Part shown: piece by piece, positions 1 through 63,757 of the stretch
Layout: each line of letters begins with the position of its first letter
Position numbering within the stretch: position 1 is the first letter of the stretch
From: a virus
Length of the DNA stretch: 63,757 nucleotides
Virus record (IMG/VR): IMGVR_UViG_3300019487_000007
Direction: 5' to 3' (one strand)
Notes under the pieces: model-generated
The model's input: the letters and a program-made list of their open reading frames with translations, nothing else
Told to the model about the DNA's origin: nothing
Database searches by the model: none
Position numbers and translations under genes: made by a program

Positions 1-123
1 GTATAAGTCGGGAAGCTTTAGTACCACTGTCGGGTCGTACCTCCAAATAGGCGCATCCTCCGTGGAGGTAGCCATCAACACCACCGACACCGTCCTCGTC
101 TCGTCATGGATTAACTTGGTCGA
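1..123. repeat. Terminal direct repeat, left copy; identical to 63635-63757 (assembly overlap of a circular or terminally redundant genome)
   Basis: Base-by-base comparison of the first 123 nt (gtataagtcgggaagc...ttaacttggtcga) with the last 123 nt shows identity. Confidence 0.95.
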
Positions 124-220
124 CGGGGCTAAGGCAGATGTCCACCTTGCCATTAACGGTGTTGGAGGGGACGGCGCCCTTGATCCTCAGTTTGGTGTTA
201 TTGCGGCAGAGTTTCGCTGA
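2..220 (+). CDS. C-terminal part of the junction-spanning virion-associated hypothetical protein (continuation of CDS 63036..63757)
   Basis: The frame of 63036..63757 stays open through the repeat and continues through 124-220 (..VDGAKADVHLAINGVGGDGALDPQFGVIAAEFR, TGA at 218-220). Bases 2-123 duplicate 63636-63757. Confidence 0.6.
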   Translation, partial: YKSGSFSTTVGSYLQIGASSVEVAINTTDTVLVSSWINLVDGAKADVHLAINGVGGDGALDPQFGVIAAEFR

Positions 221-419
221 GCCCTCTCAGTTCGGCCTCTAGTACCTTCAAGGCCATCGCAGCGTCGGCGACGCCTGACCAGTCGCCCTCATCCACCTTC
301 ACTCGCAGGTAGGAGCAATAAACGTCCCTTCTCCTTTGCAACTGCCACCGCCTAATCCTAGTCGCAACAAGTGAGGATGAAGCCGCATCTGCGGCAGAGC
401 CATTTTCTTCCTGAGCCAC
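198..419 (-). CDS. hypothetical protein (73 aa)
   Basis: GTG-initiated ORF with no motif. It is the last gene of the minus arm and overlaps the plus-arm end by 23 nt. A 62-nt overlap with the upstream ORF makes the start uncertain. Confidence 0.3.
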   Translation of the reverse strand: MAQEENGSAADAASSSLVATRIRRWQLQRRRDVYCSYLRVKVDEGDWSGVADAAMALKVLEAELRGLSETLPQ

Positions 420-555
420 GAATCATCTCCTTTCCGCAGGAGGGGCACCCCTCCCCGTTGAGAGGAAGGGGAGAACAAGAAGGAGAAGGGGAAGGAAGAT
501 TAGAAGAATCTTCATCCCTTCTCCTAGACCCCCCAATCGTCTTGACCGACCGCAT
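358..555 (-). CDS. small zinc-ribbon protein (65 aa)
   Basis: ATG ORF with a CPSCG-x13-CRRCG pattern. The N-terminal half is S/P-rich low complexity. Confidence 0.35.
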   Translation of the reverse strand: MRSVKTIGGSRRRDEDSSNLPSPSPSCSPLPLNGEGCPSCGKEMIRGSGRKWLCRRCGFILTCCD

Positions 556-703
556 GAAAATGCCACGATGGCGGTCCCATCAGCGGAAGGTCCCGCCACT
601 CACCATGAGCTAGAAGGCGTGCTTGGTTCTCTGCCTCTACCGCATCCTCCGCCTCGACCCGCACATCGAAGTTCGCTGTGACGAAGACGTTAAAGGTTCT
701 CAC
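524..703 (-). CDS. hypothetical protein (59 aa, below the ORF-track cutoff)
   Basis: The GTG start shares a GTGA with the stop of 700..945. The translation VRTFNVFVTANFDVRVEAEDAVEAENQARLLAHGEW.. looks protein-like. Confidence 0.35.
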   Translation of the reverse strand: MRTFNVFVTANFDVRVEAEDAVEAENQARLLAHGEWRDLPLMGPPSWHFHAVGQDDWGV

Positions 704-945
704 CCCTCGTCCTCCACCAACTCCACCCGATCAAAAGACGAGAAAGCAGCGACGTTTCTCTGAGCGTCAATGGGGTTGACGGGGAACCCATCAATGTACC
801 GCTGTGGGGCGAGACCCGTCGGATCCCCATACATCGGCGGCGCCCCGATGTTCTGTGTAATGATCAGGACCGAACCGTAGACAGCAAAGCCATCGGCCCC
901 CGGGTAGTAGTGCTCGGCCCCTTGAGAATAAACCCTAACTCCCAT
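700..945 (-). CDS. hypothetical protein (81 aa)
   Basis: ORF whose start overlaps the upstream stop by 1 nt (TGATG). No motif. Confidence 0.5.
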   Translation of the reverse strand: MGVRVYSQGAEHYYPGADGFAVYGSVLIITQNIGAPPMYGDPTGLAPQRYIDGFPVNPIDAQRNVAAFSSFDRVELVEDEG

Positions 946-1277
946 CAGTTTCCCTCCTCTTTAACTTCCTTCACCGCCTCTTCGACTTCCTTCACCTCTG
1001 CCTTGATGGAGACGTTGAAGTCGTGCGCTCCCGTCGGCATCTTCACGAAGGTGTCCGCTCCAATATTGCCCCCCGGCATAGCCTCCCAAATGGCGCGCTC
1101 AAGGAGGCGCATCTGGGTGGAAGGGTCCTTAAGGCGAGGGCCTCTGAGAACAAACTTCACCGTCACCGTCACGTCGTAGTCGTCCGCAGGGGGCACCTCC
1201 ACGGTCTCTGCCTTCTCCGGAACAACGTCAATCACTTCCCCTGACACTTCCCCTGACACTTCCTCAACCCCACTCAT
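945..1277 (-). CDS. hypothetical acidic protein (110 aa)
   Basis: The ATG at 1277 forms an ATGA overlap with the polymerase stop at 1274-1276. Start refined from the track's 1301. Confidence 0.55.
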   Translation of the reverse strand: MSGVEEVSGEVSGEVIDVVPEKAETVEVPPADDYDVTVTVKFVLRGPRLKDPSTQMRLLERAIWEAMPGGNIGADTFVKMPTGAHDFNVSIKAEVKEVEEAVKEVKEEGN

Positions 1278-3412
1278 TCCTTTTCCTCCATCTCCGACCA
1301 CGCTTTAGTGGTCCTCTTCACACTTACTCCAATTGAGAGGCCATTCAATTCTGGCCACTCCCTCTCCATCACCGACTTCACAAAAGACGTCACCCCTTCC
1401 TCCCTCTCTGGGTCGCATTGAAGAATGATCGCGTCGTGGATGGGAATCAAGAGCTCGAACGCTCCCTCTTCCTCACCTTCTCCCAATTCCACCAGCGTCC
1501 ACCGCAACATTGAGGCGGCCGTCGATTGGGGTAGGAACGCGAGGGCCTCGTTCGCCTCCTCTCCTAGTCTCCACTCCCCCTTCTTTGTCTTGCTGAAAAC
1601 GGAGAAGAAGTAGCGGCGATAGCCGAAGGGATTTTCGAGATACCCGTCATGATGAGCTTGCCGCTGTGTTTGCCCCTTCCACCTAGTCACGATCGGGGCC
1701 ATGCGGTCCTTGATCATGATGAACCGGACTGCTTCAGAGAGGGAACACTTGAGGATGCGCGAGAGGAGCCGGGGCCCCATCCCGTAGCCCAAGGCAAGGT
1801 TGATCTTCTTTCCATCCGCCCTCTCTAGGGGGAAGTTCTTCTTCAGCCAGGAGAGTTTACCCTCTAGATCCGGATCATCGGAATAGAAGGGCTTCTCTAT
1901 CTTCCCCTTGTCGTGAAGCAGGAAGGAAGTGAAGAACCCGTGGGAATCTAGAAGAGAGAGTCGGATGTAACCAAGATCATTGGCGAACCAACCCGTAAGG
2001 ACAGCTTCAATAGCCTTCCAGTCGAATTCTAGCAGTACCTTTCCTGGATCAGGGACGATAGTCCCCCGAATGAGTCGAGCGACATCACCCTCAACCCCGC
2101 CGCCCCTACCTTGGGGGACATTCTGCACGTTCGGGCGTCTGGAATTACCCGTTATTGCTATTTGGTTATCGGATTTAATTATCCAAGTTCCACAGGCTGT
2201 TTGAGGACACCAGACAGGCACATTCTTTTCGACACTCTTCCACAAGGCATATCGCACATTCCTAGATTTGTGTATATGGAAATCGTGGAAGTTGTTCTTA
2301 GTGCGTCGTATGTTCCAGGTAATTCTATGGCCCAATACCGTAGCTAGTGTAGTAAAAGCTTCCATTGCTGGAGCCTTGAGGGCTCCAAAGCGGCCACCAT
2401 CCCGGCCATAGTGTTTTCTGTATGATCCATCGGCCTCCATCATTGCTGCCCACATAGCCTCTCTTGCTGCGAGGGGAAGAGCTAAAACAAACTTAGCAAA
2501 GTTTCCGAATGCCAATACTCTGCGCCAGATGGGATCGAATATTTTAGTTCCCAAATAGAAGACTTCTATTTCTCCTGTACTGGTATGAGTACGCAGGTAC
2601 TTATGTCTTGTGTACTGCAATCCTGTTAGATCTCTCTTAAGATGATCTATAGATTGCTTCTTAACTAAACCAACAGAAAGAACGTACCTTCCAGACTCAA
2701 GCTTTTTGACATGTCCATCTGTGAGCGCCCATCCGGCTATAGCGGCTTCTTGTGAGGATATATCAGACGTGCCTTCTATTCCCGAGGCACTTAGTTTAAG
2801 GTGTAGTATCCCATGGGCATTGACCTTGTCACCGCGAATCAAACCCTCTATCCTAGGAGTAAATCCTACCCATTTATGTTCCGCTGTACTCCTAATACCA
2901 TAAGGCTTTTTTCCGTGCCCTGCTTTGTAGGTATTTCTGAAAGCCATCAATCCTAGATCGCCGCATCCAATATGTACCGCTTCCAGCTCGGTCCACTTCA
3001 AGTGGCCAGTAAGAAGATCGTATCCGACTACCTTCATGCCTACCCTAAGTTGAGGATAGAGTAGCCAGCCCTCTTCCGTTAAAATCTCCGCATCTATACC
3101 TACACAGGAAAGCCTCCCCGTATCGGGCTCGAAAGGAAACTCAGAATGGAATCGCCCGTCCTTCCCCAGATAGGCGTCTCGAAGATCTCCAAGTCCCTTC
3201 TTGAGATGTCTAATATCGACTGCAAGCGGGATAAGGGGATCCTGGGGATGCTCAGTAAGTATCTTCTCAAGGGCCTCCTCGTCGGTGGTAGGTTTACGGG
3301 TCTTGCGATGAAGAGGGACCGCGTACTTTTTCCAGGCAAAGTATTTTAGGAGCTGCTTCTGAGAGGTGGCATTGAACTCCTCAGGGAGGGCCCACCTTTT
3401 GATTTCGATCAC
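1274..3412 (-). CDS. Family-A DNA polymerase, polymerase-domain fragment, interrupted by an intein
   Basis: Motifs: FNATSQKQLLKYF, TRKPTTDEEALEKIL, DTGRLS|intein|SRRPNVQNVPQ (compare TGRLSSxxPNLQNIP), LLEFDWKAIEAVL (motif A-like), IPIHDAIILQ (motif C-like). The GTG start overlaps the upstream stop (GTGA). Confidence 0.9.
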   Translation of the reverse strand: MIEIKRWALPEEFNATSQKQLLKYFAWKKYAVPLHRKTRKPTTDEEALEKILTEHPQDPLIPLAVDIRHLKKGLGDLRDAYLGKDGRFHSEFPFEPDTGRLSCVGIDAEILTEEGWLLYPQLRVGMKVVGYDLLTGHLKWTELEAVHIGCGDLGLMAFRNTYKAGHGKKPYGIRSTAEHKWVGFTPRIEGLIRGDKVNAHGILHLKLSASGIEGTSDISSQEAAIAGWALTDGHVKKLESGRYVLSVGLVKKQSIDHLKRDLTGLQYTRHKYLRTHTSTGEIEVFYLGTKIFDPIWRRVLAFGNFAKFVLALPLAAREAMWAAMMEADGSYRKHYGRDGGRFGALKAPAMEAFTTLATVLGHRITWNIRRTKNNFHDFHIHKSRNVRYALWKSVEKNVPVWCPQTACGTWIIKSDNQIAITGNSRRPNVQNVPQGRGGGVEGDVARLIRGTIVPDPGKVLLEFDWKAIEAVLTGWFANDLGYIRLSLLDSHGFFTSFLLHDKGKIEKPFYSDDPDLEGKLSWLKKNFPLERADGKKINLALGYGMGPRLLSRILKCSLSEAVRFIMIKDRMAPIVTRWKGQTQRQAHHDGYLENPFGYRRYFFSVFSKTKKGEWRLGEEANEALAFLPQSTAASMLRWTLVELGEGEEEGAFELLIPIHDAIILQCDPEREEGVTSFVKSVMEREWPELNGLSIGVSVKRTTKAWSEMEEKE
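2144..3106 (-). mobile_element. Intein (321 aa) with LAGLIDADG homing-endonuclease domain, inserted in the PolA TGRLS/S motif
   Basis: Starts with Cys (CVGIDAEILTEEG) and has block B STAEH. Two LAGLIDADG-like motifs (IAGWALTDGHV, AAMMEADGSY). Ends ..IAITGN followed by Ser. The extein halves rejoin into the canonical PolA motif. The DNA is visibly more A+T-rich than its flanks. Confidence 0.8.
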
Positions 3413-3642
3413 TGGGGAGCGCCTTCCGAGAACCCCCCAAACTCCTCCGCCTTCTCCTTCTGTAGCTCAAAGAGGATCTTCATGATCTTCTTCGAGGGCC
3501 GCTTAAAGGGGTGCTTGGAGGCTCTCGTGAACTGCTTCACAAGAAGGTGCTCCTTGTCTCTCTTGAGACGCTCCCCGAGGGAGGCCTCTTGGAGGAGGCC
3601 CGTTCCGTGACCGGTCGAGCACGCTTTTCTCTTATTCTTCAT
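3409..3642 (-). CDS. hypothetical basic protein (77 aa) lying between the two polymerase fragments
   Basis: The ATG overlaps the stop of the zinc-ribbon frame by 11 nt. Its own stop shares a GTGA with the polymerase-domain start. Confidence 0.45.
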   Translation of the reverse strand: MKNKRKACSTGHGTGLLQEASLGERLKRDKEHLLVKQFTRASKHPFKRPSKKIMKILFELQKEKAEEFGGFSEGAPQ

Positions 3643-3802
3643 TCCCTAGCCTTCTCTTTCCCTTTGGGAAGAACTTCCCGAGGCACTCATCGCAGACTGG
3701 GAGGTCTCGTCCTTTGAGGACGAGGCGGTCTTCTTCCCCCGCTTCGTAGACCCTGAGGATGATCGCGGTGACTTCTCCTTCACCGCACGCGCCGCACGGG
3801 GT
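3632..3802 (-). CDS. Zinc-ribbon segment in the -1 frame relative to the upstream polymerase ORF (separate mini-gene or frameshifted C-terminus)
   Basis: The frame reads TPCGACGEGEVTAIILRVYEAGEEDRLVLKGRDLPVCDECLGKFFPKGKRR (CxxC-x27-CxxC). Over the same bases the 552-aa frame reads S/K/R-rich low complexity. Confidence 0.45.
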   Translation of the reverse strand, partial: TPCGACGEGEVTAIILRVYEAGEEDRLVLKGRDLPVCDECLGKFFPKGKRRLGNEE

Positions 3803-5304
3803 TTCTTCTCCTTCGGAATCCTCTCCAGATAACCTTCCTCCGACAATCGCCAACCCTTCTTGAGCTCCTCCACTCGGTCGTCCACTAGGAGGAGTTGTTC
3901 CCTCTTGTAGCCCTTCTTTTCCAAGGTTTCCAATGGGAGCATAAAAGTCTTCCTCGGACAGAGGTCGATCGGCACCACCTTCTGAACAGCCCTCTCTCTC
4001 TCCTTTAACCACGCTTCGATTGTCTCCCGCGCCGCCTGGCGCCGCTCTTTATCAACTCTGATTCCCCTTCTGCTCATCCGCTTTAGGACAGTCCCACACC
4101 TGACAAAATGGCGCAGGAACATGTTCCATCGCCCCTCAGCCTCAAGCTTTGCTCGGATCTTGTTGTGCGCGCGGAGGAGGAGGTCCGAGTCGGAGGCAGA
4201 GTAGAATTCTGGCTTCTCCCTCACCTCCAACTTCCAGGGCTCTGCGTCGGGGAGAAGGACGCTCACGACAAATCTTAGGCTCATTGGAAGGGCACTCTCA
4301 AGGCACTTCCACTCGTGCATGACATCTATGAAGTCACCCTCGATGGGGCAGTTGTTCGCCTCAAGGCGGGGGACATCGAAGTTGAGACCGTTGAAGGCGA
4401 TCTTTGGGCCGGGGGAAGAAAGGAGGCGCACTGCTAGGGAGATGAACGGCTCTCTCCACTGGAAGGTGATAGCCTCCCCTTCCTTGAAGGAGAAGGAGAT
4501 TCTCAGAATCGTGAAAGACTCGTCGTCTTCTATCGAGAAATTGTACGGGTCCTCATCCTTCTCCGCCTTCTTTACGTAGGGCGTTTCAATGTCGAATGCT
4601 AGGGGGAGGTCAGGAGTTCCAGCCAGAGCCGTCTCGTAGTCCTCCACAAAACGAAGCAGATCAAAAGGAGAAGGATTAAGAGTGTAGCGAGTGACCCTCT
4701 CTGGGAGCCCGTGACGCGCGACCTGAACCGCCTTAAGGAGATCAAGCTTCACCACCCGAGAGAGATGGACCTTCCCCCTGATGAGATAAGAGGGGTGATA
4801 GGTGCCGATGACAGGGAGGCCTTTGGGTCCCCTGAAGACATAACCACGGAGAGTGTCGATCCCCTCGGGGCGCCCGGTCAATGCCTTCAAGGCGACGCCC
4901 CCGACTGCGACGATCACCCGAGGCTTTAACTCTTCGATCGCTTCTAGGGCGTAGCGGCGACACTTCTCGACTGCCTCTTTTTCGTAGGGCGCCAAGTCGT
5001 TGTTTGGGGGACGACACATGACCGTGTTGCGGACCCAAAAGTCACGATCAATGGAGAGGGGGAGGTTCGTCTCGGGGTCGATTGTCCGAGAGATGATTCT
5101 AGAGAGGAAGGAGCCAGTCTTCCCAACGAAGGCGATGCCCGCCAGCTCCTCTTCTTCCCCTAGGGCTTCACCAAAGATAAGGATCTTCTCCTTTCCTTCT
5201 CCTCTCGTACGAGAGAAGCCGAAGCCATCACCGAAGAGGGGGCAGCCCTTACACGTTGGAGGTTTAGGGAGGAGGTCTTTTCTGAGCTTGATGATGTTAA
5301 TCAA
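3646..5304 (-). CDS. Family-A DNA polymerase N-terminal fragment: UDG-like domain + 3'-5' exonuclease + start of pol domain
   Basis: Family-4 UDG-like motifs (CKGCPL, IFGEALG, MCRPPNN, YHPSYLIRG). DnaQ-type exonuclease motifs (AFDIETPY, FNGLNFDVPRL, YSASDSD). Then VLKRMSRRGIRVD (pol-domain N-terminus). TTG start. The last ~50 codons are probably not genuine coding. Confidence 0.85.
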   Translation of the reverse strand: MINIIKLRKDLLPKPPTCKGCPLFGDGFGFSRTRGEGKEKILIFGEALGEEEELAGIAFVGKTGSFLSRIISRTIDPETNLPLSIDRDFWVRNTVMCRPPNNDLAPYEKEAVEKCRRYALEAIEELKPRVIVAVGGVALKALTGRPEGIDTLRGYVFRGPKGLPVIGTYHPSYLIRGKVHLSRVVKLDLLKAVQVARHGLPERVTRYTLNPSPFDLLRFVEDYETALAGTPDLPLAFDIETPYVKKAEKDEDPYNFSIEDDESFTILRISFSFKEGEAITFQWREPFISLAVRLLSSPGPKIAFNGLNFDVPRLEANNCPIEGDFIDVMHEWKCLESALPMSLRFVVSVLLPDAEPWKLEVREKPEFYSASDSDLLLRAHNKIRAKLEAEGRWNMFLRHFVRCGTVLKRMSRRGIRVDKERRQAARETIEAWLKERERAVQKVVPIDLCPRKTFMLPLETLEKKGYKREQLLLVDDRVEELKKGWRLSEEGYLERIPKEKKPRAARAVKEKSPRSSSGSTKRGKKTASSSKDETSQSAMSASGSSSQREREG

Positions 5305-5307
5305 GCT

Positions 5308-5640
5308 TCACCGCGTGTCGCCCTCTCCCTTGAGGACGCCCCTCCTCTGCCTGTCCTGAAGCTTCTCTAAGTTCGCCTCTGCCACTTCCTCTAGGGTATA
5401 ACCCAACTCATGCGCGGCGAGCGCAACGTACCAGAGCACGTCTGAGAGTTCCAACATGAGGGCTCGCTCGGCCTTCTCGGTACTGAGGAGGTTCCTAGCG
5501 CCCTTCCGAACCTCCTTCTTAATCTTGTCAACGTACTCACCGCTCTCCCCCGCCAGACCTAGGGCAGTGTAGATAAGGCCAATGTCTTCCGGATAGACGG
5601 CCGTTCTCCGCGCCGCCTCCTGATAATCATTCATCTCCAC
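5308..5640 (-). CDS. mazG: MazG-like nucleoside triphosphate pyrophosphohydrolase
   Basis: YQEAARRTAVYP..LGLAGESGEY..LELSDVLWYVA..ANLEKL is the typical all-alpha MazG signature. Confidence 0.85.
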   Translation of the reverse strand: MEMNDYQEAARRTAVYPEDIGLIYTALGLAGESGEYVDKIKKEVRKGARNLLSTEKAERALMLELSDVLWYVALAAHELGYTLEEVAEANLEKLQDRQRRGVLKGEGDTR

Positions 5641-6226
5641 GCGCGATCACTCCTAATCTTTCTAGCTTTCTCTTAAAAGAGGGAAGGTCCCTCACTCGGA
5701 GACGCTGGGGATAGTCCATTCCCTTGTTGTAGTTTCGCTCCATCAAGAAGGAGAGGACGCCCTTTGAGTGGAGATCTCTTACCGTCTCCTCCTTGTCGTC
5801 GATGAAGGCTCGGAGGCCCAAGGCCTTTACTACCCCGGCCTTTTCTCTCCACCCCTCTACTAGTCGGACTCCCTTCACTTCTACGTCGTGGCGACGTAGC
5901 CATGACTTCGTGGCCGCCCACGCGCCTCCAGGGCGTGAGGAGACGATCCAGACGTCGGCCACTTTAGAGAGCTCTTGGAGCGTCTCAAGGGCGTTGGGGA
6001 GGGGGGCGGCCTCCCGGAACATCTCGGAAAGGAGGGGCTCCTCCCAGAGCAGATCAAAGGCCTTCTTGTTCAACTTCTCCAAGGTGTCCCATTCGGGCGG
6101 TCCCCACGCACCCCACCGCTCCGCTAGGCCCATCAGCTCGGCGGCCTTGTCGTTCCAATTGACGACTACACCGTCAGCGTCAACGCCAATCCTCGGCCTA
6201 CTCACCGTCCTCCTCCCCCTCTTCAT
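5627..6226 (-). CDS. HAD-superfamily 5'(3')-deoxyribonucleotidase-like hydrolase
   Basis: DxDxV nucleophile motif (IGVDADGVV), VSSRP, and a FIDDK C-terminal acidic motif, an NT5C-like layout. Confidence 0.7.
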   Translation of the reverse strand: MKRGRRTVSRPRIGVDADGVVVNWNDKAAELMGLAERWGAWGPPEWDTLEKLNKKAFDLLWEEPLLSEMFREAAPLPNALETLQELSKVADVWIVSSRPGGAWAATKSWLRRHDVEVKGVRLVEGWREKAGVVKALGLRAFIDDKEETVRDLHSKGVLSFLMERNYNKGMDYPQRLRVRDLPSFKRKLERLGVIARGDE

Positions 6227-7136
6227 CCCCCGTCTCCGGGTCCAGCCAATGGCGACTAGTGGGAAACTGTCCCAGCTCGATTGGAAGACGCAGCCTTCGC
6301 GCCGTAGCCGTTGAGATCTTCAACTCTTGTGCCACCACCTCATCTAGCGCTCCTCCCTTCTCCTCCCTCTCATTCATCATCGCGTAGACCGTCTTCATGT
6401 CCTCGAAGAGAGGACAGGTAATGGTGGTGCCGTCTTGGTGAAGAAGGAGAGGGACCGGCCGTAGGCGGCGGGAGATCTGACTCTTCTTGTGGTAGAGTCT
6501 AATGTTGAAACGGCCCCGAGGATCGTTGTAACGCTCCAGGTGGAGGCCCACTTGAGCGTCATTGATCCAGTGTTGCGACCCTGAGAAGTTCTCTCCCTTG
6601 TTCTCCTTCATCCTCGGGTCGATTGGGCTCTTCTTGGTATGGTGAATGAAGACGAGGGCCGCTTGGGGATAAAGGTGCTGGAAGTATTCGTAGACCGTCA
6701 CCGGGGTGGCGGAGTCTTTGTCGTCGAGGCGGTGGACTTTTCGGAGGGTGTTGAGAAAGACTACATCCGGGTGGATGTCTTTCTGGAGGCTCTTAAGCTC
6801 GTCCTCCACTTCCTTTCGGATGTTGGGAATCCCTAAAGGTTTGGCGATGTAGAACCAAACGTTGGGAGCGACGGGCTTCTTCCCGATCCTCGCCGCAAGG
6901 GCGTTCTCGGGAGTGTCAACGTCGATGTAAAGGACTCGACCGACGCGGGAGGGAAGGCCGAAAAAGGAAGTTCCCTTCCCAATAGAGGAGGCCATTTCCC
7001 ACGAGACGGGGGACTTTCCTACGCTGCTCTTCGCCCAAAAGAAAGTGATTCCCTCCTTCACTACGAAGGGGTCAATGAAAAATTCGGGCTCCTCCACTTT
7101 CAAGCGGGAGAGTTCGTCCCACGAGTAAAGAGCCAC
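6198..7136 (-). CDS. RecA-fold ATPase, RepA/AAA_25-like (candidate replicative helicase)
   Basis: Walker A FWAKSSVGKSP, Walker B-like DVVFLNTL and FIHHTKK, with a C-terminal HTH-like segment. Confidence 0.6.
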   Translation of the reverse strand: MALYSWDELSRLKVEEPEFFIDPFVVKEGITFFWAKSSVGKSPVSWEMASSIGKGTSFFGLPSRVGRVLYIDVDTPENALAARIGKKPVAPNVWFYIAKPLGIPNIRKEVEDELKSLQKDIHPDVVFLNTLRKVHRLDDKDSATPVTVYEYFQHLYPQAALVFIHHTKKSPIDPRMKENKGENFSGSQHWINDAQVGLHLERYNDPRGRFNIRLYHKKSQISRRLRPVPLLLHQDGTTITCPLFEDMKTVYAMMNEREEKGGALDEVVAQELKISTATARRLRLPIELGQFPTSRHWLDPETGDEEGEEDGE

Positions 7137-7337
7137 TCACTCCTCCTCCACTCGGAGGAACCATCCATCGAAGGGCGGGTCGATCATAGAGAAGGCCTCC
7201 TCGTAGAGCGCTCTCTTTACGTCCTCGCCGTCTTCTACCTCAACCTCAAATGGAAATGTCAGGGTCGCGTTGGCTCTGATCGTCCGAAGACGGTCCTTCA
7301 TCCTTCTCCTTCTTTTCTCTCTCTGCTCTAAGGGCAA
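7137..7337 (-). CDS. hypothetical protein (66 aa)
   Basis: ORF abutting the ATPase start. Overlaps ORF 7246..7455, so the start is uncertain. Confidence 0.4.
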   Translation of the reverse strand: MPLEQREKRRRRMKDRLRTIRANATLTFPFEVEVEDGEDVKRALYEEAFSMIDPPFDGWFLRVEEE

Positions 7338-7455
7338 GCTCTAGAATAGTGTGGATTCGCTCAAGGCGCGCTTCGTGGTGGAGGACCTCAGCGAGGAAGA
7401 TGGCCTCAGGGGAGATTTCCCTCCTAGGGAGTTCCTCACCCTCTTTCAACGTCAT
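7246..7455 (-). CDS. hypothetical protein (69 aa)
   Basis: ORF with a helical-looking N-terminal two thirds. Its tail overlaps 7137..7337. Confidence 0.35.
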   Translation of the reverse strand: MTLKEGEELPRREISPEAIFLAEVLHHEARLERIHTILELALRAEREKKEKDEGPSSDDQSQRDPDISI

Positions 7456-7592
7456 TTAGAGATGTCCAGTGAAAACTTCCCGAGAGTGATGCTGAGGTGG
7501 CAGCACGGTGTGAGGAAGTGAATATCGAAGTAGGTCCAATCCGCGCGAGGCCAATAGGCAAGAAAGAAACGACCCCGCTCAAAGCTCTTCAT
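7452..7592 (-). CDS. hypothetical protein (46 aa)
   Basis: The ATG at 7592 overlaps the exonuclease stop by 1 nt (TGATG). Start refined from the track's 7736. Confidence 0.35.
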   Translation of the reverse strand: MKSFERGRFFLAYWPRADWTYFDIHFLTPCCHLSITLGKFSLDISK

Positions 7593-8299
7593 CACTTCCC
7601 CCTCTTCTCCAAATCCTTCTCTGTCTTTGCGTCCCACGATCCACAAGCGTTGCAGCGAACCTGAATCTGACGGCCCTTCGCTGCCGAGAACTTCCAGCCT
7701 CTCCTCTGAAGGGAGGTCGAACCGCAAGTGCGGCATCTCCCAACGTCGTGCGTCACTCTAGGATGCGTGAGGATGAAGGGGGCGAACTTCCTGTAGGCGG
7801 CCTCCGTGACTTGCACATCCACCTTACAGTGGTGGGCGATTCGTCGAAGCGCGGCCTTGTCACCGTAGAGCACCTTCTCGAAATCGGGGGCCGGGTTGTA
7901 CCACTTCCTGGGGACTCCAGGAAGATGTCGTGAGACGTTGTCTAGGGAGTTACGGGAGAACTTGAAGCGCTTCCGTACCTTGCCCCAGAGATCGAGGGTC
8001 GTAACGTCCTTTGGTGCAGGTAGGCCGTGGAGGATCGCCCTCGTCCGGAGGAACGGTTCGTCGTGGCCTCCAGAGTACCACCCCACTGCAATGTCCGCTC
8101 GGTTCCAGACATTCTCGATAAACCACCGCACCAGCTCACGGTCATCGAGGGGGTGCCTTCCCGAGATGTCGTGGATCGTCTTGACGTGGACTGTCTTTTC
8201 TCCAAGCCACTGCCAACCGATGCAGAGGATAGAGCCGTAGTCACCGACTAGGCCCCTCGACTCGATGTCCCAAAGAAGGACCTTCGCTTTGTCACTCAT
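7592..8299 (-). CDS. RNase H-fold 3'-5' exonuclease (DnaQ/PolB-exo-like) with C-terminal zinc ribbon
   Basis: LLWDIES (Exo I DxE), GWYSGGHDEPFL, HHCKVDV, and C-terminal CRTCG..CNACG. Confidence 0.75.
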   Translation of the reverse strand: MSDKAKVLLWDIESRGLVGDYGSILCIGWQWLGEKTVHVKTIHDISGRHPLDDRELVRWFIENVWNRADIAVGWYSGGHDEPFLRTRAILHGLPAPKDVTTLDLWGKVRKRFKFSRNSLDNVSRHLPGVPRKWYNPAPDFEKVLYGDKAALRRIAHHCKVDVQVTEAAYRKFAPFILTHPRVTHDVGRCRTCGSTSLQRRGWKFSAAKGRQIQVRCNACGSWDAKTEKDLEKRGK

Positions 8300-8484
8300 T
8301 CTTCACCTAACCCAAGGTAAGCCTCAAGCTCGTCAGCGGCACGGTTGTATTGATGAATTAGTGCCTTAAGATTGGGGTCGTCTGTAGAATCCTCTCCCAC
8401 ATAAAATCGAAAGAAGTAGTCAAAGCCCTCATCGCCGACTTTGAATTCCAGATCTTCATCAGCCATGTTACGGAAAAAACTCAT
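8296..8484 (-). CDS. hypothetical acidic protein (62 aa)
   Basis: ORF with an ATGA overlap to the exonuclease start. Confidence 0.5.
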   Translation of the reverse strand: MSFFRNMADEDLEFKVGDEGFDYFFRFYVGEDSTDDPNLKALIHQYNRAADELEAYLGLGEE

Positions 8485-8627
8485 TCTTCTTCCTCTTCAT
8501 TATAAGAGTCAAAAAGGGCAGCCTCTCTTTCCTCGATTCGAGAGCAGGTCCAACAGAGCCGGAGCACCTTCTCCCCTTCGTCAAACTCCATCTCTCTTCC
8601 GCAGATGAGGCAGTAAGTTTCTTTCAC
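8481..8627 (-). CDS. small zinc-ribbon protein (48 aa, not in ORF track)
   Basis: The GTG start shares a GTGA with the upstream stop, and its stop shares an ATGA with the downstream start. Sequence: KETYCLICGREMEFDEGEKVLRLCWTCS. Confidence 0.45.
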   Translation of the reverse strand: MKETYCLICGREMEFDEGEKVLRLCWTCSRIEEREAALFDSYNEEEEE

Positions 8628-9091
8628 TTCTTGGGATTCCTCAGCGGGACGCCTGAACGGAGAACCAACTCCAACCTCGCGAGGGCGTTCCAGGCGGTGG
8701 CGGCTGCGTGGTGAAGATCGAGGTAGTGATCGTAGGGACCCTCCGTCTCCTCTGCCAGGAGGTGCCTCACGAGGGCGTCGCCATAGCGGTTAACTCCGTC
8801 TGGGACGGCCTCCCATCCTTTCCAACTGTACTTCTCCGCTCCTTTGAGGGAAACGGTTGCAACGGCCTCTAGAGCACGGGGGAAGTATTGGAGGACTCCC
8901 CTCAAGAGGGGAGGCTTTCCTAGATCCATCTTCGCTCCAGGCTCTCTAGAGTCTTTTCCTAGGGGGTCCTCCTCTAAGGCCCTCTTCACTACCTCTCTCC
9001 CATGTAAGATAATCTCCTCTGAATATGGCTGTACCAACGAGTCGATCGCTTCTAGTGGATCTACCCTACTACGTCTTTTTTTGTATGTCAA
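8624..9091 (-). CDS. DUF5664 / dATP-dGTP diphosphohydrolase-N-domain-like protein
   Basis: GAEKYSWKGWEAVP..NRYGDALVRHLL..LHHAAATAWNALARLE matches my recollection of this widespread phage family. Confidence 0.55.
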   Translation of the reverse strand: MTYKKRRSRVDPLEAIDSLVQPYSEEIILHGREVVKRALEEDPLGKDSREPGAKMDLGKPPLLRGVLQYFPRALEAVATVSLKGAEKYSWKGWEAVPDGVNRYGDALVRHLLAEETEGPYDHYLDLHHAAATAWNALARLELVLRSGVPLRNPKK

Positions 9092-9108
9092 ACTTTTTCT
9101 TCGAGCCG

Positions 9109-9465
9109 TTACTCAAAGATGGAGAAGTGATTAGCGTCCTTGGAAGGGAAATCTCCACCCCAGGTAAGATGTGGGGAGAGGGACTTCCAGAACTCCCCTA
9201 AGCGGGCCCACGCTGGGTGGTCCCCGTTAGAGATGTACTTGCCGTCTATGTAGAGGAGGAGATCAACCGCGCGCCCGTCGTGGTGACGGGAGCCCTTCTT
9301 GTGGACGGCATCTTCCGCAAAGAACGTCTCTCCATTCTTCCTGACTCTCCTAGGGGAGAACACCCTCGCCTCGTCAAAGGCTAGATCGTAGCCTAGAGAG
9401 GAGGCCCACTCTATGAGAGTGGCAACCTGGAGGGTGAAGAAGATTCTCTGCTCTTTGAGGCTCAC
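9109..9465 (-). CDS. Peptidase M15 (LAS-type, VanY / L-Ala-D-Glu peptidase-like) endolysin candidate
   Basis: Zinc-ligand pattern SRHHDGRAVDL (H-x6-D) plus DANHF. Confidence 0.8.
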   Translation of the reverse strand: MSLKEQRIFFTLQVATLIEWASSLGYDLAFDEARVFSPRRVRKNGETFFAEDAVHKKGSRHHDGRAVDLLLYIDGKYISNGDHPAWARLGEFWKSLSPHLTWGGDFPSKDANHFSIFE

Positions 9466-9546
9466 TCCTCCTTATCCTTCCCGTTCTGCTTCGCCTTCTT
9501 GGCCGCAGCCTGAATTAGCGCCGCCACTCGGAGGGCCGATTCCATG
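9462..9546 (-). CDS. possible mini-ORF (27 aa from ATG; could start upstream)
   Basis: MESALRVAALIQAAAKKAKQNGKDKEE. Its stop shares a GTGA with the M15 peptidase start, and its last codons provide the AAGGAGGAG Shine-Dalgarno. Confidence 0.3.
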
Positions 9547-9579
9547 TAGGCGGCCTCCACCTTTAGGAACTCGTCTTCC

Positions 9580-9780
9580 CTAGCTGGAAGAAGTGGAATG
9601 CTTTTCAAGGAGATCCTCCAACGCTTTCGCGACTAGGGTGTTCTGTTTAGTTGTCTCGGTCAAGAGGGAGAGGATTCTCTCTTCTAGCTTCTGCCTGTCC
9701 CTCCACAGGTAGACGATCGCTACGATGTATATGCCCGTCGGGCCGAGAGCTTTTACGTACTCTAGGGCTAGTTGGTCCAT
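9580..9780 (-). CDS. small membrane protein, holin candidate
   Basis: One hydrophobic span (GPTGIYIVAIVYLW) followed by a charged helical tail. Lies just upstream of the endolysin. Confidence 0.4.
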   Translation of the reverse strand: MDQLALEYVKALGPTGIYIVAIVYLWRDRQKLEERILSLLTETTKQNTLVAKALEDLLEKHSTSSS

Positions 9781-10042
9781 TCTTTTTGGCTCTCTTTATG
9801 ATCTTTAGGTCGATAATGCAGGACAGTGGGTAGATGCAGTAACCGGATTGGGAGTGATCCTCTTCTAGAGTGGTCGTTGTAACGAGGGCGTCGACTCCCC
9901 TGGAGGGACGTGTCTCCCAAAACAGTCCGAAAGAAACTCGTCGCGCCAGGTCACCCTTGTCCGGGTTTCCGACGACGTCCTCGAAGATATCGACCCAAGT
10001 GATCTCAAGGAGATCACCTCGCCTCAGCGGAGGTAGTTCCAC
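9647..10042 (-). CDS. hypothetical protein (131 aa)
   Basis: The first ~85 codons look protein-like. The last ~45 overlap the holin candidate and read as R/S/P-rich. Confidence 0.45.
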   Translation of the reverse strand: MELPPLRRGDLLEITWVDIFEDVVGNPDKGDLARRVSFGLFWETRPSRGVDALVTTTTLEEDHSQSGYCIYPLSCIIDLKIIKRAKKNGPTSPRVRKSSRPDGHIHRSDRLPVEGQAEARRENPLPLDRDN

Positions 10043-10307
10043 TTGCCTTACCCTTCTCCTCGGATCCTACGTAGGGGACCACCCCAAAGATATTGCAGAA
10101 CGTTGCGTCGGTCGAGAACCGGACACAATTGCCCTCTATACGATAGCTGAGAGCTTTCACGAAGTGTGGGCATACTGGCCCACCCACATCGAGGTAACAA
10201 ACGACCCACCACTTCGGGCGGGCCTGGAAGTGTGCGAGTCCGGCCAGCATGGCGAAGGTAAGCACTACGGCCACTGTCCAACAAGCAGCTCTCCAGCTCA
10301 GCTTCAC
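10014..10307 (-). CDS. membrane-anchored / exported Cys-containing protein (97 aa)
   Basis: N-terminal hydrophobic segment AACWTVAVVLTFAMLAGLA. ATGA overlap with the lipoprotein stop. Confidence 0.5.
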   Translation of the reverse strand: MKLSWRAACWTVAVVLTFAMLAGLAHFQARPKWWVVCYLDVGGPVCPHFVKALSYRIEGNCVRFSTDATFCNIFGVVPYVGSEEKGKASGTTSAEAR

Positions 10308-11293
10308 GGCTCAAGCCAATCGGAGCAGACACTCCCGACGCAGGCCCGCACTCTTCCACCCGAAGGCTTGAAGAGCCACGGGTTGGTGACGTTCACTCTT
10401 CCATTCCCTTCCCACCGCACGGGGAGTGCCTTGTCGCACTCTTCCCTTCCAGGTCCCTCAGGACCACAAGTCGGGACGAAGGCACGGTCAGGTGGGAAGT
10501 TGGGGTCGGGAGGGAAGTTCCTGTGAAGGGCCACACCGTCGAGCCACTCCCCAAACTTCTTTATCCGGATCGAGTCGACGGTGGTGGGATAGGGGCGAAG
10601 GGGGAGGACCTCCGAAAGAGTAGCGGGGAAGCAACGAGAGCGAAAAGTTTTGGGGCCGGTTCTGGGATCCCCGTTTGAGAGAAGGCGATCGTAATTCTCA
10701 GAGGTTCGTCCGTCTTTCGAGACGGCCAGTTCCTCCCCGTAGAGGGCTACATCAAGGCCGCGCTCCCAAAAGAAGGGGGCGAGGCGTGAATACCAAGTGG
10801 CTTCGGTGTCCCCCGGAAGCGGCGGGTGGGCGGCCGTTACGGCCTCCACATCAAAGATAAACTGTGGCGCGGGCGCGGCGGTGGGAGGAATGCCCAGATT
10901 GGGGTTACCCTCTACCTGAGCGAGGAGGCAGACGTCAGAAGCGTCAGTCAGCTTCCACTGAATGTTAGGCCGACCCGGGAGGGGAGAGGGCTCGGGGGTC
11001 GGCTCGGGCGTCGGAGGCGGTGAAGGCTCCGGAGAGGGTTCCGGGGTGGGTTCTGGAGAGGGTTCCGGCGTTGGCCCCGGGAGGGGCTCGGGAGTGGGCC
11101 CCGGTAGGGGCGCACACGCCTTGGATTCCCTCTCCCGCGCATCTGCGCAGTCTCCGGAGTTCGGATCCTTTTGGCAAGCTAGGATTCTCTCTACCGTAGC
11201 ACGCTGACACGGCGTGAGCCCCTGATCTGGGATCTCCATACCTCCGCAGCTAAGGAGGGGTAGGAGGAGCAAAGAGAAAAATCTACTCTTCAC
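10304..11293 (-). CDS. Lipoprotein with Pro/Thr/Glu/Ser-rich linker (about 329 aa)
   Basis: The GTG at 11293 gives the signal VKSRFFSLLLLPLLS|C (lipobox), followed by a 48-aa PEPTPEPS-type linker and a Cys-containing C-terminal domain. Confidence 0.65.
   Translation of the reverse strand: MKSRFFSLLLLPLLSCGGMEIPDQGLTPCQRATVERILACQKDPNSGDCADARERESKACAPLPGPTPEPLPGPTPEPSPEPTPEPSPEPSPPPTPEPTPEPSPLPGRPNIQWKLTDASDVCLLAQVEGNPNLGIPPTAAPAPQFIFDVEAVTAAHPPLPGDTEATWYSRLAPFFWERGLDVALYGEELAVSKDGRTSENYDRLLSNGDPRTGPKTFRSRCFPATLSEVLPLRPYPTTVDSIRIKKFGEWLDGVALHRNFPPDPNFPPDRAFVPTCGPEGPGREECDKALPVRWEGNGRVNVTNPWLFKPSGGRVRACVGSVCSDWLEP
10967..11110 (-). repeat. In-frame degenerate tandem repeats encoding PLPGPTPEP / SPEPTPEP units
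   Basis: Translation: PLPGPTPEPLPGPTPEPSPEPTPEPSPEPSPPPTPEPTPEPSPLPGRP. The DNA shows reiterated ggttccgg/ggctcggg units. Confidence 0.8.
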
Positions 11294-11447
11294 GGGGTGG
11301 CCTCGTGTTGACGAAGGAGACCCCAAGTACCCTAGCTTCTTGATCCGGGTCGGGCCCCCGAAGGTCAGAGTTTCTTGCCAACCAACCCGCGTCGGTGGCG
11401 TCCTCCGGCTCGGGGGGAAAGTCTTTCTGCTTCTTCTTCATGGTCAT
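11283..11447 (-). CDS. possible small ORF (54 aa)
   Basis: MTMKKKQKDFPPEPEDATDAGW... The stop overlaps the lipoprotein GTG start region. Weak support. Confidence 0.25.
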   Translation of the reverse strand: MTMKKKQKDFPPEPEDATDAGWLARNSDLRGPDPDQEARVLGVSFVNTRPPREE

Positions 11448-11449
11448 CA

Positions 11450-11477
11450 GGTTAACACACTTTCTCTAGAAAGTCAA
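11450..11477 (-). promoter_or_regulatory. Possible internal promoter overlapped by a perfect 7-2-7 palindrome
   Basis: Minus strand reads TTGACT-16 nt-TTAACC. The palindrome ACTTTCT-CT-AGAAAGT (11459-11474) fills the spacer. The -10 hexamer is weak. Confidence 0.3.
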
Positions 11478-11481
11478 TAAG

Positions 11482-11679
11482 CTAAGTGGTTGACTCCAAA
11501 CGCTTTACGAGGCCATTCACCTTTGAAAGCGCTTTGAGGAAGCCTCTCCACTCCGTCTTTCCCACCATCTGTCGGGCATCCCACTCGTTGACGGAATCAA
11601 CGAGGGAAAGAACGGCCGCTTCGAGGGAAGCGAGATCACGATCTCTAGAGTTGCCCATTACATCTCCAATGTTCTTCAT
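11482..11679 (-). CDS. hypothetical protein (65 aa)
   Basis: ORF with no motif. Confidence 0.5.
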   Translation of the reverse strand: MKNIGDVMGNSRDRDLASLEAAVLSLVDSVNEWDARQMVGKTEWRGFLKALSKVNGLVKRLESTT

Positions 11680-11681
11680 TC

Positions 11682-11712
11682 AAAAACGGAGGGGGGAGGC
11701 TAACCTCCCCCC
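11682..11712 (-). terminator. Intrinsic terminator between the SSB-like gene and the next gene
   Basis: Minus strand: GGGGGGAGG-TTAG-CCTCCCCCC (9-bp stem) followed by TCCGTTTTTG. Confidence 0.65.
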
Positions 11713-11733
11713 ATCCCTCCTTCTCTGTTTCTC

Positions 11734-12339
11734 TTACTGCGTGATGTTGGTGAAGCCCGAGACGCGGTGACGTGCCTGGAACTTCTTCCCAGCCACCTCA
11801 ACCTCGGGGACGTACACCGGCTCGTCCTTGGTGCCGACGTTGAAGTCGCGGGTCTTCAAGGTCTCCTTGGGATAGGTCCCATCCGCCTGCCGCTCCGTGC
11901 GCTCGGTCCACTTCACGTAGACCCCGACCGGGATGTCCTGCGACTGGATCATCAGGTCGATAAGCTCACTACCAGAGAGGCCCTTCACCTCAAAGCCGGC
12001 CTTCTTCAGGTATTCCGCCACCGTGGAAGTCTTGCCGGGTCGCGGGTTCCCCTGAGCGTCCTTCGACTGGAAGAGTCGAGTGGAAACCCAGGTGCGGTCA
12101 CCCTTCCCGCCGACAAAGACGCCGTCGCGCAAGAAGCCCGAATCGAAGGTGATCTCGAAGGTGATGGAACCGTCAGGGTTCGACTTCCCCTTGATCACCC
12201 GCGAGGGGCTCATGTACTCGCCGGGTTGGAGCAGGATGAACGCAGAGAAGTCAGCCGTCTCCACACCCTCAGGCACCGCCTCAGCCGTGTGGACCAGGTC
12301 CGTCAGGTCAGAGTAGGTGCTACCATTTCCGTCAGTCAT
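11734..12339 (-). CDS. putative ssDNA-binding protein (DUF669 / gp2.5-like)
   Basis: Lies immediately downstream of the Sak4-like ATPase, the usual partner arrangement. LLQPGEYMSPSRVIKGKS..ITFEITF resembles the DUF669 N-terminus. No strict motif. Confidence 0.45.
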   Translation of the reverse strand: MTDGNGSTYSDLTDLVHTAEAVPEGVETADFSAFILLQPGEYMSPSRVIKGKSNPDGSITFEITFDSGFLRDGVFVGGKGDRTWVSTRLFQSKDAQGNPRPGKTSTVAEYLKKAGFEVKGLSGSELIDLMIQSQDIPVGVYVKWTERTERQADGTYPKETLKTRDFNVGTKDEPVYVPEVEVAGKKFQARHRVSGFTNITQ

Positions 12340-13503
12340 TTAGTTTTGTTTCTCCTTTAATCCCCCGTCAAGGGTGGGGGCTAACCCATTTTTCAGAAGT
12401 TTATCCTTCGCCGCGGCCTTGGCCTTCTTCAGCTCCTCAAAGAAGACCTCCATGTCGGATTCAATGACTAGAGGCATTCCCCCACCGTGGGGGGCAGACG
12501 TCTTCGCGACCCACCGCTTTCCTGGAGCGTCGATAGGATAGTGGGGGGCAAGGAACATCTTCCTCTCTAGGATCTCCGTCCCATCAGGATTCGTGAGCCT
12601 CTTCCCTCCCTGGACTTTTGTCACGGCGTCGAGATGAATCACGGAGGTGAACTTGGGAATACAGAGGGAGGTGAGTTTCTTCCCAGGTCCCGCTGGACCG
12701 TAGAGGGTGTCGCCCATCTCGTCCGACTTAAGCTCAAGGGCCGTCCATAAAATCGTCTCGACCGGAATCCTTCGACAGTTCGAGAAGAACGTCATGAGTT
12801 GGTTCTGTGCTAGGAGGTAATGCTGCATCCCGACTTGAACGACGGTCGCATCTCCATCCTTCACCACGGCCGCGGCCGACGACTTGTCGATGTCGCGAAA
12901 GCGATTCAGGAGGAGATCTCCGAAGGCAGTCATCCCCTCGAAGACGATCAGACCCACCTCTTCGATTCCGTGAAGAAGTTCCTGTTCCACCTTCAAGATC
13001 GTTCCGGGAGGAAAGGGCTTCTTGCACGCTGCACACGCCCCAATCATCGTGAGACCCTTCGCCCCGGAGTCTTTCTCGCAGAAGACGCAAGGGCGCCATT
13101 CTCTGGTGGGGAGGAGGATGGGAGAGTTGGGTGTCTGCGGATTGGAGGGCCATCCGCCAAGGGAGGCAAGCTGGAGGGCAGCGAACGTGCCCTCCCACTG
13201 ATCTACGTTCCAAATCTCCGCAATACCCGCGTCAACAAGATTCTCGAACGCGCTCGACGTCCCACCACCGTCTGCGTTGACCACTCTCGTCTTCTTGCCA
13301 GAAGTCTTAAACGTATACTCCGCCGCCTCCGCGGCCCGGGACGATTTCCCAATGCCTCCCGCTCCGTAAATAAGTAAGACGTCCTTTGGATTGATCAAAA
13401 GTTCTCCTTCTCTAGGATCCTCGTCAGGGCGTGAAAAGCAACCGATCGAGGATTTGAATTCTACGTCTAAACTGCTTTCCGTGTCAAGAGAAAAATGTGA
13501 CAC
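12340..13503 (-). CDS. Sak4-like / AAA_24 RecA-fold ATPase (recombination) with zinc-finger insert
   Basis: Walker A LLIYGAGGIGKSS, VVNADGGG, and a CVFC-x14-CAAC insert. GTG start. Confidence 0.65.
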   Translation of the reverse strand: MSHFSLDTESSLDVEFKSSIGCFSRPDEDPREGELLINPKDVLLIYGAGGIGKSSRAAEAAEYTFKTSGKKTRVVNADGGGTSSAFENLVDAGIAEIWNVDQWEGTFAALQLASLGGWPSNPQTPNSPILLPTREWRPCVFCEKDSGAKGLTMIGACAACKKPFPPGTILKVEQELLHGIEEVGLIVFEGMTAFGDLLLNRFRDIDKSSAAAVVKDGDATVVQVGMQHYLLAQNQLMTFFSNCRRIPVETILWTALELKSDEMGDTLYGPAGPGKKLTSLCIPKFTSVIHLDAVTKVQGGKRLTNPDGTEILERKMFLAPHYPIDAPGKRWVAKTSAPHGGGMPLVIESDMEVFFEELKKAKAAAKDKLLKNGLAPTLDGGLKEKQN

Positions 13504-13661
13504 GGTGAAGAAAACGCTAGAGCGTTCTTCTCCTTGAACTTACGTCGGGCGCATTGCGCGCCCTCGTCCATTGGTTACGCGGGCCGGCACTGTCGAGGGT
13601 AGGCTTATCTCCTCTTAGGCTCCCTGATCCATTTGTCCCACCACTCGGGTCCGACATCGTC

Positions 13662-13874
13662 CTAACTTAACCTGAAGTCCCACTGTAGAAGGGAAAGCCG
13701 TTGGGAGTACAGTCTTAGACGGTCAGTCCTCAAATACGTACCACAGTTACGACACCACAGTACGTAATGAGTGGTTTCCAGACGGTCTTTCCACATTTTA
13801 TGGAGAGGATGTGTGCAGAACTTCCCGCGTAGCCAGTACAACGCCTCAGGGATCATTTGGCTAAGCTCTCTCAT
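13662..13874 (-). CDS. hypothetical protein (70 aa), Cys/His-containing
   Basis: ORF with FCTHPLH..WCRNCG. Confidence 0.45.
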   Translation of the reverse strand: MRELSQMIPEALYWLRGKFCTHPLHKMWKDRLETTHYVLWCRNCGTYLRTDRLRLYSQRLSLLQWDFRLS

Positions 13875-14068
13875 TATATCCCATCCCCATCCAAACGGTA
13901 AGGCTGGTTATTTTCAAGGATGCACTCACGAAGTGTAACGGGTCCTTTCTCATGCATCGACGGCGCCCAAGCCTCTACACGAGACAGGATGGCCCGCACC
14001 TCGTCTTCACTGCTTGCTCGCACCCTCACTATCGCTCCGAGCTTGACGATAAATGAATATTCATGCAT
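13874..14068 (-). CDS. hypothetical protein (64 aa)
   Basis: ORF with a 1-nt stop/start overlap to the downstream gene. Confidence 0.5.
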   Translation of the reverse strand: MHEYSFIVKLGAIVRVRASSEDEVRAILSRVEAWAPSMHEKGPVTLRECILENNQPYRLDGDGI

Positions 14069-14096
14069 TAGCTACTCTCTCTCCCCTCGCATTCCG

Positions 14097-14303
14097 TCAG
14101 TACAACTCGTCCTCTAGAACCTCCACCAGCTCGTCCTCAATCATCTCACTAAACCTCCCTATTGTCGCTGACCTGCAAAGGTCTTCTTGCACTTCTCGCA
14201 AACCCAGACTTCCCTCAGAATGGGGAACGAGGAACCATTCGACAACTTCGCCCTTCCCTCGGGTATATACACCGGAACTCGGGGATAGCGGTGAGGAGGA
14301 CAC
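14097..14303 (-). CDS. hypothetical protein (68 aa)
   Basis: ORF that contains one copy of the 13/14-nt GGGTATATACACC motif at 14261-14273. Confidence 0.45.
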   Translation of the reverse strand: MSSSPLSPSSGVYTRGKGEVVEWFLVPHSEGSLGLREVQEDLCRSATIGRFSEMIEDELVEVLEDELY

Positions 14304-14537
14304 TTATAGGTAATCATCATTGTCGCTGACCTGTCCTTGATAATTCTTAAGGTCGTGGTGAGTGAACTTAAGGCCGCTCAGAGCGCGGTTCCGGTCCTCC
14401 AAGAAGGTGTCCCTCTCCTCCTTCAAGAGGAGGAGCAACTTCTTTAAATTCTCCGGGTCGATGTCGGGGCGGCCCAAGTCGGCAGCCACGGCACGAAACT
14501 CCTTCCACTCCCTCAGTCGTTCTTTAAGACTTGCCAT
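14304..14537 (-). CDS. hypothetical protein (77 aa)
   Basis: ORF with a helical, charged sequence. Confidence 0.5.
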   Translation of the reverse strand: MASLKERLREWKEFRAVAADLGRPDIDPENLKKLLLLLKEERDTFLEDRNRALSGLKFTHHDLKNYQGQVSDNDDYL

Positions 14538-15594
14538 CTTCCCCTCCTTCTCCCTTTATCCTATGATGGTCTACCCTCTCTACCAAAAGGCCCAACTCCA
14601 CCATCTGCTCGATCGTCAATTCGAGATGACAGACCTTGCTGAACGGACAACGTGAGCAACGGAAGTGTCCCCAATTTTGGGTGAAGAACGCGAGCCGATC
14701 CTCCTCTGAAACGTCTTCCTTCAACATCCTCTGGATGTCCATAACCCTTCGGACGATCTGCTTTATCCACCCTCTCACTACTTCATCGTTCTTAAGGATG
14801 GGAGGAGTTCTGGCAAACTGATCGTTTACTACTTCGGCGGGTAGAAAGTTGACCCACCCCTCAATGCCGCCGGGGAAAGCGTTGGCCGGGAAGAAGCGCT
14901 TCCAACCTTTCGCGGACGTGTACTTCCACGCGAAAGAGCCATCCTCGTGAATGTAGCCGCAAACGAGGGGGGAGGTGTAGGAACCCTTGAAGGTAGCAGC
15001 GGTGGACTTCCCCCCCTTGAAAAGGCCCTCAACGATGCAGCCCTCCACCCTCTCTCCTAAGTGGTCCTCTGTCGCGAGAGCCTCGGTCCACATCTGGACC
15101 TCGTGATACCACTTCAGGGCAAAGTCGGTTTTGTCGGAGGCGGTCTTCCAGTTCCAGACGAAGGGGCGGCCCGTCGCCTTCTCCCGCACAATCAGGTCCG
15201 CGCGGGCAGCAAGCGTCACTCCTGGAGCGAGGATGCTACGTGTCTCCAACTCCACTGCCAGGACGTCGTATTCCGAGTGAAAAGAGTCCCAACGTACCCT
15301 CTTCCATCCCGTCAACAGGGCGATGGCGAGGGAGAGGTGTTCTTTCCACTCTGCCGTGATGGTAGTGCCCTTTAACTGCTGAATGAACTCCCTTTCCGCT
15401 GAAGCAATCGCTTCAGGAAGGTGGCCCCCGTTCTTGAAGAGGGTCTCTAGACCTTTATGGACGGTGAGGCCGATCACCAAGTCGGGGCCTGCCGGTCCAT
15501 CGAAGCCGCCCCTATAGAGTAAACCGTAGTACCCCCGCCTGGGGCACGAGATCATTGTCTCTAAGCCACTCCTGGAGACGACATTAAAAAGCAT
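14524..15594 (-). CDS. PD-(D/E)XK nuclease, Cas4/RecB-like, with four-Cys cluster
   Basis: N-terminal ISCPRR. ARADLIVRE..FVWNWKT (D..E.K). C-terminal CSRCPFSKVC. Confidence 0.7.
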   Translation of the reverse strand: MLFNVVSRSGLETMISCPRRGYYGLLYRGGFDGPAGPDLVIGLTVHKGLETLFKNGGHLPEAIASAEREFIQQLKGTTITAEWKEHLSLAIALLTGWKRVRWDSFHSEYDVLAVELETRSILAPGVTLAARADLIVREKATGRPFVWNWKTASDKTDFALKWYHEVQMWTEALATEDHLGERVEGCIVEGLFKGGKSTAATFKGSYTSPLVCGYIHEDGSFAWKYTSAKGWKRFFPANAFPGGIEGWVNFLPAEVVNDQFARTPPILKNDEVVRGWIKQIVRRVMDIQRMLKEDVSEEDRLAFFTQNWGHFRCSRCPFSKVCHLELTIEQMVELGLLVERVDHHRIKGEGGEDGKS

Positions 15595-16090
15595 CGACTT
15601 TTTCCTTCATGATCTTCTCATAGAGATAGACCCTCCTACGAGATCGTTCATTAATGAACGATCGGACCTCTTTCCAACCCAAAGCTTCTGCGTTGCGGTG
15701 AATCGCGCCGCCACTAATGTCTGTGGCGAGCAGCAGTGTGTAACCCCGCAGTAAGGCCGCTAGTTCTAGGAGCTGAAGAATGGAAAGGGCAAGATCCTTC
15801 CCAACGGAAAGAATCGCTGGCCTAAAGATTACGGCCGTCCCGCAGTTGCCTGGCATGGCTGTTATGTAGCCACTAGCCATTGGATTGTACGGGGGCGAGC
15901 CCTCTTGGAGTTGCACAAGAAGAGTAGTATGGTAAGGATACCACCACTCCACACATTCACCTACCATTACCCTACACTCCAGCCCCGTCTCGGGGTTGGT
16001 AAATTTGCTCAATATAGCCTGATGCTTTTCTGACATTGGGGGTAAGCGGTGGCTCCAAGGAGCCAACCTCGTTGTATCAATCGGCATCAT
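15584..16090 (-). CDS. hypothetical protein (168 aa)
   Basis: ORF. PGNCGTAVIF..LLLATDISGG..ALGWKEV is faintly GNAT-like, but I cannot support that call. Confidence 0.5.
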   Translation of the reverse strand: MMPIDTTRLAPWSHRLPPMSEKHQAILSKFTNPETGLECRVMVGECVEWWYPYHTTLLVQLQEGSPPYNPMASGYITAMPGNCGTAVIFRPAILSVGKDLALSILQLLELAALLRGYTLLLATDISGGAIHRNAEALGWKEVRSFINERSRRRVYLYEKIMKEKVDAF

Positions 16091-16096
16091 GCCTCC

Positions 16097-16429
16097 TCAT
16101 CGGCACTTAGCGCATCTAGTCGACAACCAGTAGCCCTTGGCTTTGACCTCTCCCGGCTCTCCGCAGAGCTCACAAACATCAAGCGACTTACTTTCCGCTT
16201 GATCAATAAGGTCGTCTACGGCGTCGTTGGAGAAATTTGTGTAGAAGCGCAGGCCCCCGTACTTCTCCTTGATGTCGGTGACTTTAAAGTTCGGGGGTAG
16301 ATCAAGAGCCTTGAGGGCTATCAGAAGGTCTCGAAGGAGCGGTGCCCAGCCGTCTCCGACGCCGAAATACAGGTCCCCCGTGGCGGAGGGGTAGATGGAG
16401 TCGAGTTCCTTTTGAACTTCGAGCTTCAT
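16097..16429 (-). CDS. conserved phage hypothetical protein with KEKYGGLRFY motif and C-terminal zinc ribbon
   Basis: IKEKYGGLRFY and CELCG-x17-CAKC. Confidence 0.55.
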   Translation of the reverse strand: MKLEVQKELDSIYPSATGDLYFGVGDGWAPLLRDLLIALKALDLPPNFKVTDIKEKYGGLRFYTNFSNDAVDDLIDQAESKSLDVCELCGEPGEVKAKGYWLSTRCAKCR

Positions 16430-17553
16430 TTCTGTCTCTCCAAGTAAGCGACACTCACTACCTTTAGGGCGACCCTCCCCACAGCGGGGTGATGGCGCTC
16501 CTCAACCGGCTTCACGACGACACCCTCTCGAAGGTGGTTCGCCCCCTTCACTACAGAAGGCCCTTCTGCCAGGGAGAGAACGGACTCCATGTTGAATGGA
16601 ACGATCCCGATTATGGGAGCAATTGGGATATCGAATGGGTAGAGAAGCTCTGGTAAGAGCATGGCATCGACAAAGCCATCCTCCGCGAGAATGTCAAAGG
16701 CTGCGAAGTCGATCTCCCCCGGGCCTCTTCCGTAACGAAGGTCTTGAACGTCCCCGTAGACTTCCCCATAGAGGGCGACTTCCGGATAGGCCCGGAGGAA
16801 GTCCACCACTTGGGGGTACTTGTCGATCACCTTCCACCAATCGGAGTGGTCCTTCAAACGCCATTGAGTACGACTTCCTACCCATAGGTAACGTTCATGA
16901 GAGGGAACGAGGGAGAGGCCCCGGCCAAAACCGCCCCACTTCATGGCGATAGGCCCGACTCGAAGACCATCCCTCGTGAGGACGATCCACTTCGTGTCGT
17001 CCCAAACGGCTCTAAAGTTGGCGCCGTGGATCTTCTCCGTTACCACCACGGGCTCGCCCTCCTCAAAGAGGGAAGAGTAGCGACGAAGGGATTCGAGATC
17101 GTAGATTGGGACACGAACGTTGGGTCGGAACTTCTTGGTCCACCACGGCTTCCTCTCCTTCTCCTTCGGCTCCTTCGAGGGAGGATCGTAGTGGATGACG
17201 CCTAGAGCTGGCCCAACATCGTCCCCTACGGCCCCGCCGACGCGCCAAATGGGGACGACCACCCCGAGGGAAGGTTCCTTCCGCAGACGGATCGCAGTCA
17301 CTCTGTGGTAGAGACGGCCGTCTATGCTCTTTGACGTGCGGCCCAAGTCCTTGAGCCAGGCGAATTCGACCACGTCCAGAGGGACGAGGCTATCAGGAGG
17401 AACGTAGGCGGCCAGGTCACCCTCCTTCCACTCCCCTTTTCTCACTACGCACTGATAGCCCCAGGGTTTGACGATCTCCAGCGCGTCTGCGTCGGGGTGC
17501 TCGTAAATGCGATCAATCCGGAAGACCTCGACTTTGTGTGTTGAACTACTCAT
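16426..17553 (-). CDS. RNA ligase (DRB0094 / Rnl5-like; N-terminal OB-like domain + nucleotidyltransferase)
   Basis: N-terminus HKVEVFRIDRIYEHPDADALEIV. Motif I TEKIHGAN, motif III ALYGEVYG, motif IV FAAFDIL. Confidence 0.7.
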   Translation of the reverse strand: MSSSTHKVEVFRIDRIYEHPDADALEIVKPWGYQCVVRKGEWKEGDLAAYVPPDSLVPLDVVEFAWLKDLGRTSKSIDGRLYHRVTAIRLRKEPSLGVVVPIWRVGGAVGDDVGPALGVIHYDPPSKEPKEKERKPWWTKKFRPNVRVPIYDLESLRRYSSLFEEGEPVVVTEKIHGANFRAVWDDTKWIVLTRDGLRVGPIAMKWGGFGRGLSLVPSHERYLWVGSRTQWRLKDHSDWWKVIDKYPQVVDFLRAYPEVALYGEVYGDVQDLRYGRGPGEIDFAAFDILAEDGFVDAMLLPELLYPFDIPIAPIIGIVPFNMESVLSLAEGPSVVKGANHLREGVVVKPVEERHHPAVGRVALKVVSVAYLERQK

Positions 17554-17788
17554 CGCCGCCCCCTACGAAATAAACGCCGCTCTCCACTAGCCTGATTTTG
17601 TGGATCCGAGTAATCTTCGACGGGCCGAGACGCGCTTGAATCCGCTTCTTCAACTTCCTAATCACCTCGGCTCGGTACTTATCATCATCATCAAGATCCC
17701 AGTCTTCGAGGACAAGCACCTTGTTCCGACTCCCAGAGTCTAGATCGAAGGTGACCTCCCACATGAGGTTGGGTTCCAGCCCTAACAT
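17546..17788 (-). CDS. hypothetical protein (80 aa)
   Basis: ORF overlapping the ligase start by 8 nt. Confidence 0.5.
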   Translation of the reverse strand: MLGLEPNLMWEVTFDLDSGSRNKVLVLEDWDLDDDDKYRAEVIRKLKKRIQARLGPSKITRIHKIRLVESGVYFVGGGDE

Positions 17789-17791
17789 CTC

Positions 17792-18226
17792 CTATCCTCC
17801 TCCCACCCTTCTAGTCCAACTTCTCCTCACTCCGAACTGCCTCGCCCTCCGATGGTCGTCAATGAAAACGTCAATCCTCTGTTGTTTAATCGCTCCCCCG
17901 ATGTCCTCCGCTCTCCGCTTACCCAAGCCCTCGATCTCTACCCATGTACCGATGGGGATGTAGAGGGGGTCGACGGCTATCGTCCGACCCTCTGTTGCCC
18001 TCGCTCCCGTCGAGGTGAAGCCGTCAGAAAAGGGGGCGGTACAGACCTCGCACGTACAGTATGCTGTAAGAAGGAATCTCCCGGGCAAGGGGGGCCGGGG
18101 TGGAGACAGGTAACCCATAAGAGCGAGCGACTCCCTCAGTGGAGCTAATTCGTCCCCGCCACCAGATGGGGATTCCTCCGTCACCCTCGAAGAGGGCGAG
18201 GTGAGGGTTAAAAAAAGGACTACCAT
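17792..18226 (-). CDS. 3D-domain (MltA/RlpA-like double-psi beta-barrel) protein with hydrophobic N-terminus
   Basis: TAYCTCEVCT..GTWVEIEGLGKRRAEDIGGAIKQQRIDVFIDDH. Start refined to the ATG at 18226 (MVVLFLTLTSPSS). Confidence 0.75.
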   Translation of the reverse strand: MVVLFLTLTSPSSRVTEESPSGGGDELAPLRESLALMGYLSPPRPPLPGRFLLTAYCTCEVCTAPFSDGFTSTGARATEGRTIAVDPLYIPIGTWVEIEGLGKRRAEDIGGAIKQQRIDVFIDDHRRARQFGVRRSWTRRVGGG

Positions 18227-18243
18227 CCACCATGCGGCCCTCC

Positions 18244-18450
18244 TCACGCGGCCCCGACCTTCCACCTTGGGCACACATCCCGATGAACGCCAATGCCGAA
18301 CTCTTCCGCGTAGGCGTAGCAGTCAGAGCAGAGTTTGTGCCCGCAGTCCAGATTCCACAACCCCACAGGCAGGAATCCGTCCGGCTGAACCCCACACTCA
18401 TCGCAGACAATGACGGCCTTCGAGAGGTCGCCCCGCAGGTAGATCTTCAT
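18244..18450 (-). CDS. small Cys-rich protein (68 aa)
   Basis: CDECG..CGHKLCSDC pattern. Confidence 0.5.
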   Translation of the reverse strand: MKIYLRGDLSKAVIVCDECGVQPDGFLPVGLWNLDCGHKLCSDCYAYAEEFGIGVHRDVCPRWKVGAA

Positions 18451-18773
18451 TCGAAGTCCTCCTCCTCCTCCTCCTCGAAGCCATCATCGTCGAAGACCCC
18501 TGGCAAACCGTCTGGATCGCTGGTCAGCTCATCTATATCTACTTCCCTACCTCCAGAGGTTGTGGAGGAGGAGAGCCTCCTCACTCCAAGAAGGGAATCC
18601 GGCTCAATCACCCATGTGGTGTAGATTCCGTCGTCCTTGGATGACAGCTTGGAGATGGCATCCACAACATCGGGCTCCCGCCGAAAGAGGCCGATCGGTC
18701 TTGTCTCCAGATAATCGTCGAACGTGAGCAAAAAAAGTTTCACTACCGCCTCCGACAATTGTTGCAGCCGCAA
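18447..18773 (-). CDS. hypothetical acidic protein (108 aa)
   Basis: ORF with an EEEEEDFE tail and an ATGA overlap downstream. Confidence 0.5.
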   Translation of the reverse strand: MRLQQLSEAVVKLFLLTFDDYLETRPIGLFRREPDVVDAISKLSSKDDGIYTTWVIEPDSLLGVRRLSSSTTSGGREVDIDELTSDPDGLPGVFDDDGFEEEEEEDFE

Positions 18774-19027
18774 GGGGCGGCCAGCCCTAGACCTATGAGA
18801 AGTTGATCCGCCCTCAGGGTCTCAGACGGCCTCAAACGAACATAGGCGCTATGAAAGTCCTCTCTAGAAAAGCCTTCCTTTAGTGTTGCGAACAACTCGG
18901 GATAGCAGGTTGGACACCAGGAGATCACTTCTATCTTTTGCCAATCACTTGCGTCCACCGATGTAGTACGTCTACAATAGCTGCATAGCACCTTCTTCCC
19001 CAAAAGTTTTACTTTAAGGTCTACCAT
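18743..19027 (-). CDS. zinc-ribbon protein (94 aa)
   Basis: CSYC..CPTC pattern. Confidence 0.5.
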   Translation of the reverse strand: MVDLKVKLLGKKVLCSYCRRTTSVDASDWQKIEVISWCPTCYPELFATLKEGFSREDFHSAYVRLRPSETLRADQLLIGLGLAAPCGCNNCRRR

Positions 19028-19712
19028 CCCTCCCTCCTATCATTTCTCTGATGGCCTCGGCATAAAGTTGAATCGTTTGGCCCCCCTCGTCTAGTCCGGG
19101 GGCGGAGTTCACCTCCAGAACGACCCTACAACCGTCACTCGTAATCCCCGTGTCAACGGCACCCCAAGCATAACCCAACGCCCGGACGGCCCCCTTTGCT
19201 ATGCTTCGTAGGCCCTTTGGAAGAGCCCTCCCGTAGGAGAGCCGCCATCCAGCTTCGGTAGAGCGGATCCATTCGTGGGCGCCTGGTTTTGGAAGACGTT
19301 GGCCCCAACGAAGTATTCGAATGTCGTCGCCTTCAAAGTCGAAGACGTGGCAACGATACTCCTTGATGAGGTCTAGCTTCTTTGTCCAGAAGGCTGGAAA
19401 GAGGAGTGGTCTCAAGAAGTCTCTTCCGTGGGAGTGATGAAGACTTCGGCCTAGCCACCCTTCTTTCGGTTTAGTTGAGAAGGAAGGGGTGGGTATGCCC
19501 TTTTTTGAAAGGGCCTCCAACTCTACCAACTTGTTGGCCTTGAGAGAGGCTTGAAGGACTTTGGCTCCCACGGCCCACTCCACAGAAGAGCCCCAGTTGA
19601 TGACGACGTCTCCCCTAGAAAGCTTCCTGGGTGAGGTGAGCCGCTTCGCTCCGAGCAGCTTAGAGAGGAGCCGAGCGCTCCGAGAAGGGCGGTCAGCGAA
19701 GACGTAGATCAT
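19014..19712 (-). CDS. ATP-grasp enzyme (RimK-like carboxylate-amine ligase)
   Basis: KEYRCHVF and VVLEVNSAPGL (compare RimK EVNSSPGL). Confidence 0.7.
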   Translation of the reverse strand: MIYVFADRPSRSARLLSKLLGAKRLTSPRKLSRGDVVINWGSSVEWAVGAKVLQASLKANKLVELEALSKKGIPTPSFSTKPKEGWLGRSLHHSHGRDFLRPLLFPAFWTKKLDLIKEYRCHVFDFEGDDIRILRWGQRLPKPGAHEWIRSTEAGWRLSYGRALPKGLRSIAKGAVRALGYAWGAVDTGITSDGCRVVLEVNSAPGLDEGGQTIQLYAEAIREMIGGRDGRP

Positions 19713-19936
19713 TATTTTTCCTCCGAGACGGGCAGAGGCAGCCCCTTAGCAAGGAGTGCGGCATTGATATCGCTCTGCATGCAAGCCTTGGCAGCGAGCA
19801 GCGAGACGGCTGTGTCTACGTCGAACCAGACGACTCGCGCAAAGAGACCATGGCCTGCGGCGTGTTCGCGATGAGCCCGTCTACGGGCGCACTCGAAGAC
19901 GACCTCGCCGATCTTGCACGTTGCAGTGCATTTCAT
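19712..19936 (-). CDS. hypothetical protein (74 aa)
   Basis: ORF with a 1-nt TAATG overlap to the ATP-grasp start. Confidence 0.5.
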   Translation of the reverse strand: MKCTATCKIGEVVFECARRRAHREHAAGHGLFARVVWFDVDTAVSLLAAKACMQSDINAALLAKGLPLPVSEEK

Positions 19937-19984
19937 CCTCTCACCTCCTACGGCGGAAGCGGGTCAGCGCTTCCCTCCTCCTTC

Positions 19985-20845
19985 CTATGCGGCCTTCTGC
20001 CGACAAAGCGTGTATTCCTTGAAGGCAAACTGCCTCAGCTCGATCAGCACTTGCCTCAACTCGTCATTAGACCAAAACCTAGAGGAATCGAGGGGAGTGC
20101 TTTCCTCATTCTTCTTTGACTTCTTCCCGACTCGGGCTCCGGTCATGACGGCTTTCGCCGCTTCTAAGAGGAACTGCGTGCCGCCCTTCGCCTTCTTCCC
20201 CTTTCCCTCGGTCTCTTCTTCCTGTTTCCAGAGGTCTACCTCTGGAGCGATGTTGATCGCACCCATCCAGTCCTTGGATGGATTGGAGTGGTCGAAACCC
20301 TCTCTCGCCGACCACGAGCCCCACCTGAAGGTCTTGTTCTCGTCGGCAGAAAAGAGCAAGAGGCGCTGATCCCCACCGAAATCCTCGAAGGCCGTCACAC
20401 CAGGGCCATAAACCGCGAAAAAGAAGGCTATAGCTCGCGAGTCAGTCCAAGGACCTGTGGGGATCTCCTTTCTCCGCTCCATTATGAGTCTTTTTAGATC
20501 GAATCTCCACGAGTTCCAGTGGCCGTTGTGGAAAAGGACGGTCTTAGCAGTGCCCTTCAAGTCGAGAGGCGTACGAGGAGTTACTACGAAGGGGTGGCAG
20601 AGCCTAGGATCTGTGGCTCCCACAGAGGCCTTTCGAAAGTGAATCACGTAGGGCTTTGGTGGTTCCTTCTTGTGAAGCTTCTCAAGAAGATAGTCCACAG
20701 TGAGACCTTTCTCCCACCGAACCAACCGCTCTCCCTTAATCGTCTCCCGCCAAGCCAGTCCAATCCCATCGGAGTTTCTTTCCTGTGCCCGCTGAAGCAT
20801 GTTGTCGTCGGGGCGAGCCTCCTTAACGTGAAATATGATGCACAC
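19985..20845 (-). CDS. Class-II (Ntn) glutamine amidotransferase-like protein
   Basis: GTG-TGC start gives a Cys2 nucleophile (MCIIFHV). IHFRKASVG..CHPF and FHNGHW. Shine-Dalgarno AAGGAGAG lies upstream. Confidence 0.75.
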   Translation of the reverse strand: MCIIFHVKEARPDDNMLQRAQERNSDGIGLAWRETIKGERLVRWEKGLTVDYLLEKLHKKEPPKPYVIHFRKASVGATDPRLCHPFVVTPRTPLDLKGTAKTVLFHNGHWNSWRFDLKRLIMERRKEIPTGPWTDSRAIAFFFAVYGPGVTAFEDFGGDQRLLLFSADENKTFRWGSWSAREGFDHSNPSKDWMGAINIAPEVDLWKQEEETEGKGKKAKGGTQFLLEAAKAVMTGARVGKKSKKNEESTPLDSSRFWSNDELRQVLIELRQFAFKEYTLCRQKAA

Positions 20846-20888
20846 GAGACATCTCTCCTTCCTCGTAGATCGTCACTTCGCCTCCTCC

Positions 20889-21074
20889 TTACCTTACAAG
20901 ATCGGATAGTATTCGAACGCCACGATGGGGAGTCTTGGCCCCCTTCCCCGCTGGCTGGTACCATTTCGAGTCGTGATCATTCGCCCGCCACGCGCCACAG
21001 CGCCAACACCACAAGATGCGACCCCCGGCGAGAATCCACAAGCTTTGACGATGGTCGTGTGTTCTCAAGCGCAC
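20889..21074 (-). CDS. hypothetical protein (61 aa)
   Basis: TTG-initiated ORF with an LWCWRCGAW segment. Confidence 0.4.
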   Translation of the reverse strand: MRLRTHDHRQSLWILAGGRILWCWRCGAWRANDHDSKWYQPAGKGAKTPHRGVRILSDLVR

Positions 21075-21535
21075 CTCCCTCGACTGGAGCCTTTTCGGGC
21101 GGCGACGAAGGCTTCGATGTGCTCGGCGACCTGGAGAGCGGAAGCGCCGGCGGGCAATTTGTAGCCTGGAACGAATAGATCCGACGCCTCCAATACGGTT
21201 ATACCGAAGAGCGACGTCGCAGGAAACAGCAACTCGACATTAGTGTCTAGCTCGTCCCAATCCACCCCGGCCACCCCCAACCGCGTTACCTCAAAGTCGC
21301 GGGTTAGCCTCAGCCCCAAACGCCGGAAATACGGATCGGTCGTCGCCCAGCCTAGCGCGCAGGCCGTGGTCCCACAGGAAAGATCCCACGCGCCCTTCCA
21401 GTTACCTCCGACCCAAAAGCGGAAGTCGAACCTCCGCTGCACCTTCTTCGTCCGCAAGAGACGCGCCAGCCGCAGCAGGCGCGCGTTCCCCAACTTGCGC
21501 GAAACAGGCTCCACCCTTCTTTTACCCCTCATCAC
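21065..21535 (-). CDS. hypothetical protein (156 aa)
   Basis: FDFRFWVGG..SCGTTACALGWA pattern of a recurrent but uncharacterised family. GTGA overlap upstream. Confidence 0.55.
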   Translation of the reverse strand: MMRGKRRVEPVSRKLGNARLLRLARLLRTKKVQRRFDFRFWVGGNWKGAWDLSCGTTACALGWATTDPYFRRLGLRLTRDFEVTRLGVAGVDWDELDTNVELLFPATSLFGITVLEASDLFVPGYKLPAGASALQVAEHIEAFVAARKGSSRGRCA

Positions 21536-21729
21536 TGGTCCTCTTCATCCTCGAAATAGCCCGCGTCCGCTTCCGCGTCGGGATCGTAGCCCCATCGGTC
21601 CTCGGGGGGATCGTCGGGGGGAGTCGTCTTCCACGAGTCGTAGTCACCGAAGATCATGTTCTCGCCTCTCGTGTCTCTGGACGCTTGCATTCCCACGGCA
21701 CCCCATTGCTTCGTCGTGCCCATTATCAC
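21532..21729 (-). CDS. hypothetical acidic protein (65 aa)
   Basis: ORF with GTGA overlaps at both ends. Confidence 0.5.
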   Translation of the reverse strand: MIMGTTKQWGAVGMQASRDTRGENMIFGDYDSWKTTPPDDPPEDRWGYDPDAEADAGYFEDEEDQ

Positions 21730-22460
21730 TCTCCTTCACACAAATCCAAGAATTGTGCGCCAGGTGACTTGAGCGTGATAAGAGCCTGAAGTCCGACGTT
21801 CGCGGAAATCATCAAGATGTGATCCCGTTCGGCGGAGGCGGCGTAGTCGGCGTAGGCCGCGGAGGCGGCGGAGGCGGCGTAGGCGCCGGCGGAGGCGGAG
21901 GCGGCGGCCGCGAAGGCGGAGGCCGCGAAGGCGGAGGCGGAGGCGGCGGCCGCGAAGAGGGCGGCGGCGCAGTGGAAGGCGGCGCGGGAGGCCTCGCGGG
22001 CGGCGAGCGCGCTATCTCGCGCTATCAGTGCTGCTTCCGCTGTACCTTCTTGCTCACACCGCAACGCCGCCGCCCTGAGGGCTTCCTCGTGATTAGCCGC
22101 CTCCCTTTGCGCCACGCGGCGCAGCATCTCCGGTAATACTTGCCGAATGGTGCCCTCGGCCACCAATCGCGCGAACTCTCTCTGGTCGATGGTGTCGCTT
22201 CCAAGTTGAGCCACGGCCAATTTCCGCAGCCCTGTCGTTCGAGCCTCATCCGAAGACCACCGTGCGTCGTTTAGTGGGATTTTGAACTGTCGGACCGCCT
22301 CGCCCACGCAGTTTGGCTGATCCCCGTGCGGAAGGCCAAGGGCGTAGCAGACCGCGGCCTCCACGCACATTTTCCCCGGCACCGGATTACCGATTCCCTT
22401 CACGAGCCCTGCGTCCACCACTTTCAACACCTTTTGGGCTATGTCTCGTGTGATTTTCAT
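21726..22460 (-). CDS. Ala-repeat protein (244 aa)
   Basis: The ATG at 22460 shares an ATGA with the upstream stop. N-terminus KMCVEAAVCYALGLPHGD. The C-terminus has AAAASASAFAASAFAAAASASAGAYAASAASAAYADYAASA, encoded by GCGGAGGCG-type tandem DNA repeats (about 21830-21975). Confidence 0.6.
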   Translation of the reverse strand: MKITRDIAQKVLKVVDAGLVKGIGNPVPGKMCVEAAVCYALGLPHGDQPNCVGEAVRQFKIPLNDARWSSDEARTTGLRKLAVAQLGSDTIDQREFARLVAEGTIRQVLPEMLRRVAQREAANHEEALRAAALRCEQEGTAEAALIARDSALAAREASRAAFHCAAALFAAAASASAFAASAFAAAASASAGAYAASAASAAYADYAASAERDHILMISANVGLQALITLKSPGAQFLDLCEGE

Positions 22461-22657
22461 TTGCTTACCTCCTCGTCCATGTCCTCGTCGTCGTAGTCTG
22501 TGTAACTTCGGTCGTATACGGCTATTTCGAACACTTCCAGATCGGTGAGCGTGTTCCGGCTTTCTCGCTGGTCTGAGCAGGACTCGCACGCATACACACA
22601 GTGGGGGCACTCCCAAGTATCGGGACACACGCATCGGCTTCGGTCGGTCTTATACAT
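22457..22657 (-). CDS. Cys-rich small protein (66 aa)
   Basis: CVCPDTWECPHCVYACESC followed by an acidic tail. Confidence 0.5.
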   Translation of the reverse strand: MYKTDRSRCVCPDTWECPHCVYACESCSDQRESRNTLTDLEVFEIAVYDRSYTDYDDEDMDEEVSK

Positions 22658-22677
22658 TTTGCTCCCTCCTCCCTTCG

Positions 22678-23340
22678 CTAGCGAGGGCGCCGCTTAAACG
22701 GTTCCAGCTTCAACTTGATGTTGTTGACCTTTCTTTTCCTCTCCCTGAGAAGAAACTTCTCCACCGCCTCCACGAAGCAATGAACGCCGCTCATATACAA
22801 GGCACTCCTCTCCGTCTCCCATCCAGGGAAGAGGCGCAACTCTAGCGTCTTGTGCAGGGTCCAACAGAAGTTTAAGTGACAGTGACGGGCCGAGCCGTCT
22901 GGACCCTTACGGGTCTCGTAAAGCTGCGTTTCGGGGGTAAAGTCCTTACGGCAGAAGTTCCTTCCATTGGGGGCTCGAAAGGTTCCTCTGAAGCGCTTCC
23001 AAAAGTGGTGAGTCTCGGGAATCTCCTTCTCGATAGCCCACGCCTTAATGATCTTTAGAAGAAATCTGTAGAAGCGGGGGGTGGTTAGCCGGAGGTAGTC
23101 CATCCTCGACTTGAAGGAGAGGTGTATGTGGAAGCCGCAAGATGTATCGACTCCGTCAGGCCTATGAGCCACGAGCCACTCTTCCAGGGCGTCTAGGTCC
23201 GAAAAGGCAGGAGAGTTGATCTCTCCATTGTGGTTGAGTTGTGTCCTGACAGAACGGTCCTCAACGATCACCTTCCGTAGGGGCCGTCTGTTCCACCCAC
23301 CCTCCAGCTCAACCCCCACTTTGTAGATGTACTTCATCAA
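22678..23340 (-). CDS. Amidoligase_2-type carboxylate-amine ligase
   Basis: VGVELEGGW, NGEINSPAF and TSCGFHIHLS. Confidence 0.7.
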   Translation of the reverse strand: MMKYIYKVGVELEGGWNRRPLRKVIVEDRSVRTQLNHNGEINSPAFSDLDALEEWLVAHRPDGVDTSCGFHIHLSFKSRMDYLRLTTPRFYRFLLKIIKAWAIEKEIPETHHFWKRFRGTFRAPNGRNFCRKDFTPETQLYETRKGPDGSARHCHLNFCWTLHKTLELRLFPGWETERSALYMSGVHCFVEAVEKFLLRERKRKVNNIKLKLEPFKRRPR

Positions 23341-23873
23341 AGCCCCTTTTGATCGACCTTAATCTGAATGTCGAGTTCATAATCGAAGACGAAATGCTTG
23401 AGTAGCGTGTAGAGTCCCCTCTTCAGGCCATTGGTAAAACGATAGTCCGGCCCTTCTATGAGAGAGAGTGGGATGGTGTCTCGAAGGGGGAAGGTCATGC
23501 CGTCTTTGATGCCCGGGATCAGGAGGAAGCCGAAGTTCAGGACGATACCAGGAGTCTCTCTGCGAAGCGTAGGAACATTAGGCATACCGTCAATTGCATG
23601 GTGCCAGACTCGGTCTAGGCCTGCAAGGAAGATTCCTTCCTCTTGAAAACGCCGCTGAGCATCTCGGTCCAGCTTGAGAACATAGGGTCGAGCCCCCCAA
23701 ACCGGGTCTGTGGCAGGAGAGATCTCCCCTCCCGAGGAGATCTTGAAGGCCTCTTCGAAGAGTGGAGACTTCACCCTCAAGGTAAGTTTTCCTCGCTTTT
23801 TAGAGAAAATGAATCTCTCCCCGCTAGTGTCTATGTTGCTATCGAAGCTGGCGGTGTCTATAATAGATGTCAC
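23337..23873 (-). CDS. hypothetical protein (178 aa), translationally coupled to the amidoligase
   Basis: ATGA overlap at 23337-23340. No motif. Confidence 0.55.
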   Translation of the reverse strand: MTSIIDTASFDSNIDTSGERFIFSKKRGKLTLRVKSPLFEEAFKISSGGEISPATDPVWGARPYVLKLDRDAQRRFQEEGIFLAGLDRVWHHAIDGMPNVPTLRRETPGIVLNFGFLLIPGIKDGMTFPLRDTIPLSLIEGPDYRFTNGLKRGLYTLLKHFVFDYELDIQIKVDQKGL

Positions 23874-23883
23874 TTAACACCTC

Positions 23884-24204
23884 CTATGCGGCCTTTTCTG
23901 TCTTCGAAAGGTTCTTCAAGAGTGGAAGTTTGATCGCCCCACCTTCCCTATCCGTCGCCACGCGGTAGCAGTGGAGCAGGATTTGCTCCGCCAGCTCGGT
24001 CATGTGTTTCGGGCAGAAATGGATGGTCGAGAAGTCTTCCGTCTTCCCGTCCTCTATGACGGAAGCCACGATGATGTAGTGCTCTCCTCCCACCGGGATC
24101 CGATCCTCCGTCCCACACGCGAAACAATAATCCGAAAGGGATTCTTTGTTTCGGTACTCCAAGTAAACGTCCTCACCTACGAAGCTTACTTGTTCCTTCT
24201 TCAT
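23884..24204 (-). CDS. hypothetical protein (106 aa), Cys/His-containing
   Basis: CFACG..HFCPKH pattern. Confidence 0.55.
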   Translation of the reverse strand: MKKEQVSFVGEDVYLEYRNKESLSDYCFACGTEDRIPVGGEHYIIVASVIEDGKTEDFSTIHFCPKHMTELAEQILLHCYRVATDREGGAIKLPLLKNLSKTEKAA

Positions 24205-24216
24205 TTCTTTCCTTTC

Positions 24217-24457
24217 TTTCTCTCCCCAAAGGAGGGGGCTCGAACCCTATAGTGGCAGCTCCCGGCTCAAGAGACCGAGTGGGACGCCGCGGTACTAACT
24301 GTCCGATCGCTTACGTGTCCCGCTCCTCGTCTCCGAGTAGAGAAGAAACCTTCCCACAGAGGACACTTCACGAAAGGAGTTCGCTCACGCTCGTCAGTCC
24401 GCAACCCACCCAAACACCTTGACGTAGAGAGGGAGCCCCCTCCTTTGGAAAGAGAAC
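24217..24457 (-). ncRNA. Candidate structured RNA/DNA element closed by a 16-bp (extendable to about 24-bp) long-range helix
   Basis: 24226-24241 (CCAAAGGAGGGGGCTC) is the exact reverse complement of 24433-24448, and 6 more bp pair after a 2x2 mismatch. The 191-nt interior has no ATG ORF on the gene strand. It contains the local hairpin CUCG-GAGA-CGAG and the GUGUCC/GGACAC pairing. Strand assumed from the flanking genes. Confidence 0.45.
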
Positions 24458-24473
24458 TTCTTGAAGTCCGATT

Positions 24474-25439
24474 CTACGCCGCCTCCTCAATGCCGGCTTT
24501 GTTGAGGGTCGTAAACCAGCCGAGATGGAAATCACTTACATCGTCGAGGCGAAACTCGAAACGCCTTTGCCCGTACTCTGTCTTCTCTCTTACACTCTCT
24601 AGGGTGGAGAAGGTATAGAAGGGCAGGAGGCGTGTCTTCTCCACTAGCTTGTCCAGTCCCTCTCCCGTATTGATGGCCTGTTGGAGAAGGTCTCCCTCCT
24701 TCTCTAAGAAGGGTTGAAAGTCGCGCCAGAGATGAGGTGCGTTTTGAAGAACATGGCGACCCACCCCGAAGACGAAGGAAAAGAAGACCGCGTGGTTCAT
24801 CCATTCAGCGGAGAGAGTTCGATATTCTAGGCCTTGGTAGTTTCCTTCGTGGAAGTCCTTGACTCGATACTCTCCCGCCTTCCCGTAGAGGCACCTCCGT
24901 CTGAAGTGCTCCGGTCTGGCGAACATCCAAGAAAAGGGCGCCCCGAGGAATAGGTCTAAGAGCTTCACGCTCTCTCTGATGTGGGAGGTCCACCACCAAT
25001 CCCGCTTTAGGGCGGAGAACCAAAGGTGGCCCCCGGAGTACCGGAAGGGGTGTGTTAGTCCGTCCACGTCGATCTCGCAGGGGCCATCCTCCCATGCGTT
25101 GAGGGAAGGAGAGCAACCGAAGGTGGCAACATCAACTGGCAGACTCAAGAGGGAGGGTAGAGGAACTTCAATAGATGGAAGAGTGCTGGCTGACAGACCA
25201 GTATTCCGAAGAAAAGCCATGACCCCGGCTCTTAGAGCATTGCCCATAGTGCCTCGGCAGTTGTAGGCGTGGATAAAGTTAACCTCCGCTGCGTAGCCAT
25301 CACGGTAGAGGACGATAGCCTCACTCATCCTAAGCCTAGCCGCCGGGTCTTCTTTCCCATTGCCGAGGCCAGCGTCCGAGGCTGGAATGATCTTGCCCTC
25401 CTTGAGGAGAAAGAATTCTGGATCTGCACCGAGTAACAC
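24474..25439 (-). CDS. phiEco32-type COOH-NH2 ligase (glutamine-synthetase/GCS2-like fold)
   Basis: N-terminal LLGADPEFFLL signature. Preferred start is the GTG at 25439, 8 nt after AAGGGAGGA (the track extends to 25487). Confidence 0.65.
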   Translation of the reverse strand: MLLGADPEFFLLKEGKIIPASDAGLGNGKEDPAARLRMSEAIVLYRDGYAAEVNFIHAYNCRGTMGNALRAGVMAFLRNTGLSASTLPSIEVPLPSLLSLPVDVATFGCSPSLNAWEDGPCEIDVDGLTHPFRYSGGHLWFSALKRDWWWTSHIRESVKLLDLFLGAPFSWMFARPEHFRRRCLYGKAGEYRVKDFHEGNYQGLEYRTLSAEWMNHAVFFSFVFGVGRHVLQNAPHLWRDFQPFLEKEGDLLQQAINTGEGLDKLVEKTRLLPFYTFSTLESVREKTEYGQRRFEFRLDDVSDFHLGWFTTLNKAGIEEAA

Positions 25440-25612
25440 TGTCTGATCCTCCCTTTTCAACCCCCCTCCAGGCTCGGCAGTACGCACCCCTAGGGCGTAC
25501 TGTAAAACGGTAGTGGCTGAAATTTATCTTTTCACGACTCTCTATCTATAGAGGGGGTTGAAAACGGCCTTTCTGCCCCCCTAAAGTGTTGAATTACTGG
25601 GACTTAGCCTTT

Positions 25613-26026
25613 TCAAGGCGTTTTTGGGACTTCGGGGTCGAGGTCTGGCGGTGAGTCCGTCCGCTCCTCGTCGGATACGACGTAAAGTCCCTGGAGGGTA
25701 TCCAGGTTCATCTGAGACGGCAGACTGACGAAGAGCCACCGCGACTTCTCCGAGCGATAGACCACCACCGAAGCCCCCCCTCTTACGACCTTCACCAACA
25801 AGATGGGTTGTCCACTCGGCAGTTCGCGAGATACCTGCCCGTAGAATAGTATCTCCGCATCATAGCGTATGTGTCCGTAGCCTTTTTTGGTTAGGAGTAA
25901 GTCAGTATGTCGTACGTATCCCGACTCCCCCTCCGACAAGTCCCTCAATCGCAGGAATCTCCGCTTACGAGGAATAACCACTGGCTTGGGGGTTAGCTCT
26001 TCGAGCAGGTTTGTCATTTCCTCCAT
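25613..26026 (-). CDS. hypothetical protein (137 aa)
   Basis: ORF with the start refined to the ATG at 26026 (MEEMTNLL), because the longer form overlaps the GGCT gene. Confidence 0.5.
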   Translation of the reverse strand: MEEMTNLLEELTPKPVVIPRKRRFLRLRDLSEGESGYVRHTDLLLTKKGYGHIRYDAEILFYGQVSRELPSGQPILLVKVVRGGASVVVYRSEKSRWLFVSLPSQMNLDTLQGLYVVSDEERTDSPPDLDPEVPKTP

Positions 26027-26052
26027 GTCAATACATTCCTCTAGCCCGCCAA

Positions 26053-26385
26053 TTATCTCTGCCTCCAAACACCGTCTTTGACAAGGTGATAGGCGTCGAA
26101 GTGTCTGTCCATCACGTAGATCCAAACCTCCCTGCCGTCGGTAGTGGGGTGTTTCTCCCTCTCATACGCGCCCTCGACCGCGTCCAGTTGACGGAAGAGA
26201 TGTGGATCCACCATGTAGACCTCCGCCTCCACGCTTCCTTCCCCCCTCGTGATGGCGGGGTAAGACCCCACGGAGTACATGTTGAATCCCTTGAGGGTGG
26301 CGTTCCCCTCGAAGGGGGAATCCATCAGAAGATGGTGTAGACGAAAACCCTTTTTGAGGGTGCCGTAAACTGCCAATGGCTCCAT
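26053..26385 (-). CDS. Gamma-glutamyl cyclotransferase (AIG2/GGCT-fold) protein
   Basis: LAVYGTLKKG, GSYPAI, VEAEVYMV and LDAVEG. The ATG at 26385 overlaps the protease stop by 1 nt. Confidence 0.8.
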   Translation of the reverse strand: MEPLAVYGTLKKGFRLHHLLMDSPFEGNATLKGFNMYSVGSYPAITRGEGSVEAEVYMVDPHLFRQLDAVEGAYEREKHPTTDGREVWIYVMDRHFDAYHLVKDGVWRQR

Positions 26386-26957
26386 CAGCGGCCTCCTTCC
26401 TTGTGAATAATCTTTGACCACATTTCGCCCGCCACGAGGACGCCCCGACCCCACATGTTATCTGCATCTTTGGGAAGGGCACCCTTGTTGATGGCCACCA
26501 CCTCCCCGAGGGAGTTGATAACGCACGAGCCCGAACTCCCTGGGCCGCCCCCCTTCTTGTAGGTGAAGAGGATGGGGGAGGGATTGACGATCTCCGTCTC
26601 TACGATGCGGGGTGTGCCCCCCTTGGTGAAATCGTAACCCTCCAACCAGACCCTATCTCCCCTCTTAGGGGCCTCTGGGGCGAGGGGGAAAAACTTCTGG
26701 AAGTCTGATCCTGAGACGACCTCTAGAAGGGCAAGATCGCGCGCCTGATCCACCAAGACGGGGCGAAGGATGCCTTCTACTCCATTCCCGTCGGAGTAGA
26801 TCAGGGTGCGGGGTTTGGAGTCGCTGTAAGCGACGTGGGCGTTGGTCAGGGCGGTGGTGCTGGAGATCGGACAGGCGTGCCCGACAGCCGTAGAGCCATT
26901 AACGTCCCCCGACACCATGATGATCCCCGAAACGACGGCTAGGACTAGACTACTCAC
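26385..26957 (-). CDS. Secreted trypsin-like (S1) serine protease
   Basis: Signal peptide MSSLVLAVVSGIIMVSG. Triad contexts TNAHV, RDLALLEV and GGPGSSGSCV. Confidence 0.75.
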   Translation of the reverse strand: MSSLVLAVVSGIIMVSGDVNGSTAVGHACPISSTTALTNAHVAYSDSKPRTLIYSDGNGVEGILRPVLVDQARDLALLEVVSGSDFQKFFPLAPEAPKRGDRVWLEGYDFTKGGTPRIVETEIVNPSPILFTYKKGGGPGSSGSCVINSLGEVVAINKGALPKDADNMWGRGVLVAGEMWSKIIHKEGGR

Positions 26958-26960
26958 TTC

Positions 26961-27236
26961 TCACTTTCCTTTCTCACACCCATCTCCTCGAATCTTGTAG
27001 TGGAAGAGGCAATGGTTGCCCGTGTTCGCATTGATGAGACTCAGGGACTTATACCCAGCCTTTCGAAGGCGCCGTCGAGCCTCCACCTGACGAGACTCGG
27101 TAACGGCTCCAACGACCCTCCTTCGTCGTGTGAGCTTTATGTCGTTGAACGCCCAATTACATATACCACTGGTGAAACCGTAGATCCACCCGAAAGAGGG
27201 GGAAAGACCCACAACGTGGTTTTTACACTTCCGCAT
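26961..27236 (-). CDS. hypothetical basic protein (91 aa from ATG 27236)
   Basis: A strong Shine-Dalgarno (GGGAGGAG) lies 3-4 nt before the ATG. The frame stays open upstream through the C12 tract to 27359. Confidence 0.55.
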   Translation of the reverse strand: MRKCKNHVVGLSPSFGWIYGFTSGICNWAFNDIKLTRRRRVVGAVTESRQVEARRRLRKAGYKSLSLINANTGNHCLFHYKIRGDGCEKGK

Positions 27237-27264
27237 TACTCCTCCCTCGCTCTTATGAAGACTA

Positions 27265-27489
27265 CTAGACCCAACCGTTTCGTGACAGGTATGACCTTCC
27301 ATCCTTTGGGGGGGGGGGGCTTTGCAAGCTCTTAAGGCTGAGTAGCTCGCTAACCACATAGAGACTCTTTGTCGGGCACTCAGTCGAACAAAAGTGCTCC
27401 AAGGCCTCCCAAGATAAAGTCTTCTTCTCTAAGGCCGATAGCCCTATCGACACGCCCCCACAAAAACCGTGGAGATGAGAGTAAGTCAT
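27265..27489 (-). CDS. hypothetical protein (74 aa) whose tail reads through the C12 tract
   Basis: MTYSHLHGFCGGVSIGLSALEKK.. The last 20 codons include PPPP from the homopolymer. Confidence 0.5.
   Translation of the reverse strand: MTYSHLHGFCGGVSIGLSALEKKTLSWEALEHFCSTECPTKSLYVVSELLSLKSLQSPPPPKDGRSYLSRNGWV
27308..27319. repeat. G12 (C12 on the coding strand) homopolymer at a gene junction
   Basis: Twelve consecutive G counted on the + strand (tttGGGGGGGGGGGGcttt). Confidence 0.95.
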
Positions 27490-27659
27490 GTTCTCGCCCC
27501 CAAGAGGATCCCCAGTGCCAAGACTGCTCTCTTAACTTCCCTCATGTCAATGCACTCCTCGCAAAAAGAGTTCTCTCCTAAGACGTCCCCATTAAAGTCA
27601 GTTATGAAGACCACGAAGACGGCATCCTCGCCGCAGGCGCACTTCCCCCTATCTTCCAT
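27486..27659 (-). CDS. small zinc-ribbon / hydrophobic-tail protein (57 aa, not in ORF track)
   Basis: MEDRGKCACGEDAVFVVFITDFNGDVLGENSFCEECIDMREVKRAVLALGILLGART. The stop shares an ATGA with the next start, and the start abuts the upstream stop. Confidence 0.5.
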   Translation of the reverse strand: MEDRGKCACGEDAVFVVFITDFNGDVLGENSFCEECIDMREVKRAVLALGILLGART

Positions 27660-27911
27660 TTACTCCTCGGCCTCGACCTCGTCGATGGACTCATGGCCGA
27701 CTATGGCGTCGAAAAGGGCGGCACCCACACCACCAGATACGAACCAACAGTGGGAAGAAGAAGGATCCCTGAAGACAAAACCGGGATTGCAGGTCTTCAG
27801 GTTAGCTCCGAGAAGGGAAGAGAGCCACCCTCCCACCCTCAACCAGCGGGCGTCTGCTTGATCCTTGTCAACAAGTTCCCCCCAGGGATCTAAGCGGTTA
27901 AGCGGTGGCAC
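27660..27911 (-). CDS. hypothetical protein (83 aa)
   Basis: ORF with no motif. Confidence 0.5.
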   Translation of the reverse strand: MPPLNRLDPWGELVDKDQADARWLRVGGWLSSLLGANLKTCNPGFVFRDPSSSHCWFVSGGVGAALFDAIVGHESIDEVEAEE

Positions 27912-28006
27912 TTCATGCTCCTCTCACTAGCCATCATCAGGCAGCGCCTAACGCTGCGACGCACGCCGACGGCGCGTGCGTTTCGGCCTGGGATAGGAAG
28001 TGGTTC

Positions 28007-29287
28007 CTACTGTTTTGTGATCCGAAGGGAGTAGCTTCCCGTGACGTGGCCGTCGTTCGGGGAGTAGTTGGGGGAATTGTTGAATTGGTCGCCCCGACCC
28101 CAGACGAGCTGTCCTGTGAGGGACTCCCCGCAGGGGACAACCACCGTGGTGGACTTTTTCACGAAATTCGAAGGGTTGTAGACGATCTCGATCAAGTAGG
28201 TCCCACCGTCACCCTCTCCGATGGAGTAGCTTCCTGTGACGGTGACGCTGAAGGTAGTGGGCGTTCCGGCCTGGACCACCCTCGATGTCACACCCGGCGG
28301 ATTGTAAAGAGTCATGTCGTTGCCGGGGGCCCCAGGCGGATTGGCGGAAACGAATCGACACACATCGGGGCGAGTGGAGCCTGTGCCGTCGTTCGGGATG
28401 TTGAAGTCGTCCAACCACTCACCACCGCGGTTCTCGCAGGCGTTCCTCCTAGCGTTGTCGTTGCCCTGGTTCATCTTCCAATAGCTCGTGTACTCCCGCA
28501 CTTCCGGCGTTCCGGGATGCTCTTGAAGCTGCTTCAGGGCCGATCCACTCGTCGGGCTCCCGTCGAAGCGGTCTTCGCAGAGGGCGGCGGTCACCTCGAA
28601 GGAGGCTTCGGCCGAGGCCGTGCATTCCAATTCCTGCGGACCGTAGGGGATCACGTAGGTGAACTCGTAGAGCCCGATCTCCGTGAGGCGGGAATAAGTC
28701 GTCTTGGGAGGCTCGGGAAGAAAGTAACCACCCTGAGGGGAGACCTCCGCCGAGACGTAAGTGACCGTTCCGGCCTCGGAGATGTTGAAACTGAAGGCGG
28801 GAACGGGGGCGTCGAAGTCAGAGCACTTGGGGTCGGGAGTCGGGGTCGGTCTGGGTCGGGGAGGACGGGGCGGGCAAGAACCCCACGCTGCGAACTGCTT
28901 TCCCCTCAGGAGGCCCCCATTCGGGGAGACGATATCGGCTTGGATGTCCAGACAAGCCCACTTCGAGGCGTCGACCTGGTGGATTCCATTCCCCACTCCC
29001 TTCTGTCGATAGAGGGGCTCGCCCGTTCGAGAGGTGCCGCTCTCGAACTTGTTCCAGAGCTCCAGAATGAAGTCGGATCTCTGCGCCCCCTCGATGGTGA
29101 AGACGAAGGTGGGAGGGGAGAGGGAGATCGAACCCTCCGCGCCGCCCGCCCCACTTCCCGCCACCTGAGCGACGGAAGAGGTGGAAGAAGACGTCACGGA
29201 GTCGTCCGAGGGGGAGGAGGGAAGGTTCCCTCCTCCACTACAACCGAAAGCCGCTCCGAGGAGGAGGGCCAGGAACATCTTTCTCAT
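28007..29287 (-). CDS. Large lipoprotein (426 aa) with Ser-rich and Pro/Arg/Thr-rich linkers
   Basis: MRKMFLALLLGAAFG|CSGGG signal with lipobox. CPPRPPRPRPTPTPDPKC linker and multiple Cys. Confidence 0.65.
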   Translation of the reverse strand: MRKMFLALLLGAAFGCSGGGNLPSSPSDDSVTSSSTSSVAQVAGSGAGGAEGSISLSPPTFVFTIEGAQRSDFILELWNKFESGTSRTGEPLYRQKGVGNGIHQVDASKWACLDIQADIVSPNGGLLRGKQFAAWGSCPPRPPRPRPTPTPDPKCSDFDAPVPAFSFNISEAGTVTYVSAEVSPQGGYFLPEPPKTTYSRLTEIGLYEFTYVIPYGPQELECTASAEASFEVTAALCEDRFDGSPTSGSALKQLQEHPGTPEVREYTSYWKMNQGNDNARRNACENRGGEWLDDFNIPNDGTGSTRPDVCRFVSANPPGAPGNDMTLYNPPGVTSRVVQAGTPTTFSVTVTGSYSIGEGDGGTYLIEIVYNPSNFVKKSTTVVVPCGESLTGQLVWGRGDQFNNSPNYSPNDGHVTGSYSLRITKQ

Positions 29288-29433
29288 TTTGCTTCTCCTT
29301 TAAGGGCGGTCTCACTACGGTGCGCGCGCACCCCCAAGCCTAGTGGACAGCCGCCGACAGCATCCTTCCAGGTCGCTTGGAGAGGTTTAATCATTGGGTG
29401 AGCGCCCACCCACTCGGGCTCCTGGCCCTGAGC

Positions 29434-30219
29434 TTAAGAGGTCTCCTCGTAGTGCTTCACGAGGCCCGCCTCGATCACGTCAGCAATTTCATCGAAGGTG
29501 AATCCGTCGTCGTTGAGGTCCAACAAGGATAGTTCCGTGCCGTCTCGCCCGACAAAATCGAGGCGTCCGTGGTCCGTAGCCCAGCCGAGAGCTCGCTGGA
29601 CATTCCAGGGCAACATCGAATCCGCACCATCCGATAACCAGAAGTCATTCTTCAGATTCCAGTTTTCGGGCGTGAGTACGTCACACGCGACGCCCAAGCA
29701 GCAATAGGTGTTATCCTCGGGGCGTAGAGCCTTGCAACCTTGCCTGTATCGACCGCTACGGAGGGCTTCGACCAAACGGGCTTCATTCTCGTTCATGGGG
29801 TTAGGCTCCTTTATGGTTCTAGCGCTTTGCGGTAGGATGTGAAACTGGGCTTCTTCTGGCTCCCTAGTCGAGCGGCGCATACGGAGACGGGCCTTTTTGG
29901 CGTAAACCCTAACGCACTCCTTGAAATCCTTCCTGTGAAACCTTTCTTGAGCGTTCTCTTCCGTCACTCCAAGGGAGGCCTGAACCACCGGGTTCCAATG
30001 CGAAAGACGTACGTGGCACATCTCGTGGACGGCTATCCCCTCCGCTGAGGCGCCGCCCAGCATCTTTGGATCGAGAACGATCGTCGGGCCTAGACCGTCG
30101 AAGACCGTTTGTGCGTAAAACCCGGGCACCCTTCCTTCGATGACAGGAGGGGCGGGGAGGCCCATCAAGCCCGCATAGAAGACGATCCAACGGGCGACCT
30201 CAGCTACTTTGGGGGTCAT
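29434..30219 (-). CDS. HExxH zincin-like domain (ImmA/IrrE- or SprT-like) fused to a conserved phage C-terminal domain
   Basis: GIAVHEMCHVRLSHW, then CCLGVACDV..LNDDGFTFDEIADVIE. Confidence 0.5.
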   Translation of the reverse strand: MTPKVAEVARWIVFYAGLMGLPAPPVIEGRVPGFYAQTVFDGLGPTIVLDPKMLGGASAEGIAVHEMCHVRLSHWNPVVQASLGVTEENAQERFHRKDFKECVRVYAKKARLRMRRSTREPEEAQFHILPQSARTIKEPNPMNENEARLVEALRSGRYRQGCKALRPEDNTYCCLGVACDVLTPENWNLKNDFWLSDGADSMLPWNVQRALGWATDHGRLDFVGRDGTELSLLDLNDDGFTFDEIADVIEAGLVKHYEETS

Positions 30220-30227
30220 TCAGCACC

Positions 30228-30305
30228 TTAGAAGAAGAGTAACCAGAAAATCCAGGCCGCCAGCCCGAGGAGAAAGCCCTTGAAAGGGTAGGTTCGAGAA
30301 ATCAT
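30228..30305 (-). CDS. possible 25-aa hydrophobic peptide
   Basis: MISRTYPFKGFLLGLAAWIFWLLFF. The ATG shares an ATGA with the upstream stop. Confidence 0.35.
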   Translation of the reverse strand: MISRTYPFKGFLLGLAAWIFWLLFF

Positions 30306-30502
30306 TGGCCCTCCACCAGACCAAGCCAACGATCAATGGCTTTCGTAGCTTCCCAGAGGTCGTGACACCGCCTGCACGGCGACTTTGGCGTCCCATCACC
30401 AGTGTAGAGGCGGTGGACCGCACAGGTAGTGCGTGCACTTCGGAGGACGGGAGCCGGGAGGCGACGGTAGTTGTTTCTTTTCTTCCCGCTGAGGGGCCTC
30501 AA
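30302..30502 (-). CDS. hypothetical basic Cys-containing protein (66 aa)
   Basis: ORF coupled at both ends. Confidence 0.45.
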   Translation of the reverse strand: MRPLSGKKRNNYRRLPAPVLRSARTTCAVHRLYTGDGTPKSPCRRCHDLWEATKAIDRWLGLVEGQ

Positions 30503-30888
30503 CGCCGCTTCTTAGGAAGGATGCGTATTTGACGGACGACGATGACGGGGAAGCCGTCTTGCTCCCCACTGGCGAGGAGGCCCCGCCATTTGATGCGTCT
30601 CACTGTAAAGTTAAGGCCTTCGCAGAAGCGGATTTCAGCGGCCACCTTGCGCGTAGGATACAGATGGAATCCCTTGGGGTAGCGAAAGGGTCGGTCCGTG
30701 TAGTTCCACCCGTTGATCTGCCCCGAAGGGGAGGTGAGCCACCTGTTGGCACGGGCCGACCAACTACCTTCGTGGCGTTTAATAGGAAACAACAACGAGC
30801 CATTATCTTCCTTATCGAAGATCTTCCACCCTATCCCCTCAGCCTCGGGCTCCGGGGAGAAGTTTTCGTCCAGGCTACTTAAGCACAT
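30499..30888 (-). CDS. hypothetical protein (129 aa), GWKIF..GFHLY family
   Basis: ORF that shares a loose pattern with 32545..32919. Confidence 0.55.
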   Translation of the reverse strand: MCLSSLDENFSPEPEAEGIGWKIFDKEDNGSLLFPIKRHEGSWSARANRWLTSPSGQINGWNYTDRPFRYPKGFHLYPTRKVAAEIRFCEGLNFTVRRIKWRGLLASGEQDGFPVIVVRQIRILPKKRR

Positions 30889-30897
30889 CTCGTCCTC

Positions 30898-31173
30898 CTA
30901 AAAGGGCCTCTTGACTTTCCACCGAGGCTCGGGGATCCTCCTTGCCTCGTGAAGGTCGAAGCAGCCGAAAGAGCAGAAGGCCTCGGGCGAGAAATCCTGG
31001 TCCTTGGAAAGGTCCTTCTTCCGAAACTCCCCGGGATGGTTGATTACCCCGCTTTGCCGTATCCCGCCCTTCGAGGTGTAGTGGTGAAGGACCAAGTCCA
31101 AACGCCCGCATTGGGTGCATCCGAGCCCCTGGGCTTCGTGGGAAGCCTTCTTCCTCAGCGGCATGAAAGGCAT
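30898..31173 (-). CDS. hypothetical Cys-containing protein (91 aa)
   Basis: CTQCG..CSFGC pattern. Confidence 0.5.
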   Translation of the reverse strand: MPFMPLRKKASHEAQGLGCTQCGRLDLVLHHYTSKGGIRQSGVINHPGEFRKKDLSKDQDFSPEAFCSFGCFDLHEARRIPEPRWKVKRPF

Positions 31174-31174
31174 T

Positions 31175-31354
31175 TTACCTCTCCTTCAGGTTTTCCGCCT
31201 TTGCCTTCTTTGGCTCTTCCTCGCTCGCTAAATCGAAGGCGGCCAGAAGGGGAGAGCTTTTGGCGTGAGCCACGTTCTGGCACCATCCGCTTTCTCCAAA
31301 GGTGCAATTCAGGAAGCTCTGCGAGGAGCAGAGGGAGTAGAAGCCCCATCTCAT
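31175..31354 (-). CDS. hypothetical protein (59 aa)
   Basis: The ATG at 31354 shares an ATGA with the upstream stop. Start refined from the track's 31537. Confidence 0.4.
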   Translation of the reverse strand: MRWGFYSLCSSQSFLNCTFGESGWCQNVAHAKSSPLLAAFDLASEEEPKKAKAENLKER

Positions 31355-31728
31355 GATTTTCTCTCCTTGAGGAAGTTGCCGACCGCCTTGAAGGCGCGGC
31401 CTATCATCTGGCTTTTCCCTGAGGCCGACTTCGCATAATTGGGGGCCAGAAGGTCGTGGATAGTCTGGAGTGCCATCCAGGGAACCCCGTCCTGAAAGTG
31501 AGCTTTGATGTGAGGGTACCTCGAAAAAACATCCCAAATGTTAAGACCCTCCATCTCCGGACAGTAGAGGTCGTCCGGAATGTGCGCCCCAATACCACAA
31601 CCTCCTCCGAACCCCTTGAAGTACACGCACCTCTTACCGTCCCATCCCCACGGGCCGCCCCTCTTGATTCTCTGAAGGAGGTGCTCGTAAGCCTCCTCGA
31701 AGGAGACCTTCTCTTCCTTTTGTGTCAT
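31351..31728 (-). CDS. hypothetical protein (125 aa)
   Basis: ORF with a protein-like composition. Confidence 0.55.
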   Translation of the reverse strand: MTQKEEKVSFEEAYEHLLQRIKRGGPWGWDGKRCVYFKGFGGGCGIGAHIPDDLYCPEMEGLNIWDVFSRYPHIKAHFQDGVPWMALQTIHDLLAPNYAKSASGKSQMIGRAFKAVGNFLKERKS

Positions 31729-31762
31729 AGTCCTTCCTTTGCGCTCCTAGGTCGTGGCCCCG

Positions 31763-31903
31763 TCAGTTAAATTCCTTCTTTAGGCGGCGGTTCGCGTCGA
31801 GAAGGGCGGCCTTGAAGAGGAGCCAAGAGAGATAAGTGTCGAAGGGACATTTCTTGGCGTGGAACTTGGGACGAGTTTCGGCGAAGCGTTTTTCGATCGT
31901 CAC
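31763..31903 (-). CDS. possible small protein (46 aa, not in ORF track)
   Basis: GTG start 9 nt after AGGAAGGA. Translation: VTIEKRFAETRPKFHAKKCPFDTYLSWLLFKAALLDANRRLKKEFN. Confidence 0.4.
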   Translation of the reverse strand: MTIEKRFAETRPKFHAKKCPFDTYLSWLLFKAALLDANRRLKKEFN

Positions 31904-31943
31904 TGGGAGCTGTCCTTCCTATTTGGCGGGAGCCGTCGCCCCG

Positions 31944-32504
31944 TCAGGACTCGTGATGCTTTCGGAGGGCGGAGACCTTGACCTTGTCGAAGGGTTTGCG
32001 GCGCGCCGCGCCCCACTTCTTTCTGACCGAAGGCGCGAGCGGGCGAAGGACGCTATTCTCTGCCTTTAGGAGGTCCTCAGGGGTTTCCTCACGGAGACAT
32101 TGGATTAGGAATTCCTTATTCATGCCCGCGCGCCAGATGGAGGCCAGTTGGAGATCGTCGGCTGGACACGAGCGGAGGCCGAAGGTGGTGCGCTTTCGAG
32201 AGGGAGCCTTTCTTTTGTGGGCGGAGCGGTTCTTGTCCTGGACGATCGCAGGGACGAGTCGGGGAGGTCGAGAGGTCTCCTCGGCACGCTCAAGGCGTCT
32301 GAGCGCCTGGAAGGTTTCGGAGCGTTCTGCCTCCTGCTCGGCCGTCCGGGGACTGTCCCTGCGGGGTGGAGGATCATAGACGAGAGAAAAGCCGCGGCCG
32401 CTTTTGATTCGCCTGAAGCCGCCCCGGAGTGCCCTCTCTAGGGCGACGAGGCGCTCTTTCAGGCGGGCGATTTCGCTTTTTAGGGTGACCCGGTCGTCGA
32501 GCAT
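31944..32504 (-). CDS. hypothetical basic coiled-coil protein (186 aa)
   Basis: ORF with an N-terminal heptad-like LKSEIARLKERLVALERAL and an R/K-rich centre. Confidence 0.5.
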   Translation of the reverse strand: MLDDRVTLKSEIARLKERLVALERALRGGFRRIKSGRGFSLVYDPPPRRDSPRTAEQEAERSETFQALRRLERAEETSRPPRLVPAIVQDKNRSAHKRKAPSRKRTTFGLRSCPADDLQLASIWRAGMNKEFLIQCLREETPEDLLKAENSVLRPLAPSVRKKWGAARRKPFDKVKVSALRKHHES

Positions 32505-32544
32505 GGGATCTATCTCAGTTTAAAACCGGCGGAGTAGTCTCGCT

Positions 32545-32919
32545 TCATGGCGTTGTCGGGGAAGTAGCGCTCCTCGGAGCGAGAGTGGCGAATTCCACGG
32601 CTGCACCGCCCTCGAAGGGGATAGCGCTCCCCCATACCAAGACAGGCAAAATGATCGGGAAGCTAGAGAAGAAGTGGTTGTGGTAGACGTCTGAAGCATA
32701 CCTCTCAGCCGCGGCCCGGAGCCAGAAGACATGCAATCCTCCACACGTAACCCGAGCCTGAGACACTATCTTGTCGATTCGCGTTTCCGGCTGGGCACAG
32801 AGGACCCTTCCATTCCAAGAGACTGAGTAATACACCCCCGTACCGTTGTGCCATACTACCTTGTACGCCAACCTCGGTTCGGTGATCTCGTATTCCTCGC
32901 CGGTTACTATCTCACACAC
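32545..32919 (-). CDS. hypothetical protein (124 aa), AYKVV..GGLHVF family
   Basis: ORF that may be a distant paralogue of 30499..30888. Confidence 0.5.
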   Translation of the reverse strand: MCEIVTGEEYEITEPRLAYKVVWHNGTGVYYSVSWNGRVLCAQPETRIDKIVSQARVTCGGLHVFWLRAAAERYASDVYHNHFFSSFPIILPVLVWGSAIPFEGGAAVEFATLAPRSATSPTTP

Positions 32920-32966
32920 ACCAGTCCTCCCCTGGGCCGTGCTACACGAGCCCCGCTTCGACTAAG

Positions 32967-33158
32967 TCAGCGATTTGATCGAAGAAGCTCGGCGCACCGT
33001 TTGTGCAAGATTCGATGCCCGCCCGCAGCGGACATAGCGTCGAGCGGGTCCGGGCGCGAGACGGACCATCCGCACGTACAGGATGCGAAGTAGGCTGTGA
33101 TCGGTTCCTTCGGTTCCTTCCTGCTGTTCTTGCTGGTGTCGTTCTTTTCCTTTTTCAT
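32967..33158 (-). CDS. hypothetical protein (63 aa)
   Basis: ORF with no motif. Confidence 0.45.
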   Translation of the reverse strand: MKKEKNDTSKNSRKEPKEPITAYFASCTCGWSVSRPDPLDAMSAAGGHRILHKRCAELLRSNR

Positions 33159-33358
33159 GAGACTTTTCTCCTACAGTAAATACCTGGCTCGAACGAGGGC
33201 CAAACGTCTCCTTTGGGCCGGGAGCGAGCTTAGGGATGGCAGATCATTTGGGACACTCGATCCGAAAGGGGTGCTCCTCAGGGCGCGGCCCGGAGACTCT
33301 GTAGAGTCGTTACGCGCCCCTCAAATGGCCGGCTCGCTCCCGCTCCAAAGGAGAGGCT

Positions 33359-33553
33359 CTAGCGCATGGGCCGGAGGGGCGCCGGGCGGGTGCGCCACAA
33401 CATATCCCGGACCGGGTTTAGTTCCTTTTCCCAGATGGTGACACCATGAGAGTGGTAGCTGACTTTGAGCGCGCGCGGCCCGACTAGGTTGATGCGTGGC
33501 ACGGGTTGTCCTCCAAAACTACGAGTAGAGACGAATGCCGTCCGCCCTGACAC
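33359..33553 (-). CDS. hypothetical protein (64 aa)
   Basis: GTG-initiated ORF that overlaps 33519..33692 by 35 nt. Confidence 0.3.
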   Translation of the reverse strand: MSGRTAFVSTRSFGGQPVPRINLVGPRALKVSYHSHGVTIWEKELNPVRDMLWRTRPAPLRPMR

Positions 33554-33692
33554 AGATCAAGCCCGCGTTCGCCTCGATGAACGCAAGGGGATTGATCCCG
33601 GCCCCGGTTCGGATAAAGGCATACTGATGCTTCATCTTTTGACGCTTCCTGATTTCGTGACGGCGATCACGGGAATTCATCTTCTTATTCAT
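33519..33692 (-). CDS. small basic protein (57 aa, not in ORF track)
   Basis: ATG 9 nt after GAGGGAG. Begins MNKKMNSRDRRHEIRKRQKMKHQYAFIRTGAG.. Confidence 0.4.
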   Translation of the reverse strand: MNKKMNSRDRRHEIRKRQKMKHQYAFIRTGAGINPLAFIEANAGLICVRADGIRLYS

Positions 33693-33854
33693 GCTAGTCT
33701 CTCCCTCGAAGGGGCTTTAAATTCTCTTCCATAAACGCACTTAACCCCTTGGGCCGGGGGAGGCCGAAGGGGCGGGCGGCGCCTTTCGGCGCCGGTACGG
33801 TTCAAAGTCTCAAAGAAACGTTTGGGGGTCAAAGAAGGGGTTCCGGGCTCATAG

Positions 33855-33878
33855 CGAGGGGCGATTGCTCGCCCCTCG
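33855..33878 (-). terminator. GC-rich hairpin just downstream of the 318-aa gene (terminator-like, no U-tract)
   Basis: CGAGGGGCGA-TTGC-TCGCCCCTCG, a 10-bp stem. A second hairpin CGGCGCC-TTTC-GGCGCCG lies at 33777-33794. Confidence 0.35.
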
Positions 33879-33898
33879 ACTGAACCTAGAAGGTTCGG

Positions 33899-34855
33899 TT
33901 AAGCGGCCTTCTCGGTCTTCTCGGCCTCGGCCTTCTTGGTCTCGAACTCGCCGGGGCCTTTCTCCAGGATGGCGCGGTACTCGTCGGGGGTGATGAGACG
34001 GAAGCCGGCGGCCTCGAACGCGGGCGAGTGAGAGTCCACGACGGACTCCCGGGCGCAGCGGACGTAGCCGATCTTGACTCGCTTGGTGAGGCTCTGGAGC
34101 ACGACGAGGAAGGCTTCGGGGTCGTTGCTGCCCATGTCCGTCTCCTTGACGCGGTCCTTGGTGACCTGAATCCGGATGCGCGCCCACAGGGTCGCGGCCT
34201 TCTTGGCGTTGCTCTTCGGGATCGGGAGCTTGACGGCCTCGGCCGGGAAGGCCGGGACGCCGGAGCGCCTCATAGCGTCCTTCATGACGGCGGGCAGGGT
34301 GTAGACGGCGGGCTTGTCCTTCGGCTTGTCGACGGTGACGCTCAACTCCTTGATGAGCCGTAGGAAGGTCCCGTTCGTGGTCTTGACCTTGGCGAGCGAC
34401 TCGCGACGCTCGCCCGTCTCGCCGTCCTTGATGTTCTTCAGCTGGAACCCCCCGCCCTTCGTCGACTGGCCACGCCAGTCGTGGGTTGAGGAGTCGTCCG
34501 TGGTGACGGCCAGCGCTGCTAGAGCGGCGACGACGACGGCCGAGTCCTGATCGGACTGACGGGGGTTGGCCATGCCGTAGACGGTGCCGCCGGCTTGCGG
34601 GGCCGGCAGAACGTCGAAGGGCTTATTGACCTGCTCTTCCGCATCCTTCGCCCCCGCGTTGCTGCCGGAGGGAAGGAACCCCGTCTGGACGATGGCGTTG
34701 AAGCCCGCGGCCGAGAGACGGTCGAAGGCGGATCGGAGCGCCGGGAACCGAGGGATGCTGCCCTCCTCAGTCACGAGCCCGGCCAGGGTGCGGAGCCAGG
34801 CGAGCACCCCGTCGTTGTGGGCTGCGATCGCGGTCGCGGTGTGCGTGTTGTTCAT
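33899..34855 (-). CDS. hypothetical protein (318 aa), first gene of the minus arm, in a G+C-rich segment
   Basis: Long ATG ORF with no recognisable motif. Visibly higher G+C than its neighbours (judged by eye). Confidence 0.6.
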   Translation of the reverse strand: MNNTHTATAIAAHNDGVLAWLRTLAGLVTEEGSIPRFPALRSAFDRLSAAGFNAIVQTGFLPSGSNAGAKDAEEQVNKPFDVLPAPQAGGTVYGMANPRQSDQDSAVVVAALAALAVTTDDSSTHDWRGQSTKGGGFQLKNIKDGETGERRESLAKVKTTNGTFLRLIKELSVTVDKPKDKPAVYTLPAVMKDAMRRSGVPAFPAEAVKLPIPKSNAKKAATLWARIRIQVTKDRVKETDMGSNDPEAFLVVLQSLTKRVKIGYVRCARESVVDSHSPAFEAAGFRLITPDEYRAILEKGPGEFETKKAEAEKTEKAA

Positions 34856-34893
34856 GGCTTGGGTTGCCTTTTTTGTCCGCCCCAGCTAGCAAC

Positions 34894-34907
34894 GGGTGTA
34901 TATACCC
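34894..34907 (-). repeat. 14-mer GGGTATATACACCC (minus-strand orientation), copy 1 of 3
   Basis: The + strand reads GGGTGTATATACCC, the reverse complement of the copy at 42403-42416. It lies 39 nt upstream of the ATG at 34855. Confidence 0.8.
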
Positions 34908-35303
34908 GGGTTGGCCTAGGCCGCCGAGATGGCGGTAGGCTCCCGGGGTCAACATCGTGGGAGTGGGACGGGAAAAGTGGAAAGAGGGGACGGAACCGGC
35001 CGGGGGGAGGACGGACCTTAAGCTAACGCCTTGCTCACTGAGAAGGCGCGCGGGGAACCGCCAGCGTTGCGCCCTTAAGTCGCAATCGCGGCCCCGGAAC
35101 GGTCCTACGGCTCAAAGACACCCCGCACTGGGCGGGATTGGGGCCTCCGGCCCCGGGAAGTGAGGGAGCGATGCCTTGACGCGGGCGGGTCCCGAAGACC
35201 GCTCCGGACCCTTCAGGGTCCGTGCCCTCGTCTGGGTCGGCCCCGAGTCACTCTGGACCGACAAGGAGAAGGTCGGACCGGGGGGCCCGGTTGTCAAGCC
35301 TAC

Positions 35304-35438
35304 TTAAGTTGTTGAGCGCCAAGGACTTAGGCCCCTCTCCAAGTCGTTGAAGGGCAAGGGCTTATGGCGCCGGCTCAGGGGAGGGCAGCCCCCGGGGGAA
35401 CCCCTCCCCTAAGTCATTGATTCCATTGGCCTTAGGCC
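35304..35438. repeat. Three degenerate ~30-bp palindromic repeats (R1 35304-35333, R2 35339-35369, R3 35409-35438)
   Basis: R1: TTAAGTTGTTGAgcgcCAAGGACTTAGGCC. R2: CCAAGTCGTTGAagggCAAGGGCTTATGGC. R3: CTAAGTCATTGAttcCATTGGCCTTAGGCC. The outer half-sites approximate CCTAAGTC / GACTTAGG. Confidence 0.7.
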
Positions 35439-35547
35439 GTCCCCCCCGATGGCCCCCTCCACCCCCCACGAGAGGGGGGACCCACCCTTTTAATTTGGCC
35501 GCACTTTGGGGAAAGGTACGATAACAGAAATCCGCCCTCCCATGTGT

Positions 35548-35575
35548 ATTATCCTTCTCCTAGATGGTCTATCAA
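35548..35575 (-). promoter_or_regulatory. Leftward sigma70-type promoter (candidate early promoter of the minus arm)
   Basis: Minus strand: TTGATA-16 nt-GATAAT. The inverted repeat AGATGG-N9-CCATCT (35562-35582) overlaps the -35 hexamer. Confidence 0.5.
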
Positions 35576-35619
35576 GCCATCTGAGAGAATTATCGTCCTT
35601 AAATAGGCCTCCCTCGTCC

Positions 35620-35648
35620 TTGACCCCCTCCCCCCTTCGTGGTATCAT
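35620..35648 (+). promoter_or_regulatory. Rightward sigma70-type promoter, back-to-back with the leftward one
   Basis: TTGACC-17 nt-TATCAT, 20 nt upstream of the small-ORF ATG with Shine-Dalgarno CAGGAGG. Confidence 0.6.
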
Positions 35649-35668
35649 AGGCGCCCAGGAGGTTTTCA

Positions 35669-35845
35669 ATGCCCCTTCCCTATGTCCGGCGCCTTCTCTA
35701 CGAGAGGGCCTACTACCTAAAGAACAAGGAGAAGCGGAAGGCCGCCGTGAAGAGGTGGCGGGAGCGCCGACGGGGAAGCTTTTCAACGCCCCCCACAGAA
35801 GGGCGAAACGCCCTGAAAAGTGAAAAAGGCGGGGAGGTCGACTGA
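35669..35845 (+). CDS. small, highly basic protein (58 aa, not in ORF track); candidate regulator
   Basis: Own promoter, Shine-Dalgarno CAGGAGG-6 nt-ATG, own terminator. Translation: MPLPYVRRLLYERAYYLKNKEKRKAAVKRWRERRRG.. Confidence 0.55.
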   Translation: MPLPYVRRLLYERAYYLKNKEKRKAAVKRWRERRRGSFSTPPTEGRNALKSEKGGEVD

Positions 35846-36050
35846 TTCTAAAGGACTTAGGGGGCGGCCCGCCGCCCCCCTTTTCATTCCATCGATTCTT
35901 CAACCCGTGCCCCCTGATAGGGCACGGTGAAATTGAAGTGCCTGAAATCTACTCTTTCGTCTCTTCTGGCCGTTCCAACGATTTCAACACTACTCTCTTT
36001 AAGGGGCGCTGAAAAATGACTTTTCGTCCTCGTAAGTCCTTTAGAATCAG
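35842..36050. repeat. 18-bp perfect inverted repeat pair flanking ~170 bp
   Basis: 35842-35859 (CTGATTCTAAAGGACTTA) is the reverse complement of 36033-36050 (TAAGTCCTTTAGAATCAG). It contains the same AAGGACTTAG core as R1. Confidence 0.85.
35860..35884 (+). terminator. Intrinsic terminator after the small basic ORF
   Basis: GGGGGCGG-CCCG-CCGCCCCC (8-bp stem) followed by C-TTTT. Confidence 0.7.
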
Positions 36051-36110
36051 TGGGGCCCCGATTTCAGGCCTTTTTGGGGGGTCTTGAAAAGCTTGAAAAG
36101 GGGTTCCTCC

Positions 36111-36140
36111 TTGACCCGCCCCCCCTCTCTATGCTATAAT
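36111..36140 (+). promoter_or_regulatory. sigma70-type promoter of the plus (packaging/structural) arm
   Basis: TTGACC-18 nt-TATAAT, preceded by the tandem CTTGAAAAG-CTTGAAAAG (36083-36100). Confidence 0.6.
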
Positions 36141-36245
36141 GTCGGTCGCTTTAGGGGATGGGCCCGCTGCCCTCCTTCTCCCCGACCTCAAGTCGGGTCC
36201 CTCCCGGCGGGCTCTTCCCCTTTAGCCTTTTTAGTGGAGAAGGAA

Positions 36246-36410
36246 ATGGATCCAGCACCCGTCGAAGATCGCCTCAAGGCCTTAGAGGCCCACGCCGTCC
36301 TCACCAACAACGCAATCAGCGGTCTCATTAATCTCTTTCTTTTTGTAGCAAAGGAGCTAGGAGTGGAGGTCACCTTTACTCCCGCGGACCCGAGGAGGAC
36401 AGACAATTGA
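36246..36410 (+). CDS. hypothetical protein (54 aa)
   Basis: ATG behind GGAGAAGGA. Start refined from the track's 36084. Confidence 0.5.
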   Translation: MDPAPVEDRLKALEAHAVLTNNAISGLINLFLFVAKELGVEVTFTPADPRRTDN

Positions 36411-36562
36411 TTCTTACGATTCACATTCCCGAGCGCGTTTGGGAGCACTACGCCCTCAACTACGAAGACCCCCGGGGGGTAGTGGAGGCCGTGATCGAGG
36501 CGTTCGTTGCGGAGGAGGAGGGGTGGGAAGACGAAGAGGAGGAGGCCCCTGACGGACACTAA
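36407..36562 (+). CDS. small acidic protein (51 aa, not in ORF track)
   Basis: The TTG start overlaps the upstream TGA. Translation: ILTIHIPERVWEHYALNYEDPRGVVEAVIEAFVAEEEGW.. Confidence 0.4.
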   Translation: MILTIHIPERVWEHYALNYEDPRGVVEAVIEAFVAEEEGWEDEEEEAPDGH

Positions 36563-36620
36563 GCCTGCACGGCCTGAGCGTATCCTCCGTAACGTCCCTC
36601 CCGACAAAGCCGGCCGTCTC

Positions 36621-37169
36621 ATGGACTACCAGGAGGCCCGTCTCCTCCGTTTCGTCGAGGCCTTCCACGGAAAGGCGGAGGGCGACAGGATCAAAGCCCT
36701 GGAGTTGACCGGAGACGAATACGGCTCTCCCCTCGCGCTGAAGCGTTATTCTACTAAATACAAGGAATACATCTCCGATCGCCTTTACCAGAAGGCCGTC
36801 TATCGAGGCCTGATTAATCCGACCAAGATGGAAGTGGTGGTGGAGGAGGTTCTCTCGAAGGAGCGCCTGCTCGACCTCCTCTCCCGTCAAGCGACCGGAG
36901 AGAAACCTACCAGACGGACGGAAGTCCTAAGAAAGAATCCTGAGACGGGCCTCCTAGAGGCAGTGGAAGTTCGAACCGAGCACGACGAGATAGGCTCGCA
37001 GGAGAACCTGGCAAAGATCCTTGGACTCTTCAAAGAGATTCCCAAGGCCCCCACTACCAAGGTGGAGGAAATCCTGGCGAAGATGACTGGGATGGACAGG
37101 GAGGAGGGGGAGGATCTCCTTCTTGAGGCCTCCCTTCATCTCTTAGATTCCCCCGAGGAGCAGGGGTGA
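36621..37169 (+). CDS. putative terminase small subunit (by position only)
   Basis: Lies immediately upstream of, and GTGA-coupled to, the large terminase. The track ORF starts at 36507 with an Arg-rich stretch that overlaps the previous ORF, so the start is uncertain. Confidence 0.35.
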   Translation: MDYQEARLLRFVEAFHGKAEGDRIKALELTGDEYGSPLALKRYSTKYKEYISDRLYQKAVYRGLINPTKMEVVVEEVLSKERLLDLLSRQATGEKPTRRTEVLRKNPETGLLEAVEVRTEHDEIGSQENLAKILGLFKEIPKAPTTKVEEILAKMTGMDREEGEDLLLEASLHLLDSPEEQG

Positions 37170-38749
37170 CCTTCTCCAAAGAGGACCTTCGAGAGGCCCT
37201 CCTGCGCTCCACCCCCGAGGAGCGCCACCAGGCGATCCTTCAGAGCGGGAAGATGACCCCCCTCAAGTTCTTCGACCACCTCCCTTGGCTGAAGGGCGGG
37301 GCGGACTGGAGTGGATGGAGAGCCTTTCTCGGCGCATCCTTCGGCCTTCCCCTCTCCCCAAAGGAGATGGAGATTTTCCAAACCGCGACGGGCCGTAAGG
37401 CCTCCCCACAGGCGAAGGCTCGTGAGGTGTGGATGATCTGTGGGAGGCGCGCTCGAAAAAGCGCCATCGCCTCCGTGATTGGCGTTTACGTAGCGGCCTT
37501 CAAGGATCATCGACCGCACCTCGCCCCTGGAGAGAGGGCTCAAATCCCCATCATCGCGAAGAACACCACTGAGGCGAAGACGATCAAGGACTTTATCGTG
37601 GCGATCCTCTCCTCCTCTCCGGAGCTGTCTCACCTCCTAGAGGGCACCCCCACCGCCGAGATCGTTCGCCTCAAGACGAGATGCGACTTTGCGATCAGGG
37701 CATGCTCAATCACGGCAGTCCGCTCCAAGGCGATTCCCCTCTTCATCGGGGACGAGATCGCATTTTGGCATACGGACGATGCGGCGAACCCGGACCGGGC
37801 GATCTTAGAGAGCGTCCGACCGGCCATGCTCTCCTATGGAGGAGATGGAATGATCATGGGCTTATCCTCTCCCTACGCGCGGAGGGGCGTTCTTTGGGAG
37901 CGCTTTGAGCAAGACTTCGGGAAGGACGGAGAGAGACTCGTATGGAAGGCCCCCACCTTGATGATGCACGACACACCTGAAGTGCGGGCGGAGGTGGAGA
38001 AGGCCTTCCTTGATGACCCCATTGCGGCGGCTGCCGAATATGGGGCGGAGTTCCGGACCGACGTTGCGGCCTTCGTTACACGGGAGATGTTGGAGAGTGT
38101 GACGGGCGAGCACTTCGAGATCGAGCCGACGAAGGGAATCAAGTACACGGCCTTCGTGGATCCCTCGGGAGGGAACTCCGATTCCTTCACCTTGGGGATC
38201 GCTCACTGGGATCCGAAGTTGGGGTCGGTCCTAGATCTGCTCTGGGAGAAGGAGGCCCCCTTCTCAACGACCGAAGCTGTTAAAGAGGTGACGGATCTCC
38301 TCAAGGAGTATGGTCTTCGGCGGGTGACGGGGGACAACTTTGGGGGTCGCGTCTACCAGGACATGTTTAGAGAGAATGGAGTCACCTATTCCATCTGCAA
38401 ACAGCGAAGGACCGAGCTCTACGCGAACCTCCTACCCCTGATTAACTCAAACAGATGTGTCCTCCCCAACGATGCTAAACTGAGGAATCAGTTCCTCTTG
38501 CTGGATCGACGGAGCCTGGCGAGTGGTAGGGAGATTATCGACCACCCGAAGGGGGCCCACGACGATCTTTGCAACGCTGCTGCGGGCGCCCTCGTGACGG
38601 TGAACCGTTATAGGAGAGAGGTGGAAGAGGAGGAGGCAAAGCCCCACTCTACCGAGGAGCTCTTCTATGAACGTCTGTGGAAGGACATCCGCCGGCAACG
38701 GGGGGAAGAAAAGACTATCCTCGCAAACCCTTACGTGAGGAAAAGATGA
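37166..38749 (+). CDS. terL: Terminase large subunit
   Basis: Walker A-like WMICGRRARKSA and Walker B LFIGDEIAF. Nuclease-domain motifs AFVDPSGGNSDSF and HPKGAHDDLCNA. Confidence 0.85.
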   Translation: MTFSKEDLREALLRSTPEERHQAILQSGKMTPLKFFDHLPWLKGGADWSGWRAFLGASFGLPLSPKEMEIFQTATGRKASPQAKAREVWMICGRRARKSAIASVIGVYVAAFKDHRPHLAPGERAQIPIIAKNTTEAKTIKDFIVAILSSSPELSHLLEGTPTAEIVRLKTRCDFAIRACSITAVRSKAIPLFIGDEIAFWHTDDAANPDRAILESVRPAMLSYGGDGMIMGLSSPYARRGVLWERFEQDFGKDGERLVWKAPTLMMHDTPEVRAEVEKAFLDDPIAAAAEYGAEFRTDVAAFVTREMLESVTGEHFEIEPTKGIKYTAFVDPSGGNSDSFTLGIAHWDPKLGSVLDLLWEKEAPFSTTEAVKEVTDLLKEYGLRRVTGDNFGGRVYQDMFRENGVTYSICKQRRTELYANLLPLINSNRCVLPNDAKLRNQFLLLDRRSLASGREIIDHPKGAHDDLCNAAAGALVTVNRYRREVEEEEAKPHSTEELFYERLWKDIRRQRGEEKTILANPYVRKR

Positions 38750-39153
38750 GCCCAGAGGATTACCGAGATGAACTCATCCGTGCGCAAAGGGAAGCTCTTT
38801 TTGGCTTGGTTAAGCCGCCTCCTAGCCTCCTTGAAGGCGAAGAAGACGAATTCGAGACCACCTTCTACTGTCCTTGTCCGACCTGTTGCGGCCACTCTTC
38901 TCCGGAGAAGGGGGGCCACGGACTCACCGCGAGCGGGAGGCCTCCAGAAGAGGGCGTCACCATTGCGGCTGACTGGTCGGTCCTGCCGAGGGGGGCGGAG
39001 GTCGAGATCGAGGGCCTGGGCAGGAGAAGGGTAATGGACACTGGGAGCGCCATCAAGGGGAAGAAGATCGACGTCTTCATGAAGTCGCACGAGGCTGCTA
39101 AGGCCGCGGGAAGGAAGCGCCTTCGGGTGAAGAGAATTAGAAAGGACGAGTAG
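38746..39153 (+). CDS. 3D-domain protein (second paralogue, no signal peptide; candidate virion-associated cell-wall enzyme)
   Basis: FYCPCPTCCG..GAEVEIEGLGRRRVMDTGSAIKGKKIDVFMKSH. ATGA overlap with the terL stop. Confidence 0.7.
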   Translation: MSPEDYRDELIRAQREALFGLVKPPPSLLEGEEDEFETTFYCPCPTCCGHSSPEKGGHGLTASGRPPEEGVTIAADWSVLPRGAEVEIEGLGRRRVMDTGSAIKGKKIDVFMKSHEAAKAAGRKRLRVKRIRKDE

Positions 39154-39321
39154 ATGCCAGCAGTAAGTGAGAAACAGAGGCGCTTTATGGGGGCTGAGCT
39201 GGGACGCCTGCGTGAGGGGAAGAAGACCCAGACAGGAATGAATGAGGGTCAACTAGAGGACTTCGCGAGGAAGAAGAAGGCGAAGAAGGAAGGACAGAAG
39301 GGGGCTTTGGGTGGATATTAG
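39154..39321 (+). CDS. DUF3008-like small protein (55 aa, not in ORF track)
   Basis: SEKQRRFMGAELGRLREGKKTQTGM matches my recollection of the DUF3008 signature. Confidence 0.55.
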   Translation: MPAVSEKQRRFMGAELGRLREGKKTQTGMNEGQLEDFARKKKAKKEGQKGALGGY

Positions 39322-39332
39322 GAGGGAGAGCC

Positions 39333-39611
39333 GTGTTCAGATTTAAGGCCGACCAAAGGGACCCCATCATCGCCCTTCTCCGACAACAGCTTGAGGCAGA
39401 GCGCTTGCGAGTGACGGAGCTCACGAGGCAAGTGATTGCGCTTTCCTCGCGGGGGGCCTACAGAGAACTCTATCCGGCGGAGAAGTCCGAAGAGAAGAGG
39501 GAGGAGGCTCCTTCCTCTTGGGTTGACCCGAGGAAGACGACCTACCGCCCTAGGGTCTCTGCAAGAGAAGTAGAAGAGGCTATGACCCGCAAACTCCAGA
39601 AGGAGTCCTAA
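39333..39611 (+). CDS. hypothetical protein (92 aa)
   Basis: GTG ORF behind GGAGGGAG. Confidence 0.5.
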   Translation: MFRFKADQRDPIIALLRQQLEAERLRVTELTRQVIALSSRGAYRELYPAEKSEEKREEAPSSWVDPRKTTYRPRVSAREVEEAMTRKLQKES

Positions 39612-42125
39612 ATGAAGCAAAAGCAGCTACCCCCTATCGGGAAGCTGGGAATAGAGGAGGCGAAGAGGAGTTTTGAGGATGGCCTCTACTACAACCACCC
39701 CCTCTACACGAAGTGGCGCTCCACCTATCGGAGGTCCGAGCTCTATGACCAGGGAGCACAGTGGCTTCAGGCGGGGCCCTCGGCGTTTGACGGGGGGACG
39801 TCGCTCTCCCAGTGGGCCTCGATCTATTACGAGCCGAACGATCCGAACTACATCCCTACTCCGGTTTTCAACGAGGGCCACGGGTCGAGGACGAACGAGA
39901 GCGCCCGCCTGGGAAGGCCTAACTATCGTCCGGTTGTACGGCCCAAGAGCGAGAACCCCTCTTACAAGGTGAGGGAGGCCGCAAGGAAGGCCACCGATGT
40001 CCTTCGGCACCGTCTTAAGGAGATAGAGTGGGACCGCCAGGCGTATGTGATGTACTACCACATCCCCGTCTACGGCGGGGTCTGGCTTCGAAGCGAGTGG
40101 GAACAGCGGTGGGACAAGACAGCCCAGACGCCCCTAACGTCGGCCATGAAGTGCCCCGACCCGGAATGCCCCTTTCTCCTCTCCTCCCCGAGGGTTGGAC
40201 CCAACTATCGAGAGAAGGCCTCCTTCCTTGGAAGTGAGCTTGCCCCGATCCAGCCCGATCTTTCCTACAATGTCACGAATTGCCCGACCTGTCCAGGGCA
40301 TCCGCCCCTTCAGCCCTTCTCTCCCACCCTGGGGGAGGCCGCCACGGGCCACGATTTCCTGGGACGCTCCTTGGGGACAGCTCAGCCCCTTGGAGATTGG
40401 CTTCTCTCAGTGAGGTCGCCCTACGACGTCTTTCCGAAGAACCTTGGTTTCATGATGGCTCCAGGGGATGTGAACGAGTGGCGGGAGGTCCATGTTGAGA
40501 CCCTTGATTGGGTGGCCCTTCACTATCCCGAGAAGGCGGACAAGGTGGAGCCGGACCGCCCCGATGTGATTGCGAAATACCACCCGCTCTTCGGCGCCCC
40601 CGACATGTATGGGAGTGTCCTCGATTCGAAGGTCTTGAAGGAGGCCGTTCGAGTCATGGAATGGCACAAGAAGCCTTGGATGGAGAGGGTTCAGGATTCG
40701 GAGGGCAATGTCACCTTCCGGCTCAACGAGGGCCGCTCTATCATCATCGCGGGGGATCAGATCCTCCTCGACGCGCCCTTTCTCATTCCCTCCCCGACCG
40801 ACCCCCTGAAGAAGGTTCCGAGGATTTTGATGGACTATGTGCCTTGGGAGGTCCGAGATGGGGCCCGTTATCTGCAAGGGCTGTCTCTCTGGGAGCTTCT
40901 CTTCGATCCCCAAGACAATGCGAATGAGATTCGCTCTCAGGCTCAAAGCGTCCGTCAACGGCTGGCTGTTCCGCTCTACATCGCCTTGAAGGAACACAAC
41001 CTGGAGATCGCCACAAGAGATGGCGTCCCGGGAAGGTTTGCCTTCATTGACGTTCATCCAGACGCGCCCAACATGGTTCCCCAAATCATCAACAACTCCA
41101 CCATCGCGGATGGGGTCTGGAGAGAACTCCAAGACACGGTCTCCTCTCTTGAGAAGTATGCGGGGAACGTGGAGGTGGAAAAGGGGCAGGTGCCCCCGAA
41201 TGTGGAGGCCGCCCTTGCCATCCAATATCTGAAGACCTACGCGGGGGAGAAGCGGGAACCCCGGATCAAGCGAATCGAGGAGTGCCTCAAGCGTCTCTGG
41301 AAGCACGGTCTCGAATTGATGACCGCCTTCTACATAGAGCCTCGAGAGGTCTCCTATGAGAACGAGGCGGGAGAGGAACGGTGGAGCTTCCTCCTTGGAG
41401 AGGACATCAAGGGAGAGGTTAACATCACTGTCGAGAGTGAGGCCGATTTCGATGAGAAGGCCCGCTCGCAGGAACTTGTCCTCTCCCTGTCAGAGAGGGG
41501 ATTCCTTAATCCGCAAGACCCAAATGTGGCTCGTGAGGTTGCCCGGATCCTTGATGCCCCCGAGAGCCTCTTCGAGGAGCAAGACATCCAGAAGGACGCG
41601 GCGCAGAGGGAGTACATTGAGTTCAAGGAGTCAGGGAAGATACCTGTTGTAGACCCCTCCTTAGATGACCACGCTGCCCACGCGAGGCAGCACGGGATTG
41701 ATTCGATGGGTGAATATTGCCGCTCCCTTGAGGAGGCCGGCAACTGGGACGGCGCTCTGAAGGTCCTCGGGGCAAATTGGGATCTCGTCCTTCAGCAGGC
41801 AATGATGACCCCGGCTCCCGTGTGCCTCCAAGAGAAAATCTACCAGGCGTGGACAGCCGTCCTTCAGCAGGCTTCCACCCCGCCAATTGACCCCATGACG
41901 GGGGTTCCCCTTGAGGGGGTGCCTCTCCTTTTTGAGCCTCCCCAAGACGCGGAGGCCCTAGATAAGATCCTTAGATGGAGGGCTCACCTGGAAGACCATC
42001 GCCTCCAGGGGCAGCTTAAGCAACTTCAAGCGATGCAACAGCCTGTGCTGGCGGCCCCCGGGGCGCCGGAAGCAGAGGGCGGACTTCAACCCACCCCGGA
42101 AAATCCCGCACAGACGGGACAGTAG
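39612..42125 (+). CDS. Portal protein candidate (837 aa) with Cys4 insertion
   Basis: Called from its size and its position after the terminase and before the scaffold and capsid genes. Insert MKCPDPECP..NCPTCPG at about 40146-40295. Confidence 0.6.
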   Translation: MKQKQLPPIGKLGIEEAKRSFEDGLYYNHPLYTKWRSTYRRSELYDQGAQWLQAGPSAFDGGTSLSQWASIYYEPNDPNYIPTPVFNEGHGSRTNESARLGRPNYRPVVRPKSENPSYKVREAARKATDVLRHRLKEIEWDRQAYVMYYHIPVYGGVWLRSEWEQRWDKTAQTPLTSAMKCPDPECPFLLSSPRVGPNYREKASFLGSELAPIQPDLSYNVTNCPTCPGHPPLQPFSPTLGEAATGHDFLGRSLGTAQPLGDWLLSVRSPYDVFPKNLGFMMAPGDVNEWREVHVETLDWVALHYPEKADKVEPDRPDVIAKYHPLFGAPDMYGSVLDSKVLKEAVRVMEWHKKPWMERVQDSEGNVTFRLNEGRSIIIAGDQILLDAPFLIPSPTDPLKKVPRILMDYVPWEVRDGARYLQGLSLWELLFDPQDNANEIRSQAQSVRQRLAVPLYIALKEHNLEIATRDGVPGRFAFIDVHPDAPNMVPQIINNSTIADGVWRELQDTVSSLEKYAGNVEVEKGQVPPNVEAALAIQYLKTYAGEKREPRIKRIEECLKRLWKHGLELMTAFYIEPREVSYENEAGEERWSFLLGEDIKGEVNITVESEADFDEKARSQELVLSLSERGFLNPQDPNVAREVARILDAPESLFEEQDIQKDAAQREYIEFKESGKIPVVDPSLDDHAAHARQHGIDSMGEYCRSLEEAGNWDGALKVLGANWDLVLQQAMMTPAPVCLQEKIYQAWTAVLQQASTPPIDPMTGVPLEGVPLLFEPPQDAEALDKILRWRAHLEDHRLQGQLKQLQAMQQPVLAAPGAPEAEGGLQPTPENPAQTGQ

Positions 42126-42133
42126 GAGCTTAA

Positions 42134-42385
42134 ATGGCTGATACGAAAGGATATGTAAGGGATCCCAAGACGGGCCGCATGGTCCCCTCTGACTACACTA
42201 AGCAGGAAGAGGGTAAATACAAGCCGTCTGAGATTAGTCCGGGAGGCTTGGGCGACCTAGCAAAGCGGCTGGCCGAGGAACGTCGGAAGCGGGAGGAGGA
42301 AGAGAGGCGGAAAAAGGAGGAAGAGGAGAAGAAAAAGGAGGCTAAGAAGAAGGCCCAGAAGGAAGAACTTAAGGAGAAGGAGTAG
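42134..42385 (+). CDS. Lys/Glu-rich small protein (83 aa)
   Basis: ORF with an EERRKREEEERRKKEEEEKKKEAKKK tail. Confidence 0.5.
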   Translation: MADTKGYVRDPKTGRMVPSDYTKQEEGKYKPSEISPGGLGDLAKRLAEERRKREEEERRKKEEEEKKKEAKKKAQKEELKEKE

Positions 42386-42402
42386 GAATTTCCCTCCTCC
42401 CT

Positions 42403-42416
42403 GGGTATATACACCC
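42403..42416 (+). repeat. 14-mer GGGTATATACACCC, copy 3 of 3
   Basis: Exact 14-mer, 6 nt upstream of the -35 hexamer at 42423. Confidence 0.8.
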
Positions 42417-42422
42417 AAGACC

Positions 42423-42451
42423 TTGACATTTCCGCCCCTTTTTGTTATAAT
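42423..42451 (+). promoter_or_regulatory. Perfect consensus sigma70 promoter ahead of the scaffold/capsid genes
   Basis: TTGACA-17 nt-TATAAT. Confidence 0.7.
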
Positions 42452-42502
42452 CGGGGACGTGAAAAGAGTTCTCTCGGAGGACAAGAAGGAGAATAACTGT
42501 AA

Positions 42503-43759
42503 ATGACTGGAACAGTTGGACTTGCAGGAAACGACGCTGTTCTCACCCCCGACATGGCCCAGGTCGAGGCATCGGCGGAGAGAGAGCTAGGAGAACTCCT
42601 AAGATCGGGGGCCCCCGCCTCCGAAGGGACGGCTGCCGAGCCGCCCCCTGAGACCCAATCTCAGCCGGAGACCCCTCCTGAAGCGCAGCCGGATCAAACG
42701 GTTGCGGCTAAAGGGGAAGAGTCGCCATCGGTAACATCGCCTCCCTCTGTGGAGGATGAGTCTGTCAAGCGATATGAGAGCATGTATGGGGGCGACAGGG
42801 TTGCCGCCGCCAAGGCAGCTCTTGAGACCAACACCCGTGCGGCCCAGATGGCCACAAAGCTGCGAGAGCTTGGGTTCGATCCCAAGACCGGGCAGCCACT
42901 CTCGGGAGCGGTGGAGAGGCGGACGGAGCAAACGTCCCCTCCCCTTGCCGACGAGAGAACCGTCCAGGGCCACGTCAACCAGATCCTTGATAGCGACCCT
43001 GTCTTTTCTGGCTACGTCCAGGAGTTCGTCTCCAATAAGGGGCTTATTGAGGGCGTCTCTAAGGAACGATCCGAAGTTGAGCGTTCGCTCAACCAGGCAA
43101 AGTTTGCTTTAGAGATTCCCCAGGTGAAGGCCGACCCTCTAGAGGTCGACCGATACAACTCCCATATTGATCGCATGGAGACGAAGCTTCTTCAGCTTGA
43201 TTTGAAGAAGTCGAACCTGGAGGGCCGTCAGGAACGTCTTGACGTTCTGGCGACCCAGCGTGCCAACCTTACCAAGGATGCCGTTCATCGTGAGCTGAAT
43301 GCGGTCCTTGGAGAGAGGGAAGAAAGGGCAGCCCATGAGTCACTTGTTTCAGAATACCGCGCTGAGTTCGCGGTAGCATTCCCGAACGCAATCGACAAGG
43401 CGATCAAGGATTTCAAGATCCCTCAGTCTGAAGTCGATGACTTCAAGGCTGACGTTAGGGCACGCGCCCTGGCGGCCGTGGCTCTCGATACCTCTGATCC
43501 TATCGAGGACGTCTACGGGTTTGTGTCTTCTGCGGCAAAGGTCCTGATGGACCGATACGATCGGTATCATCGGGGAAAGTCTGCGGAGTACGCGAAGGCG
43601 GCCCAGTCCCGAACGGCCACGGCCACTTCTACAGCGCCCCCCGCCGCTCCTGTGACTCAATCATCCACCCCCGAGCAACACAAGTCCCTCTACGACTACG
43701 AACAGGAGCTCGCCAAGGAGGCGGCCCTGGTAGCGAAACAGATGGGGCTATTTTCCTAA
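42503..43759 (+). CDS. Scaffolding protein candidate (418 aa)
   Basis: Lies immediately upstream of the capsid candidate. Acidic P/E/Q-rich N-terminus and long helical heptad-like regions. Confidence 0.5.
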   Translation: MTGTVGLAGNDAVLTPDMAQVEASAERELGELLRSGAPASEGTAAEPPPETQSQPETPPEAQPDQTVAAKGEESPSVTSPPSVEDESVKRYESMYGGDRVAAAKAALETNTRAAQMATKLRELGFDPKTGQPLSGAVERRTEQTSPPLADERTVQGHVNQILDSDPVFSGYVQEFVSNKGLIEGVSKERSEVERSLNQAKFALEIPQVKADPLEVDRYNSHIDRMETKLLQLDLKKSNLEGRQERLDVLATQRANLTKDAVHRELNAVLGEREERAAHESLVSEYRAEFAVAFPNAIDKAIKDFKIPQSEVDDFKADVRARALAAVALDTSDPIEDVYGFVSSAAKVLMDRYDRYHRGKSAEYAKAAQSRTATATSTAPPAAPVTQSSTPEQHKSLYDYEQELAKEAALVAKQMGLFS

Positions 43760-43774
43760 GAGGTAGTTTTACCA

Positions 43775-45073
43775 ATGGCTACTACAACCTCCAACTTTTC
43801 GAACTATCTGATTCGGGTCTACACCCGGGGTAAGTTCGCTCCGTTCGAGAGATCACTGACGAAGTTCCTCGATTCCCTTGAGGATGCTTCGAACGAGCCG
43901 GCCGTCGGCACTGGCCGCCGGTTCGGCATCTGGGTGTCGGATGCCCACAACGCGGCTGCGGCTGCTGAGGGTTCCGTCTTCCCTGACCTTAACACTCCTA
44001 CCGTTCTTCAGGCTGAGATCACGCCCATTACTGTGGCGTCTGCTTTCGGTCTGACCGAGCAGGCTCTTTATCGGGGCGTGCAGGAAGGCACTCTGAATGA
44101 GTCCATCCTCAACCAGCACGTCACGATGACGATGCGGAACCTGCTCTCCGCGGTGAACCGTCTGACTGTGGCGGGGCATGGCACGGGCCGTATGGCTCGG
44201 GTCGCGACCACCACTGTCGCCTCGACGACCTTCACTACGGACCTTCCTGAGGCTGCGTTCCAGCTTCGACGTGGTATGACCATCGACTTCTTCGACCTGG
44301 ACACTGGTGGTACGAAGCAAGGCGCGACCGAGACCATCTTGAATGTGAACTACTTCACCCGGGTTGTGACTATCGGAAACGCGCGCTCTCTGACTGCCGG
44401 TTGGGGCGTCTACAAGGCTCTGACGTCTTCGGTTTCGTCCTACGGTGTGGCCACTAACGGCCTCCGTGGAATCGCTGACGACGGCACCCTCCAGACTACC
44501 ATCTATGGTCTCTCTCGTTCGACCAACCCCTCCTTGAACGCTAACGTGTTTACTGCCTCCGCCTCCTCGCCTCAGAGCTTCTCTGAGTCGCTGGTGCGGA
44601 AGGCCGTCCACGCTATCGAGGTCGAGGCGGACGTGGTTGGCACGGAGATCTGGTGCAACCTCGGAATCGTCTCTGAGTATCTGAAGGTCACCATTCCCGA
44701 CCGGCGCTTCAATGTGAGCGGTGCGGGCGTGCCTGACTACAACATGGGGTACAAGCAGGATTCCATCAAGTTCCAGTACGGTGGCCAAGCCATCCCCTTC
44801 AAGGTGGACAAGGACTACCCCGCTCGGGAGTTTGTGGTTGTGTCGAAGCCGTTCTTCCGTCGGCACGTCACCAAGAAGGCCTCGTGGGTGGGCGACGGAA
44901 CTGATGCTTCCGGGAGTGGATCCCCGATTCTGCTTCAGGCCCCTTCGACCACGACCTACTCGTTCAGCAAGATCGCTGCGATGAGCTGGGATGGCAACAT
45001 CTCGCATCGTCAGCCGAGATTGAACACGAGAGTCACCAACGTCGCCGATTCCGAACTCGCGGGCGACAGCTAA
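43775..45073 (+). CDS. Major capsid protein candidate (432 aa)
   Basis: Position after the scaffold candidate, downstream of the consensus promoter, and followed by a strong hairpin. No motif-level proof. Confidence 0.6.
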   Translation: MATTTSNFSNYLIRVYTRGKFAPFERSLTKFLDSLEDASNEPAVGTGRRFGIWVSDAHNAAAAAEGSVFPDLNTPTVLQAEITPITVASAFGLTEQALYRGVQEGTLNESILNQHVTMTMRNLLSAVNRLTVAGHGTGRMARVATTTVASTTFTTDLPEAAFQLRRGMTIDFFDLDTGGTKQGATETILNVNYFTRVVTIGNARSLTAGWGVYKALTSSVSSYGVATNGLRGIADDGTLQTTIYGLSRSTNPSLNANVFTASASSPQSFSESLVRKAVHAIEVEADVVGTEIWCNLGIVSEYLKVTIPDRRFNVSGAGVPDYNMGYKQDSIKFQYGGQAIPFKVDKDYPAREFVVVSKPFFRRHVTKKASWVGDGTDASGSGSPILLQAPSTTTYSFSKIAAMSWDGNISHRQPRLNTRVTNVADSELAGDS

Positions 45074-45117
45074 AAAAAAACATCCAGCAGGGGGCTAAAA
45101 AACATCTAGGAATAAAC

Positions 45118-45141
45118 GGGGAGGGCGGCGACGTCCTCCCC
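45118..45141 (+). terminator. Strong hairpin after the capsid gene (terminator or stabiliser; no U-tract)
   Basis: GGGGAGG-GCG-GCGA-CGU-CCUCCCC, about a 10-bp stem with a GNRA loop. Confidence 0.35.
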
Positions 45142-45191
45142 ACTTCCACACTAGAGGCCGGCCTGAGAACCGTCCTCTTAAGGAGTTTCAA

Positions 45192-45830
45192 ATGGCAATT
45201 GTTTCTCGTAACATCGACTTCTCTCAGGGCGCCCTGGGGCCGGGGATCAAGGACAATCCGAATGCACAGTTCAACCTCGATCTTCAGACCGCCCGCGGGA
45301 CTAAGCCGATTCGACTTAACTCGCGTAACACCTCCGATACGTCTGGAAACCTGATTGGTCTTCAGTGCAAGCCGGGGGGTGCTGGCGGGGCTGCTGCTAC
45401 TGCGAGCGTTACTGCGGCTGAGTTCTCTCCCCGCTTTGCTGATGGCACCGCTGGCGACAGCCTTATCGCGGCCAAGTTCGATCCCATTCTTCAGGGGTCG
45501 AGCGGTGCGGGTGGGAACCTCTCTGGTGCGCTGCGTGGCGTTGAAGTAAACCTCACTGACGGGAACGGCGGGACGCGCACCATCACTGGGACGTCGGCGG
45601 CCTTTCGTGTCTTCCAGCAGCTCACCACCAAGACCTTCACGAACGGTCTTTTCGTCCTTCACGTGGAGGCGGCTGGGGGCGGGGTGGCGTGGACTGGTTT
45701 CGCGGCTCTCCCCGACGATGCGCAGGTCAGTTCGACGACTGGCTCTGAGCCGGCGCTTCCCGCGAACACGGGCTTCATTCGTGTGCGGGTGGGATCGACG
45801 CTTCTGAAGATCCCCCTTTACGCAAACTAA
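45192..45830 (+). CDS. virion structural protein (212 aa; possibly capsid decoration)
   Basis: Shine-Dalgarno AAGGAG. Gly/Ala/Thr-rich, ending IRVRVGSTLLKIPLYAN. Position next to the capsid gene. Confidence 0.45.
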   Translation: MAIVSRNIDFSQGALGPGIKDNPNAQFNLDLQTARGTKPIRLNSRNTSDTSGNLIGLQCKPGGAGGAAATASVTAAEFSPRFADGTAGDSLIAAKFDPILQGSSGAGGNLSGALRGVEVNLTDGNGGTRTITGTSAAFRVFQQLTTKTFTNGLFVLHVEAAGGGVAWTGFAALPDDAQVSSTTGSEPALPANTGFIRVRVGSTLLKIPLYAN

Positions 45831-45847
45831 GGGACTGGGGGAGAAGG

Positions 45848-46039
45848 ATGGGACTCACAAAAGACGTTCTAGTTAACTACCAGAAGGCGCTTCTTGGTGA
45901 CAGGGAGCGCCTCCTTTCTCACCTTAACGTGACTATCGGCCAGCTTGAGACGGTGGGGCGCCTGCTCTCCATCGTCGAGGCCGAAGAGAGGGGAGAGGTC
46001 GTTGATGCTGAGCAGGTCTTGGGGATCCTCAAAAAGTGA
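45848..46039 (+). CDS. hypothetical protein (63 aa)
   Basis: ORF with a GTGA overlap downstream. Confidence 0.5.
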   Translation: MGLTKDVLVNYQKALLGDRERLLSHLNVTIGQLETVGRLLSIVEAEERGEVVDAEQVLGILKK

Positions 46040-46752
46040 CGGGCTTCTTCAGCGACGGCGTGACGATTTATCCCTCTTTGAGGGGGAAGCCCTCCGTTAT
46101 TGAACTCTCGAAGGATGCTGTCTGGCGCTGCAAGGAGACGGTCTTCACGGCCGTCTTCCCGGCTGGCGATGAACCTTCCCCCTTCATCATTGAAGAGTGC
46201 CGAAGGTATGATCCAAACTTCGTGGTCCTGTGGAGCTGGAAGGTGATGGAAACGCCGGCCAAGACGGAGGAGAAGCTGGGACATTACGTCATTTGCCGCT
46301 ACGTCCCCTCCTACGCGGAAAAGAGTGGTCTGACTAAACGTCCGGTCAAGCTTGGGGCTATCCCGGCGAACTTCCCTTTTGACCCCTCTCGAATCTTCGA
46401 GTTGGAGAGTTGGACGGTGAGGTGGCCGAAGGGCTCTCGGGGAGCGCGCCTTGGAATTCCCGACATGCCCAAACCCTTCGATGAGAAGGTGATTGATTAC
46501 GTTCGCTACAACGAGTGGTGCCACTCGAGAAACAGCGTGCAGGATGCCCTTCGTTTTCTGAAGGAGGCTGAGGAGGCCGACCAGAAAGAACTCGAAAAGG
46601 TGGTCGCCGAGGCCGAGTACGCGTTGAAGCAAGACTGGAACGACATGAAGAAGTGTGTTGAGGAGGGGAGATTGCTGCCGCCCATTTTCGAGCCATCTCC
46701 TTTCGTTCTGTTGGGCCATGATGGCCCCAAGGAGACTAAAGTCAATGAGTAG
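46036..46752 (+). CDS. hypothetical structural-module protein (238 aa)
   Basis: ORF with no motif. Confidence 0.55.
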   Translation: MTGFFSDGVTIYPSLRGKPSVIELSKDAVWRCKETVFTAVFPAGDEPSPFIIEECRRYDPNFVVLWSWKVMETPAKTEEKLGHYVICRYVPSYAEKSGLTKRPVKLGAIPANFPFDPSRIFELESWTVRWPKGSRGARLGIPDMPKPFDEKVIDYVRYNEWCHSRNSVQDALRFLKEAEEADQKELEKVVAEAEYALKQDWNDMKKCVEEGRLLPPIFEPSPFVLLGHDGPKETKVNE

Positions 46753-47623
46753 TATTCAGTTGCCGTCCCTTGAGCCGGCTGAGGTCAAGCGCCGTCTCCG
46801 AGAGTCGGCCCCCACCTTTCTGGTCTACAACCCGGCCCCCGAATGGTTCGCGCCGCAGTATAACGGATCGTTCTTCTACTTTCCTCCCTCCCTGGGGGAT
46901 GACATCTTCGTTGACCATCCCACTATCCGAGATGACAACGGAAAGGTTCTCAAGGTGCGAGCGGACGGTATTCTCAAGATCAAAGACCGTTATGGCGTGA
47001 TCTATGGTAAGGAGGCCAAGCCCTGCTACCATCCGGTCTATGGTTACTCCATTGGTTGGGCACGTCCGATAGCTGACGCTCAGGGAAAGATTGAGGAGGA
47101 GACCGCCGATAGGGTGGTCCAGTTCCTCACTACGAAGTACGGAGCGCAGGCCCTCGATCCCTCGATGCGGTTGGGCCTGACGTTGCTTTCCGGGGACCCT
47201 GAAGTCGATAAGCCGATTAAGCTGGCGGCCCGCGCCCTTTGGGCCGAGGCCCACCGTGCTTGGGCGGAGGGAGTGCGTCAGGGGCGGCTCCAGTTTCTTG
47301 AGAAGTGGCGCCACGACAACCCGGGCCGCACTGACTTTCCCCCGATGAGCGCTCGCGAGAGAAAGGCTGAAGAGATTCTTCTTCAGGTGGAGGAGGCGAA
47401 GGTGGCTTCTTCCCTCCACTTCATCTGCTCTCACGGTGACTTCGAAACGGACAATGAGGGACTCTACAAGAAGCACATTAAGGTGAGGCATCCGAGTGAA
47501 GAGGATAAGAAAGAGGTGGCTCCCCTTGTGAAGAGGGGGCCCGGTCGGCCTAGGAAGTATCCCCTCCCCACCAAGGAGGAGCTCTTCGAGGACTCGCTCT
47601 CCGAGGTCGTTAGCGAGAACTAA
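46745..47623 (+). CDS. hypothetical structural-module protein (292 aa)
   Basis: Start refined to the ATG at 46745 (MSSIQLPSLE), 8 nt before the upstream stop. Confidence 0.55.
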   Translation: MSSIQLPSLEPAEVKRRLRESAPTFLVYNPAPEWFAPQYNGSFFYFPPSLGDDIFVDHPTIRDDNGKVLKVRADGILKIKDRYGVIYGKEAKPCYHPVYGYSIGWARPIADAQGKIEEETADRVVQFLTTKYGAQALDPSMRLGLTLLSGDPEVDKPIKLAARALWAEAHRAWAEGVRQGRLQFLEKWRHDNPGRTDFPPMSARERKAEEILLQVEEAKVASSLHFICSHGDFETDNEGLYKKHIKVRHPSEEDKKEVAPLVKRGPGRPRKYPLPTKEELFEDSLSEVVSEN

Positions 47624-47632
47624 GGGGGAGGG

Positions 47633-47953
47633 ATGGCCTGGGAGCTCTTTCGGCGAAATCTCAACTACTGGCGGTTTCGCTTTCCTCAGGTTGTCCTTCT
47701 CGGAACAACTGGCACCATCTCTGGAACGGCCCTCCCCCTCTCCTTCATCAAGCTCTGCCCGGGAGGGCCATCCACAACCGCCAACGGGGCGGGCGATTTC
47801 ATTCTCTCCTACGTTCCCATAGGGACTTATCGGATTATCTCCACAAGCGCCGACAGGGCTCAGCAGGGGAGTGAAGATATTGAGGTCGCTACCGACTCCA
47901 CCACAACCGTTAACTTTACCTACTCCAGTACAAACGACCCAGGCTGTCCTTAG
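47633..47953 (+). CDS. small beta-sandwich-like protein (carboxypeptidase-regulatory-like pattern)
   Basis: ISGTALP..ANGAGDFILSYVPIGTYRII.. Confidence 0.4.
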   Translation: MAWELFRRNLNYWRFRFPQVVLLGTTGTISGTALPLSFIKLCPGGPSTTANGAGDFILSYVPIGTYRIISTSADRAQQGSEDIEVATDSTTTVNFTYSSTNDPGCP

Positions 47954-47961
47954 GAGGTTAA

Positions 47962-49017
47962 ATGGCCGACCTCACCGTTGGGGAGATCATCACGAATCAC
48001 GGGAAGATGTTCCTCAATATTGGGAGCGAGACTGTCGCCCTCGACCAGAACTTCCGTGATCGGACCCGCTTTTACCTTACGATCCTCGCTAAGCGGGTTT
48101 GGGACCTTGCCCCCTTCTGGTTCCGCCTTGCAAGGAATGCCTCCCTCTCCGTCGCGGTGAATGACGAGTCGGTGGCAATGCCCGCCGACTTCTCCCACGC
48201 GGGGGACCAGATGCAGATCTATCTCTCCGGATTCCCCTTCTACCAACTCACTCCCGTCGAGCCGGACGAGCTAAACTCTTACCGCCGAATGGTGGGGAGC
48301 GCCACCGTCATTGGAAGGCCAACCACCTACACTCTAGAGGGAGTTGCCTCGACGGGCCGGCCCCTCCTTCAATTCTGGCCCAAAGCAAACCAACCCTACA
48401 CCCTCCTGGTTGACGAGTACGTCCAGAAGACGCCGGATCTCATTGATCGGCCCGGACCCCCCACGGCCGCGATTGGCGCTGCGGGGGCGCTCTCTGGTGT
48501 TTACTCCTACTTGGTGACGTTCGTCACCGCTTTGGGAGAGACGGAGGCGGGGGTGGTCTCCAATTCGATCACCCTAGCGGCTCAGAAGGGAAACTTGAGT
48601 GGGATCCCCGTCTCGCCGGCCCGCGCCGTCACGGCCCGCAAGATCTACCGAACCGCGGCGGGTGGGACGACCTACGGGCTTGTCACCACCATTTCCGACA
48701 ACACCACAACGACCCTCACGGGGGACGACCTCGTGGATGGGTCATTGGGTGTGGCCCCACCTACCCTCGCTGCGGCCGTCACTGGGATCGAACGTTTCCC
48801 GGCCGATGCAGTGGAGAGGCTCTTTGTGGAGGGCCTACGCACGTTGAGCGGGACCGCCCAAGGTGACCTTCGCGACCGGAAGTGGATGGAAGATTGGATG
48901 AAGACGGTGATCAACTTCTGGGGCGAATACAAGCAGGGCCGTAACGAACCTCTTTCAATGCCGCGCTACGGAGTCATTCGGGGAGTCCGCGCGGGGTTCT
49001 ATCCCCGATGGATCTAG
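47962..49017 (+). CDS. virion structural protein (351 aa; adaptor/neck candidate)
   Basis: Position. Contains the segment ARKIYRTAAGGTTYGLVTTISDNTTTTLTGDD. Confidence 0.45.
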   Translation: MADLTVGEIITNHGKMFLNIGSETVALDQNFRDRTRFYLTILAKRVWDLAPFWFRLARNASLSVAVNDESVAMPADFSHAGDQMQIYLSGFPFYQLTPVEPDELNSYRRMVGSATVIGRPTTYTLEGVASTGRPLLQFWPKANQPYTLLVDEYVQKTPDLIDRPGPPTAAIGAAGALSGVYSYLVTFVTALGETEAGVVSNSITLAAQKGNLSGIPVSPARAVTARKIYRTAAGGTTYGLVTTISDNTTTTLTGDDLVDGSLGVAPPTLAAAVTGIERFPADAVERLFVEGLRTLSGTAQGDLRDRKWMEDWMKTVINFWGEYKQGRNEPLSMPRYGVIRGVRAGFYPRWI

Positions 49018-49025
49018 GATTCTAA

Positions 49026-49646
49026 ATGCCCTTCACTCGCACCCTTTTCTACGACTACGATATTCCGGCGGATCTCACCTACGGCAGGTTCCTCGATCAG
49101 ACCAACATCAGGGGATTCATTCAGACCTCGGGCTCGTCTGTCACCACAACGGCTGTGGAGCCCTCCGGCGACGGGGCAACTCCCTTTGACCAGGTGGCGG
49201 TTGATGACTGGCTCCTGGTCGAGACGGACACGAGTGGGACGCAGCTTCGCCGCCGCGTGGCAACCAAGGCCTCTTCTACCTCCATCACCGTGAACTCTGC
49301 GTGGGACCTCTCTGGTGGGAAGGCCGCGAAGCTCCTTCCCTTTAGGAGTGGAACCGCCGCCACCGACGGTAGGGTCTTTGTCGGGACGCTCAAGAACGTC
49401 ACCGTCTCGTGGAACCTCACTACCCTGGGGGCGACCGACGTTAGACTCGTCGTCGAGGCAAAGATGAGCGACCCAGATGCGGTTTGGACCACCCTCCTTG
49501 ATCGCACCATGAGCGCCACCGAGAGTGATTCCTTCTCCGTTACGGAGCCTTGGAGCTTCGTGCGGGTGGGAGTGGAAGAGACCACTGGAAGCGGCACTGA
49601 CTCGATCGACGTTTATCTGACCGCTGACGACAACGTCTCGGTCTAA
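49026..49646 (+). CDS. virion structural protein (206 aa)
   Basis: ORF in the structural string. Confidence 0.5.
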   Translation: MPFTRTLFYDYDIPADLTYGRFLDQTNIRGFIQTSGSSVTTTAVEPSGDGATPFDQVAVDDWLLVETDTSGTQLRRRVATKASSTSITVNSAWDLSGGKAAKLLPFRSGTAATDGRVFVGTLKNVTVSWNLTTLGATDVRLVVEAKMSDPDAVWTTLLDRTMSATESDSFSVTEPWSFVRVGVEETTGSGTDSIDVYLTADDNVSV

Positions 49647-49655
49647 GGAGTAAAG

Positions 49656-50837
49656 ATGGCTGGCAGAGACGTCTTTCTTTCCTCGAAGGCCGTAAAGGAG
49701 GTTCAGCAAGCGCTGACCCTTCCCGGCTTCTTCGGGGTCCCCCGCTACACGACTGCCCTCCTCCCCCCGGCCCCCGGGGAGGGAGCAATGGCCTTCGACA
49801 CCACTACAAGCACTCTCAAGTTCTTTGATGGCTCTTCGTGGGTGGAGGCTGGAGGGGGCGGTGCCCTTGAGCCGGGCACTACTACCGTAACTGGGGCCGC
49901 CAATGCCGTGCTATACGCGGACGCGGGGGGTGTTCTGCGTGCTACGGCCAGTGAATTGGGATACGACGACACCGTCGAGACACTCTTCATTCGAAATATC
50001 GCCGGGCGCGATCAGGCCGTCTCTGGCCAGACAGTTACTATCACTGGCGGTGCTGGCGGAATTGCGCTGGGCGGGTCTGTCTCTCTCATAGGTGGAGCAG
50101 GAGCCTCGACCGGGGGAAACGTCAATCTGACTACAGGCAGTGGTGCTACGACTGGGAACATCCTGCTCGACAGCGGGGCCGGGAGGATACTACTCGTCGA
50201 GGCAGGCTCCGCAACGGCCCCCGCTATTGGATTCTCTGTAAATAATGGCACAGGCTTCTCGCTCGACGACCCGGCCTACATTATCTCTGTCGATGCGGCA
50301 GAGGTGGCGCGCTTTATCGACACCGAGATTGCCTTCCGTCAAGGGATAACTACTCCCATTAACCTATACGGCACCTTCACGGATGCCTCCAACTACGAAC
50401 GACTCACCCTGACACACGACGGTTCTGGTACGGCCTACGTACGTGCGGTGTCGGCTGGAACTGGCACAGATGACCAAAGCCTACAGTTGCAAGCGACTGG
50501 TCCCGCCGGTGGCGTTCGGTTAGAAGCGGATGGCGTCACGCACCTAGAGGTATCACCTGCGGGTATAGTCCTCGACCGCACGATCACGCCGGGGGGAACG
50601 ACTGGCGCTCAGACTATCAACAAGATCGCAGGAACCGTTAACTTCGCCGCAGGCGCGACGACTCTCGTCGTGACAAACTCTCTCGTAACGGCGAACTCCA
50701 TCATCTTCGCCGTCCGCCGCACAGATGATGCTACGTGCCTTATTGCTGGAGTCGAACCGGCAGCAGGTTCGTTTACTATTCGAATGACCGTCGCTTGTAC
50801 TGCTGAGACGTCTGTCGGCTTTCTTGTGACTAACTAG
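49656..50837 (+). CDS. Tail fibre-like protein (393 aa)
   Basis: The N-terminal LPGFFGVPRYTTALLPPAPGEGAMAFDTTTSTLKFFDGSSWVE resembles a widespread fibre N-terminal motif. The body is Gly/Thr/Ala-rich. Confidence 0.55.
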   Translation: MAGRDVFLSSKAVKEVQQALTLPGFFGVPRYTTALLPPAPGEGAMAFDTTTSTLKFFDGSSWVEAGGGGALEPGTTTVTGAANAVLYADAGGVLRATASELGYDDTVETLFIRNIAGRDQAVSGQTVTITGGAGGIALGGSVSLIGGAGASTGGNVNLTTGSGATTGNILLDSGAGRILLVEAGSATAPAIGFSVNNGTGFSLDDPAYIISVDAAEVARFIDTEIAFRQGITTPINLYGTFTDASNYERLTLTHDGSGTAYVRAVSAGTGTDDQSLQLQATGPAGGVRLEADGVTHLEVSPAGIVLDRTITPGGTTGAQTINKIAGTVNFAAGATTLVVTNSLVTANSIIFAVRRTDDATCLIAGVEPAAGSFTIRMTVACTAETSVGFLVTN

Positions 50838-50849
50838 ACGAGGTCAGTA

Positions 50850-51380
50850 ATGCGTCTCTTACGAACGACAACCGTGCTCAGCCTGTTATTGAGTCTTCTT
50901 CTCACGCTCCCAAGTCACGCTCAGTATAGCGGCTCGACTGCTCCTGCCGGGCTCATTCGCAAAACTGCGGACGAATCCATAACGAACGATTCGACACTCG
51001 ATGATGATTCGGTCCTGTTTTTCACCATGTCGGCGAGTACGAAGTATTTCGTGCAGGGAGAAATCTTCTTCGACACTGGAGCCACCGAGGACTTCAAGTA
51101 CAACATCCGAGGACCCATGAGTCCCACCGCAGCAAGATGGCGACACTTTTACATCGTTCCCGGAACCACCGATCCGGTCAACGGTTTCAGCGTTACCGAG
51201 TCTACCACTTCAACCCCAGTGACCGGATCCGGCACGACGGGTGGGTATGTACGCTTCTCCTGCGTTTTCCAAAATGTGACAGCAGGAACGTTCGCGGTCC
51301 GTTTGGCACAAAACACCTCGGGCGGAACCGCGACCACCGTCCTGGCGGGTTCCTACATTCAATTCTTTATCATGCAGTAA
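50850..51380 (+). CDS. protein with N-terminal signal-like peptide (176 aa) inside the structural module
   Basis: MRLLRTTTVLSLLLSLLLTLPSHA|QYSG. Confidence 0.5.
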   Translation: MRLLRTTTVLSLLLSLLLTLPSHAQYSGSTAPAGLIRKTADESITNDSTLDDDSVLFFTMSASTKYFVQGEIFFDTGATEDFKYNIRGPMSPTAARWRHFYIVPGTTDPVNGFSVTESTTSTPVTGSGTTGGYVRFSCVFQNVTAGTFAVRLAQNTSGGTATTVLAGSYIQFFIMQ

Positions 51381-51394
51381 GCAGGAGGTCATCC

Positions 51395-51643
51395 ATGCAA
51401 GTGATCTATAATACCAGTGCTGGAGAAGACGAAGCTGTCGCCTTCTGGGTCAATGCAACGAACGCAAACAAGGAACCGACGGCTTCAGACGTGACCGCAG
51501 AGGATTACATCCAGGAACGATTCCGAAGAGCCCTCGCCACGGAGGTTCAGAAGTACGAAGCTTCGGAGGCGCAGAATGTGGCCGAAAAGTACAGGAATGC
51601 CAGCCCTTCGAACAAGGCCGCGGTGGATGCCATTCTTCGGTAA
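51395..51643 (+). CDS. hypothetical protein (82 aa)
   Basis: ATG behind AGGAGG. Start refined from the track's 51137. Confidence 0.5.
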   Translation: MQVIYNTSAGEDEAVAFWVNATNANKEPTASDVTAEDYIQERFRRALATEVQKYEASEAQNVAEKYRNASPSNKAAVDAILR

Positions 51644-51679
51644 AATCGTTGTGGGCGACGCCCTCGTAGAGGAGATGTA

Positions 51680-52885
51680 GTGGCGAGACTTCAGGGTCAA
51701 GAACTCGGAATCAAAAGCCCCCTCATCCTGCGGGCAGGTATTACCTTCCCTGGATGGGCGGGAATGAATCGTGAGAACGATCCTGGGGCGATCGCCGACA
51801 ATCAGTTTTTCTACGCACAGAACGTGCGGATCTACGGGAATGAGATTGTTTCGAGAGGGGGCCAAGAAAAGATCCACGACGCCGCTATGGACGGATGCGT
51901 TTTGGGATTCTTCTCCTTGCCTGACTCGACAACGAACCTTTGGTTGAATGGATCTCTGTACATTTACAATCCGGAGCTGGATCCTACCACTCAGTTGACT
52001 GGAGTCATCCCCCTTCAAACGGTCTCTGTAGCGTCAGATACAGTCCCTAGATTCGGCATGGCGAAGTTCGATGGAATGCTCCTCTCCTTTGACGCTGGGG
52101 TTCTCTACCAGGTGGTCATCCCGGAGAGGTCCTCGGCTACCTTCCTTTCACAGCTTAAGGCAGAGAAGATTGTAGAAGTGACGGAGTTCTCCTCCTATGC
52201 GGTGAGGGAGGAAATCAGGGCGGATGGCGACCCGGGGCCTGTTCTCTACATCGGCTCCGTTACGACCGGAGACGTCTACAGGTGGGATGCCTCTTCCCTC
52301 TCCGTTGAACCCACCGGGCTCCCCACCACGAGGCAGATCCTAGTGACCTTCCTTGACGACATCTGGGCAATCGCGGGAGACGAGATTTCGAAGAGAAATG
52401 GTGGAGTCTGGGGCTCTCCCATCTCCCTCCCGGATGCGTCCTTCGTCCCCACTGGGGCAGCCGCTCTCGGTAATGAGCTCGTGATCGTCGGCTTCAACGT
52501 CGATGGCGGAGAGATCTACATCTTTAACGGGTCTAGTGTGACAGCAACCCACGAACCGACGACAGGAATAGGGGGATCCAACCTAGTGTCGTCCGTAACC
52601 GTGTGGAATGGTTCTGCCCACTATCTTTGGTCCCAAGACGTTCCCGGTGGTACGTGTGAGGTAGGCTTTTATGATGGATCTACCTTTACGGATACGGCTT
52701 TTTCGTTTGACGTAGGGGAGGGCGGGGCTATTGGAGACCTAGAGGAGGTTGGTCCAAAGCTTTACGTGAGCTTTACCTCCAGTGGGATGGCCCCTCCCGG
52801 TGGGGTCGGGGTTATCAACGTCGACAGCACGCAGGACACCATTGTCACCAACAATGTCCATTTCCCCGAAGTGGTGGCCTTCTAA
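51680..52885 (+). CDS. tail/virion structural protein (401 aa)
   Basis: GTG ORF with beta-rich repeats. Position. Confidence 0.5.
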   Translation: MARLQGQELGIKSPLILRAGITFPGWAGMNRENDPGAIADNQFFYAQNVRIYGNEIVSRGGQEKIHDAAMDGCVLGFFSLPDSTTNLWLNGSLYIYNPELDPTTQLTGVIPLQTVSVASDTVPRFGMAKFDGMLLSFDAGVLYQVVIPERSSATFLSQLKAEKIVEVTEFSSYAVREEIRADGDPGPVLYIGSVTTGDVYRWDASSLSVEPTGLPTTRQILVTFLDDIWAIAGDEISKRNGGVWGSPISLPDASFVPTGAAALGNELVIVGFNVDGGEIYIFNGSSVTATHEPTTGIGGSNLVSSVTVWNGSAHYLWSQDVPGGTCEVGFYDGSTFTDTAFSFDVGEGGAIGDLEEVGPKLYVSFTSSGMAPPGGVGVINVDSTQDTIVTNNVHFPEVVAF

Positions 52886-54597
52886 TGGCAGTCATGGCTT
52901 TGACGAGGGGCGCGGCGGCCAACCATCTCTACTATAAGGCCAGCTCAACGGTAGACTTCGTCGACCAGGGTATTCCTGATCAGACTCAGAATGTCAACAC
53001 CCGGCCGTCTGTGGTAGAGTATCAGGGGAGGGTCTACGTATTCGGGATGTTCACTACCCCTCTGGTCATCACGGAGGCGCGGTCGAATCATGTGGCGGGG
53101 GTCCCGGCGCCGGAGAGGGGGCCAACTCTTTCCCTCGGTACTTCCTCGGGCGGATCGTCTGGGCTCGCGATTGGATACCTCACCTATGTCCACAAGGAGG
53201 GTGGGAAGGTCGTTCAGGAGGGCAACCCTTCTACCCCCTCGGCGACCCTCGAACTCAACGGAGAGGGCCGTGTTTGGTCCAATCTTCCCGACTCGCCCGT
53301 GAATCCCCGAGTGACACACCTCAGGGGGTATCTCTCAATGGATGGTGGAATCCCCGCCTTCGCCTGGGAGCGCACTCTGGGTGTGACGACCGTGACGGAG
53401 AACCTCCCGACGCTCTCTCTCGGCACGCGCCTCCCTGTTTTCGAGGGCCTCGATGGAGAGTTCGACGCGGACATCTACGCGAGAGGCGTCCCGCCAAATG
53501 GGCGCTTCAACGAAATCTATCATGACGCCCATTGGGTGTCGGGTGATTACAACTTCCCGGGGCGAGTTTACTTCTCTCGCCTCTTTGAGCCGGAGAGCTT
53601 CAACCGGGTTGTGAAAGAGCGTGGGTGGATTGACACCCTCGACGGAGAAGCCGTTACGGGCCTAAAGCGGTGGGGAGATATTCTCGTTGTAGGCTACCTG
53701 GGTGGTGCCTACGCGATCCAAGGATTCTCCTCTCGGGATTACCAGATTGTGAAGATCTCCAACTACTACGGGGTGCTCTCGCATCACGCTCTCCAACTAG
53801 CGGGCCCTAATTCAGATCTCTTCGGCGCCGGACAGGAAGGGCCTTGGCGCTACGACGGGGCCTTCCACGATCTCATGAACGACTCCCTACATCGCTTCTG
53901 GCGAGACGACTATCGAGCGAGTCAAGGGATCTATGAGGCGTGCTTTGCTGCTGAGGACCGTTACACGAAGACTTACCAGTTGGTAATTCCCCGGGCCGCC
54001 TCTCCTCGCACCTTCAAGTATATTGGTCATATAGAGCCCCTGAGGAAGGGGGAAGCCGAGCCGTGGTGGACGATCGACATTCGCGCCCGGGAGGATTCCT
54101 CCATCGGGAGCATCGTGATCTCCGACTCGAACCACTATCGAGAACTCCTCTCTGGTTCTTGTGATGGGTTCATTCGGAGGGAGAATGTGGAGGATGACGC
54201 CGACGACGATGGCGACGCGTTCATGAAAGCTATGCGAGTCACCACGAAGCATTTCTTCTTTGGTGATCAGAGCGGTGATGAAGCGCATGGGCGGAACTAC
54301 AACTCCCTCGATGTGTTTCTCAAGAACGAGAACAACGCCGTGACGGTGGGCCTCTATGGGGGCGACGATTCCGCCAACGAGGCGGCCACCCCACAGAAGA
54401 CACTTACGATCCCGGTAGGTACCATCACGGCGCCCTTTGCGAAGGTGCCTAGAACCTCCATCTACTTTGCCCCCCTGGCGGAGGTGAACGGTAAGGGCCT
54501 AACGTTGGACTTCAACGTGAGCGCGCCTGTAGGGGTTGCTCTCCGCGGTTTCGGAATCTATCACTCTCTTGGCCATCAAGAGAGACTCAGGAGTTAA
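52885..54597 (+). CDS. tail/virion structural protein (570 aa)
   Basis: ORF with 1-nt overlaps at both ends. Confidence 0.5.
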   Translation: MAVMALTRGAAANHLYYKASSTVDFVDQGIPDQTQNVNTRPSVVEYQGRVYVFGMFTTPLVITEARSNHVAGVPAPERGPTLSLGTSSGGSSGLAIGYLTYVHKEGGKVVQEGNPSTPSATLELNGEGRVWSNLPDSPVNPRVTHLRGYLSMDGGIPAFAWERTLGVTTVTENLPTLSLGTRLPVFEGLDGEFDADIYARGVPPNGRFNEIYHDAHWVSGDYNFPGRVYFSRLFEPESFNRVVKERGWIDTLDGEAVTGLKRWGDILVVGYLGGAYAIQGFSSRDYQIVKISNYYGVLSHHALQLAGPNSDLFGAGQEGPWRYDGAFHDLMNDSLHRFWRDDYRASQGIYEACFAAEDRYTKTYQLVIPRAASPRTFKYIGHIEPLRKGEAEPWWTIDIRAREDSSIGSIVISDSNHYRELLSGSCDGFIRRENVEDDADDDGDAFMKAMRVTTKHFFFGDQSGDEAHGRNYNSLDVFLKNENNAVTVGLYGGDDSANEAATPQKTLTIPVGTITAPFAKVPRTSIYFAPLAEVNGKGLTLDFNVSAPVGVALRGFGIYHSLGHQERLRS

Positions 54598-55475
54598 TGA
54601 TGGGTTATTATGATGATCTACCCGGTGGTGGACGGGCTCAACCAGTTCCTACCTATAGGGTTGCAAACGATCCCAATCGGTTGACGGTTCCTGGGAGGAC
54701 CGGCCCGGCTCCTCCCACGGGAGTTCCTGGGGGCGCTCCTACAGTAGCTTTTGGTGGAGCTGTTGGGGGAGGTGGGGGCGCCCCTGATCCTGCCATCCTT
54801 CGGGCGGTGGGAAATATCTTGGGTGGGGGTGCTCAGAGTGGAACTCAGGGAACGCTTCCTGGAGCGCCCCCACTGACCAGCGTCGCGCAGAAAGACCCTA
54901 GGGTAGAGGAGACGGCAAAGAAGCTCTCGAAGAGGACTCAGACGTTGGAGACTCAGGAAGGACAGATGGATCCCTTCCTTATGGAGTCCATCACGAACCT
55001 CCGACAGCGGATGAGTGCTGATCCAACTCGGAGAGCAATTGAACGCCAGGGAACGGCTGTTGGGGACTGGGCTGCGGGAATGGGAGAGAGGTCTAGAGAG
55101 GCGGCGGCGCGATCTGGAAGGGGCGCCGGTTTTGGTGGGAGCGCCATTGAGAGCGCGGCCCAACGTCTCCAGGCCAAGGGCGCGGCGGATATTTCACTTG
55201 GGCGAGAGAGGGACTTGGACCAGCTCGCTATTGCGGGTCAAGGGATTCTTTCTGCGCCGTCCCAACTCGGCCTCGCTCGGACGGGCCTGACTCAGGGCGC
55301 CTACGGAATGGAGAGTGGTTTCGCTCCCATCGGGGCGCAGCTCGGTCTCGAGCAGCAAGGCCTCGGCCTTCAGCAGTGGCAGGCGGCCCAGGACGCAGCC
55401 TATAAGCAGGGCCTCCTCAGACAGGGTGGGGTTGATTCCCTGATTAAACTTCTAGCCGCCTCTGGCTACGCCTAA
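54597..55475 (+). CDS. Gly/Pro/Gln-rich virion protein (292 aa; internal/ejection candidate)
   Basis: Composition and position ahead of the giant protein. Confidence 0.45.
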   Translation: MMGYYDDLPGGGRAQPVPTYRVANDPNRLTVPGRTGPAPPTGVPGGAPTVAFGGAVGGGGGAPDPAILRAVGNILGGGAQSGTQGTLPGAPPLTSVAQKDPRVEETAKKLSKRTQTLETQEGQMDPFLMESITNLRQRMSADPTRRAIERQGTAVGDWAAGMGERSREAAARSGRGAGFGGSAIESAAQRLQAKGAADISLGRERDLDQLAIAGQGILSAPSQLGLARTGLTQGAYGMESGFAPIGAQLGLEQQGLGLQQWQAAQDAAYKQGLLRQGGVDSLIKLLAASGYA

Positions 55476-55489
55476 GAAAGGACCTAAAG

Positions 55490-55834
55490 ATGCCGCCTGA
55501 CATTTCTTACACCCAAACGCCGGATCAGTACCGGCTGGAGACTGCGGGGGGCCCGGGTGGACCGGCCGGGCAGGACTGGGCCTCCCTCTTTGACGCTCTG
55601 GCCCGGAAAAAGGCCGCGGCGCAGCCTGTCGTGAATCCGTCTGTGCAAGCGTTTAAGCCTGCATACTATCAGGCTCCAACACCGGCAAGGCCCCTCGATG
55701 AGGGCTACCGTGGGGCAGAGGGAATGGAAGTTCCCATACTTCCCCCTCCGGGCGCGCACGGCACCTTTCAGAACTACGGTACGGCGCGCGTTACTCCTGG
55801 AAGCCTCGCCGCACGTAGAGGCTACGTAATCTAA
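55490..55834 (+). CDS. hypothetical protein (114 aa)
   Basis: ORF. Confidence 0.5.
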   Translation: MPPDISYTQTPDQYRLETAGGPGGPAGQDWASLFDALARKKAAAQPVVNPSVQAFKPAYYQAPTPARPLDEGYRGAEGMEVPILPPPGAHGTFQNYGTARVTPGSLAARRGYVI

Positions 55835-56136
55835 TGGCTACTTGGGGTGAGCAGTATCTTGTTATGGATCCCAAAAGTCCTGGTGTTGGAATCATTCAAA
55901 GTCGCAATCCTGCGCGGTTAGCGTCTCCTCTAGATCTACAAACCTCTGAGGCCCGCGAAGCCGATCTGGAACGCATGAAGGCAGAGGGTAGGCTCTTAGC
56001 AGGCATGAAGGAGGAGGATGAGGATTCTCTGGATGAGTTTTCAAGATGGAAGCTTGCAAGAAAGCGCGCTCGGCTTGAAGCTCAACGCCAAGCATTGGAG
56101 ACAAGCACTTCTCCGTCTACCGTCAACCAAATCTAA
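55834..56136 (+). CDS. hypothetical protein (100 aa)
   Basis: ORF with a 1-nt overlap. Confidence 0.5.
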   Translation: MATWGEQYLVMDPKSPGVGIIQSRNPARLASPLDLQTSEAREADLERMKAEGRLLAGMKEEDEDSLDEFSRWKLARKRARLEAQRQALETSTSPSTVNQI

Positions 56137-56148
56137 GGAGATACTCTA

Positions 56149-56949
56149 ATGCCTCATAGTCCACTTCCACTTACTCCAGCATGGCTCACAGAGCAGCTTC
56201 TCCGGGGTGGTCGTGCTATTGCTCCCACTCTACCGGGGGCGGCGGCCTTTTCTAGCGTTCCTCCCCCTCTGCCTCCTCTGCCTGGGCCGCAATCCACCCT
56301 AGAGAGCTTCACGGCCGCGAAAGAAGCCACCCCCAGCGCGGAGCCGACTCTACCCGAGCTGCCCTCTTCGGTTGGCGGTCCCGGAGCGTCGATCACGCGT
56401 GGTCGTGAGGCAGGAACCAGACCTTTTGAGATCACTGAGGCTTTCCGTGAGGGGGCCTTCGATCCCACCTCCATTCCTGAGTGGGGTGGAGTTGACGGTC
56501 TGATGACGCGGGGTCAGATGGAGACCGATCTAGGCGCTCGGGGGCTGCTCTCAGCACGCCATCAGGCGGCGCTGGATGAGATTTCCCGAGCAGAACAGGA
56601 GAGAGAGCTTTCCCAAATGGCGCCGTTAGAGGCGGCCGCCCAGCGTTCTCGACTGCAAGCCCTCGCCAAGGACCCCTTCGCGGAGGAGAGGGCCAAGGGT
56701 GAGGCGGCCGCCCAGGTTGCGCGCGCGCCCGGCGCACAAGAGAGGGAGTTCCGTCTTGAGGATGTCGCGAAGCTGAAAGAAATCGAGGCGGAGGTTCGAA
56801 GGGTAGCAGGAGCGAATCCAGAGTTTCAGAAATTCCCGCCCATCGAGCGGGAGCAGCGAATCCAGGCAGCCATTGCCCAGGAGTATGATCTTTATCTGAA
56901 GGGAGTGAGAGGACAGCTTTCCTACCGGGAGAGTGGCCTCGGCCTGTAA
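56149..56949 (+). CDS. hypothetical virion protein (266 aa)
   Basis: ORF with a Pro-rich N-terminus and a helical C-terminus. Confidence 0.5.
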   Translation: MPHSPLPLTPAWLTEQLLRGGRAIAPTLPGAAAFSSVPPPLPPLPGPQSTLESFTAAKEATPSAEPTLPELPSSVGGPGASITRGREAGTRPFEITEAFREGAFDPTSIPEWGGVDGLMTRGQMETDLGARGLLSARHQAALDEISRAEQERELSQMAPLEAAAQRSRLQALAKDPFAEERAKGEAAAQVARAPGAQEREFRLEDVAKLKEIEAEVRRVAGANPEFQKFPPIEREQRIQAAIAQEYDLYLKGVRGQLSYRESGLGL

Positions 56950-59900
56950 TGCCGCTTAATCCTTCAACGCTGGCACTTCTAGGGGGACCCTCCCAAGAGG
57001 AGAGCCCCGGCTTCCTGGAGAGCGTTCATCGTGTAGTGGGCGCTCCTGGGAGGTTAATAGACCGTCTCCTCCTAGCCCCCTCTAGGGCGGCCGGCTTCAA
57101 CATTCCTGAAGAGGCCACTACGGGACAGGTCATTGCCTCCGGCCTTGGGCTGGCCCAAGGAGACGAGGGCTACGCAGGAAGGATTGGAAGGCGGGCCGTG
57201 GAGTTTGGGGTGGACGTCGCGCGAGACCCCCTTACCTACGGAATGGGCGCCCTGGGTGGGGTCGTCAGGGGAGGCCGGGTTGCCTCTTCCATCCTCCGCC
57301 AAGGAGGGGAGATTGCCCCAGAACTGCTCTCTCCTCTTGAGAAGGCAGCCAGAGCGGGTCGGTTCGCTCAACCGATTCAGCGGGGAGCATCCGCCGGCTT
57401 TGCCGCCCTGATGGGGACGGGCGCGGTTGAGGAGGGGGGAAGGGCGCTTGAGACGCTCCGAGAGGAGGGGCTTTCTCCCCAAGCAGCGGAAGAACTTTTC
57501 GGAACAGCGGTCTCCGGTCTGGGTGCGGCGGCCGGTGCGCTCCATGCGCGGGCGCCCAAGCCTAGAGAGTATGCCGTTCTGCGGGAGCGCCTGCCGAATC
57601 TCCCTGATCAGCAGGTCCAGGATCTACTCTCTGTCTACGAGAAGGCCGAAAGACCGGACTTGGTGAAGGTCACCCGAGACGAGATTGCGAGGAGGGACGT
57701 TCAGAAGGGGATCACCCCCGAGCAGGCCCCCGAGGAGGCCGCCCTTCGAAGGGGTCTGATGGGCACCTCTACAAAGCGTCCCCGCTCCCTCGAAGACTTG
57801 AACCTGATCGTTGAAGCCGTGAAGAAGGGACAGCTTTCGTCGGAGGAGGCGACCCGTGTTTGGGCCTCCTCTTCTCGTCTTCCTGACGTCCTTGGGAAGA
57901 GGTCGAGGCCGAGGCCCCAGGCCCCACCTGCGACGCCTCCTGATCAACTTGAGGCCGCCCTTCGGGCGTCCCTGAAGACGCCTCAAGAAGTGGACGCCAC
58001 CCTCCGTGCGGTCAAGACCCCCCAGGAGTGGACTACCGTTATTGATGACCTTGATGCGGCCTTGAAAGCCGTCGAGAAGGAGCCCGTTGATGTCTCTCTT
58101 GGTGGAACAACTCCCAGACTACTTGAAGAGGTCGGAGCTCCTGAGCCGCCTCCGAGCGGCCCTACTCCCACTCCCGGGAGAATCCCAGGAGGAGTGGCTC
58201 CTCCGGAAGGAGAGGCTCCTAGCGCTCCCGGAGTTCCAAGGGATACTACTGTTTCTCTTCCGGGAGAGGTCGTAGAGGCCAGGCCTCCGCGAAAGGGAAC
58301 CTTCGCGATGGGAGAGATGGAAGATCCCCTGGGAGACGTCACTCTCAAGGACATCGTCTTCGACTCTCCCAACGACAAGGCGCTCTTTATCGCGAAGGGT
58401 AATTTCCCGGAGGCCCTTCGAAAGAGGGCCTACGACACTCTAAAGGAGAGGGGCTACGACGACGCTAGGATCAGGAGTGAGGAGCCGATCTTCACGCGAG
58501 GGCGCGAGGCTGCGGTAGCTCCCAGAGAGACTGCTCAACAGCTTGCCATCACTCGAAAAGAGGCTACAGGAAAGGGAGCCAATCCCGATAAGTTGTTGGA
58601 GGTCAGCAGGACGTCCTACGCAGAGCGTGTGTGGGATATCTTTGAGCGCTTCGTGAATGAGGGTGTTGAGGGCATTCAACGGATGCTGCCGGGGGGGCCC
58701 CGGTTCAGTAAGGAATTTGGCCGATCTTACCTGACAGAGGTGACTGGGCCCACCACGGAGACTGGATCCCTCGCCGTGAACTATCCCGGTGTACGTAGCA
58801 GCATCCGAGTGAATCTGCCCTGGGTTTTGGAAGCCACTAAGGATCGCATCAAGACGGAGGGGGTTGATCCTGCCTCTCCAGAAGCGGCCTACATCTTCCT
58901 TTCCGAGCTCAGAAAGCTCGCTCGCCACGAGATCGCACATTCCCTTCGAGGCACTCAACATATAGGAGATGTCATCTTCAATCCCGTAACCGGGCAGTGG
59001 GAGAGGTCGTTGACCGAGAGTGGAGTGTACGGGGCTAAGGGAAAGTTGCCTGGCGGGCCAGTTGCGAAGGATCCCACCCACAATCTGGTGGAGGCCGAAA
59101 TCAACCGAACGCTCTCCCAGATGGAGACGCCCCTCTCTGATTCCCTTCTGGCTGAGGGTAACGTTCAGAATGTGCAGAACCTCTGGCGAGGTGCCCTCCG
59201 AGCTTCCTCCGAGATCGAATCGACTCTAAGCAACGAGGCGCGCGAGTCCCTCAATAAATACAGGAGGGACCAACCAGGGCGACTAGCTTCTCTGGAGCAG
59301 GAGGCTTTGGCGACAAGTAAGTCAATGCGACTCCGCCAGGCTATGGAGGCTAGGGTCGAGGAACAGATTCAAAGACTTCGAGAAGAGAATCCTGACATCC
59401 AACTGAATCAACTAGGCGAGGCCCTTAATCGTTTTGCGAAGACGATCAAAGACCCTGAAACGAGAATGGCATTCAAGCGTGCGATTGATGCCCGAGTGGA
59501 GACAGCTCGTGACTACGCTCTGACAGAGGCGGGCATTCCCCCTGCGGCTCCCCGCGAACCCCTAAAGGCCACGGCTCCGAGAATGGCAGCCGCCGCCCCG
59601 CCCTCTCCCGTTCAGATGGATCTCCTTGAGAAGCGCCTCAAGACGATGAAGGGGCTTTCGAAGCAGAAAAAGGTGGAGATCAAGAACGCCGCGAGGCAGG
59701 GCGATCAGGCCCTCTTTGCGGCGATCCAAAAGGCCGAGAGTGCGACGGGCATGGACAAAGCCCTTGAGGTGTGGAAGGGTGGTCTTCTTTCCGCCCCTGG
59801 GACGTGGTTCGTTCAGACGGCCGACATCCTCGAAAGTGGGGCGCGTCTAGGAGAGACCGCCCTCTCGGGCATGCTAGACAAGTTTTTTGCTGGCCCTCGA

Positions 59901-61505
59901 AGCCGTTTCTCGGGAGAGACCCGAGCCGAGGTGCAGGGCTGGATGAAGAAGTTCCCCGAGGCGTGGGCCACTATGGGCCGCGACTTCCGGGAGGCCTTCA
60001 CCCTGGCTCCGGAGCGAGTCGACCTAGAACGCCCCCTTGAGTTCCAAGTCGGGAAGGTGCCGGGGACGCCGGGCAGGGTGGTTCGTTTGCCCTTCCGTGT
60101 GATGAATGCGGCGGGAAGATTCCTTCGTGACACTGGGACGGCGGCTGAGTTGGAGAAGCTCGCGCTTAGGAAGGCAAAGGGGAATAAGACTGCGGCGGCC
60201 CAGGTCGTTCAGGAGGCGCTGGATCCGTCCAATAAGCTTCATCTTGAGCTGCTCAAGAAGGCTAGGGCGGGTGGAAAGGAGAGAGTCTTCGAGGCCGAAC
60301 CGGGCCCGATGATGAATGCCCTTCTCCGCATGAGAAACACCAACAAGTGGGTTCACCTCGTTCTGCCCTTCCTCCAGGTGCCGGGGAACATCACGAAGTT
60401 GATTGCACAAAGGAGCCCTCTCGGTTTCGTCAAGGCCGCTAAGGAGTATGCGAAGTATAAGGAGGCTCTCCGAAGTGGGGATCTTTCTCCCGACGGCGTG
60501 GCGGAGCTGAAGGGACGGGCGATGGATGCGATAGCGCGCCCACTTCTCGGGACCATCGTAATGGCCGGATTCGGTGGGATGGCGTTGGCGGGGAACATGA
60601 CTGGCGGCGGGCCCGTCGATAAGAAGAAGAGAAACTTCCTCCTCCAGAGCGGATGGCAGCCCTACTCATTCGTGATTCCCACGCCCTATGGGAAATACTA
60701 CCTGCCCTACAAGCGCTTCCAGCCGCTCGGGGCGCTTCTCGGCTTCGCGGCCGATGCGGCCGAGTCGACGGACGAGAAGGAGGCGGGGAAGGTTTTTGAG
60801 CGGGGCCTGGAATCGCTGGGGCAGAACCTTACTTCCCAGACCTACCTCCAAGGTCTTGCAGACGCAATGGAGTTTGTTTCCAATCCTAGAGAGATGGCAG
60901 GCGCGTATGCTGGGTCGTTGGCGGGAAGCGCCGTTCCGAATATTTTCGCCAAGGCCGCTCAGGCCATTGACCCCTACGTGAGAGAGACTAGGCCGATGGA
61001 TAGAGGGCCGGCGGGAGTTCCGGAGACGATTGCCCGTTCGGTTGCTGCTCGTATCCCCTTCGTTTCAGAGCAGCTTCCCCCCAAGATCTCTGGAACGGGC
61101 GAGCCGATTGAACGTCCTGGAGTGAGCATCACTCGACTCCTCTCTCCCGTGCAGCCAACCTTTGAAGAGCCGGAGGCCCCTCTGGTGGAGTTCATTGCCG
61201 GCACGGGTGCCGCTCCCGGGCTGCCCTCGAAGACTCTAACGATTCAGGGGGTGGAAGTCCCTCTCACCGAGGACGAGTGGATCACCGTCGCTCAGGCTAA
61301 CAAGCAGGCAATGGACTACATCGCGCAGCACTACATGACGAACCCGTCGTTTCAGGTGCTCCCCCAGGTTCGTCAAAAGCAGTACATCGAGCGAATCTTC
61401 TCGCAGGTGCGGGGGCTCGCGCGGCAGAAGCTTATGCAGCAGCCGGACTTTGCTGTTCGCGCCAGGAGCACCTTAATGGAGGCTGGTCTTGCCGGCGGCG
61501 TTTGA
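56949..61505 (+). CDS. Giant virion protein (1518 aa) with HExxH metallopeptidase-like motif and hydrophobic C-terminal segments (ejection / polyvalent-protein candidate)
   Basis: RKLARHEIAHSLRG (HEIAH at 58926-58940). Gly-rich hydrophobic stretch GTIVMAGFGGMALAGNMTGGG. Size and position. Confidence 0.6.
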   Translation: MPLNPSTLALLGGPSQEESPGFLESVHRVVGAPGRLIDRLLLAPSRAAGFNIPEEATTGQVIASGLGLAQGDEGYAGRIGRRAVEFGVDVARDPLTYGMGALGGVVRGGRVASSILRQGGEIAPELLSPLEKAARAGRFAQPIQRGASAGFAALMGTGAVEEGGRALETLREEGLSPQAAEELFGTAVSGLGAAAGALHARAPKPREYAVLRERLPNLPDQQVQDLLSVYEKAERPDLVKVTRDEIARRDVQKGITPEQAPEEAALRRGLMGTSTKRPRSLEDLNLIVEAVKKGQLSSEEATRVWASSSRLPDVLGKRSRPRPQAPPATPPDQLEAALRASLKTPQEVDATLRAVKTPQEWTTVIDDLDAALKAVEKEPVDVSLGGTTPRLLEEVGAPEPPPSGPTPTPGRIPGGVAPPEGEAPSAPGVPRDTTVSLPGEVVEARPPRKGTFAMGEMEDPLGDVTLKDIVFDSPNDKALFIAKGNFPEALRKRAYDTLKERGYDDARIRSEEPIFTRGREAAVAPRETAQQLAITRKEATGKGANPDKLLEVSRTSYAERVWDIFERFVNEGVEGIQRMLPGGPRFSKEFGRSYLTEVTGPTTETGSLAVNYPGVRSSIRVNLPWVLEATKDRIKTEGVDPASPEAAYIFLSELRKLARHEIAHSLRGTQHIGDVIFNPVTGQWERSLTESGVYGAKGKLPGGPVAKDPTHNLVEAEINRTLSQMETPLSDSLLAEGNVQNVQNLWRGALRASSEIESTLSNEARESLNKYRRDQPGRLASLEQEALATSKSMRLRQAMEARVEEQIQRLREENPDIQLNQLGEALNRFAKTIKDPETRMAFKRAIDARVETARDYALTEAGIPPAAPREPLKATAPRMAAAAPPSPVQMDLLEKRLKTMKGLSKQKKVEIKNAARQGDQALFAAIQKAESATGMDKALEVWKGGLLSAPGTWFVQTADILESGARLGETALSGMLDKFFAGPRSRFSGETRAEVQGWMKKFPEAWATMGRDFREAFTLAPERVDLERPLEFQVGKVPGTPGRVVRLPFRVMNAAGRFLRDTGTAAELEKLALRKAKGNKTAAAQVVQEALDPSNKLHLELLKKARAGGKERVFEAEPGPMMNALLRMRNTNKWVHLVLPFLQVPGNITKLIAQRSPLGFVKAAKEYAKYKEALRSGDLSPDGVAELKGRAMDAIARPLLGTIVMAGFGGMALAGNMTGGGPVDKKKRNFLLQSGWQPYSFVIPTPYGKYYLPYKRFQPLGALLGFAADAAESTDEKEAGKVFERGLESLGQNLTSQTYLQGLADAMEFVSNPREMAGAYAGSLAGSAVPNIFAKAAQAIDPYVRETRPMDRGPAGVPETIARSVAARIPFVSEQLPPKISGTGEPIERPGVSITRLLSPVQPTFEEPEAPLVEFIAGTGAAPGLPSKTLTIQGVEVPLTEDEWITVAQANKQAMDYIAQHYMTNPSFQVLPQVRQKQYIERIFSQVRGLARQKLMQQPDFAVRARSTLMEAGLAGGV

Positions 61506-61974
61506 TCTCCCCCCGGGAGTGACACGCCCAGGGAGGGCACGCTCCAGACGTAAGCCAGGAGTTCTCTTCAAGCTCGCCCAAAAGGTTCCGCCGGGCGCGC
61601 CCACCTGGTTGAGGAGTCTCGTTCAAGAACTTGACGCCATCCTTTGGAAGTTCTGGATGGTCCTCGACAACTCCCTGCCCGCGAAACACGGTACCACCCA
61701 CATGGGAGGGAGTGACTCGATTGCGGGGTTCGGGACGCCCGCCCCGGTGGTGGTTGGAGGGGAGGGACAGAGAGGGGATCCCCACCAAGGATTCGCCCCC
61801 TTCAATCACGTTCATTCCCTTGATCTGGGGCCGATCACTCCTGGGCTGCTTGACGAGCTTTCTGGAAGCCCAAATCCCCCTTTCAGGACCCTCAAACAGC
61901 AGCTAGACTGGTTAAACGCACAGGCAGTCAGGGAATATGCGGTGCGGCCGATCATTGCGAACACTTACAGATAG
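61489..61974 (+). CDS. tail-fibre-associated protein (up to 161 aa; start uncertain)
   Basis: AKHGTTHMGGSDSI and FNHVHSLD motifs, as seen in fibre/spike proteins. Confidence 0.45.
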   Translation: MPAAFDLPPGVTRPGRARSRRKPGVLFKLAQKVPPGAPTWLRSLVQELDAILWKFWMVLDNSLPAKHGTTHMGGSDSIAGFGTPAPVVVGGEGQRGDPHQGFAPFNHVHSLDLGPITPGLLDELSGSPNPPFRTLKQQLDWLNAQAVREYAVRPIIANTYR

Positions 61975-61983
61975 GAGAGCCTA

Positions 61984-62373
61984 GTGGCAGCGAATAGCGT
62001 ACCCAAGTTTACTGATGGCGGGAGGGTTTGGGTCGGACAAGTCTCAGTTGCGAACACCAACCTCGACGGGACTGGAACAATCGTAACGATCGTTACGGCC
62101 GGTGCTGAAGGCTCCCTAATTCAACTGATCGTGGTGAAGGCGGCCGGAACAACTACCGCTGGGCAGATCCGGCTCTTCATCAACGATGGGGTCAACACGA
62201 GGCTCTACAAGGAGATCTCTGTCACGGCGGCCACTCCGAGCGCGCTCGTTCAGGCGTTCTCAGCGGAGTATACCCCTACAGAACCTCTTGTTCTCCAGAG
62301 CGGCTATTCCCTAAGGGCAAGCACGCTTAACGCGGAGACGTTCAACATCATCGCCACTGGTGGCGACTACTAA
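61984..62373 (+). CDS. hypothetical virion protein (129 aa)
   Basis: GTG behind AGGAGAG. Confidence 0.5.
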   Translation: MAANSVPKFTDGGRVWVGQVSVANTNLDGTGTIVTIVTAGAEGSLIQLIVVKAAGTTTAGQIRLFINDGVNTRLYKEISVTAATPSALVQAFSAEYTPTEPLVLQSGYSLRASTLNAETFNIIATGGDY

Positions 62374-62382
62374 GGAGCTTTT

Positions 62383-62721
62383 ATGGCATTTAACCTTCCT
62401 CTTCAACCTGGTGTAGGCCAAGGGATGCCTGTAGGAGGCCCTACTCCCCTTCCTCCTGCCGGGCCTATTGGCGGATTTAGGGGCGGGCCCTTCGTGGGAG
62501 GCCCTACCCCTGCTGGTGGCCCCACCCCTCTTCCTCCGGCTGGACCGGCAGGTCTCTCGAAGAGAGACGCCCGCATCGAACAAATGCGGCGGCGGCGAAT
62601 GGCGTCGATGGGGCAGCTTCCCCCAGCAGAAGGGCCCGCCCCTCACCAAAAGCGGGCGATGCTTCAGGGGCAGCGCGAGGCCTTGGGTGGAGGTAATGTT
62701 TCCTGGGGGAGTGCTTACTAA
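62383..62721 (+). CDS. Pro/Gly-rich protein (112 aa) with internal GGPTPLPPAGP repeat
   Basis: The unit GGPTPLPPAGP occurs twice. Confidence 0.45.
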   Translation: MAFNLPLQPGVGQGMPVGGPTPLPPAGPIGGFRGGPFVGGPTPAGGPTPLPPAGPAGLSKRDARIEQMRRRRMASMGQLPPAEGPAPHQKRAMLQGQREALGGGNVSWGSAY

Positions 62722-63027
62722 GTGAATCTAGGCAGCGGCCCCTGGGGGGTCGGGGTAGTCACGTTAACCTCTCACAACGACCTGTCGGGCATCCAAGGAG
62801 GGGCGGCCAACGAGTTCTTCCACCTGACGAATGGCGAGCACCTGGTCTTGACCAATGTTGCGGAGGATCGTCTTCTAGGCAGGGCTCCTGGGGGAGGGGC
62901 CGGTAACCCGCAGGAGATCACCCTTGGAACGAACCTTTCCCTTTCGGGGACCACCCTGAATGCGACTGGCGGTGGAGGTGGCTTGTCGGCGGGGGAAGTT
63001 GAGTTCAAGGTGATGATTAGGACTTAG
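62722..63027 (+). CDS. tail fibre/spike-motif protein (101 aa)
   Basis: SHNDLSGIQGGAANEFFHLT motif. Confidence 0.5.
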   Translation: MNLGSGPWGVGVVTLTSHNDLSGIQGGAANEFFHLTNGEHLVLTNVAEDRLLGRAPGGGAGNPQEITLGTNLSLSGTTLNATGGGGGLSAGEVEFKVMIRT

Positions 63028-63035
63028 AGGAGAAA

Positions 63036-63757
63036 ATGTTTTTAGACAGCACTACAAAAAAGTTCGACATAGTCCTGGCTGGGTCCGCGGGCGCCCCGGA
63101 GGCGCAGCATCAGGTCACCGCAGACTACGCAGTGATTGATCAGACCACCCGGGTGGTAGAGTCGATTGTTTCGGTGAACGTCGTCACCAACGATACCACG
63201 GGTGTGGACGTGATCCCGGCGCCGGCTTCTGGGAAGGCCCACAAGGTCTTGAGGGTGTCGGTTCAAAACTACGGGGCCTCGACGGCCAACTCCCAGACCT
63301 TCGAGTTCCGGCTCCGCGTGGGGGCCGGAATCACTGTGGTCGCACGCCTTCGGATCCTGCTCTTTGAGATGGCACAGTACAACGATGGAGAGGGTTGGCG
63401 CTGCTTCTCACAACTCGGGGAACTCAAAACGGGAGGGGTCCCGGGAAGCAAGCATGTCTCCTTCCTGATGGATGCGGCAGCCGTGGTGTGGACCAACATG
63501 CCCGCAGCGAATACCTTTTTCAACGGCTCCCACCGTTACGTGACGAAGGCCGACCTCTCGGGCTTCTCACAATGTCGCTTGATCGTAAACAAGCAGACGG
63601 TGGCGGGAGCGGCGGCGGCCGTTTTGAGGCTCCAGTATAAGTCGGGAAGCTTTAGTACCACTGTCGGGTCGTACCTCCAAATAGGCGCATCCTCCGTGGA
63701 GGTAGCCATCAACACCACCGACACCGTCCTCGTCTCGTCATGGATTAACTTGGTCGA
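63036..63757 (+). CDS. Junction-spanning hypothetical virion protein, N-terminal 240 codons (full length 272 aa, ends at 220 after circularisation)
   Basis: ATG at 63036 behind GAGGAG. There is no stop before the window end, and the frame continues in 124-220. Confidence 0.6.
   Translation, partial: MFLDSTTKKFDIVLAGSAGAPEAQHQVTADYAVIDQTTRVVESIVSVNVVTNDTTGVDVIPAPASGKAHKVLRVSVQNYGASTANSQTFEFRLRVGAGITVVARLRILLFEMAQYNDGEGWRCFSQLGELKTGGVPGSKHVSFLMDAAAVVWTNMPAANTFFNGSHRYVTKADLSGFSQCRLIVNKQTVAGAAAAVLRLQYKSGSFSTTVGSYLQIGASSVEVAINTTDTVLVSSWINLV
63635..63757. repeat. Terminal direct repeat, right copy (identical to 1-123)
   Basis: See the left copy. Confidence 0.95.

What the first reader, a model, noticed from the sequence alone, without database searches (positions are those of the whole stretch)
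1274..5304. Family-A polymerase with UDG-like head is fragmented: three frame changes plus a zinc ribbon and a 77-aa ORF inside the thumb region
The polymerase reads across four successive ORFs:
- UDG-like domain + 3'-5' exonuclease + pol start (VLKRMSRRGIRVD) in ORF 3646-5304;
- a convincing CxxC-x27-CxxC zinc ribbon, but only in the -1 frame (3632-3802), while the main frame over the same bases degenerates into S/K/R low complexity;
- a 77-aa basic ORF (3409-3642), back in the first frame;
- the rest of the pol domain (FNATSQKQ..., from a GTG at 3412), in the zinc-ribbon frame.

The last two junctions look like ordinary coupled gene boundaries (an 11-nt overlap and a GTGA). This argues for a genuinely split polymerase rather than assembly noise.

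The first junction lies near GAG AAG AAA CCC CGT. It has no X_XXY_YYZ slippery heptamer, so it may be a real overlap, an unconventional recoding event, or a 1-nt indel in the A3C4 run.

UDG-fused PolA enzymes are known from thermophilic viral metagenomes and Aquificae-type polA lineages. Taken with the many zinc ribbons and the charged proteome, this hints at a thermophile-associated phage (inference).
Basis: partly seen in the sequence, partly recalled or inferred. Interest (0 to 1): 0.65.

Follow-up and report, generated by a model that had tools for sequence, protein, structure and literature searches.

The report
Split phage polymerase, frameshifted zinc ribbon
A whole group of uncultured phages shares the layout, so it is real biology rather than a sequencing error.

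Summary
On the minus strand, 3646-5304 encodes a family-4 UDG, a 3'-5' exonuclease and the first thumb segment. A zinc ribbon (CxxC-x30-CxxC, not x27) lies only in the -1 frame (3632-3802). A 77-aa ORF follows (3409-3642). 1274-3412 encodes the rest of the polymerase.

Three things are new:
- **Intein.** 321 of the 712 residues of the last ORF are a LAGLIDADG intein (2144-3106) inserted in the TGRLS|S motif. An AlphaFold2 model (pLDDT 93.7) matches the PI-SceI, PI-PfuI and TliVMA inteins.
- **Clade-wide split.** More than 100 protein clusters are stand-alone ~390-aa C-halves. In one relative, five genes separate the halves. More distant relatives are single ORFs with the zinc module in frame.
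- **Conserved -1 zinc ribbon.** It recurs in seven other independent assemblies. It is under purifying selection in that frame (dN/dS 0.06 against 0.9). In several relatives it has no usable start codon.

An independent assembly of the same genome is identical, so an indel artefact is excluded. I found no canonical slippery site and no shared RNA structure, so how the ribbon is made (-1 frameshift or internal start) is unresolved. The 77-aa ORF is a lineage-specific ORFan with native codon usage. The thermophile inference is unsupported.

The parts
3646..5304 (-). N-half gene (552 aa, TTG start, frame A). It holds a family-4 UDG domain (about 4726-5262), a 3'-5' exonuclease (DIET, NGLNFD, YSASD; about 4105-4617), the first thumb helix and the beta-region up to 'EGYLERIPK'. 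It ends in a 51-aa K/R/S-rich tail that reads across the zinc-ribbon codons out of frame.
   Evidence: Pfam PF03167. PDB family-4 UDGs E ~1e-20. phrog_17 DNA polymerase. Alignment A2 with four relatives has the 4 Fe-S cysteines, GEALGE and HPS invariant.
3796..3816 (-). First junction (CCG AAG GAG AAG AAA CCC CGT). The conserved frame-A reading ends at 'IPK(EKK)'. The frame-B (-1) reading must begin before Cys1 (TGC, 3796-3794).
   Evidence: Frame translations. No canonical or relaxed slippery heptamer. The downstream fold is not better than shuffles (z -0.33).
3632..3802 (-). Thumb-tip zinc ribbon (TPCGAC-x30-CDEC...GNEE*), encoded only in the -1 frame relative to the N-half.
   Evidence: spacing. 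Coding score is higher in frame B than A. Homologous ribbons lie in the same -1 register in L010, L013, L026, L077, L078, L079 and L082. dN/dS is 0.058 in the ribbon frame against 0.90 in f0 for L079/L082.
3851..3853 (-). Only nearby start candidate for an independent zinc-ribbon protein: a TTG in frame B, 19 codons before Cys1, with GGAGGAG 11-17 nt upstream. It is a by-product of the frame-A Gly-Trp codons.
   Evidence: The equivalent position is GTG in L013 and L077, CTG in L079, and absent in L010 and L026.
3409..3642 (-). 77-aa basic ORFan sitting in the fission gap. Its ATG lies 3 nt after the N-half stop and 11 nt before the ribbon stop. Its TGA overlaps the C-half GTG.
   Evidence: Highest frame-specific coding score in the locus (0.337). 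No Pfam or PHROG hit. No homologue among the spacer ORFs or loci of relatives. It was called as a gene in public assemblies.
3107..3412 (-). C-half, N-extein (GTG start, 'VIEIKRWALPEEFNATSQKQ...DTGRLS'): the second thumb helix up to the TGR motif.
   Evidence: Aligns to Taq 197-292. Aligns to stand-alone C-halves of relatives that start at the same point.
2144..3106 (-). 321-aa class-1 intein with a LAGLIDADG homing endonuclease. Features: Cys1, block B 'TAEH', 'IAGWALTDG' and 'AMMEADGS', C-terminal 'ITGN', +1 Ser. It is inserted in TGRLS|SRRPNVQNVP.
   Evidence: Taq alignment brackets it. 1131 representative proteins carry it internally, and PolAs carry it at the same site. AF2 pLDDT 93.7. 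Foldseek gives TliVMA, PI-SceI and PI-PfuI at E 1e-14 to 1e-11. GC and codon score are lower than the flanks.
1274..2143 (-). C-half, C-extein: palm and fingers with motif A (EFDWKAIE), motif B (RADGKKINLALGYG) and motif C (IHDA).
   Evidence: Pfam PF00476. Taq and Klenow alignments, E ~1e-17. Alignment A1.

Best explanation
The locus encodes the phage's only replicative polymerase. It is a UDG-exonuclease-PolA enzyme, naturally fragmented at three levels.

1. **Gene fission in the thumb.** This is an ancestral fission shared by a large clade of uncultured ~64-kb phages. The N-half is UDG, exonuclease and the first thumb segment. The C-half is the second thumb helix, palm and fingers. They are separate genes whose products must reassemble non-covalently. 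This reassembly is inferred.
2. **The zinc ribbon.** In unsplit relatives it joins the two halves at the thumb tip. Here it lies in the -1 register over the 3' end of the N-half gene. Most likely a fraction of ribosomes shift -1 just after 'RIPK(EKK)', which restores the ancestral N-half-ribbon chain (~557 aa). The unshifted product ends in a basic tail. This is inferred and the signal is unknown. The alternative is initiation at TTG 3853, which would give a free ~73-aa zinc protein.
3. **The intein.** The C-half precursor (712 aa) carries a mobile LAGLIDADG intein in the TGR motif. It must splice out to give the active 391-aa C-half.

A lineage-specific 77-aa basic gene occupies the fission gap. 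It is translationally coupled to both neighbours (stop-3nt-ATG, then GTGA). That would tie expression of the two halves together.

The confidence of 0.8 applies to the overall architecture: real clade-wide fission, native zinc module in -1 register, intein, ORFan in the gap. The specific claim that the ribbon is attached by -1 frameshifting carries only about 0.45-0.5.
For: **Split**
- The profile search found 179 proteins, almost all 350-430 aa stand-alone C-halves.
- In L009 the halves are 1.85 kb apart with 5 genes between them.
- The C-halves of the window, L009 and L010 start within a few residues of the same 'xRWA' point.
- More distant relatives are single ORFs with the zinc module in frame.
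- There is no second PolA in the window.
- Catalytic motifs are intact.

**Not an artefact**
- An independent assembly is identical.

**Zinc ribbon translated in the -1 frame**
- Eight sequences share the register and the ligands.
- dN/dS is 0.058 in that frame against 0.90 and 1.1 in the other frames. Substitutions by codon position are 5/6/14.
- The codon score favours frame B.
- In L078 the ribbon's stop overlaps the C-half GTG.

**No own start in relatives**
- The nearest canonical start is 74 codons upstream in L010, 107 in L079 and 52 in L026. L010 has not even a rare start within 39 codons.

**Intein**
-.
Against: - There is no X_XXY_YYZ or relaxed slippery site in the window, L026 or L079. 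Only L013 has a canonical C_CCA_AAG.
- No shared or significant downstream RNA structure was found.
- In L015, L023 and L024 the zinc module is a free-standing ATG-initiated mini-ORF. In L008, and apparently in L011 and L014, no ribbon was seen. So covalent attachment, and even presence, is dispensable.
- The window does have a TTG with an upstream GGAGGAG.
- The selection test rests on one pair and 31 codons.
- Assembly of the halves, splicing and frameshifting are untested.
Confidence: 0.8

Rival explanations
1. The zinc ribbon is made as a free ~73-aa protein from the in-gene TTG at 3853-3851 (frame B). It would join the polymerase as a third small subunit, as in relatives where it is a separate ATG-initiated mini-ORF. 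No recoding would be needed.
For: - A TTG lies 19 codons before Cys1, with GGAGGAG 11-17 nt upstream.
- L013 and L077 have GTG at the homologous position.
- L015, L023 and L024 encode the zinc module as an independent ORF that starts at the N-half stop.
Against: - The start is a by-product of the frame-A Gly-Trp codons (GGN TGG).
- It is CTG in L079 and absent in L010 and L026. Yet the ribbon is conserved there, and in the L079 lineage it is under purifying selection.
- The spacing from the Shine-Dalgarno-like sequence is long.
Confidence: 0.3
2. The -1 ribbon is a relic of an ancestral 1-nt deletion and is no longer expressed. The enzyme works as N-half (with basic tail) plus C-half only.
For: - L008 has no ribbon, and none was apparent in L011 or L014, so it is dispensable in the clade.
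- No frameshift signal was found.
Against: - All four metal ligands and an open ~55-codon frame are kept in eight diverged sequences.
- dN/dS is 0.058 in the ribbon frame against ~1 in the other frames.
- The codon score favours frame B.
Confidence: 0.1
3. The first junction is a sequencing or assembly indel in the A3C4 run, and the real gene is continuous through the zinc ribbon.
For: One extra base in AAACCCC would restore the frame.
Against: - Contigs from different assemblers (JGI 63,757 nt; ENA MEGAHIT 63,774 nt; Logan) encode identical proteins. The ENA contig is base-identical over 9.3 kb.
- Seven other assemblies, from different samples and lineages, have the same -1 register.
Confidence: 0.03
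4. The gap (zinc ribbon plus 77-aa ORF) is a self-splicing intron or a homing-endonuclease cassette, so the mRNA or protein is rejoined into one polymerase.
For: Phage polymerase genes are often interrupted by group I introns, and split genes with small ORFs have been interpreted this way (PMC10580990).
Against: - There is no Rfam family at E<=1 in 1-8000.
- The 77-aa ORF has no endonuclease or any other family hit.
- The halves lie in different frames with proper stop and start codons.
- In L009 five ordinary genes lie between the halves.
Confidence: 0.03

Closest known systems
UDG-PolA phage polymerases (N4-like cluster 17; SPO1, SP-10, SP-15 type), Czernecki et al. 2023, PMC10201439
   Same: [quoted passage not shown] It is a phage replicative enzyme. 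As in the non-N4 UDG-PolAs, the UDG motifs (4 Cys, GEALG, HPS) are retained. Nucleotide-pool genes (MazG, NT5C) sit next to it.
   Different: The published enzymes are single polypeptides. This one is split inside the thumb, carries a thumb-tip zinc ribbon and an intein, and has HDA/HDS instead of HDE in motif C. Sequence identity to any phage in GenBank is <=31%.
Exo/pol gene fission in S-SBP1-like T7-like cyanophage PolAs (PMC10201439, section 32)
   Same: A PolA is divided into two adjacent genes by a frameshifting indel plus a new start codon. The products are predicted to reassemble. L008 in this clade looks exactly like that (250-nt out-of-frame overlap).
   Different: That fission lies between the exonuclease and polymerase domains. 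Here it lies inside the polymerase domain, at the thumb tip. It is much more widespread (>100 clusters), and the halves can be separated by other genes.
Split DNA polymerase with a small unknown ORF in OM43 phages MEP401/MEP402 (PMC10580990)
   Same: A family-A polymerase is encoded as two genes with a small ORF of unknown function between them.
   Different: It belongs to a different phage lineage (Zobellviridae). That paper reports no out-of-frame zinc module or intein, and its authors suspected an intron.
dnaX tau/gamma -1 programmed frameshift (E. coli) and B. subtilis cdd CGA_AAG shift (from my own knowledge; cdd cited in PMC5009743)
   Same: A replication gene would yield two C-terminally different products by a -1 shift at Lys codons. 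SD-like purine-rich sequence is nearby.
   Different: dnaX has A_AAA_AAG plus a hairpin, and cdd has A_AAG. The window has neither, and no conserved structure was found.
LAGLIDADG inteins PI-SceI, PI-PfuI, TliVMA (PDB 1vde, 1dq3, 7qsu)
   Same: HINT splicing fold with an inserted two-motif LAGLIDADG endonuclease. Features include Cys1, TxxH and a terminal Asn plus a nucleophile.
   Different: Only ~11-13% identity. The penultimate residue is Gly ('TGN'), not His. The host site is the PolA TGR motif. Pfam models do not detect it.
Thioredoxin-binding domain of T7 gp5 (from my own knowledge)
   Same: An accessory module inserted at the thumb tip just upstream of the FNPSS/FNATS motif. It is plausibly involved in DNA or processivity contacts.
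   Different: It is unrelated in sequence, is not a zinc ribbon and is not at a gene fission.

Membership tests
Family A DNA polymerase | Pfam DNA_pol_A match above the curated cut-off, plus motifs A (D..E), B (R..K...YG) and C (HD) | tested here: met
   PF00476 at 110 bits (cut-off 34.3). Taq and Klenow alignments. EFDWKAIE, RADGKKINLALGYG and IHDA are conserved in A1. The motif C Glu is replaced by Ala/Ser clade-wide.
Family A DNA polymerase | Single polypeptide carrying thumb, palm and fingers | tested here: not met
   The thumb is divided between ORF 3646-5304 and ORF 1274-3412.
Family-4 uracil-DNA glycosylase domain | UDG superfamily fold match, four Fe-S cysteines, GE(A/P)xG motif and HPS motif | tested here: met
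   PF03167 E 1.2e-19. TM0511 and T. thermophilus UDG at E 1e-20 to 1e-18. C18, C21, C97, C115, GEALGE and H170-P-S are invariant in A2. Activity was not tested.
UDG-PolA (N4-like cluster 17 of PMC10201439) | Clustering with N4-like sequences; degenerate UDG catalytic residues | not tested
   No clustering was done. The UDG motifs here look intact, unlike the description of cluster 17. The best GenBank phage hits have <=31% identity.
Intein (class 1, endonuclease-containing) | Insertion inside a conserved host motif, with the exteins rejoining to the uninterrupted consensus | tested here: met
   TGRLS|...|SRRPNVQNVP restores the Taq TGRLSSSDPNLQNIP motif and the intein-free C-halves.
Intein (class 1, endonuclease-containing) | Cys/Ser at position 1, block B TxxH, C-terminal Asn, Cys/Ser/Thr at +1 | tested here: met
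   C1, T74-A-E-H77, N321 and +1 Ser. They are invariant or nearly invariant in the 51-sequence alignment A4.
Intein (class 1, endonuclease-containing) | Penultimate His | tested here: not met
   The penultimate residue is Gly ('ITGN'). T319 and G320 are invariant and N321 is nearly invariant in alignment A4. Non-His penultimate residues are known in functional inteins (PMC3556154 cites Gly-Gln).
Intein (class 1, endonuclease-containing) | HINT fold plus LAGLIDADG endonuclease fold | tested here: met
   AF2 pLDDT 93.7, pTM 0.92. Foldseek top hits are TliVMA, PI-SceI and PI-PfuI at E 4e-14 to 2e-11, TM 0.6-0.67, followed by I-DmoI.
Intein (class 1, endonuclease-containing) | Occurs in unrelated host proteins (mobility) | tested here: met
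   There are 1131 representatives. Hosts include several PolA lineages at the same site, a 2211-aa tape-measure-like protein (two copies) and others.
Intein (class 1, endonuclease-containing) | Protein splicing activity | not testable with these tools
   Needs expression of the 712-aa precursor.
-1 programmed ribosomal frameshift | Slippery heptamer X_XXY_YYZ at the frame junction | tested here: not met
   None in the window, L026 or L079, even allowing one mismatch. Only L013 has C_CCA_AAG.
-1 programmed ribosomal frameshift | Downstream stimulatory hairpin or pseudoknot, conserved among relatives | tested here: not met
   The window has an 8-bp hairpin, but z is -0.33. Only L026 is significant (z -4.2). 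There is no shared structure.
-1 programmed ribosomal frameshift | Conserved -1 ORF without its own start, under purifying selection | tested here: inconclusive
   This is met in relatives. In L010, L026 and L079 the nearest canonical start in the -1 frame lies 52-107 codons upstream, and dN/dS is 0.058 for L079/L082. The window itself has a TTG 19 codons upstream.
-1 programmed ribosomal frameshift | Trans-frame protein detected | not testable with these tools
   Needs mass spectrometry or a reporter assay.
Group I intron / intron-encoded HEG interruption | Ribozyme structure match; endonuclease ORF | tested here: not met
   No Rfam match at E<=1 in 1-8000. No family hit for the 77-aa ORF.

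The most novel reading that the evidence does not exclude
A clade of phages uses a conserved, non-canonical -1 recoding event in its DNA polymerase gene, with no slippery heptamer and no shared stimulatory structure. The event would append the thumb-tip zinc ribbon to the N-terminal subunit of a naturally two-subunit family-A polymerase. It would yield two isoforms, one with a basic tail and one with a zinc ribbon, analogous to dnaX tau/gamma.
Probability: 0.4. Interest if true: 0.78.

Novelty: new variant of a known kind. Interest (0 to 1): 0.62.

Why it matters
- **A natural cut point.** Family-A polymerases are textbook single-chain enzymes and major biotechnology reagents. A large natural clade that cuts the enzyme inside the thumb, and still replicates, marks a tolerated split site. 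That is useful for split-enzyme engineering and for understanding thumb function.
- **A possible new recoding case.** The out-of-frame but selected zinc ribbon is either a new recoding signal or an unusual overlapping gene inside a replication gene. Either way, gene callers miss it.
- **Several kinds of fragmentation in one family.** Fission at three or more points, inteins at five or more sites and small ORFs inserted at the fission point all occur in this family. It is a good system for studying how mobile elements and gene fission reshape an essential enzyme.

Tried and rejected
- **Group I intron or other RNA family:** no Rfam match at E<=1.
- **Known phage relatives by DNA:** none. By protein, only <=31% identity.
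- **Second intact polymerase elsewhere in the window:** none.
- **Assembly indel:** rejected (plus the relatives).
- **Canonical or relaxed slippery sites:** absent in the window.
- **Conserved downstream RNA structure:** absent.
- **Conserved -1-frame start codon:** the candidates are by-products of frame-A Trp or Cys codons and are not conserved.
- **Homologues of the 77-aa ORF:** none in Pfam, PHROGs, the spacer ORFs of relatives, or by tblastn against the loci fetched up.
- **Pfam, PHROGs and PDB sequence search for the intein:** nothing significant.
- **Single-sequence AF2 of the intein:** failed at pLDDT 31. It succeeded only with an alignment.
- **Profile search with conceptual N-half-ribbon fusions (A3):** returned nothing, so one search was wasted.
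- **Pattern scan of IMG/VR for 'PLETLxKKG':** only chance hits.
- **Genome collection scans:** no close relatives and no host clue.
- **Thermophile inference:** composition gives no support.

Full report
**1. What is there**

- **ORF 3646-5304 (552 aa, frame A).**
  - It matches Pfam UDG (E 1.2e-19) and solved family-4 UDGs such as Thermotoga TM0511 (E ~1e-20).
  - Four cysteines, GEALGE and HPS are invariant among relatives.
  - It then carries the ExoI-III motifs of a proofreading exonuclease and runs into the polymerase thumb (VLKRMSRRGIRVD...EGYLERIPK).
  - After 'IPKEKK' frame A becomes a K/R/S-rich tail.
- **Zinc ribbon.** Frame B (-1) reads a clean ribbon. The spacing is CxxC-x30-CxxC, not x27.
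- **Coding frames.** A codon-usage log-odds model trained on the window's long ORFs prefers frame B in 3649-3798. It prefers frame A strongly (0.337, the best score in the locus) for the 77-aa ORF 3409-3642.
- **ORF 1274-3412 (712 aa, frame B).** It matches Pfam DNA_pol_A and Taq/Klenow.
- **Boundaries.**
  - The N-half TAG is followed after 3 nt by the ATG of the 77-aa ORF.
  - That ATG lies 11 nt before the ribbon's TAA.
  - The 77-aa TGA overlaps the C-half GTG as GTGA.

**2.

- **Boundaries.** The Taq alignment of the 712-aa ORF breaks at ...DTGRLS and resumes at SRRPNVQNVP. The 321 residues between (2144-3106) begin with Cys and end with Asn, followed by Ser. They contain TAEH and two LAGLIDADG motifs.
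- **Sequence searches.** Pfam, PHROGs and PDB sequence searches did not see it.
- **Homologues.** Exhaustive HMMER found 1131 representative proteins carrying it as an internal full-length insert. These include fused UDG-PolAs, PolI-like enzymes and split C-halves, all at the same TGRxS| site. They also include a tape-measure-like protein carrying two copies.
- **Structure.** With that alignment AlphaFold2 gave pLDDT 93.7. Foldseek's top hits were the endonuclease-containing inteins TliVMA, PI-SceI and PI-PfuI (E 4e-14 to 2e-11), followed by free LAGLIDADG enzymes.
- **Composition.** The region has lower GC and a lower codon score than its flanks.
- **Consequence.** The mature C-half is 391 aa.

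**3. The split is a clade character**

- **Intact relatives.** A search with a conceptual fused, intein-less protein found intact relatives (P0003-P0006, 840-1502 aa). In these a zinc module sits in frame right before 'xVxRWAxxxFNPxS'.
- **N-half-only proteins.** The same search found P0001 and P0002, which are N-halves only.
- **Stand-alone C-halves.** A profile of three C-halves retrieved 179 proteins at E<=1e-10. Nearly all are 350-430 aa stand-alone C-halves, often on 60-73-kb contigs.
- **Related loci.** HMM mapping of the fetched loci gave three groups.
  - The closer relatives are split at the same thumb point: L008-L015, L023-L027 and L077-L079.
  - The more distant ones (33-37% identity) are single ORFs.
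  - Others are split at two different points.
- **L009.** Five genes, including an AAA_25 protein, lie between the halves. No frameshift or intron could rejoin them.
- **Only one polymerase.** The window has no other PolA.
- **Not assembly noise.**
  - Its own proteins are present in Logan, ENA and JGI assemblies.
  - An ENA MEGAHIT contig of 63,774 nt is base-identical over 9.3 kb and circularly permuted relative to the window.
  - The window itself has a 123-nt terminal overlap, giving a unique length of 63,634.

**4. The first junction**

- **Same register in seven other assemblies.** The ribbon lies in the -1 frame over the N-half's basic tail in L010, L013, L026, L077, L078, L079 and L082. 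The metal ligands align: Cys-Cys...Cys-Cys/His.
- **Selection.** For the close pair L079/L082, dN/dS is 0.058 in the ribbon frame, against 0.90 and 1.1 in the other frames. Substitutions at codon positions 1/2/3 number 5/6/14. The -1 reading is therefore translated, at least in that lineage.
- **No own start in several relatives.**
  - L010: the nearest canonical start is 74 codons upstream, and there is not even a rare start within 39 codons.
  - L079: the nearest canonical start is 107 codons upstream.
  - L026: the nearest canonical start is 52 codons upstream.
  - The window has a TTG 19 codons upstream. It is a by-product of frame-A Gly-Trp codons.
- **Where the shift would be.** Frame-A conservation runs through 'EGYLxRxPK'. 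In L079 Cys1 follows PK by one codon, so any shift must occur at or just after CCG AAG.
- **No known signals.**
  - No canonical or one-mismatch slippery heptamer exists in the window, L026 or L079. Only L013 has C_CCA_AAG.
  - No downstream structure is shared or significant.
- **Other arrangements in the clade.**
  - In L015, L023 and L024 the zinc module is a free mini-ORF that starts at the N-half stop.
  - In L009 and L027 it is in frame at the N-half end.
  - In L008 it is absent, and no ribbon was apparent in L011 or L014.
- **Conclusion.** The ribbon is a real, selected coding element in -1 register. How it is made is unresolved. My estimates:
  - -1 frameshifting that restores the ancestral N-half-ribbon chain: about 0.45-0.5.
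  - Internal initiation giving a free mini-subunit, possible in the window: about 0.3.
  - An unexpressed relic: about 0.1.
  - An artefact: under 0.05.

**5. The 77-aa ORF**

- It has native codon usage and no family hit.
- It has no similarity to the small ORFs that occupy the same gap in relatives: 62 aa in L010, 59 aa in L011, 78 aa in L014, 49 aa in L077, 83 aa in L082, and none in L013, L078 or L079.
- The fission gap therefore behaves as an insertion hot-spot for unrelated small genes.
- Here the ORF is tightly coupled to both halves. Its function is unknown (basic, probably helical; this is inference).

**6. Comparison with what is known**

- **UDG-PolAs.** They are described for N4-like and SPO1-type phages as single chains (PMC10201439).
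- **Other split polymerases.** OM43 phages have a split polymerase with a small unknown ORF (PMC10580990).
- **What differs here.**
  - The fission lies inside the thumb, at a zinc-ribbon insertion. That is the topological position of the T7 thioredoxin-binding domain (from my own knowledge).
  - The ribbon's conserved -1 encoding.
  - The co-occurrence with an intein at the TGR motif.
- **Recoding precedent.** My literature searches and one recoding review turned up no frameshift in a phage PolA gene.
- **Thermophile idea.** It is unsupported. The IVYWREL fraction of 0.393 corresponds to about 33 C by the published regression as I recall it. The UDG-PolA literature does not link the fusion to Aquificae-type polA.

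**7. Verdict**

- The 'genuinely split polymerase' reading is right.
- The zinc ribbon is a native module, not an insert.
- An intein was overlooked.
- The open and interesting point is how the out-of-frame ribbon is expressed.
- Classification: a new variant of known kinds (split PolA, UDG-PolA, intein), with a plausible but unproven new recoding case.

Noticed in passing
window 1-123 and 63635-63757: The two ends are an exact 123-nt direct repeat, so the window is a complete circular (or terminally redundant) assembly with a unique length of 63,634 bp. An ENA MEGAHIT contig of 63,774 nt is a circular permutation of it and is identical over the 9.3 kb compared.
   Followed up: yes
window 5308-5640 (-), 5627-6226 (-), 8624-8989 (-), 24474-25487 (-): MazG pyrophosphohydrolase, NT5C deoxynucleotidase, a dATP/dGTP diphosphohydrolase N-domain protein and a phiEco32-like COOH-NH2 ligase lie around the polymerase. 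The UDG domain has intact motifs. Together this hints at manipulation of the nucleotide pool or a modified base in the phage DNA.
   Followed up: partly
window 7592-8299 (-): A separate 235-aa DnaQ/RNase-H-like protein (PHROG 'DNA polymerase exonuclease subunit', E 3e-37) carries its own C-terminal CxxC...CxxC ribbon. The phage therefore has a second exonuclease besides the one in the N-half.
   Followed up: partly
L001/L053, L009 (P0002), P0006, P0140, P0199, P0212-P0226: This polymerase family carries inteins at five or more different sites: the exonuclease domain, TGRxS|, PNIQN|, ENPFG| and the motif B region. There can be up to two per protein. The window's intein family also occurs twice in a 2211-aa tape-measure-like protein (P0250).
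   Followed up: partly
L029, L031, L032, L034, L039, L046; L044, L047, L051, L052, L067: Relatives of the same polymerase are split at two other positions: about C-half profile position 80, and about N-half profile position 380. Gene fission has therefore happened repeatedly in this family.
   Followed up: no
L008 1991-2241: In the closest N-half relative (49% identity), the C-half ORF overlaps the N-half ORF by 250 nt in the +1 frame. It has no zinc ribbon, spacer ORF or intein. It is either a recent fission of the S-SBP1 type or a +1 shift.
   Followed up: partly
L015, L023, L024 just after the N-half stop: The zinc module is a free-standing ~55-60-aa ORF (MANxCxHxHxCxxCGKPYxC...) that starts at the N-half stop; in L024 the stop and start appear to overlap as TGATG. 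The N-half there ends in a long K/E/R/A-rich tail.
   Followed up: no
window 56949-61505 (+), 37166-38749 (+), 39612-42125 (+), 16426-17553 (-): Other genes found: a 1518-aa internal-virion-protein-like gene, the terminase large subunit, the portal and an RNA ligase. There are no tRNAs. This suggests a podovirus-like virion with ejected internal proteins. The host is unknown; one short related contig was binned in a Terriglobia MAG.
   Followed up: no

Follow-up and report, generated by a model that had tools for sequence, protein, structure and literature searches.

A probable divergent and compact copy of the conserved early amide-ligase cassette of tailed phages in the genome of an uncultured phage

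Among the early genes of a number of tailed phages is a cassette encoding a COOH-NH2 ligase, a protein of approximately 180 aa, an amidoligase, a class-II glutamine amidotransferase (GAT), an ATP-grasp protein and a gamma-glutamyl cyclotransferase (GGCT). Its gene set and order have been annotated for Zobellviridae (T2S2, K4), Bruynoghevirus LUZ24, Gordonclarkvirinae SU7 and a crAss-like phage, with the same cassette also present in UFV-P2. In RIO-1-, LUZ24-, phiEco32- and PA11-like podoviruses it has been annotated as a 'peptidoglycan modification cassette', and a peptide-bond or peptidoglycan role has been proposed for a conserved seven-gene module (PMC6256558, PMC5498523). Expression of the cassette immediately on infection has been described for PSA-HP1 (PMC7082346). 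As the searchable literature yielded no experimental test of the cassette or of the peptidoglycan role, every catalytic step discussed below is read from family membership.

The window examined here is a stretch of 63,757 nucleotides (IMG/VR record IMGVR_UViG_3300019487_000007) from the genome of an uncultured tailed phage. All genes of the cassette region (Table 1) lie on the minus strand, within a long early/replication block that also encodes PolA, UDG, a PD-(D/E)XK nuclease, an RNA ligase and a 3D-domain protein, while the plus strand carries the structural genes from about 37 kb onward. The region is likely to represent the conserved early amide-ligase cassette in a divergent and compact form, with the protease and the extra ORFs not being parts of its machinery. 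Five predicted cytoplasmic enzymes with intact catalytic motifs make up this copy, namely the COOH-NH2 ligase, Amidoligase_2, Ntn amidotransferase, R2K ATP-grasp and GGCT. They were found in the canonical relative order, except that the GGCT gene lies upstream of the ligases and not at the cassette end. Other differences from canonical cassettes are a GAT consisting of the Ntn domain only, a shortened amidoligase and, in the position of the approximately 180-aa protein, a partner without detectable similarity to the canonical one.

Table 1. Predicted features of the cassette region, with positions in the window
Feature	Coordinates	Strand	Basis or remark
94-aa Cys-rich clade-conserved protein	18743..19027	-	homologues at same position
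RimK/R2K-clade ATP-grasp peptide ligase, 232 aa (core cassette gene)	19014..19712	-	PHROG, homology
74-aa ORF between Ntn and ATP-grasp genes	19712..19936	-	strong Shine-Dalgarno sequence
Stand-alone class-II (Ntn) glutamine amidotransferase domain (core cassette gene)	19985..20845	-	family conservation, fold match
Four-ORF insertion between amidoligase and Ntn genes	21065..22657	-	absent at that position in relatives
Short-form Amidoligase_2, glutamine-synthetase-like carboxylate-amine ligase (core cassette gene)	22678..23337	-	family profile, hhalign
178-aa clade-conserved partner	23337..23873	-	homologues in L005, L006
106-aa clade-conserved partner	23884..24204	-	homologues at same position
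phiEco32-type COOH-NH2 ligase, GCS2-like carboxylate-amine ligase (core cassette gene)	24474..25439	-	Pfam, PHROG
ORF of about 135-170 aa between GGCT and COOH-NH2 ligase genes	25613..26026	-	likely start ATG at 26026 or 26017
GGACT/AIG2-type gamma-glutamyl cyclotransferase, GGCT (core cassette gene)	26053..26385	-	Pfam, PHROG
Trypsin_2 (S1-fold) serine protease (cassette neighbour)	26385..26957	-	Pfam 1.8e-11

The initial annotation had considered the combination of three ligase folds with a cyclotransferase and an exported protease to be unusual. Leaving the protease aside, however, LUZ24-, phiEco32-, PA11/K4- and RIO-1-like podoviruses carry this combination as their standard cassette of early genes, and it is also seen in a crAss-like phage. 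The gene order cannot be put down to chance, as at least four unrelated lineages of cultured phages share it. The closest metagenomic relatives of the window, L005 and L006, share with it a block of eight genes, comprising those of the five enzymes and of the 106-, 178- and 94-aa partners, without the protease, the four ORFs at 21065-22657 or the 170- and 74-aa ORFs. In these two relatives and in L012, the amidoligase, Ntn and ATP-grasp genes are adjacent.

The six enzyme families named in the initial annotation were all borne out, using Pfam, PHROG, family profiles, hhalign and, for the Ntn protein, AF2/Foldseek, with catalytic motifs intact and key residues invariant across homologues. Profile matches were direct for COOH-NH2_lig, GGACT and Trypsin_2, whereas the other three of the six domains (ATP-grasp, Ntn and Amidoligase_2) fell below the curated Pfam threshold when the window protein was scored alone and were supported through PHROG or family members. 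The COOH-NH2 ligase, with a likely GTG start at 25439 in a frame open up to 25487, scored above the Pfam gathering cut-off (2.1e-8; 34.2 bits against 25) and matched phrog_3815 (9.5e-23). Its GxDPE motif and 15 further residues were invariant in an alignment of nine phage homologues, with identities of 54% to the L005 protein and 25-32% to those of T2S2, K4, SU7 and LUZ24; as a query it matched 193 phage records.

The amidoligase (start ATG at 23337, about 219-220 aa) lacks the C-terminal approximately 140 residues of canonical cassette amidoligases (310-391 aa). Scored alone it reached only E=0.05 in Pfam, while PF12224 was matched by nine of nine family members (best 2.6e-5), and profile-profile comparison with known phage amidoligases using hhalign gave a probability of 96.3% (E=1.7e-9). 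The motifs GVELEGG, DxSV/LR, CGFHIH, RxxC, RxxxLN and GTxExR align with those of phage amidoligases. Foldseek searches with its AF2 model (pLDDT 83) gave no significant fold match, with GS, YbdK and GCL appearing among the non-significant rows only. For the ATP-grasp protein the best PHROG match was phrog_2599, 'S6 glutaminyl transferase' (2.4e-17), with Pfam R2K_2 below the cut-off at 0.024. Residues K61, ExRxHV (118-123), D187 and ExN (200-202) were invariant in nine phage homologues, and identity was 57% to L005 and 26-32%, over nearly the full length, to ATP-grasp proteins of canonical cassettes; TBLASTN retrieved 139 phage records.

The Ntn domain occupies residues 1 to about 200 and is followed by a low-confidence K/E-rich tail, without a synthase domain. 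The window sequence had no direct match in Pfam, PHROG or PDB sequences. Across its family of 20 members, Met1-Cys2, R71, H106-N107-G108 and D135 were found to be invariant, with GATase_4 matched by six members and GATase_6 by four, and the AF2 model (pLDDT 82) was matched by Foldseek to the glutaminase domain of GFAT/GlmS, PurF and AsnB (E values of 4.6e-7 to 2e-3). Canonical cassette GATs are proteins of 423-667 aa with an N-terminal GATase_6 domain and an unassigned C-terminal half. As this half is seen in every canonical cassette and is missing here, the chemistry could differ from that of LUZ24 or phiEco32. In phage C75C1 the same Ntn domain is fused to a GGCT, which links those two activities, whereas that of the window stands alone. 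The GGCT has a likely start at ATG 26385, preceded by an AGGAGG Shine-Dalgarno sequence, giving a protein of 110 aa that matched Pfam GGACT (3.9e-23) and phrog_2520 (1.4e-15). Its YGTL motif and the glutamate of LDxxE (E71) were invariant in seven phage homologues, and it is 43% identical to the L005 protein and 37% to that of L006.

Three small partners are conserved within the clade. The 106-aa protein contains cysteine/histidine motifs (CxxC...CxxH) and a C-terminal GAI(K/R)LPL motif, is 55% and 33% identical to proteins at the same position in L005 and L006, respectively, and had no match in Pfam or PHROG. The 178-aa protein is encoded between the COOH-NH2 ligase and amidoligase genes, where every canonical cassette has a protein of approximately 180-210 aa, but homology to the LUZ24 gp17/SU7 gp084/T2S2 ORF14/K4 gp26 group was not detectable (hhalign probability 0.1%), and its family numbered only six cluster representatives among 1.8 billion proteins. 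The gene of the 94-aa protein directly follows that of the ATP-grasp protein, with an overlap at the end of the latter; the 94-aa protein is 49% identical to its L005 counterpart and weakly similar to that of L006, with cysteines conserved in the alignment. Also present is an ORF of 98-108 aa at 18447-18773 with a C-terminal poly-Glu tail resembling a RimK substrate.

The remaining small ORFs appear from these comparisons to be lineage-specific additions lying outside the conserved machinery. Stop/start overlaps, which the initial annotation had taken to tie such proteins to the enzymes, are all present as described (26385, 23337-23340, 22457-22460, 21726-21729, 21532-21535 and 19712), with strong Shine-Dalgarno sequences preceding the inferred starts. 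The proteins themselves are nevertheless mostly restricted to this lineage. The four-ORF insertion encodes proteins of 66 aa (Cys-rich/acidic), 244 aa (Ala-repeat, ATG at 22460), 65 aa (acidic) and 155 aa; in L005, L006/L007 and L012 the amidoligase gene is directly followed by the Ntn gene, with no homologue of the four at that position. In these relatives their sole TBLASTN match was to another part of L005 (16800-16889) and covered 30 residues of the 66-aa protein. Over its first 112 aa, the Ala-repeat protein is 52% identical to a protein of Caulobacter phage Cr30, where this N-terminal half is found on its own. The 74-aa ORF had no TBLASTN match in L005, L006 or L012 and no Pfam or PHROG family match, and the Ntn and ATP-grasp genes adjoin each other in relatives without it. 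In the slot at 25613..26026, relatives have fast-evolving ORFs of similar size (161 aa in L005, 141 aa in L006), to which the window ORF aligns faintly without significant similarity; it too had no Pfam or PHROG family match.

The Trypsin_2 protease has H41, D74 and S142 invariant in 14 homologues, many of which possess classic signal peptides at the aligned position. Although the window protein has no basic n-region, a signal peptide is plausible and the protein is probably exported. The initial annotation had counted it among the enzymes of an island hypothesised to assemble and trim a gamma-glutamyl/peptide conjugate, on a small phage protein or an envelope component. It is absent from L005 and L006, and on phage contig L010, where it has a homologue, the 8 kb to each side (16.7 kb examined) contain no cassette or ligase genes; on these grounds it appears to be a lineage-specific neighbour rather than a conserved cassette member. 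Trimming by the protease, as a part of that hypothesis, thereby loses comparative support, though the tight stop/start coupling of the protease and GGCT genes could represent a functional link in this lineage.

Most likely, the cassette serves early in infection for ATP-dependent Glu/Gln amide-bond chemistry in the cytoplasm. Its three ATP-dependent carboxylate-amine ligases would form one amide bond after another around glutamate or glutamine, either on a small molecule or at the end of a peptide. The Ntn protein might supply glutamine-derived ammonia in trans to an acyl-phosphate formed by the flanking amidoligase or ATP-grasp, in the way that GatD supplies ammonia to MurT, or might hydrolyse a gamma-glutamyl amide in an EgtC-like manner. 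GGCT would release the gamma-glutamyl group as 5-oxoproline.

As to the substrate, one tentative possibility is the remodelling of peptidoglycan precursors, in which the ligases would assemble or modify the stem peptide of UDP-MurNAc-peptide or lipid II in the cytoplasm (gamma-D-Glu, iso-Gln or mDAP-type linkages), with Ntn amidating a carboxylate as MurT/GatD does and GGCT recycling gamma-glutamyl groups, the changed envelope blocking superinfection or tuning lysis. Iyer et al. 2009 and Hardies et al. 2013 put this idea forward, according to PMC6256558, PMC5498523 and PMC10580990. It is consistent with the immediate-early expression in PSA-HP1 and with the mostly Gram-negative named hosts from COOH-NH2 ligase and ATP-grasp searches (Pseudomonas, Escherichia, Vibrio, Aeromonas, Klebsiella). 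The probably exported protease, a lipoprotein-like 426-aa protein and the 3D-domain protein, all envelope-directed, flank the cassette of the window, but they are not kept with it in L005 and L006. Furthermore, stem peptides are actually built by the Mur-ligase and Fem families, to which none of the five enzymes belongs, and the known or predicted substrates of the R2K ATP-grasp clade are proteins (PMC4431377).

The latter point agrees with a second reading, also doubtful, of protein tagging, by which the RimK-like ATP-grasp and the other two ligases would attach Glu/Gln-type residues to a host or phage protein (e.g. ribosomal protein S6 or a translation factor), at its C-terminus or on a side chain, with GGCT and Ntn as erasers or editors. 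Modification of host proteins by phage R2K.2 enzymes was predicted by Burroughs et al. 2015 (PMC4431377) and likewise in a jumbo-phage survey, and the best PHROG match of the window ATP-grasp points the same way. The conserved 106-, 178- and 94-aa partners could be substrates or adaptors, and the poly-Glu-tailed ORF would suit such a role. However, that ORF has no counterpart in L005 or L006, and the partners are not conserved between the window clade and canonical cassettes and when aligned have no common C-terminal Glu/Gly motif.

It is likewise possible, if unlikely, that the product is a free metabolite of use to the phage (such as an amide, dipeptide or polyamine conjugate), made with a transient gamma-glutamyl handle. 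The GCS2-like ligase would put Glu on, further ligases would lengthen or amidate the product, and the gamma-glutamyl group would then be taken off by Ntn, GGCT or both. Both kinds of gamma-glutamyl installer (GCS2/GS-like ligases, ATP-grasp) and both kinds of remover (GATase_4/6-type Ntn, AIG2-like GGCT) are present, the C75C1 fusion adjoins an amidoligase only, and the K4 cassette contains a Peptidase_C26 gene (gamma-glutamyl hydrolase family). In butirosin synthesis, the ATP-grasp BtrJ and the cyclotransferase BtrG use a gamma-glutamyl handle in this manner. In ergothioneine synthesis a GCS-type ligase, EgtA, is paired with an Ntn 'amidotransferase', EgtC, that removes glutamate (PMC5790434). 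These precedents are analogies, however, and not homology to the same subfamilies, and the block holds no conserved scaffold-modifying enzyme (methyltransferase, oxidase, PLP enzyme or carrier protein).

Auxiliary nitrogen or glutathione metabolism, by which the host would assimilate more ammonium into glutamate, cysteine or glycine, is very improbable. The same gene set in 'Phage-ZRK32' was annotated as nitrogen-metabolism auxiliary metabolic genes, with growth promotion reported (PMC10945688), but this was based on annotation labels alone. The enzymes are phage-specific families and not orthologues of GS, GshA/GshB or GOGAT, the Foldseek matches of the amidoligase model to GS and GCL were not significant, and host takeover better fits a cassette expressed immediately among early/replication genes of lytic podoviruses. 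Equally remote is attachment of an amino-acid-derived group to a modified phage base by the ligases and amidotransferase: we know of no base modification reported for LUZ24 or phiEco32, a scan of the larger window ORFs gave no match to 5-hmU kinase, aGPT-Pplase, dUMP/dCMP hydroxymethylase or TET/JBP, and no such family was recorded in the loci of relatives, despite the cassette always adjoining replication genes. In viral metagenomes, genes for thymidine hypermodification do occur together with amidoligase and amidotransferase genes (PMC8989533).

The region is thus best described as a divergent copy of a known module, and not as a new system. The initial annotation had pointed aptly to the amidoligase survey of Iyer, Aravind and colleagues, and gamma-glutamyl or peptide-bond chemistry, as that annotation suggested in general terms, is a reasonable idea. 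Given the ligase, Ntn and GGCT steps proposed above, the pathway encoded by the cassette probably employs gamma-glutamyl, either as a building block or as a transient handle, and would act on a host molecule early in infection.

Five of the six enzymes predicted in the region 19014-26957 were found to constitute a well-documented phage cassette, so that their combination is not the unusual one that the initial annotation had taken it to be. In UFV-P2 the described gene order is COOH-NH2_lig, a 186-aa protein, Amidoligase_2, (HNH), GATase II, small ORFs, ATP-grasp and AIG2/GGCT (PMC3890496). Comparison using tblastn identified matches to the window COOH-NH2 ligase in 193 phage records, mostly those of Pseudomonas, Escherichia, Vibrio and Aeromonas phages, and matches to the window ATP-grasp in 139. 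In annotated regions of Zobellviridae phage T2S2, Bruynoghevirus LUZ24 and Gordonclarkvirinae phage SU7, the cassette immediately precedes the primase/helicase; it is also present in Paundecimvirus K4 and, in a rearranged form, in a crAss-like phage. It already figures in the literature as a module ("peptidoglycan modification"), and its genes are expressed immediately on infection by PSA-HP1, the sole phage for which immediate-early expression is known (PMC7082346). No experimental identification of the product or target of the cassette was found in the literature searched. The window thus carries a compact architectural variant of a documented cassette, originating from an uncultured lineage.

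Every gene of the initial annotation was located on the minus strand at its proposed position, all of the proposed stop/start overlaps were genuine, and the enzyme family assignments held good on the basis of Pfam, PHROG, alignments, and fold and profile-profile comparison. Strong Shine-Dalgarno sequences precede the inferred starts of the gamma-glutamyl cyclotransferase (GGCT, 26385), the COOH-NH2 ligase (25439) and an Ala-repeat protein (22460). When window proteins were searched alone with profile HMMs, COOH-NH2_lig, GGACT and Trypsin_2 exceeded their Pfam cut-offs, with the ATP-grasp, Ntn and amidoligase candidates not doing so. Alignment with homologues showed the catalytic motif residues to be invariant in all five cassette enzymes. 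The COOH-NH2 ligase matched PF14395 with 34.2 bits (cut-off 25) and phrog_3815 (9.5e-23), and its GxDPE motif (G4, D6, P7, E8) was invariant among phage homologues, along with 15 other residues. The GGCT scored 82.7 bits against Pfam GGACT (cut-off 22.8), with the YGTL loop (Y7, G8, L10) and the Glu of LDxxE (E71) invariant among phage homologues; the latter is presumably the catalytic Glu, as in human GGACT. For the ATP-grasp, the best PHROG match was phrog_2599, a RimK-like phage family (2.4e-17), with the match to Pfam R2K_2 falling below the cut-off (E=0.024, 15 vs 26.2 bits). Residues K61, E118/R120/H122, D187 and E200-x-N202 of this protein were invariant with eight other phage ATP-grasp proteins.

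Because direct searches with the Ntn candidate alone returned no Pfam, PHROG or PDB sequence match, its assignment was made by family alignment, member-wise Pfam search and fold search. Across its family (20 homologues), Met1-Cys2, R71, H106-N107-G108 and D135 were invariant; these presumably correspond to Cys1, Arg73, Asn98-Gly99 and Asp123 of GlmS. Six of the 20 relatives matched GATase_4 and four matched GATase_6 when searched member by member. The AF2 model (pLDDT 82, with residues ~1-200 mostly >90) matched glutaminase domains of GFAT/GlmS, PurF and AsnB (E 4.6e-7 to 2e-3), while a PDB profile search with the family gave only a marginal match to 1te5 (E=0.013). Judged by its conserved residues and predicted fold, the candidate belongs to the class-II (Ntn) glutamine amidotransferases.

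The amidoligase alone likewise fell below the Pfam cut-off (E=0.05, 13.8 vs 22 bits), with all nine members of its family matching PF12224 (best 2.6e-5). Its family gave no significant match in a PDB profile search, nor did Foldseek give a significant one, with GS, YbdK and GCL among the weak matches. Comparison of its profile with the amidoligases of LUZ24, SU7, T2S2, K4 and C75C1 using hhalign gave a probability of 96.3% (E=1.7e-9) and lined up the invariant columns E/E, D-S-R, H-x-H, R, N and E-x-R. At the level of sequence profiles, its identity as a phage amidoligase was considered settled by this comparison. None of the five cassette enzymes was seen to possess an N-terminal signal sequence, and they are therefore taken to be cytoplasmic.

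The canonical cassette of LUZ24, phiEco32/Gordonclarkvirinae, PA11/K4 and the RIO-1/HP1 Zobellviridae has the five enzyme families in common with the window, which also shares the order COOH-NH2 ligase, ~180-aa protein, amidoligase, glutamine amidotransferase (GAT) and ATP-grasp, with co-directional, tightly packed genes located in the early/replication arm. The window departs from the canonical colinear order in that the GGCT gene precedes the ligases, where canonically it follows the ATP-grasp, and in that four unrelated ORFs separate the amidoligase from the GAT. Canonical GATs are of 423-667 aa, in which an N-terminal GATase_6 domain is followed by an unassigned C-terminal half (200-450 aa), whereas that of the window is of 286 aa, comprising an Ntn domain of ~200 aa and a low-confidence, disordered K/E-rich tail of ~85 aa; the long form was not encountered. 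Similarly, canonical amidoligases are of 310-391 aa, while that of the window, at ~220 aa, is without the ~140 residues at their C-terminus. Identity between the window enzymes and their canonical counterparts is just 25-32%. No counterpart of the two ~320-aa proteins upstream in the canonical cassette (LUZ24 gp14/gp15) was detected in the window. Gp14 faintly resembled the window ATP-grasp (32% over 53 aa; E=0.01, small database) and could on this account represent another, highly diverged protein of ATP-grasp type. The ~180-aa protein of the window, one of 178 aa, is only a positional analogue of the canonical protein of ~190 aa, homology between the two being rejected on an hhalign probability of 0.1%. 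An exhaustive phmmer search of 1.8 billion proteins placed just six cluster representatives in its family, with no annotated relative. The clade of the window also has Cys-rich partners of its own, of 106 and 94 aa, the former with the motifs CxxC...CxxH and GAI(K/R)LPL.

A scan of viral contigs with the COOH-NH2 ligase gave no confirmed relative; relatives were found instead through protein clusters of Ntn and amidoligase homologues and the contigs encoding them, namely the metagenomic phage contigs L005 (18 kb), L006/L007 (64-67 kb) and the more distant L012 (92 kb). Synteny was borne out by these relatives, with a block of eight genes (GGCT, COOH-NH2 ligase, 106-aa protein, 178-aa protein, amidoligase, Ntn, ATP-grasp and 94-aa protein) common to the window, L005 and L006/L007. 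Identities to the window were mostly 34-61%, with the weakest L006 matches at 21-27%. The five enzymes, catalytically intact as judged from their conserved residues, are thus kept as a block. The amidoligase, Ntn and ATP-grasp genes are immediately adjacent in L005, L006/L007 and L012, and the four ORFs between the amidoligase and Ntn genes (21065-22657) are present in the window alone.

Among these four, the Ala-repeat protein (244 aa) shares 52% identity over its N-terminal 112 aa with a hypothetical protein encoded by Cr30, a T4-like Caulobacter phage; its gene therefore seems to be an independent, mobile one lodged within the cassette. No homologues of the 74-aa and ~170-aa ORFs were detectable in the relatives. 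As substrates, the Ala-repeat, acidic and Cys-rich ORFs of the insertion find no support, being absent in the relatives, and most of the small ORFs that the initial annotation had tied to the enzymes are lineage-specific passengers on the same grounds.

The protease (26385-26957) that adjoins the GGCT had also been counted among the enzymes of the island. It passed the cut-off for Pfam Trypsin_2 with 45.4 bits, and its triad H41/D74/S142 was invariant among homologues. The N-terminus of the window protein lacks basic residues; export is nonetheless plausible, since homologues carry classic signal peptides at the aligned position. The family is common on short metagenomic contigs. The gene is absent from L005 and L006, and the 16.7 kb examined of phage contig L010, which carries a homologue, contain no cassette gene. 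On this synteny it was rejected as a member of the cassette, of which it is a neighbour and not a component.

The cassette lies in a minus-strand block (~1.3-30 kb) that encodes a family-A DNA polymerase, a UDG-domain protein, AAA ATPases, a PD-(D/E)XK nuclease, an RNA ligase and a 3D-domain protein. PolA, UDG, the nuclease and the RNA ligase are encoded downstream on the same strand, placing the cassette in that arm of a tailed-phage genome which serves early functions and DNA metabolism, with plus-strand genes from ~37 kb including those of a P22-like portal and an SU10-type adaptor. No tRNA genes were found in the window, and a promoter/terminator scan gave site counts no higher than those of shuffled controls. 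As a blastn search with the 8-kb region returned no match among 50,697 phage records, and the portal protein had a single weak match in those records, the lineage, including its structural module, is by sequence comparison one with no cultured relative. Two flanking genes appear envelope-directed, encoding a protein with a lipoprotein-like N-terminus (residues 60-138 of which are 54% identical to a stretch of L005) and the 3D-domain protein. The former lies antisense to a 498-aa plus-strand ORF (27905-29401) that is probably spurious. An RNA ligase gene is kept near the cassette in L005 and L006 as well, and L012 possesses both T4 Rnl1-type and RNA_ligase genes; the enzyme may serve an RNA-repair function of the lineage. 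The 68-aa Cys-rich protein is kept in L005 (46%) and L006 (36%) at differing positions. The coordinates of these and other features are collected below.

Features of the window and of comparison phage genomes considered in this analysis
Feature	Source	Coordinates	Strand	Remarks
RNA ligase with PHA02142-type OB domain	Window	16426-17553	minus	60% identical to L005 counterpart
3D-domain (MltA/RlpA-type) protein	Window	17792-18274	minus	Hydrophobic N-terminus; second envelope-directed flanking gene
68-aa Cys-rich protein	Window	18244-18450	minus	Pfam matches of RING/zinc-finger type, weak and under the cut-off (zf-RING_5, E=0.005)
ORF of ~98-108 aa	Window	18447-18773	minus	Likely start GTG 18743; strongly acidic tail ...DDDGFEEEEEEDFE
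244-aa protein	Window	21726-22460	minus	C-terminal Ala-rich repeats (AASA/FAA...)
426-aa protein	Window	28007-29287	minus	Lipoprotein-like N-terminus (MRKMFLALLLGAAFGC...); envelope-directed gene of flanking region
Portal protein	Window	39612-42125	plus	Single weak protein-level match, 28% over 24% of length (50,697 phage records)
LUZ24 gp14	LUZ24 (L002)	4743-5705		One of two unannotated ~320-aa proteins heading the canonical cassette
Ntn-GGCT fusion, 298 aa	Phage C75C1 (L004)	8001-8897		Short Ntn (Cys2) and GGCT; sole annotation 'gamma-glutamyl cyclotransferase'
Small gene annotated 'glutamine amidotransferase'	crAss-like cr108_1 (L008)	6351-6983		Adjoins rearranged cassette; annotation label only
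K4 gp21	Pseudomonas phage K4 (L009)	4259-4879		Class-I GATase, Peptidase_C26 (gamma-glutamyl hydrolase) family; extra gene inside cassette

From the chemistry of their families, the three ATP-dependent carboxylate-amine ligases would form amide bonds via acyl-phosphate intermediates, the Ntn domain would bind glutamine or a gamma-glutamyl amide by means of its Cys2/Arg/Asn-Gly/Asp residues, and the GGCT would free 5-oxoproline from a gamma-glutamyl amine. In both the EgtA/EgtC and MurT/GatD systems, too, an ATP-dependent carboxylate-amine ligase is partnered by a small stand-alone protein of amidotransferase type, the likeness being one of functional analogy only. GatD provides ammonia in trans to MurT in lipid II amidation, but is a class-I GATase, unlike the class-II Ntn protein of the window. 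EgtC is of the class-II Ntn type, and takes off a gamma-glutamyl group downstream of the GCS-type ligase EgtA in ergothioneine biosynthesis (PMC5790434); the window, however, does not have the EgtB/D/E-type partners of that pathway. By analogy, the Ntn protein may be a donor of ammonia in trans, like GatD for MurT, or a remover of gamma-glutamyl groups, like EgtC after EgtA.

Among cultured or annotated phage records, the closest Ntn domain to that of the window was identified in phage C75C1 (OQ984151.1), with 32% identity and Cys2 kept. It is fused to a GGCT that is 37% identical to that of the window, and an amidoligase gene is situated ~0.9 kb upstream. While the two domains form one polypeptide in C75C1, in contrast to the window, and its locus has no annotated COOH-NH2 ligase or ATP-grasp, their fusion argues for Ntn and GGCT acting in one pathway. 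This fusion beside an amidoligase, the Peptidase_C26 gene inside the K4 cassette and the adjacency of the amidoligase, Ntn and ATP-grasp genes in the compact form all point to a chemistry centred on glutamate/glutamine.

Where the product of this chemistry would reside can be read in three ways, to which we give roughly equal weight. Attachment to a peptidoglycan precursor is the hypothesis of the literature, the product may equally be a free metabolite, and modification of a protein has a precedent in R2K/RimK (PMC4431377). With regard to a protein target, the window ATP-grasp shares the ExN metal site, the ExRxH motif and the conserved Lys of the RimK/R2K clade, in keeping with its RimK-like PHROG match; unlike RimK, it falls below the R2K_2 threshold, is embedded with two other ligase families, and was seen with neither an S6-like substrate nor RimA/RimB partners. 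RimK lengthens Glu tails on ribosomal protein S6, and for this reason the acidic-tailed ORF two genes downstream of the ATP-grasp could, by analogy, be its substrate or a mimic; tblastn did not detect this ORF in L005 or L006.

A more specific proposal is that the compact form (window, L005, L006 and L012) is a distinct minimal cassette, in which the back-to-back truncated amidoligase, synthase-less Ntn glutaminase and ATP-grasp would assemble in trans into an amidoligase complex dependent on glutamine, the Ntn protein passing ammonia through a channel to an acyl-phosphate on a neighbouring ligase. The clade-specific 106-aa and 94-aa proteins would bind zinc and be substrates or adaptors, and in the window phage the translationally linked exported protease would couple the product to the envelope. 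Taken as a whole, we regard this proposal as improbable; if true, it would amount to an enzyme architecture that is new and give a first lead on the cassette product.

Two further readings are much less likely: nitrogen assimilation, as which the same genes have been described as auxiliary genes from their labels alone (PMC10945688), since the cassette enzymes are of phage-specific families and not housekeeping orthologues; and DNA hypermodification, since family scans of the window and of the loci of its relatives matched no hydroxymethylase, 5-hmU kinase or pyrophosphorylase.

The window copy shows that the module tolerates a much reduced form, with an Ntn-only GAT, a 220-aa amidoligase and interchangeable partners of ~180 aa, which narrows the catalytic core that any mechanism must explain and offers a smaller gene set for reconstitution; the protease and most of the small ORFs should not be counted in the pathway. 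The question of the cassette product is more directly testable in cultured phages (LUZ24, phiEco32, PSA-HP1) than in the window phage. Few conserved enzyme modules of lytic podoviruses are as widespread as the cassette, whose carriers include phage-therapy candidates (LUZ24-like Pseudomonas phages and phiEco32-like coliphages), marine RIO-1-like phages and a crAss-like gut phage.
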